Shown: positions 1 to 64,000 of the stretch, piece by piece
Layout: every line of letters starts with the position of its first letter
Numbering within the stretch: position 1 is the stretch's first letter
Source of the DNA: an uncultured Clostridia bacterium
GTDB taxonomy: Bacteria > Bacillota > Clostridia > Christensenellales > CAG-917
Assembly: GCA_949283145.1 (NCBI GenBank)
Contig: CASDRL010000009.1
Span: forward strand, 1,283 to 65,282
Direction of reading: 5' to 3'
Length of the DNA: 64,000 nt
Made by a program: the position numbers and the translations under genes
Notes under the pieces: model-generated
Seen by the model: only the letters and a program-made list of their open reading frames with translations
Told to the model about the DNA's origin: nothing
The model's database searches: none

Positions 1-39
1 GCAAAGCTGCTCACCCAGGTCAACTACTACCTCGGCTGA
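1..39 (+). CDS. 3' end of an upstream CDS (partial, function unknown)
   Basis: Open frame from the window edge (AKLLTQVNYYLG*) with TGA at 37-39. It is followed by the AAGGAGG RBS of the next gene. Too short to identify. Confidence 0.3.
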   Translation, partial: AKLLTQVNYYLG

Positions 40-61
40 CCTAATAAGGAGGAATTAAGTT

Positions 62-1351
62 ATGAAACTGCAATACGAACCCAAACAGATATACGACGTT
101 TCCAAGGGTCAGGCGCTCTTCAAGAAGGCGCTCAGCCTCGTCCCCGCAGGCATCTACGGTCACCTCGGTCCCTCCGAGGGCTGCATGATCCCCGTCAGTG
201 CTTATCCGCTCTTCATGTCCCGCGCGCAGGGCACCTACATCTGGGACCTCAACGGCAACCGCTACATCGACTATATGTGCGCCTACGGTCCCAACTTCCT
301 CGGCTACAACGATCCCGACGTTGACGCGGCGGCGATCGAGCAGCTCAAGAAGGGCAACTGCACCACCCTCATCGCGGAGTCCATGGTCGAGATGGCGGAA
401 GAGATGGTCAACACCATCAACATGGCGGACTGGGCATTCTTCGGCAAGAACGGCGGTGATATGACGGCGTTCGCGGTCATGATCGCGCGTGCCTACACCA
501 ACCGCAAGAAGATCGTCCTCGTCAGCGGCTACTATCACGGCGTCGCCCCCTGGATGCAGAAGCTCGGCTACTCCGGCGTCACCGAGGAAGACCTCGCAAA
601 CAACCTCTACATCGACTGGAACGCTCCCGATCAGTTCGAGAAACTCATCAAGAAGTATCCCGGTCAGATCGCGGGTCTCATCGCCACGCCTTACTATCAT
701 CCCACTTTCGTCGACAACCAGCTTCCCCCCGAGGGTTACTGGCAGAAGATGCGCAAGCTCTGCGACGACAACGGCATCGTCCTCATCTTCGACGACGTCC
801 GCGCCGGCTTCCGCATCGACGAGAAGGGCAGTGACTATCACTACGGCATCGAGGCGGACCTCTCCTGCTTCTGCAAAGCCATCGCAAACGGCTACAACAT
901 GTCCGCCATCTGCGGCAAAGAGAAGCTCAAGAACGCCACCGCCGACATCGCTTACACCGGCAGCTACTGGCTCTCCGCAGTCCCGCTCGCGGCAGGCGTC
1001 GCCACCCTCAGAAAGGCGAAAGCCATCCACGCCGTCGAGGAGAACGCCAAGAAGGGCATCAAGCTCACCGAAGGGCTCAAAGAAGTCGCTCGCGACAACG
1101 GTTTCGACCTCCGCGTGACCGGCGAACCCGCCATGTTCTATCTGCGTCTCGGCAACGACTTCCCCTCCACCATCCTGCATCAGGAGTGGGTCACCGAGTG
1201 CGTCAAGCGCGGCGTGTTCTTCACCTCGCACCACAACCACTTCATCAACTACGCCCTCTCCGACGAGGATATGCAATACACCTGGGAAGTTGCGGATGAG
1301 GCGTATAAGGTCGTGCGCGCGAAGCACCCGGATGCCAATTATATCAAGTAA
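62..1351 (+). CDS. Class-III PLP-dependent aminotransferase (glutamate-1-semialdehyde aminomutase-like)
   Basis: 429-aa ORF with an AAGGAGG RBS at 46-52. 'IFDDVRAGFR' matches the class-III DEVxTGFR box. 'CFCKAIANGYNMSA' matches the PLP-lysine region (cf. LGKxIGGG). Confidence 0.85.
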   Translation: MKLQYEPKQIYDVSKGQALFKKALSLVPAGIYGHLGPSEGCMIPVSAYPLFMSRAQGTYIWDLNGNRYIDYMCAYGPNFLGYNDPDVDAAAIEQLKKGNCTTLIAESMVEMAEEMVNTINMADWAFFGKNGGDMTAFAVMIARAYTNRKKIVLVSGYYHGVAPWMQKLGYSGVTEEDLANNLYIDWNAPDQFEKLIKKYPGQIAGLIATPYYHPTFVDNQLPPEGYWQKMRKLCDDNGIVLIFDDVRAGFRIDEKGSDYHYGIEADLSCFCKAIANGYNMSAICGKEKLKNATADIAYTGSYWLSAVPLAAGVATLRKAKAIHAVEENAKKGIKLTEGLKEVARDNGFDLRVTGEPAMFYLRLGNDFPSTILHQEWVTECVKRGVFFTSHHNHFINYALSDEDMQYTWEVADEAYKVVRAKHPDANYIK

Positions 1352-1375
1352 CCGTTCCTTTTAACGGAACCGACG

Positions 1376-1490
1376 CCGTCATTCGGCGACCTGCTTTGTC
1401 AAAGTCCTCTCGCCCTGCGAGTTACGTACGAAAAGTACGCGCCTCTTGTGTGAGAGGGCTTTTTCGCGCATCTCATCCGAATGACGGCGT
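1376..1490. repeat. Copy of a ~110-nt structured intergenic repeat family (other copies at 35117-35500)
   Basis: Outer stem cctctc/gagagg flanks the conserved core gttacgtacg-aaaa-gtacgcgcc. A 21-mer tttcgcgcatctcatccgaat (1462-1482) is identical to 35325-35345. Confidence 0.65.
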
Positions 1491-1557
1491 CGGACTCCGA
1501 AGAGGGAGTATCCAAATATCGCCCTCGGTCTTCGAACAGGTTAGAAAAAGCGTCCCC

Positions 1558-2156
1558 GAGCACGTTGTTTCTCTTTCGAAGACGGTCTAACGAAAACTCC
1601 GAGCGAGCGTTGCTTGACACGACGCTCACTTATTCGGAGTGGAGCCGCTCACCAAGCGCTCACAGGCGGTGCAACCGCCTCTTGAGCGCCGCGGCGACCG
1701 GGTGAGTGCCGAGGGCTGGACGGTAGTGCGTCGGCAATGCGCCATCTGATCGCTTAGCGGGCGCATTGCAAGCGGCATAACATGGCGGCGCCGTGAAGGC
1801 GCCGTCCTCGGACGCCCTCATGCCCGAGCGCCGAAGGTGCCCCCTAAAACCGTGGGGCCCCTTCGGGGGGAATGGTTTTTGGGGGAACCCGTAGGAGGGG
1901 GCTTGATCTTACTCCTATGTCAGGGGACGGTAGCCCGTTTCAAACACGGGGGAGGAAAGCCCGAAGGGAAGGAGGGGGAATTCTAACTCACCCTCGAGAC
2001 GAGAAGCCTATTCGGAGCGTGCTTGAACACGACGAACACTCCGAGAGAGTGTTATTCGGTGCCCGCCGCAAAGCGGCGCACGGCGACGAACATGCGCGGA
2101 TTGCGATGAGGCTGAGCGGCGCGTGAGACCGTCCCCGAAAGAGAAACATCGTGCTC
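1558..2156. repeat. Pair of 30-bp imperfect inverted repeats bracketing 539 bp of non-coding DNA (MITE-like)
   Basis: 1558-1587 is gagcacgttgtttctctttcgaagacggtc. The reverse complement of 2127-2156 is gagcacgatgtttctctttcggggacggtc. That is 27/30 identical by manual alignment. Confidence 0.6.
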
Positions 2157-2578
2157 AAAGACACTCTATCAAGCTGTCCGTTAATACGCTCGAAACAGGA
2201 ACGCATTGGGACACAAGGGGACGGGGTTGAGCTTCTTGCAAGCGAAAATGTTCAAACGCGAACAAAAGTGTTTGCGTTTGAACATTTCTGCCCCGTCCCC
2301 GTTGTCCCGGAGTTTTATATCTTTCCGAATAGGATAACATCGGGTCAGGATACTCTCGCTCGGAGGTTTTGTTAGACCAGCTGCAAAATAGAACCGTCGT
2401 ACTTAAAAACGCCCGTGCAAACTGTTCGTCGTGCTCGGGGGTGTTTGCCCCATGCTTTATAAAAATGCGCCGAGAGGTGCGGGCGAAGCCGCAACGCTCG
2501 GCGCGATATCATATAAAAGCACGGGGTCGAGGGGCATAATGCCCCTCGCGGGGTGCAGGGGCAGCGCCCATGCAGGGG

Positions 2579-4024
2579 TCAAGGGGTGGAGCTCCCTTGC
2601 AGCGCCAGCGCAAGATCTGCGGGGGAGGCGACGGTGAAGGCGCAGGAGGTGTAGTAGTCGGCGAGGGCTTCCGAGAGGGCGGCGTCTCCCATCGAGACGC
2701 GTAGGGCGTGGAAGAAAAGCATCCCTTTGCAGTAGGCGACGGCGGTGTATTCGCCCGCGGTGAGGAAGGAGGAGAGGGGGCGATCGAGGGTGTCGTCAAA
2801 GCCGATCTCCGCGGGGAGAGAGGTGTAGCGCGCGAGGTATGCGCGGGCGTCGGAGACCGCGGCGTCATAGGCGGCGGCGTCTCCCGTGAGCAGGAAATAC
2901 CAGGCGGCGGAGAATTCCGTGAGACCTTCGTCCTGCCAGGGGTGAAGGATCTGATCCGACCCGACTACGCCGAACCACCATTGATGCGCCGTTTCGTGCA
3001 CGACGGTGAAGCGGAACGTCTCGCGGTCGCGCACGTCGGCACCGACGGCGGCAAGCGCGCCGTACTCCATCCCCGCCGCGCCGATGTGGGTCTGCACGAG
3101 GGTGAACGAGGGGTAGGGGTATGCGCCGAAGAGCTCCGAGAATGTTTCGATCGCGCTGACGGCGAGCCGCACCGTTCCGGACGGATCGGGGTCGTCGAAA
3201 TAGCGGTAATCAACCGCGACCCTGCCGTCGCCCGCGTCCGCAAAGGCGCTCACTTTTTTGAAGTCGGGGGAGAGGAAGAGGGCAAAGTCGCGCACGTTTT
3301 CCGCGGATATCTTCGTCACGCGCCTTTCGCCGAGCAGCGTCGAGGAGAGGATCCCGCCGCTTGCGGCGGCAGTAAATCGCTCCGGGGCGGTGACGGTGAC
3401 GTAAAAGGAAGATATGTCGGAAAGGAAGGGATCGCCGAACGGAGAGTATGCGTCCGTGCGCCACGCGCCGTCCTGTCTGAAACAGAGTGAAGGATAAAAC
3501 GCCGTGAGGTTGACTGCCGATTCGCTCACGCCGAAACGGGCGTTGCATTCCGGCAGGGTGATCTCGGATTCTATGCGCAGCCGCACCGTCTCGCCCGCCG
3601 AGGCGACGCAGTTGACGATCAGGATGCCGCCGTCCTCGGAAATGTCAAAATCCGCCGTTTTTCCGTCTTTTTCGACACTTAAAACGGCGATGCCGCCAAA
3701 ACTCTCTCCGTTGTAGAACACGGCGTCCCGCTCTTCTTCGGCGCACGGCGGGGTGGCGGAGCCTTCTGAAAAGGCGTTGGGATAGAGGTGAAGGCGAATG
3801 TCGGCGAGGGCTTCCGAGGGGGTGAAAACGAGCTCTTCGGAGAGGGCGACGGTGCGCTCTCCGTCGTAGTTCAGGTCAAGGTCATAGACGGGGACGGGAA
3901 GGTCGGGAGAGGGGAGAGACGATGCGTCCGAGCAGGCGGCGAGCATCGCTCCCGCCGCGGCGATCAGCAGGAGGCAGACCGCGGCAAGGAAACAGCGGCG
4001 GAGAGAGGAGCGTTCTGCCGTCAT
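2579..4024 (-). CDS. M1-family zinc metallopeptidase, lipoprotein
   Basis: 481 aa. Lipobox 'GAMLAACSD'. GxMEN-like 'GAAGMEYG'. 'HETAHQWWFGVVGSDQILHPWQDEGLTEF' matches HExxH-x18-E. ATGA overlap with the upstream gene. Confidence 0.85.
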   Translation of the reverse strand: MTAERSSLRRCFLAAVCLLLIAAAGAMLAACSDASSLPSPDLPVPVYDLDLNYDGERTVALSEELVFTPSEALADIRLHLYPNAFSEGSATPPCAEEERDAVFYNGESFGGIAVLSVEKDGKTADFDISEDGGILIVNCVASAGETVRLRIESEITLPECNARFGVSESAVNLTAFYPSLCFRQDGAWRTDAYSPFGDPFLSDISSFYVTVTAPERFTAAASGGILSSTLLGERRVTKISAENVRDFALFLSPDFKKVSAFADAGDGRVAVDYRYFDDPDPSGTVRLAVSAIETFSELFGAYPYPSFTLVQTHIGAAGMEYGALAAVGADVRDRETFRFTVVHETAHQWWFGVVGSDQILHPWQDEGLTEFSAAWYFLLTGDAAAYDAAVSDARAYLARYTSLPAEIGFDDTLDRPLSSFLTAGEYTAVAYCKGMLFFHALRVSMGDAALSEALADYYTSCAFTVASPADLALALQGSSTP

Positions 4025-4782
4025 TTGGAAGACAGGGTGAGATCCATCAGTTTACCCTGTCTGCGCGCGAGCTCGACGAGTTCCGCCGTGATGTGTTCCC
4101 CGCGTTTTGCGAGGGTCTCGCCGGAGTAGGCGACAAGATCGTCCGAAAGCGTGCGGCCGAGCAGAAAGTTGTAGTCCGCGATGACTCTGTACGGGGTGAA
4201 TTCTTCCTCTCCGCGCACCGCGACGGACGGCGCCGCAAGAGGCACGGAGACCTCGGGTTCGGCTTCCGCGGGCCGGATGTCGGCGGAAGGGGCAAGCGCG
4301 CGGACGGGATAATCCGTCTTCGCTTTCGGAAAAGAGGGGCGCTTGTTCCGTTTGCGCTTCTGAGCGCCCTCTTTCAGCACGAGGATGTCGCCGAATGCGC
4401 GGAAGGCGGAGGGGACAAATTCCGCTTCATCCGTCACGATCGCGTTCACTTTGCCGCCGCCCGAAAAGATGACGTCGCGCACCTCGCCGCGCCGGCTGCC
4501 GCCGGAGGTATACACCCTTTTCCCGATGAGAGAGGGAACGAGAGGGGAAAGATCGACGTCCCCGAGTGCGGTGAACGGAAGGGCGTCTTCGGTGACGACG
4601 GCATCGCGGACGGCGTACGCATCCGACGGCGAGAGCAGAAGTTCCCCGTCTTCGCCGCCGAGTACAAAATATACAATTTTTCGGCAATTTCCGTCAAAAT
4701 ATACATCGCTCACCGCGCCCGCGAAGGAGCCGTCCGAGCGGGAGAATACATCTGCGCCGAGGAGCATGGAAAGCTTTGGCAT
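4021..4782 (-). CDS. PRC-barrel domain protein (two PRC-like repeats plus a conserved C-terminal helical module)
   Basis: 253 aa with a GGAGGTG RBS. 'LLGADVFSRSDGSFAGAVSDVYFD' and 'LIGKRVYTSGGSRRGEVRDVIF' look like PRC-barrel N-termini. Assigned by pattern only. Confidence 0.5.
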   Translation of the reverse strand: MPKLSMLLGADVFSRSDGSFAGAVSDVYFDGNCRKIVYFVLGGEDGELLLSPSDAYAVRDAVVTEDALPFTALGDVDLSPLVPSLIGKRVYTSGGSRRGEVRDVIFSGGGKVNAIVTDEAEFVPSAFRAFGDILVLKEGAQKRKRNKRPSFPKAKTDYPVRALAPSADIRPAEAEPEVSVPLAAPSVAVRGEEEFTPYRVIADYNFLLGRTLSDDLVAYSGETLAKRGEHITAELVELARRQGKLMDLTLSSK

Positions 4783-5039
4783 AGTTCACCTCCGCAACAG
4801 ATTATTCGCGGTTTGCCACGCTTATTCCGAAAACGTACCGAAAGTGCGCGTTTTCGACGCCAAAAGCATATATTATGCGCCCCTATCCGTATCACGGCGC
4901 AAGCTTTTATGACGCGCAAACGGGAGTTATTCACCGATTTGTCCACAATTTCACGCCCAATTGTGAATAACTCTGTGGACAAAGGCGTATTTTTATACCT
5001 CCGCGAATAAATTCAAAATTGAAACGATATGCATAAAAT

Positions 5040-5741
5040 ATGGTGCGGAAAGGACATGCGTTAAAGGTCGTTGCGGCGTTACTGGCGGCGGCAGCATTCG
5101 CCGCGGCGGCGGTCGCGCTGCCCGTTGCCGTCTCGGCGCAGGCGGACGGCGGTGCGGTCATCGTGGTGGACGCGGGGCACGGCGGTGCGGACGGCGGGGT
5201 GACGGGCGTGAACACCGGCGTGAAGGAGAGCGATCTCAACCTGGAGATGAGCAGGCTCATCGGCGGCTGCCTGGAAAGCGCGGGCTTCGAGGTGGTCTAT
5301 ACGCGCACCGGAAAAGACGGGCTATATTTTGAAAGCGACCGCGACAAAAAGAGCGCGGATATGCACCGCCGCGCGGAGATCATCCGCCAAAACGCACCTT
5401 CTGCGGTGCTGAGCATACATATGAACACCTTTTTCGACCGCGGCAGACGGGGAGCGCAGGTATTTTTCGACGGCGGATCGACGGAGGGGCAGGCGCTTGC
5501 CGAGAGGATACAGAGCCGCCTGAACGAGCAGTTCAATCTGCCGGACGCGGGGAGGGAGTTCGCGGCGCTTGCCGCGGACAAATTCATTCTGAAGCAGACA
5601 GAGGCGCCTTCCGTCATCGTGGAATGCGGCTTTTTGTCCAACCCCGTTGACGAGGCGAATCTGCTCGATCCCGATTATGCCGCGCGATTTGCCGCGGCGG
5701 TGAGTTCTGCTGTTGCGGAGATGCTGAGGGCGGGCGGCTGA
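5040..5741 (+). CDS. cwlD: N-acetylmuramoyl-L-alanine amidase (Amidase_3), CwlD-like
   Basis: 233 aa with a signal/anchor segment. 'VVDAGHGGADGG', 'ESDLNLEMS', 'SIHMN' and 'ECGFLSNPVDEANL' are the Amidase_3 blocks. Size and architecture fit germination-specific CwlD. Confidence 0.8.
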   Translation: MVRKGHALKVVAALLAAAAFAAAAVALPVAVSAQADGGAVIVVDAGHGGADGGVTGVNTGVKESDLNLEMSRLIGGCLESAGFEVVYTRTGKDGLYFESDRDKKSADMHRRAEIIRQNAPSAVLSIHMNTFFDRGRRGAQVFFDGGSTEGQALAERIQSRLNEQFNLPDAGREFAALAADKFILKQTEAPSVIVECGFLSNPVDEANLLDPDYAARFAAAVSSAVAEMLRAGG

Positions 5742-5838
5742 AGCCTGCGGCGGCATCGGGAGCAGATGGTGCTGGGACATCTGCGTCCGGAAGGGAGCGG
5801 GGCGTTCTTTCATCACGGGTTCCGTTTTGCGGTTTTTG

Positions 5839-5867
5839 TTGATTTTAATGTAGGTATAATGTATAAT
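5839..5867 (+). promoter_or_regulatory. Sigma-A-type promoter upstream of radC/gltX
   Basis: TTGATT (5839-5844), a 17-nt spacer, then TATAAT (5862-5867), about 45 nt upstream of the radC ATG. Confidence 0.45.
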
Positions 5868-5911
5868 TTTGTAAACTACTAAGAGGAAATGGGAGCGCGT
5901 GCGCGTTTTCT

Positions 5912-6607
5912 ATGGGAACACACGACGGGCACAGAACGAGGATGAGGGAGAAGATCGAGTCGGCAGGGACTCTTTCTCTTCACGATCACGAAATGCTGGA
6001 GTATATCCTGTTTTCTTTCGTACCCAGGCGCAACACGAACGAGATCGCGCATGCGCTGATGAACAAGTTCGGTTCGTTTGCCGATGTGCTCAATGCGGAC
6101 GCCGCCGAGCTGAAAGAAGTGCCCGGCATGACCGCGAATGCGGCTCTCTTCCTGTCCGTGCTGCCGGAGATATTCCGTCGCTATGCGGTGAGCGTGGCGA
6201 AGAAGCGCCCCGTGCTTTCGGGGAAACGCGCCGTCCGCGACTATCTTGCGGGAGAGATGTTCGGCATGCCCGTAGAGGCGGTATGCGCCGTGGCGCTGGA
6301 CGCGCAGGACGGGCTCATCAAGTTCGAAAAACTTGCGACGGGGACGGGCAACAGCGTGGGCGTATCGCCGCGGGATGTGGTGCGGTTCGCACTGCAAAAC
6401 GAGGCGGTATCCGTAGTGCTTGCGCACAATCATCCCAGCGGGAACGCGCGCCCGTCGCAGAATGACTACGATATGACGTGCGAGATCGCTTCCGTACTTG
6501 CCGGCATCTCCGTGCGGCTTGCGGACCATATCATCTACACAGACACCGATAGCTACTCTTTTGAAGAGAACGGCTTGCTCGGCGGCACGCCGAAACAGGA
6601 GTTTTGA
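5912..6607 (+). CDS. radC: RadC-like JAB-domain protein (UPF0758)
   Basis: 231 aa. N-terminus 'GHRTRMREK...LSLHDHEMLEYILF...RRNTNEIAHALMNKFGSFADVLNA'. JAMM-like 'LAHNHPSGNARPSQNDYDMT'. Confidence 0.9.
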   Translation: MGTHDGHRTRMREKIESAGTLSLHDHEMLEYILFSFVPRRNTNEIAHALMNKFGSFADVLNADAAELKEVPGMTANAALFLSVLPEIFRRYAVSVAKKRPVLSGKRAVRDYLAGEMFGMPVEAVCAVALDAQDGLIKFEKLATGTGNSVGVSPRDVVRFALQNEAVSVVLAHNHPSGNARPSQNDYDMTCEIASVLAGISVRLADHIIYTDTDSYSFEENGLLGGTPKQEF

Positions 6608-8052
6608 TGGAAAAAACGGTAAGAACGAGGTTTGCCCCTTCCCCGACGGGATTTATGCACATAGGCAACCTGCGCACAGGGCTTTATGCCTATCTTTACG
6701 CCCGTCACAACGGCGGGAAATTCATCCTGCGCATCGAGGACACCGACCGCGAGCGCATGGTCGAGGGCGCGGAACAGATGGTCTACCGCACACTTGCGGC
6801 GGCGGGCATCGACTATGACGAAGGTCCCGACCGTGACGGCGGCGTCGGACCGTATGTGCAGAGCGAGAGGGCGGGCATCTACCGCGAGTATGCCGAAAAG
6901 CTGGTGGAGCTCGGCGGCGCTTATTATTGTTTCTGCACCAAAGAAAGACTTGAGAGCCTGTACGGCGAGAACGGCACCCACACCTACGACCGCCATTGCC
7001 GCGATCTTTCCCCCGACGAGGTGAAGGCGCGCATTGCCGCGGGCGAGCCCTACGTCATCAGGCAGAAAGTGCCGGACGGAGTGGTCTCATCCTACCGCGA
7101 CATGGTCTTCGGCGAGATCTCCGTCTCGGCAGAGGACATCGAGGACGGCGTGCTGCTCAAATCCGACGGCATGCCCACCTACAACTTTGCCAACGTCGTG
7201 GACGACCACCTCATGGGCATCACCCACGTCATCCGCGGCACGGAGTATCTGAGCTCCACCCCCAAATATAACCTCATCTACGACGCGTTCGGTTGGGAGC
7301 GCCCGCAATATATGCACCTGCCCCCCATCATGAAGGACGCGACGCGCAAGCTCTCCAAGCGCTACGGCGACGCCAATTTCGAGGATTTCATCGCGAAAGG
7401 CTATCTCCCCGCCGCGGTCGTAAATTATGTCGCGCTTCTCGGGTGGTGCCCCAAGAACAACGCGGAGAAGATGACCATGGAGGAGATGATCGAGCTCTTC
7501 GACGTGGACGGCATCTCGGTGTCGGGCTCCATCTTCGACGAGGCCAAGATGCGCTGGCTGAACGGCGAATATCTGAAAGCGATGACGGAGGAAGAGTTCT
7601 TCGCCGCGGCGGAGCCGTGGATAGAAAAGAGCAAAGCGGCGCGCTTTGACAGAAGAGAGATCGCAAGGCTCATGCAGACGAGAGTGGACGTGCTCGGGGA
7701 GATCCCGGAGAAGGTAGATTTTTTGGACGAGTTCGGCGCCTACGACCTCGGGATGTATGAGCACAAAAAGATGAAAATGGACGTTGAAGTGGCGAAACGT
7801 GCCGTTGAAGTGTCGATAAGCGCGGTAGAGCTCCTCCAAACGTGGACGGAAGAGAGCATCAAAGAAGCCGTGGTGAAGGCTGCGGAAGAGGCGGGCATGA
7901 AGAGCGGACAGGTGATGTTCGGCATGCGCGTCGCACTCACAGGACAGCCCTCGACCCCGGGCGGAGCCATAGAGATGGCGGTGGTGCTCGGCAAGGAAGA
8001 GAGCATGAAGAGACTGCGTTTTTCCCAAGGTCTGCTGAGGGAGAACGGCTGA
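6607..8052 (+). CDS. gltX: Glutamate--tRNA ligase
   Basis: 'RFAPSPTGFMHIGNLRT' is the HIGH region and 'KLSKRYG' the KMSKS region. TGATG overlap with radC. The track ORF starts at TTG 6604, but ATG 6607 is preferred. Confidence 0.95.
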   Translation: MEKTVRTRFAPSPTGFMHIGNLRTGLYAYLYARHNGGKFILRIEDTDRERMVEGAEQMVYRTLAAAGIDYDEGPDRDGGVGPYVQSERAGIYREYAEKLVELGGAYYCFCTKERLESLYGENGTHTYDRHCRDLSPDEVKARIAAGEPYVIRQKVPDGVVSSYRDMVFGEISVSAEDIEDGVLLKSDGMPTYNFANVVDDHLMGITHVIRGTEYLSSTPKYNLIYDAFGWERPQYMHLPPIMKDATRKLSKRYGDANFEDFIAKGYLPAAVVNYVALLGWCPKNNAEKMTMEEMIELFDVDGISVSGSIFDEAKMRWLNGEYLKAMTEEEFFAAAEPWIEKSKAARFDRREIARLMQTRVDVLGEIPEKVDFLDEFGAYDLGMYEHKKMKMDVEVAKRAVEVSISAVELLQTWTEESIKEAVVKAAEEAGMKSGQVMFGMRVALTGQPSTPGGAIEMAVVLGKEESMKRLRFSQGLLRENG

Positions 8053-8091
8053 GAAAAGCAAGGGCGCGGAAGCGCCGTCAAAGGGGAAGTA

Positions 8092-10137
8092 ATGATGACA
8101 TTCGGGAAGAGGACCGAAAAGATATTGGCTATTGCGGTCGTATGCGCGCTGATCGCGGCGGCATTTTTGGCGTTCGGCTTTGCCGGGAACGGCATCGCAG
8201 CGGCGGAGAGCGGTGCGGGCGCGGACGCGGTGACCGCGGGCGTTTACGGCAACATAGATACCGATTCCGACCTGTGGTATTTTGACGGGGATCAGCTCGA
8301 TCTCGCTTCGTTGCGGGCTTACGTGGCGTCGGAGATCCTGCCCGTGCTGCGGGCAAACGACGTCGATCCCGTGGTCATCGCCGTGGTGGATACGGGGCTG
8401 GACAGAGAGAACTCCGTCTTTGCGGGCAGCGATACGCACGAAGAGCTGTTGCTGCGCGACAAAGACATGAATCTGCTCGGCTACAACTCATTCTATGCCG
8501 CGGAAGGCGGCGGCGACGTCGGAGATTTTGACGACGAGTCGGAAAAGAAGCACGGCACCGCAGTTTCCAGCATCCTTGCGGTGCTCATCCGCGAGACGGG
8601 GCTTTCGGAATACATCAAGATCTATCCCATCAAGGCGTCCTATCCCGCGGAGTATGTCGAAGAGCAGAAGAAAGACAACATCACCACCAACCATTTCAGC
8701 ATAGAGGCGATCCGTCTCGGCATCGAGTATGCCGTGAGCGACGCGGTGGGCGCGGAGGTGATCAACCTCTCACTGTGTTCGACCGAAGACAGCGAAACGA
8801 GCTGGCGCACGGACACGGAGATGATCGCAGCCGTATCCGAAGCGGTCAAGACCGCGACGGTCGTGGCGGCGGCGGGCAACGAGAGCACGGCTAGCACCGC
8901 GCACTATTATTATCCCGCGGCATACAACGACGTCGTCGGAGTCATGGGCTACGGGGACGGCAACACTCCCACACAAAAGACCAATTACGGCAGCGCATAC
9001 GACATTTTCGCGCCCGGGAGCGGCGTGATGGTCAGCACGGAGAGCGGCGTCTTCCGCACGAGCGGCGAGGATACTTCGGGCACGAGCATGTCCGCGCCCT
9101 TCGTTTCGTTCGCGGCGGCGCTGTTCAGGCTGGCGATCACGGCGGAGGATCTTGCCGGCGACTTCGAGGTCCCGCGCAACAGCGTCATCAACCGCACGAT
9201 CGCCACTCTCGCGGACGGCGACGAGACGATCACGGCGAAAGACGGCGCGAGCTATAAGAAACTCGACATCCGCAAACTCATCAAAGACGACATCCGCAAT
9301 ATAGATTACGGCTGGCTTGCGCCTACGGGGCTGAGCCTCGCCGCAGTCAGGAACGGGAATACGCTTTCGGACGGCGCCGCGGTCACGGTGCAGACGCTGC
9401 GCGAGACGGGCGCGGGCAGATCTTTGGTGGGGTTCACGGCGTCGGTGTTGCCCGCAGACGACACCGATCCCGCACTTGCGGCAGGGATAGAATGGTCGCT
9501 TGTCGAGTATGACGACGAGGGCGCAGAAGTGTCTGCGACGCCGATCGGCAGCGGCGGCAGTGCGGAGCATCTTTTTGACCGCGCGGGCACATTCGGCGTG
9601 CGCGCGACGCTGACGGTGGGTGAGGGCGTCTCCGCGCAGACTTTCACGGAGGAGTTCGGGCTGGTCGTGAGCCATCCGCAATGGAGCGGCAGCAACGCGC
9701 ATATCGTGCCCGATGAATTCATCTCATCGGATGTATATCTGCGCGACGCCGACGGAGCGATCCCTTCTTCCGCAGTGCTTTACGGCAGCGGGGAGAGCAT
9801 GACCCTCACCATAACCACGATAGAGGACATGGATTATACGTCCGTCAGCTGGTATGTCAACGGCACCATCGCGGGCAAGGGCGCGAAGTTCGAGTTCAGC
9901 CCGGAGGGGATGCCCGGCAAGGATTACGAGATCACGGCGGCGGTCGACTTCGGCGACGGGAAGACAGCCCGTCTTGCGGCATTCGAAGTGCAGCACAAGT
10001 CGTGGGCGGCGCACCCGCTGTTCGCCATCCTCTGGACGGCGCTGGGCGTTGGCGTCATCGTGGGCGGAGTGATGCTCGCCCTGCACCTGAAAAAGCGCAA
10101 AGCCGCCGCCGCGGAGACCGCGTCGGACGACAAGTAA
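8092..10137 (+). CDS. S8 (subtilisin-like) serine peptidase with signal peptide and C-terminal TM anchor
   Basis: 681 aa. Catalytic triad contexts are 'AVVDTGLD', 'HGTAVSSIL' and 'GTSMSAPFVS'. C-terminal hydrophobic 'LFAILWTALGVGVIVGGVMLAL' is followed by 'HLKKRK'. Confidence 0.9.
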   Translation: MMTFGKRTEKILAIAVVCALIAAAFLAFGFAGNGIAAAESGAGADAVTAGVYGNIDTDSDLWYFDGDQLDLASLRAYVASEILPVLRANDVDPVVIAVVDTGLDRENSVFAGSDTHEELLLRDKDMNLLGYNSFYAAEGGGDVGDFDDESEKKHGTAVSSILAVLIRETGLSEYIKIYPIKASYPAEYVEEQKKDNITTNHFSIEAIRLGIEYAVSDAVGAEVINLSLCSTEDSETSWRTDTEMIAAVSEAVKTATVVAAAGNESTASTAHYYYPAAYNDVVGVMGYGDGNTPTQKTNYGSAYDIFAPGSGVMVSTESGVFRTSGEDTSGTSMSAPFVSFAAALFRLAITAEDLAGDFEVPRNSVINRTIATLADGDETITAKDGASYKKLDIRKLIKDDIRNIDYGWLAPTGLSLAAVRNGNTLSDGAAVTVQTLRETGAGRSLVGFTASVLPADDTDPALAAGIEWSLVEYDDEGAEVSATPIGSGGSAEHLFDRAGTFGVRATLTVGEGVSAQTFTEEFGLVVSHPQWSGSNAHIVPDEFISSDVYLRDADGAIPSSAVLYGSGESMTLTITTIEDMDYTSVSWYVNGTIAGKGAKFEFSPEGMPGKDYEITAAVDFGDGKTARLAAFEVQHKSWAAHPLFAILWTALGVGVIVGGVMLALHLKKRKAAAAETASDDK

Positions 10138-10175
10138 TGACAGAACGAGCACTTTAACTACACAAAACGACAAGA

Positions 10176-10196
10176 AAACCGCCATTTCGGCGGTTT
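10176..10196. terminator. Bidirectional intrinsic terminator between convergent genes
   Basis: aaaccgcc-atttc-ggcggttt hairpin, extendable by gacaag/cttgtc, with T-rich tracts on both strands. Confidence 0.6.
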
Positions 10197-10295
10197 GCTT
10201 GTCGTTCGGGGCTGCGGAAGATGTATGCCTGCGGGGTCACGAAAGGCGTGTGCTCATGTGATCGCAGAAGGCGTTTGCGTCGGAGCCTGCCGCGG

Positions 10296-10535
10296 TCAGC
10301 CTTTGTCGTCGGGGAGCAGGAGCACCTCGCGGGTGTGCACGGCGGAATAGGAGAAAGTGCGCACCTCTCCGCTCTCCGTCCTCACCGTGAACACGGCGGG
10401 GAATGTCGCCACTATGCGCCCCTTGACTATGCTGCTGCGCCCTCTGCCCTCGCTCACGCGGAAGAGGAGGGGGACGCCCGCAAGCTCCCGCACCTGCGCT
10501 TTTGCCTCACCGAGACCTTTGCCTATCTCTCTCAT
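10296..10535 (-). CDS. veg: Veg-like small protein
   Basis: 79 aa starting at the internal ATG (10535). 'GRGRSSIVKGRIVATFPAVFTVRTESGEVRTFSYSAVHTREV' matches the Veg pattern (GRRK..G.I...YPSVF.I......ERVSYSY.D). Confidence 0.8.
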   Translation of the reverse strand: MREIGKGLGEAKAQVRELAGVPLLFRVSEGRGRSSIVKGRIVATFPAVFTVRTESGEVRTFSYSAVHTREVLLLPDDKG

Positions 10536-10773
10536 AAGCCGAGCATTGCCAAACACCCCTGTTTTTATTCCGCCGTTTTGCGGCGGGTGCGAAATGAGCG
10601 CGCCGTTTTTCTGCGCTTGCGGAACATTTCCGCGCAGGACATGCCCTCTTCGCCCGCGGCGCGAGCCGTTCGGGCAAAGCGTGAAATGATAAGAAATAAT
10701 GATAGGTGTGTACAACGGAGCGGATATGCGGTATAATATGTTTGCGCGCGGGGAGCGCGCAGGAGGAAAGACA

Positions 10774-11892
10774 ATGAAAAAATTCGGCAAACTTATATTC
10801 ATCCTTTGCCTTGTCGCGGTGCTCGCGGTGACCGTCGCCGCCTGCAACAAGAAGGGCGAGGAAAACAACGGCGGAGGCGGCGGTACGCTGTACGGCATCA
10901 CCATGCCTTCGAGCGACATCTACACCATCGGCGGCGAAGTGCCCGAGTCCGCGACGGAAGGGACGACGATCACATTCACCGTCACTCTCAACGACCCGGA
11001 GAACAGCGCCATCCTCGGCGTCACGGTGGAGCCCACCTTCGATGCGTCCTACGACATCGCCTCGAACGACGGCACTTATTCCTTCGTGATGCCCGCAAGC
11101 CCCGTCAAGATCATCATCGACGCCCGCGCCTACGAGGAAGTGCTCTCCGACGGCGGTCTGACATTTATGACGAGTAATCCCACCACGATCACCGTGAACG
11201 GCGGCAATGATATGACTTGGGGCGGTCCCAACGGGACGCAGCTCATTAATGTGTGGGAGTTCGGTCTCGCGTTCGTTTGGGGCAATACATCCAATCTCTC
11301 TCCTCGCAGCTATGTGACTTCATCCAATGAGGATGTCATTCCCGCGGATGCCATCTCGGATATCAAAGAAGGCAGCAAGTCGAGTGGCGGTCTGATCAGC
11401 AGCGCGTCGTTTTATATCGATCCCGCAAAGATAAACCCCGGCACGACTTGGCTGGAGATATATCTCAAGAGCAACAACACCTCATCCGACGGCACCCTCT
11501 TTGTCAAGATCACGGTTCTGCCCGAGGGCGGCTCCGTCGAGGTGGAGACCTGGACGGAGACGATCGTGTTCGACATCGCTTCCGGCATTGATATGGACGA
11601 AGTGTGGTTCGGCGTCACCGACAACGACTATGCGTCCAACACCGGCACCGAGGAGAGACAGCAGTTCATGCCCGGCGAATATACGTATGAGGACGGCGAA
11701 GTCTCCATTGAGATCGAGTACGTCGTCGGACATGAGTACAGCGTGTCGGTCGGCATAGGCAACACCGGCAACAGCTATGAGCTCGGCGAAGGAGTGAGCG
11801 GCGGAGGATCTTATCAGGACGGCATCCTCACATTCAACCGTGAAGGCGCGAGCGTGACGATCATCGTTTATAACGAAATTTGGCGGCCTTGA
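10774..11892 (+). CDS. Lipoprotein of unknown function
   Basis: AGGAGG RBS at 10761-10766. Lipobox 'LAVTVAACNK'. No recognisable catalytic motif. Confidence 0.6.
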   Translation: MKKFGKLIFILCLVAVLAVTVAACNKKGEENNGGGGGTLYGITMPSSDIYTIGGEVPESATEGTTITFTVTLNDPENSAILGVTVEPTFDASYDIASNDGTYSFVMPASPVKIIIDARAYEEVLSDGGLTFMTSNPTTITVNGGNDMTWGGPNGTQLINVWEFGLAFVWGNTSNLSPRSYVTSSNEDVIPADAISDIKEGSKSSGGLISSASFYIDPAKINPGTTWLEIYLKSNNTSSDGTLFVKITVLPEGGSVEVETWTETIVFDIASGIDMDEVWFGVTDNDYASNTGTEERQQFMPGEYTYEDGEVSIEIEYVVGHEYSVSVGIGNTGNSYELGEGVSGGGSYQDGILTFNREGASVTIIVYNEIWRP

Positions 11893-11917
11893 CGGAAAGA
11901 CACCGAAAACACGGAAG

Positions 11918-11939
11918 GCGCGGCGGGAGCCGCGCTTTT
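11918..11939 (+). terminator. Intrinsic terminator
   Basis: gcgcggc-ggga-gccgcgc hairpin followed by tttt. Confidence 0.6.
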
Positions 11940-12181
11940 CCATGCGGAGAGAAAAGGGCGGAGCGTGCGTGCAGGGCGGAGGGAGAGGGGAGCGAGACTA
12001 TACCGGCGCGGCGGCGGGAAGTGCCGTGCGGCGGAACGAGGGGAGAGCGGCGGCGCGGGTACGGCTCGCGGGGGAAAGATGAAAAGTTGATTAAAATTTG
12101 CGGGGGAATGTTCCTATTGTTATTGCGCGGAGGCGCGCGCGTATGTTATCATACCCTTGATTACGTTTGAGGAGAGTTTTT

Positions 12182-13912
12182 ATGGCAAGAACAAAAGCCG
12201 AAAAACCCGTTAAAGACCTGTCTTACAGGCAATCCCCGGACTATGTCCCCACCAAAGAAAAGTTAGCCTACGGCTGCGGCGCCTTCATGGACGGCGGCGG
12301 CGTTGCGCTGATGTCCTGCGTCATGTTGAAGTACATGGAAGGCGGGCTCGGCATAGCCGTCGGCACAGCTTCCACCATCATGATGGTGTCTAAGATATGG
12401 GACGCCATCACCGACCCGATCATGGGCTTCATTTCCGACAATACGCGCGGCAAATGGGGAAGGAGAAAGCCTTATATGTTCTTCGGCGGCATCCTGCTCA
12501 TCATCGGGATATTCCTTCTCTTCCTGCCGGTTGAGGAGTGGGGCATCATCTCCGCCGACAACAAGGCGGGGCTCGTTGCGTGGATGGTGGTCATGTATCT
12601 TCTTTGGAACACCTTCTCCACCATCACAATGGTGCCATACTGTTCGATGTCAAGCGACATCTCCCCCTCTTTCAAGGAGCGCAACAACGCCAACACCGTG
12701 AAATTGGTGTTCAACGCGGCGGCGAGCGGACTTGCCTACGTGCTTCCCCTTCTCTTCATCGAGGCACTCATCTCGCACAATACGGGCGGTGACGGCTACC
12801 TGTTCATGCCGAGCATGAACGCCACGGAATTCTGGCTCGCGATCTGCATCATCTTCGGCGCGCTCTTCGGCGGCGGTCTCATCATCACCGGTCTCTTTGT
12901 CAAAGAGCGCATCAAGGCGACCACGCCCAAAGAAAAATTCAATTTCAAGCAGTTCGTCAAAAACTATGCCGAACCCTATAAAAACCGCTCCTACCGCTGG
13001 CACATCGTCATGTATGTTGCGGCGTTCACCTGCCTGGACATGATCTCCGCACTTGCGGTGTATTATGCCACGGACGTGTGGGCGGGGAAGGAACTCTTCG
13101 GCATGGATATGTCCTCGCTCTTCATCATCGCGCCTCTCATGGTGGCGGCGGTCATCATGTTCCCCCTCGCGCGCTATGTCATGGACAAGAAGACCAAGCA
13201 GTTCGCCTTCCGCATGGGGCTTCCCGCCTACATCATCGCGGGTATCCTGCTCTGCGTCATGGATCCGAGCTGGGCACATCCCATCCTCGTCCCCATCGTG
13301 GCACTGCTTATGGGCTTCGGCTTCGGCGGCGCGCAGATGATGCCCTGGATCATCTTCCCGGACACCGTGGACGTGGGACAGATGGCGACGGGCGAGCGTT
13401 CCACCGGCACTTACAGCGGCATGATGACGCTGGCAAGAAAGATCGCGGGCGCGCTGGGTGTCGGTCTCGTGGGCTGGATCCTCGAGGGCGTCGGCTATGT
13501 GGAGAAACGCGCTCCCGGCGACCAGACGGACGAAGTGCTTCTCGCCGTCCGACTCATCATGGGGCTTGCGGTGGTGTTCTTCATCGCGATCGCTCTTTGG
13601 GGCTCATTCAAGTATAAGGTGGACAACAAGAAACTTACGCGCGTCAGATACTTCATCGAGGCGAGAAAGGCGGGCACCGTGCTCTCCGAAGAGGAGGAGG
13701 CGGAGCGCACCGCTCTCGTGCACGAGCTCTACGGCAAAGAAGATCCCGGCGGCTATGTCTCCGTGACTGCCGGTGCGGACGGCGCCGAGATGAGCGCCGA
13801 CACCCCCGAGGCGAGCTTCGGCGAAGCGGAGGGCGAGGTCTTCGAGGAGGAGAGCATCTCTCCCGCAGAGGAGAGCGTCTCTTCCAAAACGTCGGAGGAC
13901 GAGGAGAAGTGA
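12182..13912 (+). CDS. MFS/GPH-family (glycoside-pentoside-hexuronide) cation symporter with an acidic C-terminal tail
   Basis: 'DAITDPIMGFISDNTRGKWGRRKPYMFFG' is the GPH signature. Multiple TM segments. About 100-aa Glu/Ser-rich tail. ATG 12182 has a GGAGAG RBS and is preferred over TTG 12167. Confidence 0.85.
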   Translation: MARTKAEKPVKDLSYRQSPDYVPTKEKLAYGCGAFMDGGGVALMSCVMLKYMEGGLGIAVGTASTIMMVSKIWDAITDPIMGFISDNTRGKWGRRKPYMFFGGILLIIGIFLLFLPVEEWGIISADNKAGLVAWMVVMYLLWNTFSTITMVPYCSMSSDISPSFKERNNANTVKLVFNAAASGLAYVLPLLFIEALISHNTGGDGYLFMPSMNATEFWLAICIIFGALFGGGLIITGLFVKERIKATTPKEKFNFKQFVKNYAEPYKNRSYRWHIVMYVAAFTCLDMISALAVYYATDVWAGKELFGMDMSSLFIIAPLMVAAVIMFPLARYVMDKKTKQFAFRMGLPAYIIAGILLCVMDPSWAHPILVPIVALLMGFGFGGAQMMPWIIFPDTVDVGQMATGERSTGTYSGMMTLARKIAGALGVGLVGWILEGVGYVEKRAPGDQTDEVLLAVRLIMGLAVVFFIAIALWGSFKYKVDNKKLTRVRYFIEARKAGTVLSEEEEAERTALVHELYGKEDPGGYVSVTAGADGAEMSADTPEASFGEAEGEVFEEESISPAEESVSSKTSEDEEK

Positions 13913-14934
13913 TGACAAAGGCTGTCTTTGAAAAGAAGGACGGCATGACCGTCATCAGGATGCCGGAGGGCAGACCGTTCAGGATCCTGCAGCTCACGGA
14001 CATCCACATCGGCGGAGGGCTGCTGAGCCGCAAAAAGGACAGACTCGCCCTCGACGCTGTCCGGAAGATCGTGCGCGCGTCGCACGCCGACCTCATCGTG
14101 GTGACGGGAGACATGGTGTATCCGCTCTTCATGTACTCCGGGACGAGCAACAACCTCAAAGCGTCCAAGAAGTTCGGCGAATGCATGGACAGCCTCGGCG
14201 TGCCGTGGACTTTCACCTTCGGCAACCACGATGAGGAATGCATCGCTTTTTACAAAAAGGATCGTTTAGCGGACTATTATATGACGCTGAAGTCCTGTTT
14301 GTTTGAAAAGGGCGATCCCGCCCTCACGGGGGTGGGCAACCACGCCATGCGCCTTGAAACGGCGGACGGCAAGCCCGTTATGATGCTGATGATGGTGGAC
14401 AGCAACATGTACACCGGCGGCACATTTTTCAGCGGTTTCGACACCATCCACGACGATCAGATCGACTGGTACGAGAAGGTGATACGCGAAAATTCCGCGG
14501 AGGGGAGCGTCATCCCCTCGCTCGCCTTTTTCCACATCCCGCCTAAGGAGTTCAAGGAGGGCTGGGAGAAGTGCTACCGCGGCGAGCCGGGCGCGACGTA
14601 TCATCTCGGCTTCGTGGGGGAAAAAGACCAATATTTCGGCTATCCCAAGCAGAAAGAGGGCAATTTCATCAAGAGGATGGTGGAGCTCGGCAGTCTCAAA
14701 GGCTTCTTTGTCGGGCACGATCATCTCAACACCCTCTCCATAGAGTATCTCGGCATGAGGATGACCTACGGCATGAGCATAGACTATCTCGCCTATGTCG
14801 CGGCGCTGGGGCAGATCCCGACCGCAAAGTGCAAGGCGCAGCGCGGCGGGACGACGGTGGATATCTCCCCGGACGGCACCTTCGACATCAAGATGCTCCC
14901 CCTCACCGACATCGAGAGCGGGAAGATAAAGTGA
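13912..14934 (+). CDS. Calcineurin-like metallophosphoesterase
   Basis: 'LTDIHIGGG', 'VVTGDMVYP', 'GNHDEE', 'FFHIPP' and 'GHDHLN' blocks. The start is ambiguous between GTG 13909 and ATG 13912 and overlaps the upstream stop. Confidence 0.85.
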   Translation: MTKAVFEKKDGMTVIRMPEGRPFRILQLTDIHIGGGLLSRKKDRLALDAVRKIVRASHADLIVVTGDMVYPLFMYSGTSNNLKASKKFGECMDSLGVPWTFTFGNHDEECIAFYKKDRLADYYMTLKSCLFEKGDPALTGVGNHAMRLETADGKPVMMLMMVDSNMYTGGTFFSGFDTIHDDQIDWYEKVIRENSAEGSVIPSLAFFHIPPKEFKEGWEKCYRGEPGATYHLGFVGEKDQYFGYPKQKEGNFIKRMVELGSLKGFFVGHDHLNTLSIEYLGMRMTYGMSIDYLAYVAALGQIPTAKCKAQRGGTTVDISPDGTFDIKMLPLTDIESGKIK

Positions 14935-14999
14935 CAATGCGCGCATATGCGCGCGGCGCGGATGCGCCGCAATAAACGAGAACAACACGGAGGAATGGC

Positions 15000-16379
15000 A
15001 TGAAAATAGGTTTTACCGAAACAGTGCTGCGCGACGCGAATCAGTCCCTGATCGCAACGCGGCTGCCGTACGAGAAATTCGCGGGCATACTGTCCGAGAT
15101 GGACAAAGCCGGCTATTACAGCGTGGAGTGCTGGGGCGGCGCGGTCTTTGACTGCTGCCTGAGGTATCTCGACGAAGACCCGTGGGAGAGACTGAGAAAG
15201 ATCCGCGCGGCGATGCCGGGGAGCAAATTGCAGATGCTCCTTCGCGGGCAGAACCTGCTCGGTTACAGGCACTATCCCGACGAGATCGTCAAGATGTTCG
15301 TCGCCAAGTCCGTCGAGAACGGCATCGACGTCATCCGCATCTTCGACGCGCTGAACGACCTCACCAACATCGAGGTCGCCACCAAAGAGGCGTTGAAGCG
15401 CGGTGCGGAAGTGTCCGGCACCATCAGCTATACGCAGTCTCCCGTCCACACCATCAAGGCGTTCGCAAAGCTCGCCAAGGAGATGGAGGACATGGGCGTC
15501 ACCACGGTGTGCGTCAAGGATATGGCGGGCGTCATGAGCCCCGCCGAGGCATATGAGCTCATCGGCGAGATCAAGCAGAGCGTCAAAGTCCCCGTCGTGC
15601 TGCACACCCATTGCACCACGGGCATGGCGTTCATGACCTATCTCAAAGCCGTGGAAGCGGGCGTGGATGTCATCGACACCGCGACTTCCTGCTTCAGCGG
15701 CGGCAGCTCTCAGCCCGCCACCGAGACTTTGCACTATGCGCTCACCGGGCTCGGCTATGAGACCGGGCTCGATCCCGCGGTGCTCAAAAAGGTCAACGAC
15801 TTCTTCAAGCCCGTCCGCGACGAGTTCCTGAAGTCCGGCAAGCTCGACCCCAAGATGCTCGCAACGGATACGGACGCGCTCAACTACAAGGTGCCGGGCG
15901 GCATGCTCTCCAACCTCGTCGCCCAGCTCAAAGCGCAGAACGCGATGGATCGCTTCGAGGAAGTACTCGTCGAGACTCCCAAGGTGCGCGCCGACCTCGG
16001 CTATCCGCCCCTCGTCACTCCCATGAGCCAGATGGTGGGCGTGCAGGCGACGGCGAACGTGCTCGCGGGCGAACGCTATAAGAACATCTCCAAAGAGGTC
16101 AAGGCGTACTGCAAGGGCGAGTACGGCAAGGCGCCCGGCAAGATCGACCCCGAAGTGATGAAGAAGGCGCTCGGCGACGAGCAGCCCATCAAGGGCAGAT
16201 ATGCCGACACCCTCGAGCCCGTCTTCGAGAAGACCAAGGCGGAACTCAAAGGCATCGCCAAGAGCGACGAAGATGTGCTCGATTACGTCCTCTTCCCGCA
16301 GGTCGCGGAGAAATACTTCGCCGCGCGCAAGGCGAAAGAGGAAAAAGTGGTGCGCTACACCATCGCACCCGCAGACTAA
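15000..16379 (+). CDS. Carboxyltransferase (5S/OadA-type alpha) subunit of a biotin-dependent Na+-translocating decarboxylase, lacking its own biotin domain
   Basis: 459 aa. 'TETVLRDANQSL', 'ECWGGAVFD' and 'HTHCTTGMA' are typical of the HMGL-like/PYC_OADA fold. No MKM biotinylation motif in this ORF. Confidence 0.85.
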   Translation: MKIGFTETVLRDANQSLIATRLPYEKFAGILSEMDKAGYYSVECWGGAVFDCCLRYLDEDPWERLRKIRAAMPGSKLQMLLRGQNLLGYRHYPDEIVKMFVAKSVENGIDVIRIFDALNDLTNIEVATKEALKRGAEVSGTISYTQSPVHTIKAFAKLAKEMEDMGVTTVCVKDMAGVMSPAEAYELIGEIKQSVKVPVVLHTHCTTGMAFMTYLKAVEAGVDVIDTATSCFSGGSSQPATETLHYALTGLGYETGLDPAVLKKVNDFFKPVRDEFLKSGKLDPKMLATDTDALNYKVPGGMLSNLVAQLKAQNAMDRFEEVLVETPKVRADLGYPPLVTPMSQMVGVQATANVLAGERYKNISKEVKAYCKGEYGKAPGKIDPEVMKKALGDEQPIKGRYADTLEPVFEKTKAELKGIAKSDEDVLDYVLFPQVAEKYFAARKAKEEKVVRYTIAPAD

Positions 16380-16388
16380 GGAGGCGTT

Positions 16389-16808
16389 ATGGGAGAGATC
16401 ACCATTCTCGACGCGCTCGTCATCTCGGCGATAGGCTTTGCCATCGTGTTCGTGGTGCTCATCATACTCATGGGCATCGTGATGCTGATGGGGCTCGCCG
16501 CCGACAAAGGGCACGTCATCACGGACAAGTTCCCGAAGCTTGGCAAGCTCTTTAAGAAGAAGGGCGCGGATAGCTCCGCGGAGACGGACGCCGCAGACAT
16601 CGCGGCAGAGCAGCCCCTTGCTGCGGGCACTTGCGGTGAGCTCACGCTCATCCGCACCGAGGAGCGCGACGCCGCCATGATCATGGCGATCGTTGCGGAC
16701 GCCACCGAGACGCCCCTCAATCAACTCAGATTCAAGCGCATCGAAAGGCTGGACGATGTCCGGGACGGTGCGGTCAAGACCGCCGGGAACGGCGCGGAGG
16801 TGAAATAA
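16389..16808 (+). CDS. Small membrane subunit (OadG-like gamma)
   Basis: 139 aa with a single N-terminal TM 'ISAIGFAIVFVVLIILMGIVMLMGL'. Its position between the alpha and BCCP genes supports the call. Confidence 0.5.
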   Translation: MGEITILDALVISAIGFAIVFVVLIILMGIVMLMGLAADKGHVITDKFPKLGKLFKKKGADSSAETDAADIAAEQPLAAGTCGELTLIRTEERDAAMIMAIVADATETPLNQLRFKRIERLDDVRDGAVKTAGNGAEVK

Positions 16809-17212
16809 TGATCTATAAAGTCACATTGAACGGAAAAGTTTACGAAGTGGAAGTGGAAAAGGGTGAGGCCGTGATACAAGCGGAATACGACGCGGCTCTT
16901 CCCGCAGCGGCACCCGCGGCGCCTGCGGCGCCGGCAGCCCCCGCCGCACCCGCTCCCGCTGTAGCCCCCGCACCCGCCGCTCCCGCCGTTCAGGCGGGCG
17001 CAAACGCCGTCCCGTCCCCCCTCCCCGGCAACATCAACGCCGTCAATTTCTCGGTGGGGCAGTCCGTCAAGGCGGGCGACGTCGTCATCATCCTCGAAGC
17101 CATGAAGATGGAGAACGAGATCGTCTCTCCCAAGGCGGGCACCATCACGAAGCTCTATGTCCAGAAGGGCGCAGTCGTCAACACGGGCGATCCTCTCTTT
17201 GACGTAGAGTAA
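16808..17212 (+). CDS. Biotin carboxyl carrier protein (biotinyl domain)
   Basis: 134 aa with an Ala/Pro linker and 'ILEAMKMENEI' biotinyl-lysine motif. Confidence 0.85.
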   Translation: MIYKVTLNGKVYEVEVEKGEAVIQAEYDAALPAAAPAAPAAPAAPAAPAPAVAPAPAAPAVQAGANAVPSPLPGNINAVNFSVGQSVKAGDVVIILEAMKMENEIVSPKAGTITKLYVQKGAVVNTGDPLFDVE

Positions 17213-17222
17213 GGAGGCGGCA

Positions 17223-18473
17223 ATGAACTTCTCGCTTACATCTCATCTCATAGGCGCGGCGGGGAGCAACGTGGACTACGGCGAGACCTTTGAGGGATTG
17301 ATGCAGTCCACAGGGTTTCTCAACCTCGACTGGGGCAATGTGGTGATGATCCTCATCGCGTGCTTCTTCCTCTTCCTCGCCATCAAGTTCAAGTTCGAGC
17401 CGCTGCTGCTCGTCGGCATCGCGTTCGGTATGCTCCTGAGCAACATCCCGGGCCCCATCTCCGACTGGATCTATCACCCCGAACTTTGGGTGGGTGACGA
17501 GGTGGCGTCCAGCGGTGTGGTGGACTACGCCAAAGTGCTCAACGAAGGCGGGCTCATCGACATCCTCTACATCGGCGTCAAGACCAGCGTCTACCCCTGC
17601 CTCATCTTCCTGGGCGTGGGCGCGATGACGGACTTCGAGCCCCTGCTTTCCAACCCGAAATCCCTCATTTTGGGTGCGGCGGCGCAGTTCGGTATCTATG
17701 TCGCGTTCTTCCTCGCGGTGTGCTTCGGCTTCACCGGTCCCGAGGCGGCGTCCATCGGCATCGTCGGCGGCGCGGACGGTCCTACGGCGATCTGGCTCAC
17801 CAAGGCGCTCGCTCCCGATCTGCTCGCGGCGATCGCCATCGCGGCGTATTCATATATGGCGCTCATCCCCGTCATACAGCCCCCCATCATGAGGCTCATG
17901 ACCACCAAGAAGGAACGCGCCATCGTCATGAAGCCCACCCGCAAGGTCACCAAGCAGGAGAAGATCCTCTTCCCCATCATAATCATCATCGCGACCTGCC
18001 TCTTCCTGCCCTCCGTGGCGCCGCTGCTCGGCTGCCTGATGCTGGGCAACCTGCTGAGGGAATGCGGCGTGACCGCGCGTCTCAGCGACACAGCGCAGAA
18101 CGCGCTCATGAACATCGTCACCATCTGCCTCTCCGTCTCCGTGGGTGCGACGGCGCATTACACCACCTTCCTCACCACCAAGACCCTGCTCATCGTCGTG
18201 CTCGGGCTCGTCGCCTTCGCGTTCGCGACCGTGGGCGGACTCGGCATCGGCAAGGTCATGTGCTGGGCGACCAAGGGCAAGATCAATCCTCTCATCGGCT
18301 CGGCGGGCGTCTCCGCGGTGCCTATGGCGGCGCGAGTGTCCAACCTGGAAGGGCTCAGGGCAAAGCCCGGGAATTACCTTCTCATGCACGCGATGGGGCC
18401 CAATGTCGCGGGCGTCATCGGGTCGGCTGTCGCCGCGGGCTTCTTCATGGCGGTGTTCGCCCCCATGGTCTGA
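17223..18473 (+). CDS. Na+-translocating decarboxylase beta subunit (OadB/GcdB/MmdB family)
   Basis: 416-aa polytopic membrane protein. 'GIVGGADGPTAIW' and 'GSAGVSAVPMAARV' match beta-subunit conserved blocks. Confidence 0.9.
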   Translation: MNFSLTSHLIGAAGSNVDYGETFEGLMQSTGFLNLDWGNVVMILIACFFLFLAIKFKFEPLLLVGIAFGMLLSNIPGPISDWIYHPELWVGDEVASSGVVDYAKVLNEGGLIDILYIGVKTSVYPCLIFLGVGAMTDFEPLLSNPKSLILGAAAQFGIYVAFFLAVCFGFTGPEAASIGIVGGADGPTAIWLTKALAPDLLAAIAIAAYSYMALIPVIQPPIMRLMTTKKERAIVMKPTRKVTKQEKILFPIIIIIATCLFLPSVAPLLGCLMLGNLLRECGVTARLSDTAQNALMNIVTICLSVSVGATAHYTTFLTTKTLLIVVLGLVAFAFATVGGLGIGKVMCWATKGKINPLIGSAGVSAVPMAARVSNLEGLRAKPGNYLLMHAMGPNVAGVIGSAVAAGFFMAVFAPMV

Positions 18474-18476
18474 GCG

Positions 18477-19274
18477 GTGGACGGCAAGATCACACTCTAC
18501 ACAAAGCAAGGCAGGCGACTGCCTTGCTTTTTCCATGCCTCCCTTCCTTCCACCAACGACGAGGCGAAACGCCTCGCAAGAGAGGAGGGGAGCGGCATGC
18601 GCTTTTCCGTCGCGGCGGCGGAGCAGACCGCGGGGCGGGGCAGGATGACCCGCACCTTCTTTTCTCCCGCGGACAGCGGGCTCTATCTCTCCTTCGTCTC
18701 GGAGGCGGGGGAGCATTTCACCCGCTTCGGCGTGCTCGCCGCCCTTGCGGTGAAGGAACTGCTTTACGAATATTTCCGCATCCCCGTCGCCTTAAAATGG
18801 CCAAACGATGTCCTCGCGGAGGGCAAAAAGATCGCGGGTATACTCCCCGAGAGCATAGTCACCGCGGCGGGCGAACGCAAGGTGGTCACGGGCATCGGCA
18901 TCAACCTTTTCGAGACGGAAGAGGACTTCGGCGCGCTTAAAGATATCGCCACATCGGCGTGTTTATGCTGCGAAAACGAGGGGTTAAAGCGCGGTTTCAT
19001 GCGGGATAAACGCGCGTTTTTGCATGACGCCGCGGTAAGGCTCACGGAGTTGCTCTCCCGAGCGGCGGATCTCGAAAGAGCGGGGGAGGACCTCCTGTCC
19101 GACTACAAAGCTGCCCTCGCCACCATCGGGCGGCGGGTGTCCTTTTTGGGGGTGGACGGGGCGCCCCGCACGGGCGTTGCGGCGGATGTTGCAGAGGACG
19201 GCGCTCTCCTCGTCGAGACGGAAGAGGGCTTGCTCCGAGTGGGCTGGGGAGAGGTGACGGAACAGGCTCTTTGA
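18477..19274 (+). CDS. birA: Biotin--[acetyl-CoA-carboxylase] ligase (class I, no HTH)
   Basis: 'AEQTAGRGRMTRTFFSP' matches GRGRxGRxWxS. 'LKWPNDVLAEGKKIAGIL' is also present. GTG start. Confidence 0.85.
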   Translation: MDGKITLYTKQGRRLPCFFHASLPSTNDEAKRLAREEGSGMRFSVAAAEQTAGRGRMTRTFFSPADSGLYLSFVSEAGEHFTRFGVLAALAVKELLYEYFRIPVALKWPNDVLAEGKKIAGILPESIVTAAGERKVVTGIGINLFETEEDFGALKDIATSACLCCENEGLKRGFMRDKRAFLHDAAVRLTELLSRAADLERAGEDLLSDYKAALATIGRRVSFLGVDGAPRTGVAADVAEDGALLVETEEGLLRVGWGEVTEQAL

Positions 19275-19357
19275 CGCGCCTGACGATCGACTCTCTCGCG
19301 CGGGCTTTATTTCTTCCGTGCGTTCGGGCTTAAAAAACGTGCGTTTCAATTTGACTA

Positions 19358-19386
19358 TTGTATTCCTACGCGCAGGGTTGTATAAT
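19358..19386 (+). promoter_or_regulatory. Possible sigma-A promoter
   Basis: TTGTAT (19358-19363), a 17-nt spacer, then TATAAT (19381-19386), about 85 nt upstream of the ATG at 19472. Confidence 0.35.
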
Positions 19387-19471
19387 ATTTTCAGCCTTCA
19401 CCGAAGGCGCGTCGGCGGACAGCTTTCCCCGGAAGATGGGGCGTTTTGCCGACATAAGATAAGGAGGATAT

Positions 19472-21280
19472 ATGAAAAAGAAGGTCATTGCCGCGGTGCT
19501 CGTCATCGCGCTGTTGGCTTGCTGCGTAGCGGCGCTCGCCGCCTGCAACAAGAATGAAGGGGAGCGCAAGACGGAGATCGTCTATCTCGGCGACTCCATC
19601 GCGGAGGGCATCCTCGGGGCGTCACCTCTCGGGCTCAGACACGAATATGCCTACGCCAACGTCATCGGCAGAAGGAACGATTATACCTATTACAACCATT
19701 CCGTTTCCGGGCATCTGACGAAAGATCTCAGAGCCATCCTCGAAAACACCGACCTCGACTACGACAGGGCGCGCGGCTTGTTGCTTCATGTCGGCGAGGC
19801 GGACATCATCCACATCTCCATCCTCGGCAACGACGTGTTGCAGGACAGGGTCGACGGCGCGTTCGAGAAGGAGCCCGTCACCATGCACAACATCATCCTG
19901 GAAGCGGCGAAGGAAGAGCCCGAATACACCTCCATCGACCGTGTCCTTAACGGATATACCGCGGACGGCGTGACCACCGCCGGTTCGGTGGAAAACATCA
20001 AAGCGATCGTGGACGCTCTGAGAAGGCTCAACCCCGACGCGCTCATCATCTTCCAGTCCGTCTACAACCCCATCATGGATGTCGACACCCCCCTCATCAA
20101 GCAGGAGACGCGCGACGCTCTCACGGCGGCGGGATTCGAGATCACTCTCGACAGTCTGCATCGCCTCGGCGATCTGCTCATCGAGAGGCTGAACAGCGCG
20201 CTCACCACGGTGCTTGCGACGGAAGGCTATGAGAACTCTTTCGTCATCGCCGACGGGCACGCGGCATTCAATGCGGTCTACAACGCCGATCCTTCCCGCG
20301 CGGAAGGGCTCATCTATCCCGACGGCATCCATCCCTCCAACGAGGGGCACGCCGTGCTCGCCGATCTCACGCAGGGAATCCTCGAGGAGCGCGGTCTTGC
20401 GGACAAGGGCTCCGCTTTGCAGGAATATAAGACCATGCGCAAGAACGTTCTCGTCAATTACTTCGCCGAGAGCGGAGCGGATGTCGCCGCGGCGAGCGCC
20501 GCCATCGACGGGGCGGCGGACTGCGCTGCCGTGACTAAAGCGTTCTTTGACGCGACGCGCGGCGTCACTCCCGACTATTCCGAGATAAACGGCGACTTCG
20601 CCTCCCGCGACACCCGCACCGTGGACAGCGACATCAGCTTCAAGATAGATTGGGATAAGACTTCCATCGGGGTGTTGCCGGAAGGCATCGACGCTTTGCT
20701 GCCTATGGCTATCGCGTCCACTACATCCGGAGTGACGCTCAGGGCTGACGGGACGATCAGCATCGAGCTCAGATTGAGTTCTATGGTAAGCGGTTTTCTC
20801 GGCAATTATGGCGGGCTGGCAGGGCTTATAGGAGGGTTGGATCTCACCTTCCTTGACACCTATCTCACACCCATCATGCCGGGCTTCGATTTCGATGACA
20901 TCCTCGCATCGCTGGAACTTGCCGAGGCTGCCCTCGGCGTGAAATTCGTTGCGGATGTCCCCGAGGCGGAACTCAACGCCTTCCTCGAAGGTCTCGCGGC
21001 GCTGCTGAAGAGCGCGATCTATCCCGAGACGGGCAGCGCGGATGTCACCGAACTGGCGATCCCGGATGGACTCGGGCTGGTCATCGAGAGCACTTATACG
21101 CTGAAAGAAGTCGCCTATCCCGACGGCACGACTTATACTGCCATCTGTCTCACCCCCTCCGACCCCGACACGCAGCCCTACCTCGTGTTCTCTCTCTACG
21201 AGAACGAATACGGCGAACAGACGCTGAATGCGATGGTGGACTTTGTCAAGCTCAGTCTCACTCTGATCGAGAGAGTATAA
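19472..21280 (+). CDS. SGNH/GDSL hydrolase-domain lipoprotein
   Basis: Lipobox 'LAACNK'. Block I 'VYLGDSIAEG' and block V 'DGIHPSNEGH'. A long C-terminal extension is uncharacterised. Confidence 0.75.
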   Translation: MKKKVIAAVLVIALLACCVAALAACNKNEGERKTEIVYLGDSIAEGILGASPLGLRHEYAYANVIGRRNDYTYYNHSVSGHLTKDLRAILENTDLDYDRARGLLLHVGEADIIHISILGNDVLQDRVDGAFEKEPVTMHNIILEAAKEEPEYTSIDRVLNGYTADGVTTAGSVENIKAIVDALRRLNPDALIIFQSVYNPIMDVDTPLIKQETRDALTAAGFEITLDSLHRLGDLLIERLNSALTTVLATEGYENSFVIADGHAAFNAVYNADPSRAEGLIYPDGIHPSNEGHAVLADLTQGILEERGLADKGSALQEYKTMRKNVLVNYFAESGADVAAASAAIDGAADCAAVTKAFFDATRGVTPDYSEINGDFASRDTRTVDSDISFKIDWDKTSIGVLPEGIDALLPMAIASTTSGVTLRADGTISIELRLSSMVSGFLGNYGGLAGLIGGLDLTFLDTYLTPIMPGFDFDDILASLELAEAALGVKFVADVPEAELNAFLEGLAALLKSAIYPETGSADVTELAIPDGLGLVIESTYTLKEVAYPDGTTYTAICLTPSDPDTQPYLVFSLYENEYGEQTLNAMVDFVKLSLTLIERV

Positions 21281-21306
21281 GGCACGCTGCGACGACAGAC
21301 ACCGAA

Positions 21307-21334
21307 GCGCCCGCTCATCCGAGCGGGCGCTTTT
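21307..21334 (+). terminator. Intrinsic terminator
   Basis: gcgcccgctc-atcc-gagcgggcgc (10-bp perfect stem) followed by tttt. Confidence 0.75.
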
Positions 21335-21491
21335 CGTACGGCGTCCGCCGTTGTGCGATCGGATAAGGCAGAGTTGTCCCATGTGCGGCGGCAGCGGCAG
21401 CGCGGATGTTATGCCACGATCAGAGCCTGCCGTATTTCTCCTTTGCGGCAAGAGGATTGAAAATTCCCGCACGGCGTGTTAAAATCACGGT

Positions 21492-22289
21492 ATGAAAAGG
21501 ACGAAGACGGGTGCAAAAGTCAATCTTTCCCTTGCGATCACGGGGAAACGGGACGGGCTGCACACGCTTGATATGCGGGTGTGCACCGTTTCGCTTTTCG
21601 ACGGTGCGGAACTCCTCGCGGGCGAGGGGGAGCGTTTCGTCTTCCGCTCCGTGCCCGACGGGTTCGAGCAGGAAAGGTTCATCCCCCGTCTTGAAGATGT
21701 GTATGCCAAGTTGCAGGCGGCGTTCGGCGGAAGTCCCCGTTTCGCATTGGATAAGGGCATCTCTTCGGGGGCGGGGCTGGGCGGATCGTCCGCGCTCGCC
21801 GCGTGTATGGCGAGGCTGTGGGCGGCGGAGAGCGGCGTCATGCCGAGCGAAGACTTGCTCCTTTCTCTCGGTTCCGACGTGCCGTATATGTACCGCGGTG
21901 GCGACGCGCGGGTCACTGGAGTGGGCGAACGAGTGCAGCCGCTGCCTTTTTGCGGGCGCGAGGTGCTCATCCTCTTCCCGGAGGGCGAGGTGGATACAGC
22001 GTCGGCTTATGCGGAGTACGACCGCATGAAGGCGGCGGGAGAGCTGCCCGAGAGGACGGGGGAGTTTTTCAACGATCTCTTTGCGCCCGCGGTGCGACTG
22101 AATGCAAGAGTGGGCGAGGCGTACGACAGGCTGCGTGCCGCAGGTGCCCGGAATGTCGTCATGACGGGGAGCGGCAGTGCGGTGTGCGCATTCCCGGAGA
22201 GCGAAGATGAGTGTGCCGGGCTCTTTGCCGCGACGGAAGGTTTCCGCAGGGTGAGAGTGCGCACCATGCCCGCATACGACGGAAATTAA
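21492..22289 (+). CDS. ispE: 4-(cytidine 5'-diphospho)-2-C-methyl-D-erythritol kinase
   Basis: 'KVNLSLAITGKRDGLHTLDM', GHMP motif 'GAGLGGSSALAA', and 'MTGSGSAVCAF'. Confidence 0.9.
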   Translation: MKRTKTGAKVNLSLAITGKRDGLHTLDMRVCTVSLFDGAELLAGEGERFVFRSVPDGFEQERFIPRLEDVYAKLQAAFGGSPRFALDKGISSGAGLGGSSALAACMARLWAAESGVMPSEDLLLSLGSDVPYMYRGGDARVTGVGERVQPLPFCGREVLILFPEGEVDTASAYAEYDRMKAAGELPERTGEFFNDLFAPAVRLNARVGEAYDRLRAAGARNVVMTGSGSAVCAFPESEDECAGLFAATEGFRRVRVRTMPAYDGN

Positions 22290-22386
22290 ACTCGCCATTT
22301 GCGCGAAAACCCTCTCAAAAAGCACAATTTGCGACATCCGCTCACATCCCGAAGGGCGGATTTGTCAATTTTTCCCGTTTTCCCTC

Positions 22387-22415
22387 TTGTGTGCGCGCGT
22401 ATAGTTTGTTATAAT
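22387..22415 (+). promoter_or_regulatory. Possible extended -10 promoter of the glg operon
   Basis: TTGTGT (22387-22392), a 17-nt spacer, then TGtTATAAT (22407-22415), about 40 nt upstream of the glgB ATG. Confidence 0.4.
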
Positions 22416-22454
22416 AATATCGCAAAACCGCAAATACATTTCGGAGATCAGCTC

Positions 22455-24347
22455 ATGTCCTCTACGCCGGACAGCTACGCAACTTATCTTTTTCACGAGG
22501 GCACCAACTATCAGGCGCACAAGATGTTTTCGCCCGTGCCCGCCGTCGAGAACGGCACGGAAGGGTGGAATTTTGCCGTATGGGCACCCAACGCGGCGGC
22601 AGTCTCCGTCGTGGGCGAATTCAACGGCTGGGACAAAACGGCGCATCCCATGAAGGAAGACGGCGGCATATGGTCGCTGTTCATTCCCGGGCTCAAACAG
22701 TACGACACCTATAAGTACGCCGTCACGGACAAGAAGGGCAGGACGGTGTTCAAGTGCGACCCATACGGGCTGCATTTCGAGACGGCGCCCGCCAACGCCT
22801 CCAAACTCTACGACATCTCCGGTTACCGCTGGAAGGACCGCAAGTGGATGAAGGAGAGGCAGGACTACAATCCCTACGGCTCTCCGATGAACATCTACGA
22901 GGTGCACGCGGGGAGCTGGCGCAGATATCAGGACGGCAATCTGCTCAGCTACGCCGCACTTGCGGATCAGCTCATCCCCTATCTCAAAAAGATGGGATAC
23001 ACGCACGTGGAGCTCATGCCCGTGACGGAATATCCCTTTGACGGGAGCTGGGGCTATCAGGTGACGGGGATGTTCGCCCCCACCTCCCGCTACGGCACTC
23101 CGCACGACTTTATGGAGTTCGTCGACCGCTGTCACCGTTCCGGGATAGGCGTCATCCTGGACTGGGTGCTTGCGCACTTCCCCCGCGACGAGCACGGTCT
23201 GGCGATGTTTGACGGCACTCCGCTCTACGAGTACGCCGATCCGCGCAAAGGGGAGCACAAGGAGTGGGGCACCAAGGTCTACGACTTCGGCAAAAACGAG
23301 GTGAAGAGTTTCCTCATCTCGGCGGCGATGTTCTGGTTCGACGAATACCACATCGACGGCATCCGCTGCGACGCGGTGGCGAGCATGCTCTATCTCGACT
23401 ACGGCAGGAAGGACGGGGAGTGGACCCCCAACATTTACGGCGGCAACTATAATCTCGAGGCAAAAGAGTTCTTGCAGAAGATGAACACCGCCATCCTCAG
23501 CAAACACCGCGGCGCAGTCACGATCGCGGAGGAGTCCACGGCGTTCCCGATGGTGACGCTGCCCGCCTATCAGGGGGGCTTGGGCTTCAACTTCAAGTGG
23601 AATATGGGCTGGATGAACGACAGCCTGCATTATCTTGCGCTCGACCCCTTCTTCAGAAAGGACAATCACAACGACCTGACTTTTGCCATCACTTACGCTT
23701 ATTCGGAGAACTACATCCTCCCCATCTCCCACGACGAGGTGGTGCACGGCAAGGGGAGCATGATCGGCAAAGTCCCCGGCGATTACGACCAGAAGTTCGA
23801 GGGGCTGAAAGCGTTCTACGGCTTCATGATGGGACACCCCGGCAAGAAGCTCAACTTCATGGGCAACGAGTTCGCGCAGTTCATAGAGTGGAACTACGCG
23901 CAGGAGCTGGACTGGTTCCTCTTGGATTATCCCCGACACCGCACTTTCCGCAAGTTCATACAGGACCTCAACGCATTCTATCTCGAAAACAAGTGCATGT
24001 GGCAGCTGGATTGCAGCTTTGACGGCTTTAAGTGGATCGTGGTGGACGACAACAGACAGAACATCGTCTCTTTCATCCGCCGCGACGCGGACGGAGACTA
24101 TGTGATCTGCGTGGTCAACTTCTCGCCCGTGGAGAGGAAAAAGTATGTCATGGGCGTGCCCGAAAACAAGATCTACAAGGCGGAGCTGACGTCCGCTTTG
24201 AAAAAATACGGCGGGGCGGAGGAGAGACGTCCGTCTTTCCGCGCCGTGGGGAAGCCGTCGCACGGCTATCCCTGTTCCGTCAAACTGAACATACCGGCAA
24301 ATTCGGTCATGTTCCTGAGAGCGGTAAATAAGGAGGAAAAGAAATGA
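22455..24347 (+). CDS. glgB: 1,4-alpha-glucan branching enzyme
   Basis: GH13 blocks '[11 protein letters not shown]', '[12 protein letters not shown]', 'TIAEEST' and '[12 protein letters not shown]'. Start placed at ATG 22455 (GGAGA RBS) rather than the track's 22299. Confidence 0.95.
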
Positions 24348-25549
24348 AAAAATCCGTCAAGAAGGAATGCATCGCCATGCTGCTTGCGGGCGGGCAGGGG
24401 ACAAGGCTGGGGGTGCTCACCAAGGATGTGGCAAAACCCGCCGTGCCGTTTGCGGCGAAGTACCGCATCATCGACTTCCCCCTCTCCAACTGCATCAACA
24501 GCGGCATCGACACGGTGGGGGTGCTGACGCAATATCAGCCCTTCGAGCTCAACCAATACATCGGCAACGGGCAGCCCTGGGACCTGGACAGACTCTCCGG
24601 CGGTATCTTCGTCCTGCCCCCGTTCATGCGCGCGAAATCCGGCGAATGGTATAAGGGCACGGCGAACGCCATTTATCAGAACATAGCGTTTATCGACGAT
24701 TATAATCCCGATTATGTGCTTATTCTGTCGGGTGACCACATCTACAAGATGGATTACGCCGAAATGCTCGCTTCCCACAAGAAGAACCGAGCGGACTGCA
24801 CCATCGCCGTCCGCGACGTCCCCATCGAAGAGGCGAGCCGCTTCGGCATCATGAACCTCAAAAAGAACGGGGAGATATATGAGTTCGAGGAAAAGCCCAA
24901 ACAGCCCAAGAGCAACAAGGCGTCCATGGGCATCTATGTCTTCACGTGGAGCGTGCTGAGGAAATATCTCGTGGAGGACGAGGAGAACAAGGAGTCCGAC
25001 AACGACTTCGGCAAGAACATCATCCCCAAGATGATCGCGGACGGGATGAGGATGTTTGCCTATCAGTTCGACGGCTACTGGAAGGATGTCGGCACCATCT
25101 CTTCCCTCTGGGAAGCCAACATGGACGTGCTGAAAGGGGGCTCCGCGGCGGAGGACCTCGACCTTGACGACGAGGGCTGGAAGATCTATGCGAGAAATAT
25201 GGCGGAACCGCCCCAATTCATCTCTCCGACGGGCAGAGTGCAGAACTGTCTCATCTCCGAAGGTACGGTGGTGCACGGTACGGTGAAGGACAGCATCGTC
25301 TCGCATTCCGCCACGATAGGCAAGAACGCATATGTGGAAGGCTCGATCATCATGCCCGGCGCGGTGGTGGAAGAGGGCGCGGATGTGCGCTATTCCATCG
25401 TGGGCTGGGACGCCGTGGTCGGCAAGGGCTGCATGGTGGGAGAGACCCTTTCCGAGTGCAAGCCCGGAGAGTGGAAGATCAGCGTCATCGCACCCGGCTA
25501 CGAACTGCCCGAGGGCAGCGTGGTCGGCGCAAACGAAATGATAGGATAA
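24344..25549 (+). CDS. glgC: Glucose-1-phosphate adenylyltransferase
   Basis: '[15 protein letters not shown]...[26 protein letters not shown]' and '[12 protein letters not shown]'. Confidence 0.95.
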
Positions 25550-25559
25550 GGAGGGGACC

Positions 25560-26675
25560 ATGAAAAACAACGCACTCGCCGTTTTGTTCGCGTCCGACGA
25601 GGACAGCCATCTCAACGACCTGACGATACACCGCACGACGGCGTCGCTTCCGTATGCGGGCAGGTACCGTCTCATCGACTTCGTGCTCTCCAACCTCGTC
25701 CACGCCAACATCACCAAGATCGGCATCATCACCAAGAACAACTACAACAGCCTGATGGACCACATCCGTCAGGGGCGCGACTGGGACCTCAACCGCAAGA
25801 ACGGCGGCATTTCGGTCTATCCTCCCTTCGTGTTCAATTCCGCGCACGAGGTGTACAAGGGGAAGATAGAGGCGCTGTATATGCTGCGCGGCTTTATGCT
25901 CAAATCCGCGGAGGACTATGTCGTCATCAGCAATACGAACATCGCCTTCAACATCGACTTCGACGAAGTGGCTAAGTTCCATCAGGAGAAGGGCGCGGAC
26001 ATCACCATGCTCACGTACAGCACGGAGGACGTGACTCCGAGAAAGCTGGTGGTCACCGCCGACAAAAACAAGCGCATAAAGGACCTGCATTTCCCCGTCA
26101 CGACGGACACGGGCAGGCAGCTTTGCAACCTCAACATCTACTATATCAAGAAGGATCTGCTCATCTCGCTCATAGACAACGCCTATGCGCACGGCGCATA
26201 CGATTTCGAAAAGGACATCGTGCGCGCGGGGCTGGACGACCTCTATGTCATGAGCTATGAGATCGAGAATTATGTCGCGGTCATAGACCGCATCCCCACC
26301 TACTTCAAGCGCAGCATGGATCTGCTCGATCCCGCGGTGAGGGAGGATCTGTTTTACAGCCACTCCACCATCCTCACCAAAGTCAAAGACAGCGTGCCGA
26401 CCAAGTATAAAGAAGGGGCGAACGTGCACAATTCCATCATTGCGGACGGCTGCGAGATCGACGGCACGGTGGAGAACAGCATCCTCTTCCGAAGCGTGAA
26501 AGTGGGCAAGGGCGCCGTCATCCGCAACTCCATCGTCATGGAGAACGGCATAGTGATGGAGAACGCGCAGCTCGACTACGTCATCACCGACAAGTCCTGC
26601 ATCATACAATCGGGCAGAAGGCTCGCAGGCTATGAGAGCTATCCGATGGTCGTTGTCAAAAACAAGATCATCTGA
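25560..26675 (+). CDS. glgD: Glucose-1-phosphate adenylyltransferase, GlgD subunit
   Basis: GlgC paralogue lacking the GGxGxRL loop ('LFASDEDSHLNDLT...SLPYAGRYRLIDFVLSN'). Its position after glgC is typical of Firmicutes. Confidence 0.9.
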   Translation: MKNNALAVLFASDEDSHLNDLTIHRTTASLPYAGRYRLIDFVLSNLVHANITKIGIITKNNYNSLMDHIRQGRDWDLNRKNGGISVYPPFVFNSAHEVYKGKIEALYMLRGFMLKSAEDYVVISNTNIAFNIDFDEVAKFHQEKGADITMLTYSTEDVTPRKLVVTADKNKRIKDLHFPVTTDTGRQLCNLNIYYIKKDLLISLIDNAYAHGAYDFEKDIVRAGLDDLYVMSYEIENYVAVIDRIPTYFKRSMDLLDPAVREDLFYSHSTILTKVKDSVPTKYKEGANVHNSIIADGCEIDGTVENSILFRSVKVGKGAVIRNSIVMENGIVMENAQLDYVITDKSCIIQSGRRLAGYESYPMVVVKNKII

Positions 26676-26738
26676 CACCCGGGCACCCGCGCGAGCGGAC
26701 AACGGACCCGGAACCTCGGCAATAAGGAGGAACACAAA

Positions 26739-28160
26739 ATGAAGATCTTATTCGTCGCATCCGAAGCCGCGCCTTTCGTGAGATCGGGAGGTCTCGGCGA
26801 CGTGGCGGGCGCGCTGCCGAAGGCGTTCAACAAGCTGGGGCACGACGCGCGCGTCATCATACCTTTTTACAAGGAAGAGATCAAGGAGAATTTCCGCAAC
26901 GGGATGCGCTTTCTCGGCTCCACCTATGTGGACCTCAGCTGGCGCAGACAGTATGTTGGGGTATACGAGGCGGTCTATGACGGCGTGACGTACTACTTCA
27001 TCGACAACGAGTTCTACTTCAAGCGCAGGGGACTGTACGGACACTTCGACGACGGCGAGAGGTTCGCCTATTTTTCCAAGGCGGTGCCCGAGGTGCTCCC
27101 CCTCATCGGCTTCTTCCCGGACATCCTGCACTGCAACGACTGGCACACGGCGCTGACCCCCGTCTATCTCGATGTCTACTACCGCTTCTCGGAGGAATAC
27201 CGCAACATAAAGACGGTGTTCACCATCCACAACATCGAGTTCCAGGGCAAGTACGGCACCGAGCTGCTTGCGGATGTCATGGGGCTCCCGGAATGGGCGC
27301 ACTCCCTCGTGATGTACGGTGACTGCGTCAACTATATGAAGGGGGGCATCGAGTCTGCCGCCGCGGTGACGACGGTCAGCGAGACCTATGCCACCGAGAT
27401 CCTCGACCCCTATTATTCCTACGGTTTGGAGAGCATCCTCTCCGAGCGCAGGTATAAGCTGCACGGCGTGGTCAACGGCATCGACACCGCCATGTACGAC
27501 CCCAAGACGGACGGCGCGCTCTTTGAGAACTACACCCTCCGCACCTATAACAAGAAGAAGCTGAACAAGAAGGCGCTCTGCGAGATGATAGACCTCGGCT
27601 ACGACGAGAACCGTCCCATGATCGCGATGGTCACCCGCCTCACGGAACAGAAGGGCATGGACCTCGTGGCGGCGGTCATCGACGAGATCATGCGTGCGGA
27701 CGTCCAGATGGTCGTCCTCGGCACGGGGGACTGGAAGTATGAGAACATGATCAAGCGCGTGGAGGATCAATATCCCGCCAAGTTCCGCGCCATACTGCAA
27801 TTCTCCTCCGATCTTGCGAGCAAGCTCTATGCCGCGAGCGACATCTTCCTGATGCCCTCCAAGTTCGAGCCCTGCGGGCTGAGCCAGATGATCGCCATGC
27901 GTTACGGCTCCGTCCCCGTGGTGCGCGAGACGGGCGGTCTCAAAGACACCGTCGAGCCCTACAATCCCGTGGAGAAGACGGGGGTGGGCTTCACCTTCAA
28001 GACCTACAACGCGTACGATATGCTGGACGCGGTGTGGAGAGCGTACGGCACCTTCTTCGACAAGGAGAACTGGAAAGCGGTGGTCTCAAACGGCATGAAG
28101 TCCGACTTCGGCTGGGAGGCGTCCGCAAAGAAGTATATCGACATTTACAACGGCATCTGA
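26739..28160 (+). CDS. glgA: Glycogen synthase (ADP-glucose type)
   Basis: 'MKILFVASEAAPFVRSGGLGDVAGALP' is the KxGGL motif. 'LMPSKFEPCGLSQM' is also present. Confidence 0.95.
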   Translation: MKILFVASEAAPFVRSGGLGDVAGALPKAFNKLGHDARVIIPFYKEEIKENFRNGMRFLGSTYVDLSWRRQYVGVYEAVYDGVTYYFIDNEFYFKRRGLYGHFDDGERFAYFSKAVPEVLPLIGFFPDILHCNDWHTALTPVYLDVYYRFSEEYRNIKTVFTIHNIEFQGKYGTELLADVMGLPEWAHSLVMYGDCVNYMKGGIESAAAVTTVSETYATEILDPYYSYGLESILSERRYKLHGVVNGIDTAMYDPKTDGALFENYTLRTYNKKKLNKKALCEMIDLGYDENRPMIAMVTRLTEQKGMDLVAAVIDEIMRADVQMVVLGTGDWKYENMIKRVEDQYPAKFRAILQFSSDLASKLYAASDIFLMPSKFEPCGLSQMIAMRYGSVPVVRETGGLKDTVEPYNPVEKTGVGFTFKTYNAYDMLDAVWRAYGTFFDKENWKAVVSNGMKSDFGWEASAKKYIDIYNGI

Positions 28161-28456
28161 GTGCCGTGACGGACATGTACCGCGGCGGCGCGGCATATAC
28201 CCGAGAAGTGCGCCCGGCGCGCCCGACCAGAAAGGGAGAGCGCGCAAAGTTTCGGGCGTGTTTCGGAGAAAGTACGCGGCGCGCGATCCATCGCGCCGCC
28301 GCGCATGAAAACGACAAAAACGGACCGCGCGGGAACGCCGTGCGGCCGCTCGGATAAGGAACGGGACATGCGGACGGAAACCCGGAAGCATGAGCGGAAA
28401 TAAAAGAAAAAGAAAGAAACTCTCGACGGGGGAAACGGGAGAAAAAGGGTAATCAA

Positions 28457-30886
28457 ATGGCATCTTACGACATCACAGCAAAAGAGTTCAAGTCTCAGAT
28501 CGTTTCCCTGCTCGCGAGGCTCTTCGGCGTCAAGCCGGAGGAGGCAAGCAAGGCGCAGCTTTACCGCGCCGTCTGCATCGCCGTGCGCGACATCCTGACG
28601 CAGACGCGCGTCAACTTCAAAAAGCGCGTGCGCGAACAGAACGCAAAACAGGTCTATTATATGTCCATGGAGTTCCTGCTCGGCAGGTCTCTCAAGAATC
28701 ACCTTTTCAACATGGGCATCACCGACGAGGTCGCAAAGGCGGTGAAGGCGCTCGGCGCCGACCTCGACGAGCTGTACGCTTTCGAGCCCGATGCGGGGCT
28801 CGGCAACGGCGGTCTCGGCAGGCTCGCCGCGGCGTATATGGACTCCCTCACTTCCGAGGGCTATGCCGCGAGCGGCTTTTCCATCATGTACGACTACGGC
28901 ATCTTCAAGCAGGTCATCGTGGACGGATGGCAGCTCGAACAGCCCGACGATTGGCTCAAAATGGGCGGTGTGTGGCTCTCTCCCCGTCCCGAAGAGACCT
29001 ATGAGGTCAAGTTCGGCGGCGTGGTGGACGAAAATTGGGACAACGGCAGGCTCACCGTCCGTCAGCGCGACTATACGACGGTGCTCGCGGTGCCCTACGA
29101 CATGAACATCTCCGGCTATCACACCGACACCGTCAACCGCATCAGACTGTGGTCGAGCAAGGCGCCCGTGGACTTCGATATGTCCATGTTCTCGAGAGGG
29201 GAGTACGTCAAGGCGAAGGCGGCAAAGGCGATGGCGGAGTCCATCTCCAAGGTGCTTTATCCCGCCGACGACCACATCGAGGGCAAGTCTTTAAGGCTCA
29301 AACAGCAATATTTCTTCGTGTCCGCGTCCATACAGAGCATCATCGCGCGGCACCTCAAGACCAATCCGACGCTTGACAACCTCGCGGATTGCGTCGCCAT
29401 CCACATCAACGACACTCATCCCACCCTCTGCATCCCGGAGCTCATGCGCATCCTTCTCGACGAGTACGGCATGAGCTGGGAGAAGGCGTGGGACATCACC
29501 ACGGGCTGCATCTCCTACACCAACCACACCGTCATGGCGGAGGCGCTCGAAAAGTGGCCGCAGGATCTCTTTCAGACTCTGCTCCCCCGCATCTATCAGA
29601 TCGTGCACGAGATCAATCAGCGCTTCGTGGGCGAGCTGTGGCAGTTCTATCCCTCCAACTGGGACGCCGTCACGAGGAATGCGGTGCTCTCGGAAGGGCA
29701 GATCAAGATGGCGAACCTCTGCCTCGTCACCTCGCACACGATAAACGGCGTCAGCGCGCTGCACTCCGACATCCTGAAGCACGACGTCTTCCGCGACTAC
29801 TACGCGATGCACCCCGAGAAGTTCACCAACGTGACCAACGGCATCACTCACCGCCGCTGGGTGGCGGAGGCGAATCCGGAACTCGCCGCGCTCATCACCG
29901 ATCTCATCGGGGACGGCTGGCTCACGGATGCGGACAAATTGCAGGATCTCATGCGCTATATGGGCGACCGCGACGTCCTCATGAAACTTGCCGACATCAA
30001 GCGCGGCAACAAGGAGAGACTTGCGGCGTACATCAAGGAGGCGAACGGCGTCGCCGTCGATCCGGATTCCATATTCGACGTACAGGTCAAGAGACTGCAT
30101 GAGTACAAGCGTCAGCTGCTGAACGCGTTGCACATCCTCGACCTCTATTTCCGCCTGAAAGAGAACCCCGGTCTCGACATCAAACCCCGTACATTCATCT
30201 TCGGGGCAAAGGCGGCTTCCGCCTACTATATGGCGAAGCAGATCATCCGCCTCATCTGCACCCTCGCCAAGGTCATCAACAACGATCCCGACATCAACGG
30301 CAAGCTCAAAGTGGTCTTCCTCGAAAACTACCGCGTCACTCTGGCGGAGCTCATCATGCCCGCCGCGGAAGTCAGCGAGCAGATCTCCGTCGCGGGCAAG
30401 GAGGCGAGCGGCACCGGCAACATGAAATTCATGATCAACGGCGCTCTCACCGTGGGCACGCTGGACGGCGCCAATGTCGAGATCCACGAGGAAGTGGGCG
30501 ACGAGAACATCTTCCTCTTCGGGCTGCACGCCGACGAGGTGCAGGAGCTTTGGAAGAGGGGATACAACCCCACGCACTATTATCAGACGGACGCCCGCAT
30601 CAAGCGAGTCATCGACGCTCTCCGCCATGGCATCGGCGGGGTGAACTTCTCCGAGATCGCGGACAGCCTCACCATCGGGAGGGGCGGCACTCCGGACGGC
30701 TATATGGTGCTTGCGGACTTCGCGTCCTACTGCGACATCCAGCGTAAGGTGGACGAGGTCTACCGCGATGTCGAGAGGTGGAACCGCATGTCCCTCATCA
30801 ACATCGCCAAGGCGGGCTTCTTCGCCGCAGACCGTGCTGTCAGGGAATACGCCGACAGGATCTGGGGCGTGCAGAAGATCAAATGA
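28457..30886 (+). CDS. glgP: Glycogen/maltodextrin phosphorylase
   Basis: 809 aa. 'GLGNGGLGRLAA' and 'EASGTGNMKFMINGALTVGTLDGANVE' (PLP-lysine region). Confidence 0.95.
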   Translation: MASYDITAKEFKSQIVSLLARLFGVKPEEASKAQLYRAVCIAVRDILTQTRVNFKKRVREQNAKQVYYMSMEFLLGRSLKNHLFNMGITDEVAKAVKALGADLDELYAFEPDAGLGNGGLGRLAAAYMDSLTSEGYAASGFSIMYDYGIFKQVIVDGWQLEQPDDWLKMGGVWLSPRPEETYEVKFGGVVDENWDNGRLTVRQRDYTTVLAVPYDMNISGYHTDTVNRIRLWSSKAPVDFDMSMFSRGEYVKAKAAKAMAESISKVLYPADDHIEGKSLRLKQQYFFVSASIQSIIARHLKTNPTLDNLADCVAIHINDTHPTLCIPELMRILLDEYGMSWEKAWDITTGCISYTNHTVMAEALEKWPQDLFQTLLPRIYQIVHEINQRFVGELWQFYPSNWDAVTRNAVLSEGQIKMANLCLVTSHTINGVSALHSDILKHDVFRDYYAMHPEKFTNVTNGITHRRWVAEANPELAALITDLIGDGWLTDADKLQDLMRYMGDRDVLMKLADIKRGNKERLAAYIKEANGVAVDPDSIFDVQVKRLHEYKRQLLNALHILDLYFRLKENPGLDIKPRTFIFGAKAASAYYMAKQIIRLICTLAKVINNDPDINGKLKVVFLENYRVTLAELIMPAAEVSEQISVAGKEASGTGNMKFMINGALTVGTLDGANVEIHEEVGDENIFLFGLHADEVQELWKRGYNPTHYYQTDARIKRVIDALRHGIGGVNFSEIADSLTIGRGGTPDGYMVLADFASYCDIQRKVDEVYRDVERWNRMSLINIAKAGFFAADRAVREYADRIWGVQKIK

Positions 30887-30894
30887 GATTACGG

Positions 30895-30923
30895 CGCGCC
30901 GCAACAGCGGCGCGCTTTTTTTG
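30895..30923 (+). terminator. Intrinsic terminator after glgP
   Basis: gcgcgccgc-aaca-gcggcgcgc (9-bp perfect stem) followed by ttttttt. Confidence 0.75.
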
Positions 30924-30966
30924 CCCTCTCCGCCGCACGGCGGACGGAGCGGAAAAGGAGGCAGAT

Positions 30967-32775
30967 ATGTATTACGATCCGCTGAGGAACAAGACGCCTT
31001 ACGGCGCTTCCGTCGTGGGCGAGCCCACCGTGTTCGAGTTCACGCTGCCCGCGGACGAGCGTGCGGACAAGGTCACCGTCGTGGTCAGGATGGGTTCCGA
31101 CGAAAGACGTGCGGAGCTCAGATTCGCACGCTTCGACGGGGACGCCTCCGTCTATTCGGGCTCCGTCACGCTGCCCGTTGCAGGGCTGTGGTATTACCGT
31201 TTCGAGAGTGTGTCGGAGGGCAGAGTCACCTATTACGGCAGAGGTTCGGGCGGGTGCGCCGTTTCGGGGGAGTGGTTGCCGGAATGGCAGCTCACAGTAT
31301 CAAAATGTGCCTATAAAACCCCTGATTGGGCAAAAGACGGCGTTGTTTATCAGATCTTTGCCGACCGTTTCGCAAGGTCGGGCGAGGTGAAATTCGCAAA
31401 AAGGGGCAGGCTGCACGCGGATTGGTACGACCTTCCCGACATCGCGGACGAGGGCGGGGAATACCGCGCGGACGACTTCTTCGGTGGCAACGCGCAGGGC
31501 ATCATCGAGAAGCTGGATTATCTGAAGAGCCTGGGGGTCACCGTCATCTATCTTTCGCCCGTCTTCCTCTCATCAAGCAATCACCGCTACGACACCGCGG
31601 ATTATATGAAGGCGGACGAACTATTCGGCGGCGACAAGGGGGTCAAGGCGCTTTGCGCCGCGGCGAAAAAGAAGGGGATCAGGGTCATCCTCGACGGCGT
31701 GTTCAACCACACGGGCGCGGACAGCGTCTATTTCAACAAGTTCGGCAATTTCCCCGGGAAGGGAGCTTATCAGAGCAAGGACTCTCCCTATTACGGCTGG
31801 TACACCTTCTACGAGCACCCGGACAATTATCATTGCTGGTGGGGCTCCACCGTCGTCCCCACCGTCGACAAGAGCGCGGAGGGGTTCCGCAGGCTCATTC
31901 TCGGCAAGGGCGGCGTCATCGACAAGTGGACGAAGGCGGGCGCGGACGGCTGGCGGCTGGACGTCGTGGACGAGCTTCCCACCGATTTCGCGGATGCGCT
32001 CTGCGCCGCCATACGCAAGGCTAAAAATGACGCCCTGATCATCGGCGAGGTGTGGGAAGACGCCTCGGACAAGGTCAGCTACGGCACTTGGAGACCCTAT
32101 TTTATGGGCGATGAGCTGGACGGCGTGATGAACTATCCCTTCCGCCGTGCCATATTTGAGCTCATCATGAAGGGGGACAGAGAGAAATTCCGCGACGCGG
32201 TCACCCTCATCGCGGAGCACTATCCCAAGGAGAGCATGGATGTCTGCTTCACCCTTGTGGGCTCTCACGATACCGTGCGCGCTCTCACCGCGTTTTCGGG
32301 GGCGGAAGCGCCCTATTCCAAGGCGGAACGCCGCACCTTCCGGCTTTCGGAGGAATACTATGCCTTTGCCAAACTGCGCCTGAAGGCGGCGGCGATCCTG
32401 CAATACACCCTTCCCGGCATCCCCTGCGTCTATTACGGCGACGAGGCGGGGGTGCAGGGCTTCGAGGATCCGCTGAACCGCGCGACTTACCCCTGGGGCA
32501 GGCAGGACGACGATCTTCTCGGGCACTACCGCGCCCTCGGTGAACTCCGCCGCAGGAACGCGAACGCTCTCCGCGGCAAACTGCGTTTCCTCGACGACAG
32601 CGAACTTACGGTGTTTGAGCGCGTCTCGGAGGACGGCAGGGATGTGCTCCGCACCTATTACAACCCCTGCTTCCACGCGATCAGCCGCGAGGTGAACGCC
32701 GCGGACGCCTTTACGGGCGAGCACATTGAGACGCTCCGCATCCCGCCGCTTTCCGCATCTGTGGTGTCATATTGA
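30967..32775 (+). CDS. GH13 alpha-glucosidase/neopullulanase-like glycoside hydrolase
   Basis: GH13 regions 'ILDGVFNHTG', 'GWRLDVVDEL', 'IGEVWE' and 'LVGSHDTVR'. Start at ATG 30967 (AAAGGAGG RBS), not the track's 30778, which overlaps glgP. Confidence 0.85.
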   Translation: MYYDPLRNKTPYGASVVGEPTVFEFTLPADERADKVTVVVRMGSDERRAELRFARFDGDASVYSGSVTLPVAGLWYYRFESVSEGRVTYYGRGSGGCAVSGEWLPEWQLTVSKCAYKTPDWAKDGVVYQIFADRFARSGEVKFAKRGRLHADWYDLPDIADEGGEYRADDFFGGNAQGIIEKLDYLKSLGVTVIYLSPVFLSSSNHRYDTADYMKADELFGGDKGVKALCAAAKKKGIRVILDGVFNHTGADSVYFNKFGNFPGKGAYQSKDSPYYGWYTFYEHPDNYHCWWGSTVVPTVDKSAEGFRRLILGKGGVIDKWTKAGADGWRLDVVDELPTDFADALCAAIRKAKNDALIIGEVWEDASDKVSYGTWRPYFMGDELDGVMNYPFRRAIFELIMKGDREKFRDAVTLIAEHYPKESMDVCFTLVGSHDTVRALTAFSGAEAPYSKAERRTFRLSEEYYAFAKLRLKAAAILQYTLPGIPCVYYGDEAGVQGFEDPLNRATYPWGRQDDDLLGHYRALGELRRRNANALRGKLRFLDDSELTVFERVSEDGRDVLRTYYNPCFHAISREVNAADAFTGEHIETLRIPPLSASVVSY

Positions 32776-32799
32776 ACGGATAAACCATCGATTTTGACG

Positions 32800-32830
32800 A
32801 AACCGTCTCCGGGTGCGGAGACGGTTTTGT
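32800..32830 (+). terminator. Intrinsic terminator
   Basis: aaaccgtctcc-gggtgc-ggagacggttt hairpin followed by a T-rich tail. Confidence 0.75.
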
Positions 32831-33062
32831 CTGTTTTCGTTTTTCTTCCTTTCAACCGCCGCAGGGACGTTGCCCTCCGCGAGTCCCGGTCTCGGTCTGC
32901 GGCTCTCACTCCGCCTTGTTGTCTTGCCGCACCGCTTATTACATAAAAATTACAAATGTCGGGAAATCAGCTCTTTACACGGGGCGTGAATTCAAGTTAT
33001 AATATCCTTACTTGAACGGAATCGCGCGTGCGCGTTTTCAAGGACAAGGTAAGGAGGATACT

Positions 33063-35117
33063 ATGGACGACAACATCAACGGCGCGTCTGTCGCCGCCGA
33101 GGACGCCATCGCTCCCGATGCCGTCGAGGAGACCGCAAAGGTCTCGGACGATCGGACGGACGGGGAGGACGGCGAGCCCAAAAAGCCGCTCAAGTTGGAT
33201 TACGCACAGACTTTCAAGGTCGGTTTCGCATTTGCCATCATCATGATCTTCTGGACGGCGTACGACTTCGTCGTGCCGCTGCTCCTCGAGCACGCCTACG
33301 GTCTTTCCAACACCGTCCGCGGCCTCATAATGGGACTGGACAATCTGCTCTCCCTCTTCATGCTCCCCCTCTTCGGCAAGATCTCGGACAACGCCAAGGG
33401 CAAGCTGGTCAAGAAGTGGGGCAGAAGGACGCCTTTCATCGTCATAGGCACCATAGCCTCCGTCATCCTCATGGTCTTTGTCCCCGTCTCCACGCTCGGA
33501 CAGCAGGAGAAGGCGATGGACATCGAGAACGGCTATCTCGCGCAGCTCGACGAGGACGAATTCATGACCGAGCACCTCACCGAGTTCTGGGAGAAGGGCG
33601 GAAACTATGCCGACCGCGATTACATGGCGATTAACAACATCGACAAGGAGCAGTTCCTTGCCATCCGCTATGACGGGAAGTTCACCGCCACCAAGGCGTT
33701 CCTCGGCATGCTGGGTGCCACCACCTACAAGTACGACGGCGTGGAAGTCTCACTCGACACCGAGGTGGATCCCGCGGATCTCGGCTACAAGCTCGCGGAC
33801 TGGAACGGCGACGACGCTCTCACCTATGACGACATCAGGATAAGCAACGCGAACTACGAGAAGTTCGTCGCCGCCGGCATGAACACCTGGATCAGCGATC
33901 AGATCTACGAACAGGTCACCAACACCGCGGAAGGGCACAAGAGCATAGCCATTTATATGGTCATCCTGCTCCTCGTCCTCATTGCGATGGCGACCTTCCG
34001 TTCCCCCGCAGTCGCGCTCATGCCCGACGTCACGCCCAAGCCTCTGCGCTCGCAGGGCAACGCGGTCATCAACCTCTGCGGCGGCGTGGGCGGCGCGATA
34101 GCCTTCCTCATCTACACCGTCGTCCTCTTCGGAGAACGGCTGGAGAACTATGTCATCATCTTCTCGTCGGTGGCGGCGGGCATGTTGCTGCTGCTCGCGG
34201 GCTTCCTCGCCTTCGTGCGTGAGAAGAAGATGGTGGACCGCTGCCACGAGATATGCAAAGAGTACGGCATCGCCGATGAGGACGAAGCCGCTGCGGAGCG
34301 CGCCGAAGATGCGGCTGCCGCGGGCGAGAACGTCCTCGCGGACGAAAGTGCCGCATCCGAAAAAGCAGACATCTCCCCCGAAGTGCTGGAAGCCGCGAAA
34401 GCCAAGACGCGCAAGCTGCGCTCCCCCAAGGAATGGTGGGAGGCAAAGCCCAAGTCCGAACAGGCTAAGTTCATCAGCTTCCTGCTCATCCTCGGCTCCA
34501 TCTTCATGTGGTTCATGGGCTACAACGCCGTCTCTTCCAACCTCTCCGTCTACACCACCAAGGCGCTGAACCTCGACGCGGGCGTCGCGTCCATCATCTC
34601 CGGCGTCAGCATGGGCATCAGCGCGATAGCCTTCATCCCCGTGGGCTACATGGCGGCGAAGCTCGGCAGAAGAAAGACCATCATGATAGGTCTCGCCATG
34701 GCGATCATCAGCTTCCTGCTCATCTTCGCCTTCGTCTATCCCGCGGACAACGCGCGGCCCGCCGTGCTTTTCGCGCTGTTCTACCTCATCGCCGGCTTCG
34801 GGCTCATCATCATCAACGTCAACACCCTGCCCATGGTCGTCGAGCTCTCCACCGACGCCACCGTCGGACAGTACACCGGCTACTACTACGTCGCCACCAT
34901 GTCCGCCCAGGCTGTCACCCCCATGTTCGCCGGTATGGTCATGGACGCCTTCGAAGATAAAGGGCTCTTCATCTACAGTGCCATCTTCATCGCCCTCTCC
35001 ATCATTCTCATGGCATTCGTCAAGCACGGCGACAGCAAACCCATCGGCAAGGGCAAGAAGCTCTCAAAGGAGGAGAAGAGGCAGATACGGCTTGAAGCCC
35101 TCGACAACGCCGACTGA
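33063..35117 (+). CDS. MFS/GPH-type transporter with two large hydrophilic insertions
   Basis: AAGGAGGA RBS. 'LPLFGKISDNAKGKLVKKWGRRTPFIVIG' is the GPH signature, with multiple TMs. About 135 aa (approx. aa 165-300) and about 90 aa (approx. aa 400-490) are non-hydrophobic. Confidence 0.8.
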   Translation: MDDNINGASVAAEDAIAPDAVEETAKVSDDRTDGEDGEPKKPLKLDYAQTFKVGFAFAIIMIFWTAYDFVVPLLLEHAYGLSNTVRGLIMGLDNLLSLFMLPLFGKISDNAKGKLVKKWGRRTPFIVIGTIASVILMVFVPVSTLGQQEKAMDIENGYLAQLDEDEFMTEHLTEFWEKGGNYADRDYMAINNIDKEQFLAIRYDGKFTATKAFLGMLGATTYKYDGVEVSLDTEVDPADLGYKLADWNGDDALTYDDIRISNANYEKFVAAGMNTWISDQIYEQVTNTAEGHKSIAIYMVILLLVLIAMATFRSPAVALMPDVTPKPLRSQGNAVINLCGGVGGAIAFLIYTVVLFGERLENYVIIFSSVAAGMLLLLAGFLAFVREKKMVDRCHEICKEYGIADEDEAAAERAEDAAAAGENVLADESAASEKADISPEVLEAAKAKTRKLRSPKEWWEAKPKSEQAKFISFLLILGSIFMWFMGYNAVSSNLSVYTTKALNLDAGVASIISGVSMGISAIAFIPVGYMAAKLGRRKTIMIGLAMAIISFLLIFAFVYPADNARPAVLFALFYLIAGFGLIIINVNTLPMVVELSTDATVGQYTGYYYVATMSAQAVTPMFAGMVMDAFEDKGLFIYSAIFIALSIILMAFVKHGDSKPIGKGKKLSKEEKRQIRLEALDNAD

Positions 35118-35500
35118 CGGCGCTATTTCGCGAATTGCTGTGTCAAAGGCACCCTTTCCTGCGGGTTACGTACGCCTGAGTACGCGCCCCTTGAAAAGGG
35201 TGCCTTTTCCTTGCACTTCATCGAAATATCGCCGTCAGACCTAAATGCCTCCATTGCGCGAATTGTTGCGCCGTGCAGACCTCTTATGTACAACAAGTAC
35301 ACCGCGAGTCCTGCACGGCGGGGCTTTCGCGCATCTCATCCGAATAAGACGGTTTAGGGTGCCGTTTCTGCTTAGAGCAAGGGAAATGCTCCTCGCGCTA
35401 TTTTGCGTGATGCTGCGTCAAAGCCCCCGTCGTGGATGCTCACGTACGTCTCGGTACGCGCCGGCGCTCAAAGGGCGCTGCCCCTTGAACCCGGGCAGGG
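35117..35500. repeat. Tandem array of 3 copies of the ~110-nt structured repeat family
   Basis: Units start near 35117, 35243 and 35390. Each has an apical cgtac/gtacg-type (or tgtac/gtaca) stem. Outer stems differ but stay complementary: aaaggcaccctttc/gaaaagggtgccttt, then cgccgtgcag/ctgcacggcg. A 21-mer is shared with 1462-1482. Confidence 0.65.
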
Positions 35501-35562
35501 GTCCCACCCCTGCACCCCGGCAGGGATGACATCCCCGCACCCCTTACTTTTAATATAACAAT

Positions 35563-35600
35563 GCGCCGAAGGCTGCGGTTTCACCCTCAGCCTTCGGCGC
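35563..35600. terminator. Bidirectional terminator-like hairpin between convergent genes
   Basis: gcgccgaaggctg-(12-nt loop)-cagccttcggcgc, a 13-bp perfect stem flanked by inverted AT-rich arms (ttaatataac / ttatattataa). Confidence 0.6.
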
Positions 35601-35680
35601 ACTTATATTATAAAAGTATGGGAGCGCGAGGGTGTAACACCCTCGCAGGGGGAGTGGGGGTATAATACCCCCACAAGGGA

Positions 35681-36829
35681 TCAGTCCGTGACCTCGGCGT
35701 AGGAAGTGGCTGACCAGTCGAATCCGGGGCCCTGCTGGGTGTAGGCTTTGCCGACATAGGCTCTGCCTTCCTCTGCCGATGATGCGACGGTGAAGGGCAG
35801 AGAGGTGATGTTGCCCGCAATGCCGTCCACGAGGTTGGTGAGGACATAATCGCGCGCGTTGACATGCTGAGTGGTGAGATCTCCGAGTTCGTTCAGCCCG
35901 TCCAGCGTGACATATGCTGTGTTGGCGATGATCACATCTGTGAGGTAGGCGAGCCCGGGCGCCAATATTTCACTTTCGTATTGGTTGTAAACACCGCCCA
36001 TCGCTCCATACAGGTCGATAAACGCGCCCTTTTCGTTGAGGTAGGCGATCACATCTGCGGTCACTTTGGCGAGCGGCTCATCATATGATTCGCCGATGAT
36101 GTCCATCCTCCCTTTCGTGTAGCCGCCGAAAGCTTCGGAAGGGATATACGGGTCCGCAAGCGAGATGCGGTCGGGCACGCAACCGGGGTTGACGACCAGC
36201 CCTTCGTCGTACATTTTGGCGAGGGTATATGCCGCGGCGAGGACCATCTGCCCTCCGAAGGAGTGTCCCACAAAGTGCAGCTCGGTATTGACGGCGTTCT
36301 TCATCACGGTGGCGATCTCCCGTGCGAATTCGCCCGCGAAGGTGTGCCCGTTCAGCGCTCTTATGGCGTCAGTGTAATTGGAATCGTCGTCGGGAGTTTC
36401 GGTCGCTATCGTCCATATTTCGTCGTCAAGATATTCCAAAAGCCCGGCATAGAGGTGCCAGTCGAAGTAACCGACATTGTAGCCCGCGGCTCTCAGTTCC
36501 GCGGCGTAATCACGCTCGCCGCAAAGCTCTCCCAGATCATCTATCGTGCTCTGCTGGGTGACGAGTTCCTCGGCGGAGAGATCCGCCTTCCAGCCGTGGG
36601 AGTAGACGACGGTGGGTTTTTCGGGGTCGTAGAACTCGACGGGCATATCCGCCTCGGAGAGCATTTTTTCACCTTCGTCGTTGTACCAATACAGCCCGAA
36701 ATCGCGGTCGGGGTCGAGGGTGTAGACGGCGGGTCCGCCGGGATTTTTGTTGCAGGCGGTGAGGATCATTGCGCACGATACGGAAAGGACAAGCACCGCG
36801 CATAAAATGGCCAAAAGTTTCTTTTTCAT
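35681..36829 (-). CDS. Alpha/beta-hydrolase (lipase-like) lipoprotein
   Basis: Lipobox 'MILTACNK'. Nucleophile elbow 'HFVGHSFGGQ' (GxSxG). 'VVYSHGW' oxyanion region. Confidence 0.7.
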   Translation of the reverse strand: MKKKLLAILCAVLVLSVSCAMILTACNKNPGGPAVYTLDPDRDFGLYWYNDEGEKMLSEADMPVEFYDPEKPTVVYSHGWKADLSAEELVTQQSTIDDLGELCGERDYAAELRAAGYNVGYFDWHLYAGLLEYLDDEIWTIATETPDDDSNYTDAIRALNGHTFAGEFAREIATVMKNAVNTELHFVGHSFGGQMVLAAAYTLAKMYDEGLVVNPGCVPDRISLADPYIPSEAFGGYTKGRMDIIGESYDEPLAKVTADVIAYLNEKGAFIDLYGAMGGVYNQYESEILAPGLAYLTDVIIANTAYVTLDGLNELGDLTTQHVNARDYVLTNLVDGIAGNITSLPFTVASSAEEGRAYVGKAYTQQGPGFDWSATSYAEVTD

Positions 36830-36935
36830 AGATCCCCCTTTAATGCCGGACCCGGTTCGTATTGTCCAGGCCCTGCATGCCGAAGCCGATCCGTACGGGA
36901 GCGGCTTGGCTTAACGAATAAAAGCTGATGAAAAA

Positions 36936-36964
36936 ATTATATCACCGCTCGCGCGCGAGGTCAA
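36936..36964 (-). promoter_or_regulatory. Near-consensus extended -10 promoter for the lipase-like gene
   Basis: On the minus strand: TTGACC (36964-36959), a 17-nt spacer, then TGaTATAAT (36944-36936). About 100 nt upstream of the ATG at 36829. Confidence 0.5.
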
Positions 36965-37106
36965 TATCGGTCTGTATTCTTCCCGAGCCGCAATGTTTCT
37001 CGTGTGTATCATTCGGGCAAGGCATCGCGCCCGCCGTGCGACGGGCGGACGCGATGAGGATGACTTTTGAAACCGTGTCGTTCCGCGAGGTCTTCGCGGA
37101 CGGGGA

Positions 37107-39824
37107 TCATGCCGCGGCGGGGCGCTCGGCTTTGCGCTTTGCCGCAAGCCGCAGGAAGATCTTGGTCACTTCCACCGCAACGAGGGGGAAGAGGGAGAGC
37201 GCGACCACGATGAGATATTGTTCCGCATTGAGATAGACCAGCTCGAAGAAGTCCATGATGCCGGGGACGAAGGAGACGAGCGCCATGATGACCAGCGAGC
37301 CCGCGATGGCGAGCATGAGCATCTTGTTGTGTCCCTGACCGGGCTTGAAGATGCTGTCCGTGTTGGAGCGCTGGTTGACGGCGTGGACGAGCTGCGAGAG
37401 CGCGAGCACCATAAAGGTCATGGTCATTGCGATGGCGTGTTTTTCTTCCGGGGAGGAGCCATAGCACGCCTCCGCGACCCAATAGGCGGAGAGGGCGGTC
37501 AGCGTGATGATTATGCCGTTGACGACTATGCGCACGATGACCCCGCGCTCAAAGAGGGTGCCGCTCTTTACGGGCGGGACTTTCATCACGTTGCCGTCCG
37601 CGGGATCGACGCCGAGCGCGATGGCGGGCAGAGAGTCCGTGGCGAGGTTGATGAGCAGGATGTGGATGGCGAGGATGGGGTCCTCCCACCCGAAGCAGAA
37701 TGCGAGGAAGAGGGTGAGGATCTCCGCGATGTTGCCCGCGACCAGGAACTGTATCACCTTCTGTATGTTGCGGTAGACCCGCCTGCCTTCGCGGATCGCC
37801 TGTTCGATGGTGGTGAAATCGTCGTCGAGGAGGATCATGTCCGCCGCGTCCTTGGCAACGTCCGTGCCCGTGATCCCCATCGCGACGCCGATGTCCGCCT
37901 CTTTGAGGGCGGGGCTGTCGTTGACTCCGTCCCCCGTCATCGCGGCGACTTCGCCCGTGCGTTTGAGGGACTGTATGATGCGCAGCTTGTCGGCGGGGGA
38001 CACTCTTGCGAACACCACCGCGTTGCCCACGGCGGAGTCGAGTTCTTCGTCGGACATATCGTCCAGCTCCGCTCCCGAAATGACGGTGTTGCCGGGGCGG
38101 AAGATGTGCAGCTGCTTAGCGATGGCGAGGGCGGTGATCTTGTGGTCTCCCGTGATCATGACGACGCGGATGCCCGCCTCGTGGCAGGCGTCCACCGCAC
38201 CGATGACTTCGCCGCGGGGAGGGTCGATCATCCCCGTCACTCCCACGAACGTCATGCCGAACTCGATGTCTTCGTCATCCGAGAGAGGGAGGGCGGAGAG
38301 AGTGCGCACCGCAAACCCCAGCACGCGCAGCGCGTCCCCGCTCATCTTCTCGCAAAGCGCGCCTATCGCCGCTCTGTCTTCGTCGGTCATTTCGCGCACG
38401 CCGCCGCCATCGAGGATGTGTGTGCAGAGGGGGAGCATCTCGTCCACCGCGCCTTTGGTGTAGGCGGTGAGTTTGCCCTCGACGTCGTGCACCGTTGTCA
38501 TTCGCTTACGGTCGGAATCAAAGGGCTGTTCGAACAATTTCGGGTGTTTATCTTCACATTCGTCCTCGTCAACACCGTGAATGCGCGCAAACGTGATGAG
38601 CGCGCCCTCCGTCGGATCGCCGAGGGTCTCCCCCTCGCGGTCGGGGTCGAAGGTGGCGTTGCCGCAGAGCGCGCAGGCATATGTCAACGCCGTTTTGGAC
38701 GCCTCCGGCAGGGAGTCGAGATCCTCCGCCGCGACGGTCTCGCCGCGGAGCATCCCGCCCGCCGCGGCTATGTGTGTGACGGTCATCCTGTTGAGGGTGA
38801 GGGTGCCCGTCTTATCGCAGCAGACGACGGTGGCGCTGCCCAGCGTTTCCACCGCGGGCAGACTCTTGACAAGGGCGTTTCGTTTCGCCATGCGCTGTAC
38901 GCCGAACGCCATGATGATGGTGGCGGTGGCGGGCAGACCTTCGGGGATGATGGAGATGGCAAGAGAGATGCCGAGCAGCACAAGGGACTGCCATGTCCTG
39001 CCGCCTCTTGCAAAGCCGATCGCCATGATGATGACGCAGACGGCGAGTCCTATGACGGTGAGGATCTTGCCCACCGAGTTGAGTTTCTTTTTGATGGGGG
39101 TCTGGAAATCGTCCTGCATTTTGAGCATGTCGGCGATCTTCCCCACTTCGGTCGCGGTGCCCGTGGCGGCGACCATGCCCGTCGCGTTGCCGTACATCAC
39201 GACGGAGGAGGAATAAGCCATATTGATCCTGTCGCCGAGGGGAGCGTCTGCGGCAAGCACCGTGTTCGCGTCCTTTTCCGAGGGGACGGACTCGCCTGTG
39301 AGGGAGGCTTCCTGCACGCGCAGATTGTTGTCCGAAAGCAGTCTCACGTCCGCGGGGACGATGGCGCCGTCCTCGAGATAGATGACATCGCCCGGGACGA
39401 GTTCGCTCGCGGGGACGAGACTCTCCTCGCCGTCACGCAGCACGCGCGCGACGGGCGCGGTCATACTTTTGAGAGCGGCGAGGGCGTCGGCGGCTTTCTT
39501 CTCCTGGATGACGCCCACCGCTGCGTTGAGCGCGATGACCGCAAAGATGACGATGCCTTCCGCGAGCCCTTCGTCGTCGATGGCGTACATCACGAAAGAG
39601 AACACCATGGCGATGAACAGGATGATGACCATGATGTCCGAAAGCTGCTCGAAGATCATGCGCCATACGCTTTTGGGCTTGACGTCTCCTAGGGTGTTGC
39701 GCCCGTACTTTTCAAGGCGCGCCCGCGCTTCCGCGTCGGAAAGACCTTCCGCCGAGGAAGAGAGCAGTTTTTCCGTCTCGTCGACGGAGAGGGTGTGCCA
39801 CAAAGGGAGTGGATTGTCGTCCAT
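37107..39824 (-). CDS. P-type IIA (SERCA/YloB-like) Ca2+-transporting ATPase
   Basis: 'CCDKTGTLTLNRM', 'IIPEGLPAT', 'MITGDH' and 'TGDGVNDSPALKEADIGVAMG'. Start at ATG 39824 (GGAGGAAACAATG), not the track's 39851. Confidence 0.95.
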   Translation of the reverse strand: MDDNPLPLWHTLSVDETEKLLSSSAEGLSDAEARARLEKYGRNTLGDVKPKSVWRMIFEQLSDIMVIILFIAMVFSFVMYAIDDEGLAEGIVIFAVIALNAAVGVIQEKKAADALAALKSMTAPVARVLRDGEESLVPASELVPGDVIYLEDGAIVPADVRLLSDNNLRVQEASLTGESVPSEKDANTVLAADAPLGDRINMAYSSSVVMYGNATGMVAATGTATEVGKIADMLKMQDDFQTPIKKKLNSVGKILTVIGLAVCVIIMAIGFARGGRTWQSLVLLGISLAISIIPEGLPATATIIMAFGVQRMAKRNALVKSLPAVETLGSATVVCCDKTGTLTLNRMTVTHIAAAGGMLRGETVAAEDLDSLPEASKTALTYACALCGNATFDPDREGETLGDPTEGALITFARIHGVDEDECEDKHPKLFEQPFDSDRKRMTTVHDVEGKLTAYTKGAVDEMLPLCTHILDGGGVREMTDEDRAAIGALCEKMSGDALRVLGFAVRTLSALPLSDDEDIEFGMTFVGVTGMIDPPRGEVIGAVDACHEAGIRVVMITGDHKITALAIAKQLHIFRPGNTVISGAELDDMSDEELDSAVGNAVVFARVSPADKLRIIQSLKRTGEVAAMTGDGVNDSPALKEADIGVAMGITGTDVAKDAADMILLDDDFTTIEQAIREGRRVYRNIQKVIQFLVAGNIAEILTLFLAFCFGWEDPILAIHILLINLATDSLPAIALGVDPADGNVMKVPPVKSGTLFERGVIVRIVVNGIIITLTALSAYWVAEACYGSSPEEKHAIAMTMTFMVLALSQLVHAVNQRSNTDSIFKPGQGHNKMLMLAIAGSLVIMALVSFVPGIMDFFELVYLNAEQYLIVVALSLFPLVAVEVTKIFLRLAAKRKAERPAAA

Positions 39825-39849
39825 TGTTTCCTCCGATGAAATTATAAAC

Positions 39850-39880
39850 AAAAAGACATAGCCGTATTGCTACGGTTATG
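39850..39880 (-). terminator. Terminator-like hairpin immediately upstream of the ATPase gene (insulator or attenuator?)
   Basis: Minus strand: cataaccgta-gcaa-tacggctatg (10-bp stem, 1 mismatch, GNRA loop) followed by tcttttt. A TATAAT box (39846-39841) lies just downstream. Confidence 0.35.
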
Positions 39881-40142
39881 CCTCGTTTTGCTTTTCGTGT
39901 TGCCGAGGTGCAGCGGCGCTACTGTCGCTATCGCCTTCGTCCGACATGGTGTCCTCCGTTGAGATCGATCCTATTATATGCGAAAAACCGGCGGATGTCA
40001 ACATCGGCTTTTCATCCCGTATCTCGGGCTTGTATCATCCCTGTCCGTTGTCGGCGGAGGGAGACACGGCGGCGGACGGTAAGTGCGGCGGCGGAATAAC
40101 CGAGGGAAGGGGCGCATATGATGTTGACGATTGGAGGCGAAT

Positions 40143-41615
40143 ATGTTCAAATACGACAAACTCAACGCAAGCAGCATCGTCACCGCATCGCCCGCAGAGA
40201 GGGTGGTCGAATTTTCGCCGTCCGGGTTGGACGCGAGCGACGTAGCCCGCGTGCTTTCCCTCGCGGTGGACGGCAGAGTCATCTCGGCGGAAGGTGGCGA
40301 CGGCTACGCCGCGGTGAACGGGCGCGTAAATTTCCGCCTGGTATATCAGGACCGCGACGGCAACCCGCACGGAGCGGACTACAATGCCGATTTCAATCTG
40401 CGGACGGAAGGGGATATCGCCGCGGATGACAGCGTCGCCGCGGATGTGTCGGTGGTGGAAGCCGATGTGCGCACGGGCGACAGCGTGGTGCTCACCGCGC
40501 TCATAGCGGTCAGAGCGCAGGCGATCCGCCGCACCGAAGAGGAGTGCCTGGTCGACGCCGAAAAGTGCTATAAAACGACGGAGAGCGTCACCGTGCCCGT
40601 GCTCGCGGCGGCGAAGACGGTCAACGTGAATGTCACCGACGAGGCGGATGCGGGCGACATCGACGGGGTGCTGCTCTCCGATGTCCAGGCGACGGTCGTC
40701 TCGGCTGCCGCGGGAGACGGCGTCGTCATTGCGGAAGGACGGGTGAGGGCGTCCGTCACCTTCCTCGAAGACGGAGAGATCCGCTGCCGCGACATGCTCA
40801 TCCCGTTTAGAGAAGAGGTGATCGCGGACGGTGTGAGCGAGGGAGACATCGTTTCGGCGTCCGCCGCGGTCAGGAACACGCGTATAGTGCTTGCGGGCGT
40901 TCCCGGCGCCAATGTAATACGCTTTGAGGGGGACATCGCGCTCAGAGTGCAGGCGTCGCGTCTTACGGAACACGACGTCGTACGCGACATGTTCATGCTG
41001 ACGAACGAGGTGGAACTTGCGCGCGAGACGAGGAAATATGTCTTTTGCGGCGGGATGAAGTATACGACGGAAACGATCTCGGGCACGGCTTCGCTCGAAG
41101 GCAGAGCGGCTGCGGAGAGCGTCATCGCGATACCGTTCGCGCGCTGCGGTGCGGCAAAGGCGGAGATCGCGGACGGCGGTGCGCTCGTCGAGGGAGTGCT
41201 GGCGGCGGACGTCGTATACCGCAGCGAGAACGGGGTGGAATCCGTGCGCGCGGAAGTGCCGTATTCCTTGGAGATAGAGGGCGATCTCGGAGCGGGCGTC
41301 TTTGCGTCCTGTTTTGTGGAGAGCATCCGCGCCAAGGCGAAGAGGGGAGAGCTCGAGATCGAGGCGGAGATCGGCGTGCTGCTGCGTTCCGTGCGCTGCT
41401 GCGAGGCGGAGTTCGTGTCTTCCGTCACCGTCGGAGAGGAAAAGGAACGCAACGAATCCGCGCTCTCCCTCTACATCGTCGCGGAGGGGGACGGGATGTG
41501 GGACGTCTGCAAAGCGCTGACGGCAACTCCCGACGACATCATGGCGCAGAACCCCTCCCTTTCTCTCCCCCTCTCGGCAGGGGACAGGGTGGTGTATTTC
41601 CGCGCCCTGCAGTGA
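40143..41615 (+). CDS. DUF3794-repeat plus C-terminal LysM protein (SipL / SpoVID-like spore morphogenetic protein candidate)
   Basis: Repeated 'G.V.F...Y'-type beta-rich segments typical of DUF3794. C-terminal LysM 'YIVAEGDGMWDVCKALTATPDDIMAQNP...LSAGDRVVYF'. GGAGG RBS. Confidence 0.7.
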   Translation: MFKYDKLNASSIVTASPAERVVEFSPSGLDASDVARVLSLAVDGRVISAEGGDGYAAVNGRVNFRLVYQDRDGNPHGADYNADFNLRTEGDIAADDSVAADVSVVEADVRTGDSVVLTALIAVRAQAIRRTEEECLVDAEKCYKTTESVTVPVLAAAKTVNVNVTDEADAGDIDGVLLSDVQATVVSAAAGDGVVIAEGRVRASVTFLEDGEIRCRDMLIPFREEVIADGVSEGDIVSASAAVRNTRIVLAGVPGANVIRFEGDIALRVQASRLTEHDVVRDMFMLTNEVELARETRKYVFCGGMKYTTETISGTASLEGRAAAESVIAIPFARCGAAKAEIADGGALVEGVLAADVVYRSENGVESVRAEVPYSLEIEGDLGAGVFASCFVESIRAKAKRGELEIEAEIGVLLRSVRCCEAEFVSSVTVGEEKERNESALSLYIVAEGDGMWDVCKALTATPDDIMAQNPSLSLPLSAGDRVVYFRALQ

Positions 41616-41720
41616 TTTCACCAAGAGCGGACTGATTGCACAAAAGCAAGTTAATGTGTTGATTTTGTAAGATAAACGCGGTTTATTGCAGAAAACGCGT
41701 TGAGTCGAAAAGAAGAGTGC

Positions 41721-41765
41721 GTGCGGGCAAAACGGCATGGACAGCCGCTTTGCCCGCACGTTTTT
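41721..41765 (+). terminator. Intrinsic terminator insulating the downstream operon
   Basis: gtgcgggcaaa-(17-nt loop)-tttgcccgcac, an 11-bp perfect stem followed by gttttt. Confidence 0.7.
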
Positions 41766-41964
41766 CCGAGGGGATCACCCTCTCTTTTCCCGCGGCTGAA
41801 CGCGCTCCCGCTTTTCGTTTTTCCGTCTCGCCCGATCTTTATGCGATGTGCAAAAACCGCAGGAAAGGACCGCTTCGAGGCAGGTCCGTTTTATTTCCGT
41901 CCGGCACAGTGTGTCAAAAAATGATTTTTGTTGATTTAATGTGCTAATTTAAAATTTTTTTATA

Positions 41965-41993
41965 TTGCGGAAGTTGTCGATTTATGTTAGAAT
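41965..41993 (+). promoter_or_regulatory. Extended -10 promoter of the 42-64 kb operon
   Basis: TTGCGG (41965-41970), a 17-nt spacer, then TGtTAGAAT (41985-41993). It sits in the most AT-rich stretch of the window (41920-42020), about 30 nt upstream of the ATG at 42024. Confidence 0.55.
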
Positions 41994-42023
41994 ATGCAAG
42001 ATATATAATTAGGGGAGATCTCA

Positions 42024-44069
42024 ATGTCAAAACATGTTCTCAGCATAGCTCTTGACCTCGGCAGCGACACGCTGAAGGTGGCGTTTGCGTACAAAGACGG
42101 AAGAGCGGGAGCACGGGATGTCTGTTACGGCAAACTTTATTCCGACGAAACGGTGACGCGGACGGCGATCCCCGCGGTCGCGTTTTACGACGAGGACAAA
42201 AAGAAATGGTTGTACGGTAGCGAAGTCGGCGCCAGCAGCGGGCGTTCTTTCGTGAATGTCGTCAAAATCAAAAACCTGCTTTCCCTGCTCGAGACCGTTC
42301 CCGCGGCGACGGAGAAAGAGGAAGAGGCGTGCGCCGCAGCCACGATGCGCAACATCGCATATTATGAGCACGACGATCAGTTCCCGCGTTTCGCGTTTCC
42401 GAGAAGGAAGAACGGGAGGGTCTTTTCCGATCTGGTGAACAGCCGCCAGACTTTCTGTGCCGCGTCGTATACTCCCCGCGCCGTATGTGAGGAATTTTTC
42501 CGTTATGCGGCGGGCGTCGTCGAAAAGAAGATCGCGGCGCTGCAAAAGGAGAGCGGGTGCGATCTGTCCTCCCGTCAGATGGTGTTGGTCTATCCGCCCA
42601 AAGCCCAGGAAAGATACATCGACGAATACGAGCGTCTTGCGGAAAAGGCGTTCGGCATCCGCCCCAAGAAGAGGATCAACTCCATAAAGGCGATGAGCAT
42701 GTACGCTATGCACGTCAAAGCCATCTCGTCCGGGGACAGGTTCCTCATCTTCGACATGGGCGAAGAGGACATCTCCGTGGCGAAGGCGTCGCTCATCCCG
42801 GACGCGCTGTCTTTCACCGACAGGCTTGCCGTCGACGCCGCGCACGGCCACAATGCGCCCTGCGACATAGGCGGCAACGATATAGACGAAGCGGTCGCGC
42901 GCAGGATAGAGGAGTTCATCCGCGTGAGCGAGACGCCGGGCACTCCGTCCTACGGCAAGGAAGGGCACATCGAGGAGAAGACGCTGGAGTCCAAGCAATA
43001 TCTCTTCCTCAAAAACATCAAGGACGCCAAGGTATATCTCGGCATGTGCGGCAGGGACGACGCGTACGCGCCCATCGGGGTGCACCGTGCGCTGTTCATG
43101 CAGAGCAGGCTGACGGGCAGGGATTTCAGACGCTACATCGGCTGCGCCGAGAGGGCTGCGGCGGCTTCCGTGGCGGAAAAGATCTGCGCTTACATCATAG
43201 AAGAGCTGCGCCGTCCCGTGAACAGGGACGTGAACAAGATCATCCTCGCGGGCGGGGTCACGGAGACCTACGGTCTGGTGGATCACATCAAAAAGAAGAT
43301 CGCGAGGGAGACGTCCGCCGTCGAGGTGCGCACCCTCGACTCCGACATGTGCGGAGCTCCGGGGGATTTTGCCGTTTCCGCGTATGAGGACTCGGTCTAC
43401 GCCGCCGCCGCGGGCGCCGCGATCATGCTCGCGACGGGCTACGAATTGAAGACGGTGCTCGCGCTCTCTTACGGCACGTGGGTGATGGCGATCGTCGGGG
43501 GTTATTCCGTCAAGAGGCTGCAGCTGTTTGCCGAAAAGGGGGAGGAGATCCGCAAGGAGTATCTCAGCGAACCCGTAAAGGTGGGCAGCAACTGCTATGA
43601 GATCCTCGGCGACGAGATCCTTTCCACGCCGCTCACGCGCGCGGACATCGAGCGGATGACGGACAGAGGGGAGTCGGACATCTTCAAAAACACGGGTCTG
43701 GGCAAGGTCATGATCGTGGGCGAGCCGGGGACCGTCCAGCGCGAGAAGGCGGAAAGGCTCGCGGGACTCAAAACGATGACGGATGCGAAACTCAGATTTT
43801 TGTACCGCGGCAGGAACATCATCGTGCCGGCGACTCTTCCCATGTGCGAAGGCATCCGCATGGACTGCGACGGACGCGCGACGCCCATCGTAGGCACGGC
43901 GGGGTCTTTCAAACAGCACAAGGACGGGGCGGACAGGCTGCACCAGGTGAGATACGTTTCTTTCTCCGGCGGCAGATATCTCCCCGAGGGAGAAGCGTTT
44001 TTCGCAAAAGAAAAGGATATCGTGATGGATTCGGGCTTTAAGCCGTTCGATACGGGCATGGGAGGCTAA
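42024..44069 (+). CDS. Divergent Hsp70-family (actin-fold) ATPase with C-terminal beta-rich domain
   Basis: 681 aa with an AGGGGAG RBS. Phosphate-1 'IALDLGSDTLKVAF'. 'MVLVYPPKAQE' (cf. VITVPAYF). Phosphate-2 'FLIFDMGEEDISVA'. 'DIGGNDIDEAV'. Adenosine motif 'IILAGGVTETYGLVDHIKK'. 'SVYAAAAGAAIML'. Confidence 0.85.
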   Translation: MSKHVLSIALDLGSDTLKVAFAYKDGRAGARDVCYGKLYSDETVTRTAIPAVAFYDEDKKKWLYGSEVGASSGRSFVNVVKIKNLLSLLETVPAATEKEEEACAAATMRNIAYYEHDDQFPRFAFPRRKNGRVFSDLVNSRQTFCAASYTPRAVCEEFFRYAAGVVEKKIAALQKESGCDLSSRQMVLVYPPKAQERYIDEYERLAEKAFGIRPKKRINSIKAMSMYAMHVKAISSGDRFLIFDMGEEDISVAKASLIPDALSFTDRLAVDAAHGHNAPCDIGGNDIDEAVARRIEEFIRVSETPGTPSYGKEGHIEEKTLESKQYLFLKNIKDAKVYLGMCGRDDAYAPIGVHRALFMQSRLTGRDFRRYIGCAERAAAASVAEKICAYIIEELRRPVNRDVNKIILAGGVTETYGLVDHIKKKIARETSAVEVRTLDSDMCGAPGDFAVSAYEDSVYAAAAGAAIMLATGYELKTVLALSYGTWVMAIVGGYSVKRLQLFAEKGEEIRKEYLSEPVKVGSNCYEILGDEILSTPLTRADIERMTDRGESDIFKNTGLGKVMIVGEPGTVQREKAERLAGLKTMTDAKLRFLYRGRNIIVPATLPMCEGIRMDCDGRATPIVGTAGSFKQHKDGADRLHQVRYVSFSGGRYLPEGEAFFAKEKDIVMDSGFKPFDTGMGG

Positions 44070-44074
44070 GAAGA

Positions 44075-46978
44075 ATGAAGATCGGCAGCAAGGATTTCAG
44101 ATTGGAAGCCAACGGCAATCTCGACGTGATGGGGCAGAGCAGCAACATCCCGAACGAGCTGCGCCGTTACGACAGGAAGATCGCGCAAAGCGGCAGGCTT
44201 GTCGAGACGCTGGACAGATATGACGATTTCGCTCTGCTCCGCATCCCGTCCAAGGATTACGAGAGCAAGGGCGGGGAATACGGCATAGAGAGGAGCGTGA
44301 TCCACCGCGGCGGCGATGTCATATTGCGCCATCAGCAGGAGGCGGCGAGCAGACTGCTGCGGGAGCTGCGCGGGTTCGGCATGCTCGCGGATGTGGTCGG
44401 CAGCGGCAAGACGTACGAAGCGGGCGTGGTGCTCAGCGAGCTTGCGGTGAGAGGAAAGATGAGGTCTCTTCTGCTCATAGTGCCCGAGCCCATCCTCGAC
44501 GATTGGCAAGAAGTGCTCGAGATGCGTTTCGGGCTGGGCAAGGGCGCGCTTTTCCGCGTGCACGATACGCTTTTTGCGGATGGGCTCGAGATCGAGGACG
44601 GCATCCCGAAGCGCCCCGTCATCGTCAGCACGGAGGATTTCGTCAAGTGGGACGACGCGGCGGCGAACGTTCTGTTTGACGTGATCGTCGTGGACGAAGC
44701 GCACCGTTTTTGCAGCGAAGAGGGGGAATACGCCAGGGCGATGCGCCTGCTTTCCCGCATGATGATGATCAAGAAGGAAGCGGAGCGTCCCTACTGCCTG
44801 CTCCTTTCGGCAACGCCGCACTCCGGCAACCTGGAAAAGATGTTCAGGCTGTGGTATTTCATACGGTGCAGAGGCGGCAATCCCGACGATTTCGAGGAGA
44901 AGGACGACAGCGCGCGCACTGCGGAGTACCGCGCGGAAAAGGAGTATTACAAGAGCCACGTCTGCAACGGCGCCGCCACCGTCATGGAATTCATCAAGAG
45001 GGGGGAAGTGAGCGCGGTGGAGACCCTATCTTCCTGCCGTGACAGGTTCGGAGAATTTCTCGACAAGCGCGGCATCCGCGCAAAGTATTACGGCGGCATG
45101 ACGTACGGCGAGAAGAACGCCGAGGTCAAAACTTTCATGGACGAAAACGAGGATCTCCGCGGCGACATTTATAAGTTCGTTGCGGACGCCTATCACGACG
45201 GCGTGCTCGGCTCGATCATGATCAGAGGCGGAGAGAACGGGGTGAGCAAGACCAAGAACGTCGTCAACATTTTCTTCTTCCCCGTCGGCGGGCAGATGCC
45301 CCTGGGCGGCGTGATCACCGTCCCCGTCGGCAAATCCAGGACGGAGTGCTCCTTCCAGTTCGGCGAGCTTTACACCAAGGGGAGGACCTTCCCCGCCCGG
45401 CTGAACGGAGGGACGGAGGAACTCACGCTGGACGAGATCGCAGAGCTCAGCGTCCCGTCCTCCCTGCGCGGCGACGAAAGGGCGATCGCAGTCAAACACG
45501 AGCGCAACAACATGCTCATCCGTGACATCTTCGGGGGCGCGTTCGGAGCGGGCGACGGCACGGGCGACTTCGATCCGGAGCAGTTCCCCAAGCACGGCAG
45601 TCTCAGATATTATCAGGGTCTGCTCGGCAATTGTCCGCCCTCGGTGGAAAACAGGATCTATCCCGTCTTCGGCAGAAAGGGGATGAGCGACGCGCAGAAG
45701 GAAGATCTCTCCTTCCTGCAAAAACTGGAAACGGCAAAGGCGATCATCAGGAGCAATGCCGGCAAGCGCATCATCGTCTTCTTTGACTATTCTCAGAAGA
45801 GGGGGGCGGTGAGCGAACGCTTCATAAACGAGATCAGGAAGGAGAGTGACATCCGCGACAGGCTGCTCGTCGGCGGGAGCACCGGGCTGCAAAGAGAGTT
45901 CAACAAGGTGCAGGCGGAGTTTTCGGCAAAGGAGGACGCGGTGCTCGTCGTCACCTCTTCCGCGCTGACCGAGGGCGTCAATCTGCAGCAGTGCAACATC
46001 ATCCTCAACTTCCAGGTCACGCCCGATCCCGTCGCGATGGATCAGAGCATAGGCAGAGTGTTCAGGATAGGGCAGAAGAACGACGTGACCATCTACTCCC
46101 TCGCGGACATGGAAAAGCTGGAGGGCTATGCGCTTGCCTATTTCTCGCGCATAGGGCTGATGTCCAGCAGCGGCGGCGACGCAACGATCATCGCGGGCAG
46201 CAACAGCGAACGCATGGTCGCGGTCAGATGCAGCATGTGCGGCAAAGTGTCGCTCTACTCGCAGGAAGAGTATGACAAGATGCAGAAGGATACGGACGAC
46301 CCGCAGAACGGACTGTGGTGTACGGGCACGGCGGCGTGCAGGGCGGAAGACCCCCGCGGCACTCTGATGGCGAAGATCTCCATCTACGACTTCAAGTGCG
46401 ACAGCTGTTCCATGATCATGTCCCGTTCCGCCGACGACGAGGGTTACATCTGCTTCGACGAAGTGCACCAGGGCAAGCTGTGCGTGTTTGCCGACAAGGA
46501 CGGCGGGGACAGGCGCTACTACTGCAACAAGATCTGCGCGATGGCGCACTGCAACAGGTTCAAACCTCCCAAAGGGAAGAAGTGTCCCGCGCTGGAGCTC
46601 TACAAAAAGGACAGGACGGCGAATCCGACCACTCTTGCCGCGGAATGCGCCAAGTGCAACGACCCGGACTGCCCGCCCAAGTGCAGATATCAGGACGGTC
46701 CCGAGGGGATCGCGGCATGCTCGGTCTGCAACGAGTCGCTCTGTTCGCCTAAACCCGGCGTCTACGAATTCGACGACAAGTGGGAGATGCGCTGTCCAAA
46801 GTGCGGCGGCACCATCCGCCCCATCGAGGCGAGCACGTTTGCGACTTACATCCACGCGCTGTGGGATTTCCGCTACGATGACGGCTCCACGTTCTGCAAG
46901 CAGCTGAGCGCCGAGGCAGATAAGGTGGCGGAGGTCAAGACCATACTCGACATGCACGGCAGGGAGAAACAGGCATGA
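44075..46978 (+). CDS. SNF2-family (SF2) ATPase with a C-terminal multi-zinc-ribbon tail
   Basis: 967 aa. Motif I 'VVGSGKTYEAG', motif II 'VVDEAHRF', motif III 'LLSATPHSGN'. C-lobe 'TSSALTEGVNLQQCNIILNF...DQSIGRVFRIGQKNDV'. At least 5 CxxC pairs in the last ~250 aa. Confidence 0.9.
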   Translation: MKIGSKDFRLEANGNLDVMGQSSNIPNELRRYDRKIAQSGRLVETLDRYDDFALLRIPSKDYESKGGEYGIERSVIHRGGDVILRHQQEAASRLLRELRGFGMLADVVGSGKTYEAGVVLSELAVRGKMRSLLLIVPEPILDDWQEVLEMRFGLGKGALFRVHDTLFADGLEIEDGIPKRPVIVSTEDFVKWDDAAANVLFDVIVVDEAHRFCSEEGEYARAMRLLSRMMMIKKEAERPYCLLLSATPHSGNLEKMFRLWYFIRCRGGNPDDFEEKDDSARTAEYRAEKEYYKSHVCNGAATVMEFIKRGEVSAVETLSSCRDRFGEFLDKRGIRAKYYGGMTYGEKNAEVKTFMDENEDLRGDIYKFVADAYHDGVLGSIMIRGGENGVSKTKNVVNIFFFPVGGQMPLGGVITVPVGKSRTECSFQFGELYTKGRTFPARLNGGTEELTLDEIAELSVPSSLRGDERAIAVKHERNNMLIRDIFGGAFGAGDGTGDFDPEQFPKHGSLRYYQGLLGNCPPSVENRIYPVFGRKGMSDAQKEDLSFLQKLETAKAIIRSNAGKRIIVFFDYSQKRGAVSERFINEIRKESDIRDRLLVGGSTGLQREFNKVQAEFSAKEDAVLVVTSSALTEGVNLQQCNIILNFQVTPDPVAMDQSIGRVFRIGQKNDVTIYSLADMEKLEGYALAYFSRIGLMSSSGGDATIIAGSNSERMVAVRCSMCGKVSLYSQEEYDKMQKDTDDPQNGLWCTGTAACRAEDPRGTLMAKISIYDFKCDSCSMIMSRSADDEGYICFDEVHQGKLCVFADKDGGDRRYYCNKICAMAHCNRFKPPKGKKCPALELYKKDRTANPTTLAAECAKCNDPDCPPKCRYQDGPEGIAACSVCNESLCSPKPGVYEFDDKWEMRCPKCGGTIRPIEASTFATYIHALWDFRYDDGSTFCKQLSAEADKVAEVKTILDMHGREKQA

Positions 46979-48672
46979 TATACAGGATAGGCAAAGAGTA
47001 CAAAGAGGCTTTCGACAGCATCTTCGACCTGTACGGTCCCGACGGGCTGCTTTCCGATGACAGGAGCATTACCGTCGGAGCGTCCGGCGGCAGGCGCGAG
47101 ATCAGGACGACGTCCAACACTTTCGTCTACGATGAGCGCGCGGCGAAACTGGAAAGCGGCGACGGCAAACAGACCATAGGCAAGGACGGCGCGAGCTGGT
47201 TCGGCGCGTTGCGCCGCGGCGCCACGGGCGAGAACAACGCCGCAGATTGGACGGGGCTCATAGAAAGCGTGGCAAGGGCGTATCACAAGAGATATTCCCT
47301 CCTCGAATTCGAGCAGAGCGGCGCGCGTTCCGAGAGAGAGGCTGCGGACGACATCAGGAAGATAGGCAATGTCGTCAGCAGGTTTTTCCCCGGCAGGCAG
47401 GTGCGCATCGGCAGGATGCGCGAGGCGCAGGCGAACAATATCTACGGCGTCACTTTCCTCGCGGGGCTGAGCTCCGTGGGCGAATCCGTCCCCGTTCTTT
47501 TGAAAATGTATTTCCGTTCCGTGACGAGGCGGGGGCGCAAGCAGCTGGTGCCGATAGCAGGTGAAGAAGCGGAGCAGATAGACCGCAACATCATCGCCAA
47601 CATAGGCGACGACGGCGGACAGGTCTCAGGCTCGGGGAAGGTCGCGTCCGGGATGATAAAAGACGTGCTCGGCGAGCTCAACAACGTTCTTTCCGCGGGC
47701 AACGCGGCGGACTATATCGTGCTCGCGGGCGAACCGGACGAAGAGGTCGTCGAGGATATGGTCCGCAACGGTCCGTGCGGCGTCGTGACCATCGTCGTGA
47801 AGACGGTCAAAGTGCTCGGCATCTCGCACGTCATCTGGACGGACGCGGTCTATAATGTCGAATTCGAAGGAAAGCAGGCGCTGCGCGCCGTCATCGGTAT
47901 GAGCGGCACCCTCAGGCTCGTCTGCGCGAATTGCGGCGAACAGCTCGTTTCGGGCAACGTGATCCGCATCCCGGCGGAGGGCGGCACGCAGACCGTGGTC
48001 ATCGACCTCGACAGGGCGGACCTCGGGCTTTCCGCAAAGGACGCGGAAGCCGCCGAAGCGACGATGAAAGGGCACATCGCAAAGAAAGAGTGCAGGATAA
48101 ACGCCCGCGAAGGAATGAAGTGCGAGAGAGTCGTCTGCGACGGGCAGCTGCTCACCCTCACCGGCGCGGACGGCAAGAAGACCTCCGTCTGCAAGGACTG
48201 CCCGCACGAAGAGTGCACTTTCCGCAAGCAGGACGGCGCGGTCGCGCTCACGAAGGATCTCGCTTTCGTGCGCGACGCGATGACGCTGACGGACGCGTCG
48301 GCGGCGCACAAGTGCGCCTGCTGCGGCAGACAGTTCGAAGTGCTGCACGGGGACGGCGTCTGCGAGTTCTGTCACGACGCCATCATGGTCGCGGCGGCGG
48401 GGACGAAGTCGGCGGACAGCGACGCGCGGGAGGCGGCTTCCGCGGCGAAAAAGAAATATGTGCGGTTCTCTTCCGTGCTTTCTCCGGCAAGAAGGCTGGC
48501 GGGCGTCGGGAGAGGCAAGTTCTGTTTCGAGGCGGAGGACATCCTGCTCTTTGTGCTGGGCAGGAAGATATACATCCTCGACAAGAGCGCGGCGGGCGAG
48601 AAGGGTTACATCGATCCGCCGAGATACGCAGGCGAAGGACGCGGGATGTCCGGGCGCCGAAGGATGAGGTAG
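46975..48672 (+). CDS. Cys-rich protein of unknown function
   Basis: 565 aa with an ATGA overlap with the SNF2 gene. 'CANCGEQL', 'CKDCPHEEC', 'KCACCGRQF' and 'CEFCHD'. No NTPase motif seen. Confidence 0.7.
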   Translation: MIYRIGKEYKEAFDSIFDLYGPDGLLSDDRSITVGASGGRREIRTTSNTFVYDERAAKLESGDGKQTIGKDGASWFGALRRGATGENNAADWTGLIESVARAYHKRYSLLEFEQSGARSEREAADDIRKIGNVVSRFFPGRQVRIGRMREAQANNIYGVTFLAGLSSVGESVPVLLKMYFRSVTRRGRKQLVPIAGEEAEQIDRNIIANIGDDGGQVSGSGKVASGMIKDVLGELNNVLSAGNAADYIVLAGEPDEEVVEDMVRNGPCGVVTIVVKTVKVLGISHVIWTDAVYNVEFEGKQALRAVIGMSGTLRLVCANCGEQLVSGNVIRIPAEGGTQTVVIDLDRADLGLSAKDAEAAEATMKGHIAKKECRINAREGMKCERVVCDGQLLTLTGADGKKTSVCKDCPHEECTFRKQDGAVALTKDLAFVRDAMTLTDASAAHKCACCGRQFEVLHGDGVCEFCHDAIMVAAAGTKSADSDAREAASAAKKKYVRFSSVLSPARRLAGVGRGKFCFEAEDILLFVLGRKIYILDKSAAGEKGYIDPPRYAGEGRGMSGRRRMR

Positions 48673-48682
48673 GAGGAAGGAC

Positions 48683-51600
48683 GTGAACAGATCTACCGAT
48701 TGGTCCAGAGCGACCACACGCAATTTGCAGAGCAAGAAGGGCATACTGTTCGCGAGCGTTGCCGTGGCTGCGGTGGCGGACATCGCGGCGCTGGCGGTGC
48801 TCCTTTATGAGGGCGCGGCGTGGATGTTCGTGCTGATCTCCGCGCTGATGCTCGCGGCGGATCTTGCGTTCCTGCTGCTTATTGCTGTTTCGAATTACAG
48901 GTTTAAGTACGCGCGCGCACAGTGGGTCGTCTACATACTGCTGACTCTTCTGCTGACGGCGGCGGCTCTTGTCGTAAACTTCGCTTTCGGCAGCACGTCC
49001 ATGACGCTGCTTGCCGCGGCCGTCATCGCGGCGGTGCATGTCGTCGGCGTGATCGTGATATTCTTCGCCGCGCTGCGTGCCGCGGGCACGAGACGGAGCC
49101 CGGAGCTCCCCGGCATGGTGGTCGCGCTCGTCGTCCTGCTCATATGCACCGCCGCATACGCAGGCTTTACCATCGAAGGCGGCTATTTCGGTCAGGGCGA
49201 GGACAACGTCGTGCGTGCGGTGATCTTCGAAGAGGACGGCGACGGCTATGCGGTGACGGGAGTCAGCGAAGGCAGGGGTAACACCGTCGTCATACCCGAG
49301 AAGATCAACGGCAAAGAGGTCACGAGTTTCAGCGCGGAGCTGTTCGCGGACGACAGCATTGAAAAGATCGTCGTCGAAAGCGAGGAATATATCCCCGTGG
49401 ACGGGCTCTCCGCCTCCCGGCTTTATGCGGGCTCGGTGAAGATGGAAGTGCACAAAAACAACATCGACCTCTACAAAGCGGCGTTGTACGACACCCGTTC
49501 TTCGTGGTCGAGAGGGTTTGCCGCCATCGCCAACGCCATGACCCCCATAGGGCTTGACGAGGGCGAAGTGTACATCACTTTCGCCTACGACGCGAGCGGG
49601 CTTTCGGAGGCGAGCGGCGATTATATCCCCACCTGGTTCGGCAGCGCGGGCGACAGGGCGGACATCTCCGAGATGGTCGGGGACATCCCGTATGCGGATC
49701 ACAACGACGTGAATGACGTGAACGATCTGCATCATTGCTATCTTTACAACGGCCGCATGATCATGCAGGCAAGAGACTCCGAGACGGGCGCACTCTTTAC
49801 GGGCGGCAGAGTTAACGGGAGCATGAGCCTGGATGTGACCTTCGAGAGAGTGTTCAGAGTGTCTCTCGGCGCGGGGAACGACACCAAGTATATCGCTCCG
49901 TCCGATTTTGCCGCCGCGGTCATCAACGGCGTGAGACAGAACTACTCCTATGTCACCGCGCCCATGGCGAATGATCTTGCGGCGCGGTTCCCGGAGCGTG
50001 AAGGTTTCGATCTTGCGTGGGATCTCGGCTTTGCGCTCGGCGGCATCTCCGACGACATTTCGGCGTCGCTTTCGACCGACAAGGCGCAGAGCAGTGTATC
50101 CTCTTTTGTGATGACTCCGGTCTGGACGATGCATTCGCCCGAGGTGAGCATCCTCGGCAGCGGAAACGTGACGAGCCTCACTTACGGCGATCCGCTCACC
50201 CTCGAGGCGGAAGTCATCGCGCCGTTTGACGGCTGCGAGTTCGTCTATGAGTGGAAGGACGCGGCAGACGAAGTGGTGTCTCAGGGCGAGACATATTCCG
50301 CTCTTCTCCCCCTGCCTGCGGACAGCGGCACCTATTCCCTCACCGTTACGGCAAAGGCGGATTCCACCTCCCTCACTTCCGAGGGCAGTGCGACAAGGCG
50401 TGTGAGCATAAGCAAACGGCAGCTCGAGCTGGAATGGAGCGTGCCGACGCAGGACAGCGGCAATGTGTACACCGGCTATGACTTCACTGTCAGCGCGTCT
50501 CCCGTGAATGCGGTCTCCGGCGACGATATCACCGTGACGGCGGATCCCGGCACGGTGCGGAATGCGGGCAATTACACCGCAAGAGCGACGATCGACGCGG
50601 AGTCCGGCGAAAAATATCGGCTTGCGGCAGGGACGGCGAGCATGGCTTTCTCCATTCTGCCGCACAGCGTGGACGCCCCCGAATGGGGGAGTGAGACGAG
50701 CTTTGTCTATGACGGAGAGTCGCATGCGCCCACTGCCGCGGTGCAGGGCGTCGGACCAGACGGCGCGCTGACCGTCACCGTTCAAGGCGGCGCGGTAAAT
50801 GCGGGCAGCTATACCGCGACGGCTGCGATCACGGGCGAAAACGCAGGCAACTATGTCATCGTCGACAAAACGACGGAGTTCGAGATCACGGCGCGTCCCG
50901 TTACCGTCGAGTGGACGGGGCAGACCTTCACCTACAACGGCGGCGTGCAGCATCCGACCGTGCAGTCCGTGAACGGAGAAGTGGAAGGGGAGGAGAGCGA
51001 TGTCATCGCGCTCATCACCTATTCCTATACGGATTGCGTGAACGCGGGCACGCATACAGTCACGGCACAGATCGCGGACGGCGAAAACTACAAGTTCGAA
51101 GCAGAGCAGGCAAAAGAGTTCGAGATCGACAGGATGGCGCTCGAGATCAACGCGCGCAACGCCGAAAAAGTGTACGACGGCAAGACATACGGTTTCACCA
51201 CTGCGGACATTTCCGTCGGAACGCTCGCGGACGGCGACAGCCTCTTCGAGGTCGTGAGTTCCGTGACTGCGGGCGGCGCGGGTGCGGCTGCCGTCGATGC
51301 GGGCAGCACGGAGTTCGAGCTCACGCTCGGTCACGGCGAAAAGTATGAAAACTATTCCGTCAGCGGCGATCTGACCGCCACGCTCAAGATCAACAAGCGC
51401 ACGGTCACGATGACTTGGGAGAGCACTTCCTTCGTCTACGACGGCACCGCCCGTCATCCGAAAGCGGCGTCGGTCGGAGGTGCGGTCTCCAGTGAGGAAG
51501 AGAGCGTGCGCGGGTCGATCGTGTACGGCGGCGATACGAGCGCGACAAAAGCCGGCAGCTACACCGTCACGGCAGAACTCCCCGATGACAGCAACTACAC

Positions 51601-52894
51601 CTTCTCCGCCGCGCAGAGGAAGACGTTCGCGATCGCGAAGCGCCCCGTCACCGTCGTGTGGACGGAGCAGACCTTCACCTACAATGGCGGCGTGCAGCAT
51701 CCGACCGTGCAATCCGTGGACGGAGAAGTGGAAGGGGAGGAGAGCACCGTCATCGGGCTCATCACCTATCTCGGTACGGCGGACTGCGTGAATGCGGGCA
51801 CGCATACGGTCACGGCGCAGATCGCGGAGGGCAACTATACATTCTCCGTCCCGCAGAGCAAGACGTTCGAGATCGAGAAACTGGCGGTCACCGTCGAGTG
51901 GGCGGAGCAGACCTTCACCTACAACGGCGAAGTGCAGCACCCCCGTGTGCAGTCCGTGAACGGCGAAGTGGAAGGGGAGGAGAGCATCGTCATCGGGCTC
52001 ATCACCTATTCCTACACGGATTGCAAGAACGCGGGCACGCATACGGTCACGGCGCAGATCGCGGAGGGCAACTATACCTTCTCCGCCCCGCAGAGCAAGA
52101 CGTTCGAGATCGCGAAACTTGCGGTCACCGTCGTGTGGGAAGAGCAGACTTTCATCTACAACGGCGAAGTGCAGTATCCGACCGTACAGTCCGTGAACGG
52201 CGCTGTCTCCGACGAGGAAGATATTGTGCTCGGTGCGCTGATCTACGGCGGCGACACCGCGGCAACGAACGCAGGCGGCTATACCGTGAATGTCACCCTG
52301 CCCGAGGAGAGCAACTACAAGTTCGACGCGGAGCAGTCAAAAGAGTTCGCGATCGCTCAGCGCGGCGTGACGCTCGTGTGGGAAGAGTCGAGTTTCGTCT
52401 ATGACGGCAACGCGCATCATCCGAGCGTGGTGTCTGTGGAAAACGCCGCCCCAGGTGAAGAGGCTGTATTGCTCGGAAAGATAGAGTATTCGGGCAATAT
52501 TGAAGCGACCGACGCGGGCGGATATGCCGTCACGGCAAGCATCGCCGACGACAATTACACGATCACGGGCGGCGGTGAAAAGGCATTTACCATCAGCGCC
52601 GCACCGGTGTCCGTATCCTGGTCCGGCACGGAATTCGAAGAGGACGAAACCGCTCATTTTCCGGAGTTCATCTGTGATTTTGAAGGTATAAAGGTCGAGT
52701 TTGAGTATTATGAGGTGATCGACGGCGAGCGCGGCGAGAAGCTGGAAAGCGCGCCGTCGGCAGCCGGAAGTTATATCGTGGTCGCGGCGATAGAAGGCGC
52801 GGAGAATTTCATCGTGGACGGGGAGACCGAGTGCGCATTCACGATTGTCGCGGCGCAGGATGACGCGGAGCAAAACGGAGGGGAAAGCATATGA
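48683..52894 (+). CDS. Giant membrane protein: N-terminal 5-TM bundle plus ~1200-aa repeat-rich (LRR/Listeria-Bacteroides-repeat/MBG-like Ig) ectodomain
   Basis: 1403 aa, GTG start with an AGGAGGA RBS. Five hydrophobic helices lie within aa ~20-165. About 9-10 repeats of ~79 aa follow, of the form 'V.W....F.Y.G..H.P......(E/D)E.....I.Y.G......AG.YTV.A......NY.F.....K.F.I'. Confidence 0.85.
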   Translation: MNRSTDWSRATTRNLQSKKGILFASVAVAAVADIAALAVLLYEGAAWMFVLISALMLAADLAFLLLIAVSNYRFKYARAQWVVYILLTLLLTAAALVVNFAFGSTSMTLLAAAVIAAVHVVGVIVIFFAALRAAGTRRSPELPGMVVALVVLLICTAAYAGFTIEGGYFGQGEDNVVRAVIFEEDGDGYAVTGVSEGRGNTVVIPEKINGKEVTSFSAELFADDSIEKIVVESEEYIPVDGLSASRLYAGSVKMEVHKNNIDLYKAALYDTRSSWSRGFAAIANAMTPIGLDEGEVYITFAYDASGLSEASGDYIPTWFGSAGDRADISEMVGDIPYADHNDVNDVNDLHHCYLYNGRMIMQARDSETGALFTGGRVNGSMSLDVTFERVFRVSLGAGNDTKYIAPSDFAAAVINGVRQNYSYVTAPMANDLAARFPEREGFDLAWDLGFALGGISDDISASLSTDKAQSSVSSFVMTPVWTMHSPEVSILGSGNVTSLTYGDPLTLEAEVIAPFDGCEFVYEWKDAADEVVSQGETYSALLPLPADSGTYSLTVTAKADSTSLTSEGSATRRVSISKRQLELEWSVPTQDSGNVYTGYDFTVSASPVNAVSGDDITVTADPGTVRNAGNYTARATIDAESGEKYRLAAGTASMAFSILPHSVDAPEWGSETSFVYDGESHAPTAAVQGVGPDGALTVTVQGGAVNAGSYTATAAITGENAGNYVIVDKTTEFEITARPVTVEWTGQTFTYNGGVQHPTVQSVNGEVEGEESDVIALITYSYTDCVNAGTHTVTAQIADGENYKFEAEQAKEFEIDRMALEINARNAEKVYDGKTYGFTTADISVGTLADGDSLFEVVSSVTAGGAGAAAVDAGSTEFELTLGHGEKYENYSVSGDLTATLKINKRTVTMTWESTSFVYDGTARHPKAASVGGAVSSEEESVRGSIVYGGDTSATKAGSYTVTAELPDDSNYTFSAAQRKTFAIAKRPVTVVWTEQTFTYNGGVQHPTVQSVDGEVEGEESTVIGLITYLGTADCVNAGTHTVTAQIAEGNYTFSVPQSKTFEIEKLAVTVEWAEQTFTYNGEVQHPRVQSVNGEVEGEESIVIGLITYSYTDCKNAGTHTVTAQIAEGNYTFSAPQSKTFEIAKLAVTVVWEEQTFIYNGEVQYPTVQSVNGAVSDEEDIVLGALIYGGDTAATNAGGYTVNVTLPEESNYKFDAEQSKEFAIAQRGVTLVWEESSFVYDGNAHHPSVVSVENAAPGEEAVLLGKIEYSGNIEATDAGGYAVTASIADDNYTITGGGEKAFTISAAPVSVSWSGTEFEEDETAHFPEFICDFEGIKVEFEYYEVIDGERGEKLESAPSAAGSYIVVAAIEGAENFIVDGETECAFTIVAAQDDAEQNGGESI
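50900..52360 (+). repeat. Near-identical 237-240-bp intragenic tandem repeats
   Basis: Units start at 50900, 51647, 51887 and 52124, so the last three are spaced 240 and 237 bp. They share long identical runs such as cagaccttcacctacaa.ggcg and aa.gcgggcacgcata..gtcacggc.cagatcgcgga. Confidence 0.8.
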
Positions 52895-54045
52895 AATGTT
52901 CCAAATGCGGGTTTGAACAGGACAAGCCGTTGGAGACTTATGACGGCAGGCTGTGGTGCGTCAGCTGCCGCAAGCCGCTGACCAACAGTACGCCGAAGTT
53001 CACCTTCACGGTTGACGGAGAAAAGCTGTTCGAGCTTTCCGAGATATACTACTACAACTATCTGACGAAGGCGTCGCGCAGCGTGGCGTTCTCGGACAGC
53101 CCCTCCGGGAGCATGGCGGACATGCTCGCCGCCGCCGAAGAGGCGCGCGGGCTCATCGTGAAAGCGGTCGCCTATTGCACCGACGCGGCGCGGCTCGGCG
53201 ATCCGAGGGCGGTCGCGCGGCTCGCCTATTATTACGATATGGATTACGCCGAGCCCGACCGCAACGAAGCCATGAGGTGTAAGATCGCGGCGGATTACTA
53301 CAAAGCGGTGTGCTGCTGCACCGATGACGTGGCGGGGATGCGCCGCGAAGAGGGCTGCCGCGGCATGACGAGCGCGGAATGGAACGCCTTGCAGGTGGAT
53401 GCGGCAACGCGTATGATGCGCATGCTGGCGTCCGCTCCCAACGGGGTGCCCGGCTATAAGAACACCGCGAAGCTGCTCGACGAGATCAGATCCGTCACGG
53501 GCAAGGACATCCCCGCGCCCGAGAGCGCAGTTGCCGGCAGGCAGAATGCGGCGATCGCCACCGAAAGGATCCTCCGTTCCTGCATGAGCAATACGCGCGC
53601 GCCCCTGGTCGCCGTATGCGAGATGACGGCGGAGGAGCTTGCGCAGCTGTTCGACAAGGAATTCGCGCGGAGCATGATGAAGAAGGTGACGATGATCCTG
53701 ATCACGGGCACGGAAGAGGGCAGAGAGAGCACGGGGCTCACGGAAGAGAAGGGCATGGCGAGCGCGATCAAGCGCGTCGACGGCTCGGCTTATCTCATGA
53801 TCCTCAACACCCAGGGCAAGCACGCGCTCGGCAAAAGCAAGGCGAAGAGGATAGTGAAGCTCTTCGAGGCATACGGCAGCGGCACCAGCGCCTACACCGA
53901 AGAGGTCATCCGCGGGTGTCCGGGAGGATGCACTCTTTACGACGACGATTTCATCATCCATATGGGACAGGGCGTGATGGGCGGCGTGAAAGCCGCGGCA
54001 GACAGGCTTATGGACTACATCAACGACCGCAGCGCGGAAGCGTGA
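52891..54045 (+). CDS. N-terminal zinc-ribbon protein with a Sel1-like repeat; function unknown
   Basis: 384 aa with an ATGA overlap with the upstream gene. 'CSKCGFEQ...WCVSCRK'. 'AVAYCTDAARLGDPRAVARLAYYYDMDYAEPDRNEAMRCKIAADYYKAV' resembles Sel1/TPR-like repeats. Confidence 0.65.
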   Translation: MKCSKCGFEQDKPLETYDGRLWCVSCRKPLTNSTPKFTFTVDGEKLFELSEIYYYNYLTKASRSVAFSDSPSGSMADMLAAAEEARGLIVKAVAYCTDAARLGDPRAVARLAYYYDMDYAEPDRNEAMRCKIAADYYKAVCCCTDDVAGMRREEGCRGMTSAEWNALQVDAATRMMRMLASAPNGVPGYKNTAKLLDEIRSVTGKDIPAPESAVAGRQNAAIATERILRSCMSNTRAPLVAVCEMTAEELAQLFDKEFARSMMKKVTMILITGTEEGRESTGLTEEKGMASAIKRVDGSAYLMILNTQGKHALGKSKAKRIVKLFEAYGSGTSAYTEEVIRGCPGGCTLYDDDFIIHMGQGVMGGVKAAADRLMDYINDRSAEA

Positions 54046-54094
54046 CGCGGTGAGGCACAAAAAAAGAACGACGGAAAACAAAGGAGAAGCTCAA

Positions 54095-55654
54095 ATGGCA
54101 GAAAACAATGTATCTGTGAACGAGATCATAAACGTGCTCAAAGCGGCGGGTGTGGACATCGACCGCGATTTCGCCATCGCGTTTTCGCGCGGGTTTGCGA
54201 GCGCCGCATGCGGGAACACCGCAAATAAAGCGCTGGAAGATATGGATGTCATCACGCGCGCGGGGATCAATGCGGGCTACACCCGCGATATGAAGCGCGC
54301 TCTTGCCGATCTTATGGAAGTGATCGCGGATGCGGCAAAAGAGAGAAGGAAGGGCGTGAGCGTGAAGGAGGAGCGCGAGCTCGAAGCCAAGCGCGCGGAG
54401 ATCATGAGCGGGCTCAAACTGCCTTCCTTGGTTTCCGCAAACGAGGCGAAGAAGCTGACGTTGCAATATATCGACGTCGCGCTGCGCGCCATCCCGAGGA
54501 TCAAAAACGAATATCCGCATCTGGGAGAACATCTGGATGCGAGCGAAAAGGTGCTCTCCGAGCTGAGACAGCAGGTGGAGAGCGTGCGCGACGGCACCAC
54601 CGCGAACGCACTGGCGAAGGCGGACGAGATCAACACCATCCTGCGCGACTGGCGCAAGAATGCGAGCGGCGCGGTGCTCACGCACGAGGATGTTGTCATG
54701 CTCGAGGACGCCCGCGCGATCGCGGACGAGTGGGCGCGTCTGTGCGAGCCGCTGTCCTCCCGCAACAAAGTGAAGGCGGATGACCGGCGTCTCATTTACA
54801 TCGTAGACCTCATCGACAATGACACGACCGCGGGAAGGAACAGACTGGAAAGCCTGAAAGCCAGCCTCGGTGTGTATCAGGACAAGCTCGACAAGCGTTT
54901 CGAGATGAAAGAACTGGAAAGTGAGATCGCGGAGATCGCGGAAAAACGCGGCGAAAAGGAAGGGGAGATGCGACAGCTTAAGAGGGACTGGCAGAACGGG
55001 CGCATCCCCCGCAGCGAAAGCGTCACCGTCCTCACCAAGCGCGACAGGCTGACGAAGGAGATCGACAGGCTGAAAGACAGAGAAAACAAACTCTATGCCC
55101 GAAAGGACAAGAGGACGGAATCACTCACTAAAGCGCAGGAAGTCGTCGATCTGGTCAACGAGTACATCATATGGCCTCTCGAGAACGCGCTGGAAGACAA
55201 CCCGGAGCTGTTCCGCAGTCTGACGGAAGGTCCCTCTCCCGCGCTCCGTGCCGCGATGGAAAGAGAAGGATTGAAGATAGAGCCGATAAACTTTGCCGCC
55301 GTCATGGATCTTGCCAAGGGCGTGTTCAACGGCGAAGAACTGGCGAGGATCATGATCCAGATCAAAAACATAATAATGGGCTACCACATCGGCGACAAGA
55401 ATCTGGACACATTCATCGAACGCGTCGGCGGGCTTGCAGAGACATCGCAGAAGATCAAGGACGACCTCGACGCTTTGAAAGCGATCCCCACCAATAAAAA
55501 CAAGAGCGACGAACTCAAGCAGGCGGCGAAAGACGCAGCGGACAAGCTCGATCAGGAATGGGGAATCGACGATGAGGAGGAAGAGCCCGTCTTCGAGGAC
55601 GAAGAGGGAGAGAAGGAATTCTCGTTCCGCAATCTGAACCCCGGCGACCTTTGA
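54095..55654 (+). CDS. Long helical/coiled-coil protein with acidic C-terminal tail; function unknown
   Basis: AAAGGAGA RBS before ATG 54095 (the track starts at GTG 54050). Heptad-like charged stretches such as 'KELESEIAEIAEKRGEKEGEMRQLKRD'. Tail 'EWGIDDEEEEPVFEDEEGEKEF'. Confidence 0.65.
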   Translation: MAENNVSVNEIINVLKAAGVDIDRDFAIAFSRGFASAACGNTANKALEDMDVITRAGINAGYTRDMKRALADLMEVIADAAKERRKGVSVKEERELEAKRAEIMSGLKLPSLVSANEAKKLTLQYIDVALRAIPRIKNEYPHLGEHLDASEKVLSELRQQVESVRDGTTANALAKADEINTILRDWRKNASGAVLTHEDVVMLEDARAIADEWARLCEPLSSRNKVKADDRRLIYIVDLIDNDTTAGRNRLESLKASLGVYQDKLDKRFEMKELESEIAEIAEKRGEKEGEMRQLKRDWQNGRIPRSESVTVLTKRDRLTKEIDRLKDRENKLYARKDKRTESLTKAQEVVDLVNEYIIWPLENALEDNPELFRSLTEGPSPALRAAMEREGLKIEPINFAAVMDLAKGVFNGEELARIMIQIKNIIMGYHIGDKNLDTFIERVGGLAETSQKIKDDLDALKAIPTNKNKSDELKQAAKDAADKLDQEWGIDDEEEEPVFEDEEGEKEFSFRNLNPGDL

Positions 55655-55681
55655 GATGATGTGAAGAGGGGAGTGTGAGCG

Positions 55682-57667
55682 ATGCTTACCTATAACGATA
55701 TCGAAAAGGCAAGGGCGGCTTATTTCGGCAGCGTGGACGTCGTCGGGCTCAAGCGGCATTGCGAGCAGATGAAGAGGGTGCTCGCGGGCAGCTGGGCGGA
55801 TAAGTCTACCAAGAAGTATGCGGCGGCTTTCATGTACAAGACCGCATGCAAGTCGCTCATGCTCGTCTATTTCGGCAGCGGCGTGTACAGAGAAGATGAT
55901 TTCAACGTCCTCAAAACGTTCGTAGAGGGCGCTGTTCCCGACGCGGAGCGCGTCGGCTTGCCCGACACGTGCCGGGTCCTCGGCAACTGTCTCACTTTTG
56001 CCGAAAAAGTGAATGCGGTCATGAAGGACGTCGCCGAAGTGAGCGCGCGCGTGCATGACGACGGGTGGAAGTGCGTGGCACGTTCCGCGGAGGAGTGCAA
56101 AGAGGCGGCGGCGGTTTTTGAGGAAAAGATCGCCACGCTCACCGAAGACGACGAAGAAGGATCCCTCTTCGGCAAGGGCGTCGTGTGCCCCGATTTTGTC
56201 GATGAAGCCGTCGAATATCTTCGCCGCGAAATGGAGTTCGCCCGGGCGCATGCGGATGAGTTCGAAGACAAAAGCCTGAGGAAGATCCTGCGCGAAAAGG
56301 TGGTCTTTGAGGACGACGAGCGCAAAAAAGGCTGGGAAGTGACCCAAAGTGCGGGCGCGCTTTACGGCGGTCTTGCTTCCGTGCACGTCCTGTGCACCCC
56401 CTTTACGGACGAGCTCAAGCTCTTCGTCGCGGCGCACACCGATGACGGCAGCGTCAGGCTGGCTTCCGCTTCCGCGGCGGATCTGCTCACTTCTTCTTCG
56501 GCGGATCGCGACAAGCTCGCGGACGCGCTGGTGAAGATGAGGGTGGACCTCATCGTGACGGGCATCACCGCTTATCTTACGGAAGAGGGGATGGAGCCAG
56601 TCATCGGGATGCTGCTCGGCATAGGCAGAAAGGGCAGGAAAGTGTACGTCATGGACACTTCCGGCGCCCGTCCCGTCTATGACGCTTTCGTGGAAGCAGC
56701 CAGGAAGAGCGGCGCCGCCACCGATGTGGATTTCGCCTATCTCGGGATGCCGAAATATACCAGCGTGATCAAGCGGCTGCAGGAGAGCGAGATCATCGGC
56801 ATGTCCGCGGAGGACACGGAATTCGTGCGCAAGAAGCTGCCGTTCATGGGATATGTCGGGTTCAACGCCATTCTTTCCTCGCGTTCGGACAGCTGGCGGG
56901 AGACGGCGCAGGAGCATTCCGACAAGAATGTTTCCGCCGCCAACAAGTATATCCCGTCCCTCCCGGATCAGGAGCTTTTCATCGACGATGACTGGGGCGA
57001 CTATTCCAAGAATATAGCGGCGGTCGAGTCGCAGCGGCTGTGTTTCGATTACGACGACATCCCCATGTTCAACGAGGCGAACATCCGCAAGATCACGGAG
57101 TCCACCGCGATAGGCGTCATCGCCAAATGCGGGCTCATCAGCGAATATTGCCTGCTGCGCGGGGCGGACAGATCCACCTGGGAGACGCTGAGCAGAGAGG
57201 AGATGTCCGAGAGAGTGACGGAAGCGACGCGGCTCGTGCTCCGCACGCTCGGCATCATCAAAAAACCCGTCGTCGAAGTGCTCGACAAGTTGGATACCAA
57301 GGGGGCGGGAGGCATCTGCTACAACGGCGGCGAGAGGATAGTCTATCTTTACAGATGCGTGAAGAATTACGACTGGATGCGCGGCGCTGTCTGTCACGAA
57401 TGCTTCCATGCATTGCAGCACAAAGCGATGTACGGCGGCTGGTTCGATTGGCTCATGCGCGAGTTCGGCGTCACCCGAGGCAGAGTGAAGCAGTGGAGGG
57501 TCAACAGCCTCGGCGACGAAGACGGCGGCATCAAGGGCAAATACTTCCAAATAGACACAAATGAGACCGCTTATCTGGTGCAGATCTTCGAGAGCGACGC
57601 GCGCGCTTTCGAGTTCGATTGCGCAGAGGCGGCAAACGCGGTGAGACACACCATAGATTTCGAATAA
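55682..57667 (+). CDS. Protein with a C-terminal HExxH (zincin-like) module; function unknown
   Basis: 661 aa. 'AVCHECFHALQH' (HExxH at 57395-57409) is followed ~50 aa later by 'FESDARAFEFD'. This recalls the ImmA/IrrE-type HExxH...E..A..FA pattern. Confidence 0.65.
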   Translation: MLTYNDIEKARAAYFGSVDVVGLKRHCEQMKRVLAGSWADKSTKKYAAAFMYKTACKSLMLVYFGSGVYREDDFNVLKTFVEGAVPDAERVGLPDTCRVLGNCLTFAEKVNAVMKDVAEVSARVHDDGWKCVARSAEECKEAAAVFEEKIATLTEDDEEGSLFGKGVVCPDFVDEAVEYLRREMEFARAHADEFEDKSLRKILREKVVFEDDERKKGWEVTQSAGALYGGLASVHVLCTPFTDELKLFVAAHTDDGSVRLASASAADLLTSSSADRDKLADALVKMRVDLIVTGITAYLTEEGMEPVIGMLLGIGRKGRKVYVMDTSGARPVYDAFVEAARKSGAATDVDFAYLGMPKYTSVIKRLQESEIIGMSAEDTEFVRKKLPFMGYVGFNAILSSRSDSWRETAQEHSDKNVSAANKYIPSLPDQELFIDDDWGDYSKNIAAVESQRLCFDYDDIPMFNEANIRKITESTAIGVIAKCGLISEYCLLRGADRSTWETLSREEMSERVTEATRLVLRTLGIIKKPVVEVLDKLDTKGAGGICYNGGERIVYLYRCVKNYDWMRGAVCHECFHALQHKAMYGGWFDWLMREFGVTRGRVKQWRVNSLGDEDGGIKGKYFQIDTNETAYLVQIFESDARAFEFDCAEAANAVRHTIDFE

Positions 57668-57685
57668 AACAGGGGGGGATACGGC

Positions 57686-60600
57686 ATGAGTATCATCGAT
57701 TACATTTCCGAACTGCTGCACCTGGACAACGTGTCCGACACAAAACTCATGGACCTTTGGGCGGGTTACGGCAGGAACACCTTCTATCTGACGCAGAGCG
57801 GAAAGGACGCGGCAGGGTCGATCGCGGAGGGAGTGATGCGCACAATGCTGCTGCGCCGCGGCAAGCCGGGCAATACCGCTTTGGTCGGGAGCAGCAAACG
57901 CCCGGATGCGGAGCAAAACCTCGTGGGAGGGAACAAATTCGACTGGTACGAAGAGATAGAGTACAATAGTGCCGAAAAGGTAAAGGATCCCGGACGGCTC
58001 AATTCCTTCATCGACGACGCCTATAAAGCCATCAATCTCAAAGGCAACAACCCCGTTTATCTCACGGTGGGCGCTCTTGAGTGGAAGATCGCCACGAAAT
58101 ACGGGGCACAGACCGTGCTCACGCCGCTGCTCATCTTCCCGGTGAGACTGGTGCGTTACGACGAACTCAGCCCCGTGTGCATCGAGTTCGTGGACGACGA
58201 CGCGCACTTCAATCCCTGTCTCTATCACCGCTTGCGCAGAGACCGCGGAGAGGCGCTGGCGAGGAGTTTCCCCCATCCCAACGGCAACGAGCCCGATCAG
58301 GATTTCGACGACGCGCTCGATCTCACCAGGTTCATGCCGAAAACGGGAGAATTCGACTTTTCTTATTTCGACGCGGTGGAGAGGTTCGTTTCCGGACGTG
58401 CGGCGGGTTCCGACGGCAGCACCGTCTTTGCCTTCCGCAAGGACGTCGTGGCTCTCGTCGCATACAATCACGATGAGATGTGCATGTACTTCGACATCAT
58501 GCGCAACATCGATCTCATCGAAAATCATCCCCTCGTGGCAAGGCTATTCAAGAAGGGCAAGGCGCCCGCCCTCTCCGCAAAACGGAATGACATGAGGTTG
58601 GTACTTGCCGCCGACAGTGTGCAGCAGGACATCATCTCACGCGTCGTCAGCGGTGAGTCCATGGTCATCAAGGGACCTCCCGGCACGGGCAAGACGCTCA
58701 CCATCGCCAACATGATCGGCGCGCTCATGGACGAAGGGAAAAACGTCCTGTTCGCGTCCGAAAAGCTCTCCGCGCTGAGTGAAGTTTATGCAAAGCTCCC
58801 CGCGGAACTCAGAAAGTTCGCCCTCCTTCTGGAAGGGGAGACCGAGGCAAAAGCGGCAAAGATCAGCCGCAAAGAGATCGTTACGGATCTCCGTCGCGTC
58901 GTGGACGAGAAGAAGAAATTCCGGCTCTCCGACACAGCCGTTAAGGAGCACGGAGAGGCGGAATCTTCGCTGGAAGCGGCGTTTAACGCTCTGAATGCAT
59001 ATGTAAACTTCATGTTTGAGCAAAAAGGCAACATCGGGCTGGGGCTCTACGCCATCCTCGACGCCAGCATGAAGAACTCCCATCTGCCGTATGCCGAACT
59101 CACCGCTTCGCCCGCGAGCTTGCTCGACGTGAAAGCGGAGGAATACTATAACATGAAGCTCCGCGTTGCGGAAGCGGACGTGATGTTCGACCGCATGACC
59201 GACGACGGCAGGCACGTCATCGAGAAGTGTCCGTGGTACGGCGTCGGGAAGGACACGCAGACGGAGACCGCGCTGCGTGACTATGCCGTCCTGGCAAAGG
59301 AAGTGAGCAAGCTGCTCGCCGTTGCGGACGGGAAACTTTCGGCTTATCCGGGGCTCTCTTTCGACGGGGTGTCCCTCTCTGCGCTGCGCTGGCTGTTCGC
59401 CGGCGAATACCGCGCGGAAGAGGTCGAGGCTGCCGCCGAGGCGGTCGAGAAAGAGCGACGCGCTCCGACGGGCGCCGTCGAGAATGTGAAAAATGCGCAG
59501 AAAAAGTATGTCGAGGCGAAAGCCGCGGTCCCTGCCGGGTTCGTCTTCCGCGAAGGGCAGGACGCGCGCTCGCTTGCGGACGACCTCGATATACAGCTGA
59601 CGGCGGATGAGTTCCCGGTGGACACGGCGATGCTGGTGTGCGGGCACGAGAGGCTCTTCCTCGGCACGCGCGGCACGGGGCTGACTTCCGCAGAAGCGGA
59701 GCAGCTGCTCACCTATGTGGATTGCCTGGACACCAATGCCGACAGGGCGGGCGGGCTGTGCATGGAGATCAGGAAGGCGTTCTCCGAGGAAGCCGAAAAG
59801 GCGTGCGGCAAGCTGCTCGCGGAGGCGGCGGAGAAACTCGCGCCCTACATGGACACAGATGCGAAAAAGCCCGGCGCGTTCGATTTCGCCGCCAGATCCC
59901 TCTTCAAAAAACTCGCCGCGGAAAGCTATGTCAAGGGCATCTCTTTTGCCGACATCGTGGCGGCGGCAGCGGCGTACGGCGAATTGAAAGCGCTGGACAC
60001 CGAGAGGATCGGGATCATAAACCACATCAACCAATGCTTCGGAAAGGCACTTGACGATGACGAAACGAAGTGTTTAAGTGTCGTTTTGAAATATTGTCGC
60101 GAAAAAGGCAAGGATGTCAGACGCATAGTCGAAGAGCTCATGCTCTCCAAGGACGCGCTGACGGCAGCGATCGCGGCATTCGAAAAGATGCCCGACGGGG
60201 TCACCGTCGGAGACGTCAAAGCCGCGCTCCGTCTCGAGACGGAGACGGACAGACTGCATGCGGCGCTTGCCGCGATGGGCAGGGCTTACGCCTTCGCCGG
60301 CGAGGTGACGCGGGCGGACGCGCCGCGCGTCGCGGCGACTGTCTGCGCGCTCTTCGAGATCTGTTCCTCTCCCTATTTCGAATACAAGAGCAAGGACGAG
60401 GCGGCAAACGTTCTGCTTTCCTTCCGCGCTCCGGAGGCGGAGGAGATCATAGTCTGCATCGGCAGGCTCGCGACGGCGTTCGGAAGGAAGCATTTCCGCA
60501 ACCATTACACCGTGCTGCCCCTCGAAAAGTGCACCCTCGGCGATTGGCGCTTTTTCGTCCAGGAGTCGTCTTCGAGGAATGTGCTCGGCGCCGTTCAGAA

Positions 60601-62299
60601 TTTCGCGGCGCTCAAAGAGACCTGTCCCGCGCCCTTTGACCTCAGGATGTTCTTTGCGGATTTCGAGAGAGAAAAGGCGCGCCCGGGTAGCTTTGAAGAC
60701 ATCTTCGAGCATTCCTTCTTCAGGACGCTCGGCGACGCCATCCTGCGCAGGTACGCCTCATCCCGCAACGGGCTCGGGTCGAGGATCACGGACAGCCTCG
60801 AGGCATTCGGTGAGGCAGAGAAAAAGCTCGCCCGCGTCAATGCCAAATTCGTCGAGGACGCGTGCATGAAACGCATCGTCGAGGACGATCCGGATTTCGG
60901 GTTCGTGCATGCCGACAGGCCGCGTGAGGGAGACAACACCGTGCGCAAGCTGTTCAAGGAGCAGCCCTGCGCCATAATGAAGCTGATGAAGTGCCTCATC
61001 CTCTCGCCGTCTTCGGCGAGCCTGCTGTTCCGTCCGAAGGAATACAACGATTTCGACATCGTGATCGTGGACGAGGCGAGCCAGCTGAAGCCCGTGACGC
61101 TGCTGCCCCTGCTTTTCAGAGCCAAGCAGTGCGTCATCGTCGGCGACGAGCATCAGATGCCGCACATCGAGCATTTCCGGACGCAAAACGTCGCCGCGGC
61201 GGGCGAGCAGGAGTCGGAATACGATCCGCGCATTTCCGCGCTCAGTCTCGCGCTTGCGAACGAACAGTTCACGGTGAAGGAGCTGGTGTGCCATTACAGG
61301 AGCGCGACGGAGTCGCTCATCGCCTTCTCGCAGAAGATGTTCTATCCCAACATGCGCACCTTCCCCGCCACGGTGCCCAAGGCGGAAGGGGAGCTCGGTT
61401 TCGAGGCCATCTATGTGGACGGCGCGGTGTTCGCCGACCGCAGGAACGAGCAGGAAGCGGCGGTGGTCGTGGAGTGTCTGCGCAAGCATTTCGCAAAGCA
61501 TTACGACGAGAAGACGGGCAAACTTGCGGAGTCGGTGGGCGTCGTCGCGTTCAACGATGAGCAGGTGAAGTGCATAGAGGATCGCGTGGCGCGCGACAAG
61601 GAGCTCAGCAAAAATATCGCAAGGGCGAAAAGCGTTTCCGGCGACGTCCCGGAGAAGACGATATTCTTCCGCACGGTGGAAAAAGTGCAGGGGCTGGAAA
61701 CGTCGCATCTCATCCTGTCCATGACCTACGGAAAGGCGGAGGGCGCCTCGTCTCTGAACAGATTCGGCGACCTCAACAACGACCGCTACGGCGTCAACGT
61801 CTTCAATGTCGCGATCACCCGCGCGCAGAAATTCGTCACCATGGTGCAGTCGCTGCATTCCTATGAGATCACCAACCCGAACATCGGTTTCATCAAAGAT
61901 TATATGCAGATGGTGGAGCGGTTCGGTGAGGACGACGGCGAGGCGCAGTTCGTTTCCGCGCCCGTCAGAGACGGTTTCGTGCGCGATGTCGCAGCCGCCG
62001 TTTCCGAGCGTTTCGGCATACCGCAGGACAGGGTGGTGACGGGCTACGGCGTCACGGAAGGCTCGGTGCGCATCCCGATCGCGGTGCTTTCCGAGGACAA
62101 GCATTCCGCGCTGTTCGGCATCATGTGCGAGACGGACATCGGCAGGAGATATAATTATGTGGACTATAATGTCAGATACAGCGATATTTTGTCGCACCGC
62201 GGATGGAAGCTTTACAGGCTGAATATCCTTGATTGGTTCGATCGGGGAGTGGAGATGCCGCAGGCGATGACGGAATTCATAAAACAAAACATCCGATAA
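57686..62299 (+). CDS. Upf1-like SF1 helicase (DUF4011/AAA_11/AAA_12-type) with a C-terminal Vsr/DUF559-like nuclease-fold domain
   Basis: 1537 aa. N-terminal 'NNPVYLTVGALEWK...TPLLIFPVRL' (DUF4011-like). Walker A 'KGPPGTGKT' (~58673). Walker B 'VIVDEASQL' (~61061), about 800 aa later. 'NVAITRAQK'. C-terminal 'GYGVTEGSVRIPIAV...IMCETDIG...ILSHRGWKLYRLNILDWF'. Confidence 0.9.
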   Translation: MSIIDYISELLHLDNVSDTKLMDLWAGYGRNTFYLTQSGKDAAGSIAEGVMRTMLLRRGKPGNTALVGSSKRPDAEQNLVGGNKFDWYEEIEYNSAEKVKDPGRLNSFIDDAYKAINLKGNNPVYLTVGALEWKIATKYGAQTVLTPLLIFPVRLVRYDELSPVCIEFVDDDAHFNPCLYHRLRRDRGEALARSFPHPNGNEPDQDFDDALDLTRFMPKTGEFDFSYFDAVERFVSGRAAGSDGSTVFAFRKDVVALVAYNHDEMCMYFDIMRNIDLIENHPLVARLFKKGKAPALSAKRNDMRLVLAADSVQQDIISRVVSGESMVIKGPPGTGKTLTIANMIGALMDEGKNVLFASEKLSALSEVYAKLPAELRKFALLLEGETEAKAAKISRKEIVTDLRRVVDEKKKFRLSDTAVKEHGEAESSLEAAFNALNAYVNFMFEQKGNIGLGLYAILDASMKNSHLPYAELTASPASLLDVKAEEYYNMKLRVAEADVMFDRMTDDGRHVIEKCPWYGVGKDTQTETALRDYAVLAKEVSKLLAVADGKLSAYPGLSFDGVSLSALRWLFAGEYRAEEVEAAAEAVEKERRAPTGAVENVKNAQKKYVEAKAAVPAGFVFREGQDARSLADDLDIQLTADEFPVDTAMLVCGHERLFLGTRGTGLTSAEAEQLLTYVDCLDTNADRAGGLCMEIRKAFSEEAEKACGKLLAEAAEKLAPYMDTDAKKPGAFDFAARSLFKKLAAESYVKGISFADIVAAAAAYGELKALDTERIGIINHINQCFGKALDDDETKCLSVVLKYCREKGKDVRRIVEELMLSKDALTAAIAAFEKMPDGVTVGDVKAALRLETETDRLHAALAAMGRAYAFAGEVTRADAPRVAATVCALFEICSSPYFEYKSKDEAANVLLSFRAPEAEEIIVCIGRLATAFGRKHFRNHYTVLPLEKCTLGDWRFFVQESSSRNVLGAVQNFAALKETCPAPFDLRMFFADFEREKARPGSFEDIFEHSFFRTLGDAILRRYASSRNGLGSRITDSLEAFGEAEKKLARVNAKFVEDACMKRIVEDDPDFGFVHADRPREGDNTVRKLFKEQPCAIMKLMKCLILSPSSASLLFRPKEYNDFDIVIVDEASQLKPVTLLPLLFRAKQCVIVGDEHQMPHIEHFRTQNVAAAGEQESEYDPRISALSLALANEQFTVKELVCHYRSATESLIAFSQKMFYPNMRTFPATVPKAEGELGFEAIYVDGAVFADRRNEQEAAVVVECLRKHFAKHYDEKTGKLAESVGVVAFNDEQVKCIEDRVARDKELSKNIARAKSVSGDVPEKTIFFRTVEKVQGLETSHLILSMTYGKAEGASSLNRFGDLNNDRYGVNVFNVAITRAQKFVTMVQSLHSYEITNPNIGFIKDYMQMVERFGEDDGEAQFVSAPVRDGFVRDVAAAVSERFGIPQDRVVTGYGVTEGSVRIPIAVLSEDKHSALFGIMCETDIGRRYNYVDYNVRYSDILSHRGWKLYRLNILDWFDRGVEMPQAMTEFIKQNIR

Positions 62300-62313
62300 A
62301 GGAGGGATCCTCA

Positions 62314-63087
62314 ATGAGAGAAAGAGACAACGGACAGAGAACGCGCGAGGGCAGCCTCAGCCCCATGGAAGAAGAACTCCTCGCCGCTCACAAAAAAATG
62401 GCGCAGGAGGAGCGCAAACGCGCGCTTGCGAATCAGCTTGCGGGGCTGGACAACAGGATCACCGAGATCGCGGAAAAAGCCGCCGATTTCGTGATGCAAT
62501 ACGGCGAGAACGATTTCCGCGCACAGATGCTGCTCATGTTCCTCGACGTCGCGGTGGAGATGAAAGAGATGGTCAAAATGTTCGATTCCGTCAACATGGC
62601 GACGCAGTTCATCTATGAGTGCACGGATTTCATCGATGAATCGCTCAAATTCAACTTCGACCTGCAAGACAGGTCTCTTGCCACAAAGTACGGTCCTTTC
62701 CAGCGTCTTGCCATCCGCATCAAGAACAAGAGGACCATCCGCAACAACAACAATCGTATGCGCGTGATCATGAGCCAGATCGCAAGCCAGCAGACCATGG
62801 CGCGCGATATGGTGGACAGCATGCAGTATTCCTGCACCAAGATGAGGGAGTCCATGGAGCGCGCGACGAAGAGGAGAGCGGCAAGGGACGCCAAACGCGC
62901 GGAGAAGGGCGAACACAAGACGGTGCTTTCCAACAAGAGCGCGGGCGCCGAAATGGTCGCGGCGATCATTGCGCGGAAGCGCGCGGAGACGGGCAAGACC
63001 GCGGACGCGGGATCCTTCGGCGCCTCGGCGGGGACTTCCACCGCATCCGCAAGCGACGACTTCACCAACATCGACGACGTGACCTGA
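62314..63087 (+). CDS. Small all-helical protein with basic N-terminal half and Ser/Ala/acidic tail (ESCRT-III-like? speculative)
   Basis: 257 aa from ATG 62314 (AAAGGAGGG RBS). Helical, Met/Glu/Lys-rich core 'LDVAVEMKEMVKMFDSVNMATQFIYE'. Tail '...SASDDFTNIDDVT'. Confidence 0.6.
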   Translation: MRERDNGQRTREGSLSPMEEELLAAHKKMAQEERKRALANQLAGLDNRITEIAEKAADFVMQYGENDFRAQMLLMFLDVAVEMKEMVKMFDSVNMATQFIYECTDFIDESLKFNFDLQDRSLATKYGPFQRLAIRIKNKRTIRNNNNRMRVIMSQIASQQTMARDMVDSMQYSCTKMRESMERATKRRAARDAKRAEKGEHKTVLSNKSAGAEMVAAIIARKRAETGKTADAGSFGASAGTSTASASDDFTNIDDVT

Positions 63088-63115
63088 TTCGTCGGGTCGC
63101 CAAAAGGAGGCATCC

Positions 63116-64000
63116 ATGGCAGGATTGGGCAAGAACGTTCCGCCTAAGGCCGCGGGCAAGGGCGCGGACACGATCGATTCCCTGAAAAAAAATCTCGGCA
63201 CCCTGCTCAGCGAGATACGTACGATCCTGGCGGGCAGAAAGGACAAGAACGATCTCCGCGAGGAAGAGCGTCAGGCTTTGCGCGCCAAATATTCGCAGGC
63301 GGCGCAGATCTCCCGCACGCTTTCGCAGCGCTGTACGGATCAGGAGGAGAGGGAACTCTTCGAAAACAATTTCCGCAAACTCAGCGCGGCGGCGGCAAAC
63401 TACGGCTCCGTCATGAAGAGCAAGGTGCCGGACACCACTTTCGACGACGTCAAAGGGCTCGAAAACGTCAAGAAACTTGTCAAGAGTTTTCTCTTCATGG
63501 CGCAGAACAGCGACATTCTGAAGTACTACAAGATGGAAGGCGGGCTCGGGATGCTCATGTACGGCGCCCCCGGCACCGGCAAGACGATGTTTGCGGAAGC
63601 GATCGCAAACGCGATGAACCTGCCCCTTTTCATCGTTACGCCCGCCGACATCTTCAAATCCTATGTCGGCGAATCCGAACAGGCGGTCAAGCAGATATTC
63701 CAGGAGCTCGACGCCTGCCCGGACGGCGCGATCCTCTTTGTGGACGAGTGCGAGTCCATTTTCAGCCGCAGGACGCAGGAGACGCGCGACTATAAGGCGG
63801 CTGTCACCACGGAGCTGCTGCAGCGCATCAACGGGTTCGGGGGCGACGGCTCGAAGCGCATCATGATCGCGGCGACCAACCGTCCCGACGTCATCGACCC
63901 GGCATACCTCAGGTATAAGCGTTTCTCGCACCTCATCCATGTCACGCCGCCCGACAAAGAGGCAAAGCGTGCCATCATTGAGAGCAAACTCAAAGGCATA
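63116..64000 (+). CDS. Classical-clade AAA+ ATPase (Vps4/katanin/FtsH-type module) with a ~100-aa helical N-domain; 3' end beyond the window
   Basis: Not in the ORF track because there is no stop in the window. I translated it manually from ATG 63116 (AAAAGGAGG RBS), giving 295 codons open to the edge. Walker A 'GAPGTGKT', 'VGESEQAVKQIF', Walker B 'ILFVDECE', SRH 'AATNRPDVIDPAYLRYKRF'. Confidence 0.9.
   Translation, partial: MAGLGKNVPPKAAGKGADTIDSLKKNLGTLLSEIRTILAGRKDKNDLREEERQALRAKYSQAAQISRTLSQRCTDQEERELFENNFRKLSAAAANYGSVMKSKVPDTTFDDVKGLENVKKLVKSFLFMAQNSDILKYYKMEGGLGMLMYGAPGTGKTMFAEAIANAMNLPLFIVTPADIFKSYVGESEQAVKQIFQELDACPDGAILFVDECESIFSRRTQETRDYKAAVTTELLQRINGFGGDGSKRIMIAATNRPDVIDPAYLRYKRFSHLIHVTPPDKEAKRAIIESKLKGI

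Follow-up and report, generated by a model that had tools for sequence, protein, structure and literature searches.

A family of ~125-base hairpin DNA repeats downstream of genes in uncultured gut Clostridia

The hairpin of REPINs is reportedly kept by compensatory change, and REPs near stop codons are said to affect translation and mRNA decay. By definition a REP is a palindrome of 20-40 bp with a GTAG or CGTC tetranucleotide at one end; REPs are high-copy and extragenic, most of them placed downstream of a gene where the neighbouring ORFs converge or run in the same direction, and Firmicutes are not among the phyla listed as carrying GTAG repeats (Di Nocera et al., 2013; PMC3733652). The units described here resemble REP/BIME elements in being high-copy, extragenic, found mainly downstream of ORFs, clustered as mosaics of subtypes, and variable between strains. 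They differ in that a REP is a 20-40-nt palindrome or a pair of these, whereas the present unit is a single nested hairpin of ~125 nt, with an invariant apex, a hypervariable base and a stop codon within the stem. Their arrays run head-to-tail, unlike the alternating arrays of REP/BIME, and the GTAG/CGTC end tag is absent from alignments of both 24 and 53 copies. Identity with the GTAG/CGTC REPs was rejected on unit size and the missing tag. Compared with REPINs, the two arms of a unit are inverted copies by construction, neither arm holds a REP-like palindrome of its own, and the apex, not the arms, is conserved.

ERIC/IRU, YPAL and Correia/NEMIS elements are, like the units here, strain-variable imperfect palindromes, of 100-170 nt; they are co-transcribed with their neighbours, form long RNA hairpins and affect upstream mRNA in an orientation-dependent manner (Delihas, 2008; PMC2229807). 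However, in the ERIC, YPAL and Correia MITEs the terminal inverted repeats are conserved, the target is duplicated (TA-type), and both orientations occur, whereas the units have their greatest variability at the termini, show no duplication, and are ~88% in one orientation anchored on a stop codon. In comparison with bacterial MITEs at large, the termini of each unit are complementary to each other yet not conserved among copies, although the presence/absence polymorphism matches. The MITE derivation proposed by an earlier, sequence-only reading of this DNA is only loosely right: a target-site duplication is missing, and the terminal bases are not conserved.

The attC sites are imperfect palindromes of 57-141 nt that conserve structure rather than sequence and act as folded single strands; they follow directly on the 3' end of an ORF, in a fixed orientation, and frequently overlap the stop codon. 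The units likewise conserve structure over sequence and sit in fixed orientation just past an ORF. Unlike attC, they have no RYYYAAC/GTTRRRY boxes, no intI and no cassette arrays, and their tandem arrays are ORF-less. GTT/AAC, where present, is in the opposite arrangement (5' GTTTAAG...CTTAAAC 3'), and conservation is at the apex, not at the base as in attC. An attC identity was dropped since R boxes and cassette context are absent. MIRUs are reportedly arranged in tandem, head to tail, between genes and in the direction of the operon; their ends overlap the upstream stop codon, and their copy number is said to vary between strains. They do not form long hairpins, however, and translation is coupled by the small ORFs within them, whereas the units here are palindromes that do not code. 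Intrinsic terminators of the same genome (32800-32850; empty orthologous sites) have an A-tract, a GC-rich stem and a T-tract, as does the inner domain of a unit. In the unit, however, a conserved, structured domain of 40 nt takes the place of the "loop", the T-tract runs to no more than 3-7 T, all of this, T-tract included, lies within a further 17-bp stem, and a separate palindrome follows the array. A weak model match at 32770-32857, on the amylase stop codon, was considered as a family member and turned out to be an ordinary terminator.

The family is best read as a REP/BIME-like mosaic palindromic repeat of 3' UTRs, of a lineage separate from REP/BIME/REPIN and ERIC, and is apparently undescribed so far; the units have no match in Rfam or in a limited literature search. 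A REP/BIME-like element was one of three candidates raised from the sequence, and it fits best, with its mosaic subtype arrays, 3' extragenic site, and presence/absence and swapping between strains.

Units at two loci of the window

In the window, the whole stretch of 64,000 nucleotides that was analysed, four copies are found at two loci, all on the + strand, and both loci are at the 3' ends of convergent genes, as had been proposed. The three tandem copies and the single copy of the sequence-only reading all exist, but only the single unit and the first of the array are intact, the other two being decayed, and the unit measures ~125-129 nt instead of ~110 nt. The features are as follows.

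1368-1495, + strand: intact hairpin unit of subtype T2, beginning 16 nt past the TAA of a class-III aminotransferase gene (62-1351); match to covariance model (CM) R1 of 120.6 bits, E 2.5e-26; RNA fold -69.7 kcal/mol, z -7.2
1370-1386, + strand: outer-stem 5' arm of this unit, CCGACGCCGTCATTCGG, 17/17 paired with 1477-1493
1405-1458, + strand: inner domain of this unit, from sequence, fold and core motif match
1477-1493, + strand: outer-stem 3' arm of this unit, CCGAATGACGGCGTCGG, partner of 1370-1386
1510-1528, + strand: relic 3' arm ATCCAAATATCGCCCTCGG of another, lost unit, of outer-stem subtype CCGAGGGCG
35112-35240, + strand: unit A, intact, subtype T1, first of the array; CM 137.5 bits; fold -64.6 kcal/mol, z -8.1
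35114-35130, + strand: outer-stem 5' arm of unit A, CTGACGGCGCTATTTCG, 94% complementary to 35222-35238
35115-35117, + strand: TGA stop of the MFS transporter gene (33012-35117; ORF end, Pfam MFS_1), inside the outer-stem 5' arm of unit A
35145-35207, + strand: inner domain of unit A, with a 13-bp inner stem (35145-35157/35195-35207)
35222-35238, + strand: outer-stem 3' arm of unit A, CGAAATATCGCCGTCAG, partner of 35114-35130
35241-35357, + strand: unit B, decayed, subtype T6; fold z -5.9; CM 15.2 bits, only with filters off
35387-35503, + strand: unit C, degenerate, subtype T3; CM 15.9-16 bits; fold z -0.27
35541-35622, no strand: palindrome with 38-nt arms between convergent genes, not a family member (inverted repeat I1, 82% complementary)

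The signals noticed at first sight are borne out. GTAC-N3-8-GTAC, the core of the apical stem-loops, occurs at 1426, 35170, 35288 and 35444 and at one unrelated site, which makes five matches in the window against 0.98 expected. The 20-mer TTCGCGCATCTCATCCGAAT is an exact tail at 1463-1482 and 35326-35345 (two matches in the window, 0.01 expected), and the T preceding it at both sites extends it to the identical 21-mer at 1462-1482 and 35325-35345 that had been reported. The three differing stems are likewise present and complementary: cctctc/gagagg at 1405-1411/1452-1458, aaaggcaccc.../...gggtgccttt at 35145-35157/35195-35207, and cgccgtgcag/ctgcacggcg at 35269-35283/35306-35320. Absent from that reading were a further 17-bp outer stem (100% complementary at 1370-1386/1477-1493, 94% in unit A), the anchoring on stop codons, the near-obligate co-orientation with the upstream gene, and the decay of units B and C. 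The outer stem makes each intact unit a nested hairpin of ~125 nt, with folding energies of about -70 and -65 kcal/mol that lie far below those of shuffles. Positions at the hairpin base were taken from the sequence listing and not from the outermost pair of the minimum-free-energy fold, which is too noisy a guide because the flanks pair spuriously.

The unit at 1368-1495 has the inner stem tcctctc/gagaggg around the conserved core CTGCGAGTTACGTACG-AAAA-GTACGCGCCTCTTG, with its apical stem-loop at 1425-1439. The relic arm that follows matches the 3' arm of units in L112, L114 and at the transketolase locus. In unit A all 35 model pairs are Watson-Crick; its core is CTGCGGGTTACGTACG-CCTGA-GTACGCGCCCCTTG, with the apical stem-loop at 35169-35184, followed by the T-tract CTTTTCCTTG, which was flagged as terminator-like. 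Unit B has the apical TGTAC-AACAA-GTACA and its inner stem, carries a deletion, has lost the outer stem, and shows a 9-nt gap in the leader relative to intact copies; fuller T6 copies are orthologous in L029 and L030, and another lies at L014:5909-6036. Unit C, which folds no better than shuffles, keeps only the leader and the apical ACGTACG-TCTCG-GTACGCG, its 3' half being gone; intact T3 copies are found at L008:5157 and L028:1657 and in L030 and L114. The palindrome at 35541-35622 is probably the shared terminator of the convergent genes, which would make the array part of the MFS gene's 3' UTR. A module related to it lies at about 2449-2561.

Searches for an identity gave nothing. Rfam 15 at gathering thresholds has no match anywhere in the window, and at E <= 10 its sole overlap with the two loci is a spurious miRNA model at 16 bits. 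Unit A has no BLASTn match among annotated plasmids and phages, nor does the exact core in IMG/VR viral contigs.

Compensation, placement and turnover across the family

The core motif occurs at 28 loci in about 10 uncultured Clostridia MAGs, including Ca. Borkfalkia and Ca. Limadaptatus. With the covariance model the count is 53 copies, which as a rule stand head to tail, 1-3 to an array, with the subtypes mixed; this bears out the expectation of a structured intergenic family with co-varying stems and with copies beyond the window. Seeding the genome scan with the core motif biases the sample towards conserved apices; still, among the roughly 25 copies found by the model only, the apical CGTAC/GTACG stem is kept in all but two, one with a compensated TGTAC/GTACA and one (L026:5879) broken by an inserted element. 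The architecture is common to independent assemblies from many studies and hosts, and the family is real. The unit is a nested hairpin of 124-129 nt with four parts: a hypervariable 17-bp outer stem, with ends such as CTGACGGCG, TTAAACCGCG and TTTCGCCGCC; the boxes ATTYGGCGA... and ...CATCCRAAT, which are conserved; an interior that is interchangeable and comes in at least six subtypes, with a variable, GC-rich inner stem of 7-13 bp flanked by an A-tract and a T-tract; and a near-invariant apex CGTAC-N4-6-GTACG. The T-tract is CTTTTCCTTG or TTTTTTTCC in some subtypes and TTT alone in others; the hairpin runs on past it, and a separate terminator-like palindrome comes after the array.

Compensation is seen in 26 of the 35 pairs, and the suspected covariation is highly significant. 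It was tested on a structure-blind MAFFT alignment of 24 units. Paired cells amount to 93.9%, against 71.9% in shuffles. Cells compensated on both sides number 192, compared with 57 +/- 7 in shuffles (0/500 reach 192), and fall to 28-54 when the partners are slid by 1-3 columns. In the outer stem 12 of 13 pairs are compensated, its outer 9-11 nt differ between copies, and eight units are perfect (35/35 pairs). The compensation is almost purely Watson-Crick: G-U accounts for 9 of 839 cells of the alignment, and there is no G-U excess on either strand (G-T 52 vs A-C 37 over 51 copies; 9 vs 14 in 29 well-kept units). Compensation reaches as far as the last sense codon. Where copies differ by a 1-nt indel, the opposite arm makes up for it, which a coding sequence would not allow. 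The hairpin is maintained by Watson-Crick-only compensation.

The family is confined almost entirely to the 3' side of co-oriented housekeeping genes, where it comes after the stop codon and ahead of the true terminator. Of 26 independent loci, about 23 share the orientation of the gene directly upstream and lie just 3' of it (~88%; binomial p about 4e-5). In most of these the stop codon falls at model positions 2-6, TGA or TAA being the first paired triplet of the hairpin, and a pyrimidine directly precedes the stop at 14 of 17 independent loci (background 44%). The hosts, which include genes for GAPDH, EF-P, pyruvate kinase, SpoIIE, BirA and transporters, are syntenic housekeeping or core genes found both with and without a unit. 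Three cases are anti-oriented or mixed (L019, L084:912-1037 and L001). The element strand is the G-rich strand in 24 of 29 loci; since genes are co-oriented where the element strand is G-rich, gene-directed and replication-directed orientation are inseparable, and the one informative locus, L019, whose units oppose both gene direction and GC skew, contradicts both.

Comparison of orthologous sites shows that turnover is fast, with gain, loss, whole-unit replacement and interior exchange, the breakpoints falling in the conserved boxes. Orthologues of the MFS gene carry the arrays [T1,T6,T3], [T3,T6], [T6], [T1,T4] and others, while L035 (79% amino-acid identity), L036-L038 and L040 onward have no element and a plain terminator instead. 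At the EF-P locus the first unit has been exchanged for another, the change starting precisely at the last sense codon and stop (GTT TAA vs GTC TGA), the protein being 98% identical. Within one species, with a 100% identical aminotransferase, strains carry T2, T3, or the 5' arm alone, joined directly to a minimal terminator hairpin (L109 and L112). At the transketolase locus the strains share identical outer stems but divide into those with a T2 and those with a T3 interior. Presence/absence polymorphism exists at orthologous sites. The stop-proximal unit stays intact while distal units decay: the mean number of outer-stem Watson-Crick pairs is 11.9/13 in first units and 8.2/13 in later ones.

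Explanations for the spread and position of the units

The reading we favour, as a probable one, is that the units are dispersed mosaic palindromic repeats, non-autonomous selfish DNA that persists in 3' UTRs where it is harmless or useful. For such an element, spread and homogenisation would take place in DNA, whether by recombination or gene conversion between copies or through a putative protein that recognises the invariant apical stem as a hairpin or cruciform. The scarcity of G-U pairs, the perfect units, and a minus strand whose fold equals or betters that of the plus strand are the signature of DNA. Units would persist only where they do no harm or are of use, presumably co-transcribed in the 3' UTR, where an RNA hairpin starting from the stop codon could hold up 3' exonucleases or serve as a terminator-like module, as with REP and ERIC. 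Against selfish DNA stand the lack of a linked transposase or recombinase, none being found among the window proteins, nor any IS200 TnpA or RAYT by tBLASTn over 670 kb (a weak test with approximate queries), and the lack of a target-site duplication when filled and empty sites are compared, together with unconserved terminal 9-11 nt. The flanks of a unit (5' YTRA... and ...TYAR 3') are inverted, not direct. Selfish spread also poorly explains the anchoring on stop codons in one orientation, because palindromic ends give YTRA in either orientation; the regularity argues for selection at the RNA level or linked to translation, or for a targeting mechanism. A gene between units (L004:2737-3750), suspected of being a transposase, is a diacylglycerol kinase.

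Selection at the RNA level is the substance of another reading, possible but rather unlikely, in which the unit is a host-selected cis-acting 3'-UTR RNA module that spreads because it is useful. The terminating ribosome would melt the outer stem, the inner stem and U-tract would terminate or attenuate transcription or would block 3'-5' exonucleases, and the invariant apex would bind a putative dedicated RNA-binding protein or RNase. The co-orientation with the stop codon embedded in the stem, the perfect stop-proximal units beside decaying distal ones, and the array upstream of the real terminator all agree with this, as do the TGA/TAA difference at the 5' end mirrored by TCA/TTA at the 3' end, the A-tract and T-tract around the inner stem as in local terminators, and the unit in L010 and L021 that takes up the spacer between a stop codon and the ribosome-binding site of the following gene. 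The unpaired boxes tell the strands apart, with model scores of 37-39 bits for the reverse strand and 137-139 for the forward strand. However, the sense strand shows no G-U enrichment, and compensation is Watson-Crick only. The loop bases of the apex vary freely while its stem is invariant, the opposite of most RNA-protein sites. Transcripts ending at the T-tract would leave the outer 3' arm untranscribed, yet that pairing is the best maintained. The same gene lacks a unit in close relatives and even in other strains of one species, and the anti-oriented or mixed loci do not fit. A trans-acting small RNA, one of the candidates raised from the sequence, is highly improbable: the hairpins are stable, with a conserved core and a T-tract past the inner stem, but the units start on the preceding gene's stop codon, have no Rfam match and no G-U signature, decay, and are dispensable between strains, and a scan upstream of and within them predicts no promoter. 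The TTGACA that is the reverse complement of the conserved TGTCAA has no -10 box at usable spacing.

The units could also be structure-specific single-stranded-DNA sites for recombination or transposition, functionally like attC, IS200/IS605 or REP-RAYT hairpins, a reading we consider quite unlikely. An enzyme would read the folded strand, with its invariant apex and extrahelical bases, and would insert units beside YTRA, which means at stop codons, on the strand that replication exposes. This would account for stems that conserve structure and not sequence by Watson-Crick pairs only, for the replacement breakpoint at last sense codon and stop, for interiors exchanged cassette-like between fixed boxes, for the pyrimidine before the stop, and for the strong preference for one strand, which is also the G-rich one. 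A second small REP-like element, moreover, inserts at one fixed position of the unit 5' arm. On the other hand, R''/R' boxes, an integrase, cassette arrays and the GTAG or CGTC tag are all missing, the hosts are syntenic core genes, the approximate queries found no HUH transposase in 670 kb, the L019 units oppose gene direction and GC skew, and YTRA alone is too frequent to explain the targeting of true stop codons. Chance resemblance, assembly artefact or coding repeats are extremely improbable; spurious ORFs (34978-35244 and 35245-35529) overlap units and nothing else speaks for them, while independent assemblies share the architecture, motif counts far exceed those of shuffles, and the compensated indels speak against coding.

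A further reading, an unlikely one, sees in the units a novel class of elements that are recognised by their structure and directed to the sites where translation stops. In one version a single-stranded DNA hairpin may be inserted, and its interior exchanged, by a putative hairpin-specific enzyme, which would make the family the Firmicute equivalent of attC/IntI or REP/RAYT, but with the logic reversed, the apex being invariant and the base free. In the other the units may constitute a genome-wide 3'-UTR regulon, in which one putative protein reads the CGTAC/GTACG apex on dozens of housekeeping mRNAs, including those for GAPDH, EF-P and pyruvate kinase, and translation termination may be coupled to mRNA fate.

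The family is apparently the first REP/ERIC/MIRU-like repeat system for its host clade, as judged from a limited literature search; the clade is common in human and animal gut and almost uncultured. Because genes of core metabolism and translation carry units on their stop codons, the family may set 3'-end stability or termination of many highly expressed mRNAs. They are also a very clean natural case of hairpin co-evolution, in which Watson-Crick-only compensation, compensated indels and the reach into the last sense codon could help to separate selection on folding from arm-to-arm gene conversion. Loci that differ between strains with identical flanking proteins offer ready-made strain-typing markers. 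Several contigs end within arrays, which makes the repeats a probable cause of contig breaks in metagenomes.

Structure of the hairpin units

The repeats form a dispersed, mosaic family of palindromic elements, characterized by strong maintenance of the hairpin, residence in 3' UTRs anchored on stop codons, and rapid recombinational turnover. The four copies proposed by the sequence-only reading are all present in the window, on the + strand. One follows an aminotransferase gene, and three (A, B and C) form an array at the 3' end of an MFS transporter gene (33012-35117). The apical GTAC-N-GTAC motif has five matches in the 64 kb against 0.98 expected, four of them in these units. The tail said to be common to two copies is identical at both sites, and a 20-mer from it has two matches against 0.01 expected. 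The complementary stems quoted for the units are also all real, but a further 17-bp outer stem had been overlooked, and the units extend accordingly:

1370-1386/1477-1493, + strand: outer stem of the intact unit 1368-1495; 17 bp, perfect
35114-35130/35222-35238, + strand: outer stem of the intact unit A (35112-35240); 17 bp, 94% complementary
35241-35357, + strand: unit B, decayed; retains the inner stem and a TGTAC/GTACA apex
35387-35503, + strand: unit C, decayed; leader and apex only, folding no better than shuffles

Folded as RNA, both intact units are nested hairpins of about 125 nt (-70 and -65 kcal/mol; z -7.2 and -8.1), and their opposite strands fold at least equally well. From 5' to 3', a unit comprises:

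5' end: outer-stem arm, about 10 variable nt and the box CTATTYGG
next: CGAAT, a 3-nt co-varying step and the unpaired box TKYGTCA
then: an A-tract and an inner-stem arm of 7-13 variable nt
core: CTGCGRGTTACGTACG-N4-6-GTACGCGCCYCTTG, followed by the inner-stem 3' arm
T-tract: CTTTTCCTTG, CTTTTTCGCG or TTTTTTTCC
3' end: the box ...TTCATCCRAATAT and the outer 3' arm

The inner domain has the same form as ordinary terminators of this genome (A-tract, stem, T-tract). In an alignment of 24 complete units, the 5-bp apical stem CGTAC/GTACG is invariant and its loop variable; the subtype that includes window unit B has a compensated apex, TGTAC/GTACA.

That alignment was made with MAFFT, blind to structure, and pairs were taken from RNAalifold, which predicted 35; both sides change in 26 of them. 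Paired cells amount to 93.9%. Cells compensated on both sides number 192, as against 57 +/- 7 in column shuffles (reached in 0 of 500) and 28-54 when partners were slid, which confirms the covariation earlier claimed for the stems. The compensation is nearly all from Watson-Crick to Watson-Crick, with only 9 G-U cells. Mismatches over 51 copies are G-T in 52 cases, A-C in 37 and transversions in 119, more than either, while the 29 best-kept units have 9 G-T against 14 A-C, eight of these units being perfect (35/35 pairs). With G-U so rare and G-T barely above A-C, the wobble signature expected of an RNA-only stem is absent on both strands. The constraint looks like one for perfect DNA-type complementarity, or else the copies are young.

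Distribution and residence at stop codons

A scan of GTDB representative genomes, seeded with the conserved core, found that core, exact, at 28 loci; every one of them belongs to an uncultured Clostridia MAG from the gut (nine loci in RUG12826, five each in HGM11451 and BRZ_MP bin75, three in Ca. Limadaptatus stercoravium, and others in Ca. Borkfalkia faecavium and further genomes). A covariance model built from the 24 units, whose E-values are rough, finds 53 copies in the window and the core-seeded loci. The prediction of a repeat family with further copies is thus borne out. Usually one to three units lie head-to-tail on one strand. Some 25 copies were found by the model alone, without motif seeding. 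At least six interior subtypes, T1 to T6, can be told apart among them, and nearly all of these copies keep the apical CGTAC/GTACG stem, so that its conservation is not merely an effect of ascertainment. Arrays are composed of differing subtypes and are not local duplications. Divergent members occur in lower-GC relatives (0.41-0.45 GC). Rfam 15, IMG/VR, and annotated phages and plasmids gave no match to a similar family; a description of the family was found neither in Rfam nor in a limited keyword search of the literature, and an earlier one is possible.

Genes were called with our own codon-usage model, trained on Pfam-confirmed genes of the window, and the same caller was used for the MAG loci; independence of loci was judged by protein orthology. 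Of 26 independent loci, about 23 have a co-oriented gene directly 5' of the first unit (binomial p about 4e-5), and in most of those a TGA or TAA stop occupies model positions 2-6, that is, the first paired triplet of the outer stem. For the MFS transporter of the window, the TGA is at 35115-35117 and the outer arm of unit A starts at 35114. Units with TGA have ...TCAG at the 3' end, those with TAA ...TTTAA or ...TTTTA; the ends match the respective stops, so the stop codon is base-paired. A pyrimidine precedes the stop in 14 of 17 independent loci, and G in none, whereas 44% of 135 background genes have a pyrimidine there. Units that start with CCGA, window unit 1368-1495 among them, do not contain the stop and begin 14-21 nt past it. 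The host genes are ordinary: GAPDH, EF-P, pyruvate kinase, SpoIIE, BirA, fucose isomerase, an ABC transporter, aminotransferases and MFS transporters. A separate terminator-like palindrome (35541-35622) downstream of the window array places the array within the 3' UTR. Three loci are exceptions in orientation:

L019:3605-3855: two antisense units between co-directional genes, ending 10 nt from the downstream start codon
L084:912-1037: one antisense unit, 27 nt past a stop codon
L001:214-785: units of mixed orientation, in a higher-GC genome

A small hairpin occupies the spacer between the stop and CCGA-type units at 1352-1369 of the window, at about 4291-4310 in L109-L114 (contigs carrying the aminotransferase locus) and at about 1237-1256 of the transketolase locus. 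Its loop is of the TTTTAA type (CGTTCC TTTTAA CGGAAC, or GGTAAC...GTTACC), and in L112 its stem shows a compensated change, GTCCC/GGGAC.

Turnover at orthologous sites and the nature of the element

For the MFS locus, 80 metagenomic orthologues were retrieved and scanned. Close relatives have a unit on the stop codon, of differing subtypes:

window: T1, T6, T3
L030: T3, T6
L029: T6, with a chimeric leader
L027: T1, T4
L031, L032, L034, L039, L084: yet other units

The scan found no unit in L035 (79% amino-acid identity), in L036-L038 or in some 60 orthologues further removed; in these the same ...D-stop C-terminus is followed by a plain terminator. The first units of the window and L027 are orthologous T1 copies at least five compensated double changes apart; one of these changes couples a 1-nt deletion in the inner stem with a deletion in the opposite arm. 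In L027, pairing reaches into the last sense codon (GATTAAACCGCG/CGCGGTTTAATC). At the EF-P locus, proteins 98% identical are followed by first units of differing subtype, and the breakpoint falls at position 3 of the final sense codon (GTT TAA GCGCGC... vs GTC TGA GGGCAC...).

Turnover is also seen among same-species strains whose aminotransferase is 100% identical. The site of window unit 1368-1495 holds T2 in four contigs (L110, L111, L113 and the window); in L114 it holds T3, after which come a truncated leader and the minimal hairpin AAAGCCCCGTCTTTTGACGGGGCTTTCG. L109 and L112 carry that minimal hairpin too, joined at GTCAAAG to nothing more than a 5' arm and leader, whose subtype differs between the two. 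The intergenic length here ranges from 332 to 1279 nt. All strains share the same outer stems at the transketolase locus, which lies just upstream of the window, yet between the ATTTGGCG and CATCCAAAT boxes three of them carry a T2 interior and two a T3 interior. Within arrays, outer-stem integrity averages 11.9/13 in the stop-proximal unit and 8.2/13 in later ones, which are often broken up by a second, small REP-like element. Several MAG contigs terminate within arrays.

Among the candidate classes of the sequence-only reading, a REP/BIME-like, non-autonomous element is the best-fitting model, and a small RNA is rejected, as are coding and artefact readings. Such an element would spread and be kept homogeneous by processes acting on DNA, and it would be tolerated, or put to use, only where it is co-transcribed at gene ends; there the RNA hairpin could block 3' exonucleases or work as a terminator-like module. 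We argue that DNA-level processes and dispensability dominate, because compensation is Watson-Crick only and includes indels, distal copies have decayed and units are dispensable at the strain level, and interiors are swapped at conserved boxes. Either of two putative processes would yield such a pattern: correction between the arms of an extruded hairpin, or steady reseeding from perfect master copies. The strict position and orientation of the units, base-pairing that takes in the stop codon and even the final sense codon, and the preferential preservation of the first unit argue for a further process as well, be it selection at the RNA level or linked to translation, or a targeting mechanism that is not yet understood. 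The units could instead be 3'-UTR modules selected by the host, which we consider rather unlikely, or recombination sites specific for structured single-stranded DNA, which is quite improbable. Both are kept live because the palindromic ends would offer YTRA whichever way a unit lies, and YTRA is too common to account for hits on true stops; this frequency also tells against the recombination site.

The family functions like REP/BIME/REPIN and ERIC/YPAL/Correia elements, yet it lacks features that define them: the unit is not the 20-40 bp of REP, the GTAG or CGTC tag of REP (PMC3733652) is missing, and, unlike such elements, it has neither conserved termini nor target duplication. No RAYT gene was found by tBLASTn in the 670 kb of sequence examined, which is a weak test. 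Integron attC sites are similar in conserving structure with sequence free, in fixed orientation and in stop-codon overlap, but the family lacks R boxes, integrase and cassette context, and its conservation is reversed, with the apex invariant and the base free. MIRUs, which also overlap stop codons and form head-to-tail arrays, are not hairpins and carry ORFs.

Neighbouring repeats and other features of the window

Between convergent genes, 1496-2578 of the window is a gene-free stretch of 1.1 kb made of a patchwork of other interspersed repeats, which recur beside hairpin arrays in many MAG loci; it has inverted copies at 1544-1592/2122-2170 and 1559-1638/2324-2403. A non-coding element of about 290 nt, 74-81% identical across several species, is found at:

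window, about 1618-1920 (+)
L022:4880-5165
L027:3456-3757
L031:3430-3668 (-)
L032:4044-4233

It contains several conserved hairpins (compensation in 12 of 68 predicted pairs), it ends like a terminator, and Rfam has no match to it. The reverse complement of the hairpin-unit core, CCCTT(T)CCTGCGGGTT, forms its 3' end, GGGGGAAACCCGCAGGAAGGGGG. The element may be a structured RNA of an unknown kind; alternatively, it may belong with the hairpin family, either as a larger relative or as its antisense partner.

The second REP-like family, of about 45 nt, reads CGGGG(T/C)CCC, a variable compensated stem-loop, and GGGG(C/T)A(G/A/T). Its copies share the strand of the big units and are repeatedly inserted at one fixed 5'-arm position, just before ATTGGCGA; one copy lies within an inner stem (L017). 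Its sites are:

L006:~607
L013:3630
L017:~6578
L026:5644/5858/5928
L027:3251
L031:4068/4302
L032:3449/3496
L034:3412

GGGG/CCCC-rich double palindromes (35479-35552, -; 35612-35682, +; 2514-2588, +) score 20-21.5 bits against the Rfam Clostridiales-2 RNA (RF02937), below its gathering score of 58.6. The palindrome at 35541-35622 is AT-flanked, has 38-nt arms (GCGCCGAAGGCTG...CAGCCTTCGGCGC) and lies between convergent genes. Inverted, it resembles (71% over 118 nt) the module of the other convergent gene pair, at about 2449-2561, and the two may represent a recurring bidirectional terminator module. A near-perfect palindrome with 19-nt arms (AAATGTTCAAACGCGAACA / TGTTTGCGTTTGAACATTT) lies at 2246-2287, where a patch of the gene-free region is unusually AT-rich (GC 0.38). 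A block of large genes at 42024-62299, including five ORFs without a Pfam match, is possibly a defence island; it contains:

44075-46978: SNF2/ResIII helicase
48683-52894: 1403-aa MBG-domain protein
57686-62299: 1537-aa DUF4011 and AAA_11/AAA_12 helicase with a REase_MTES_1575 nuclease domain
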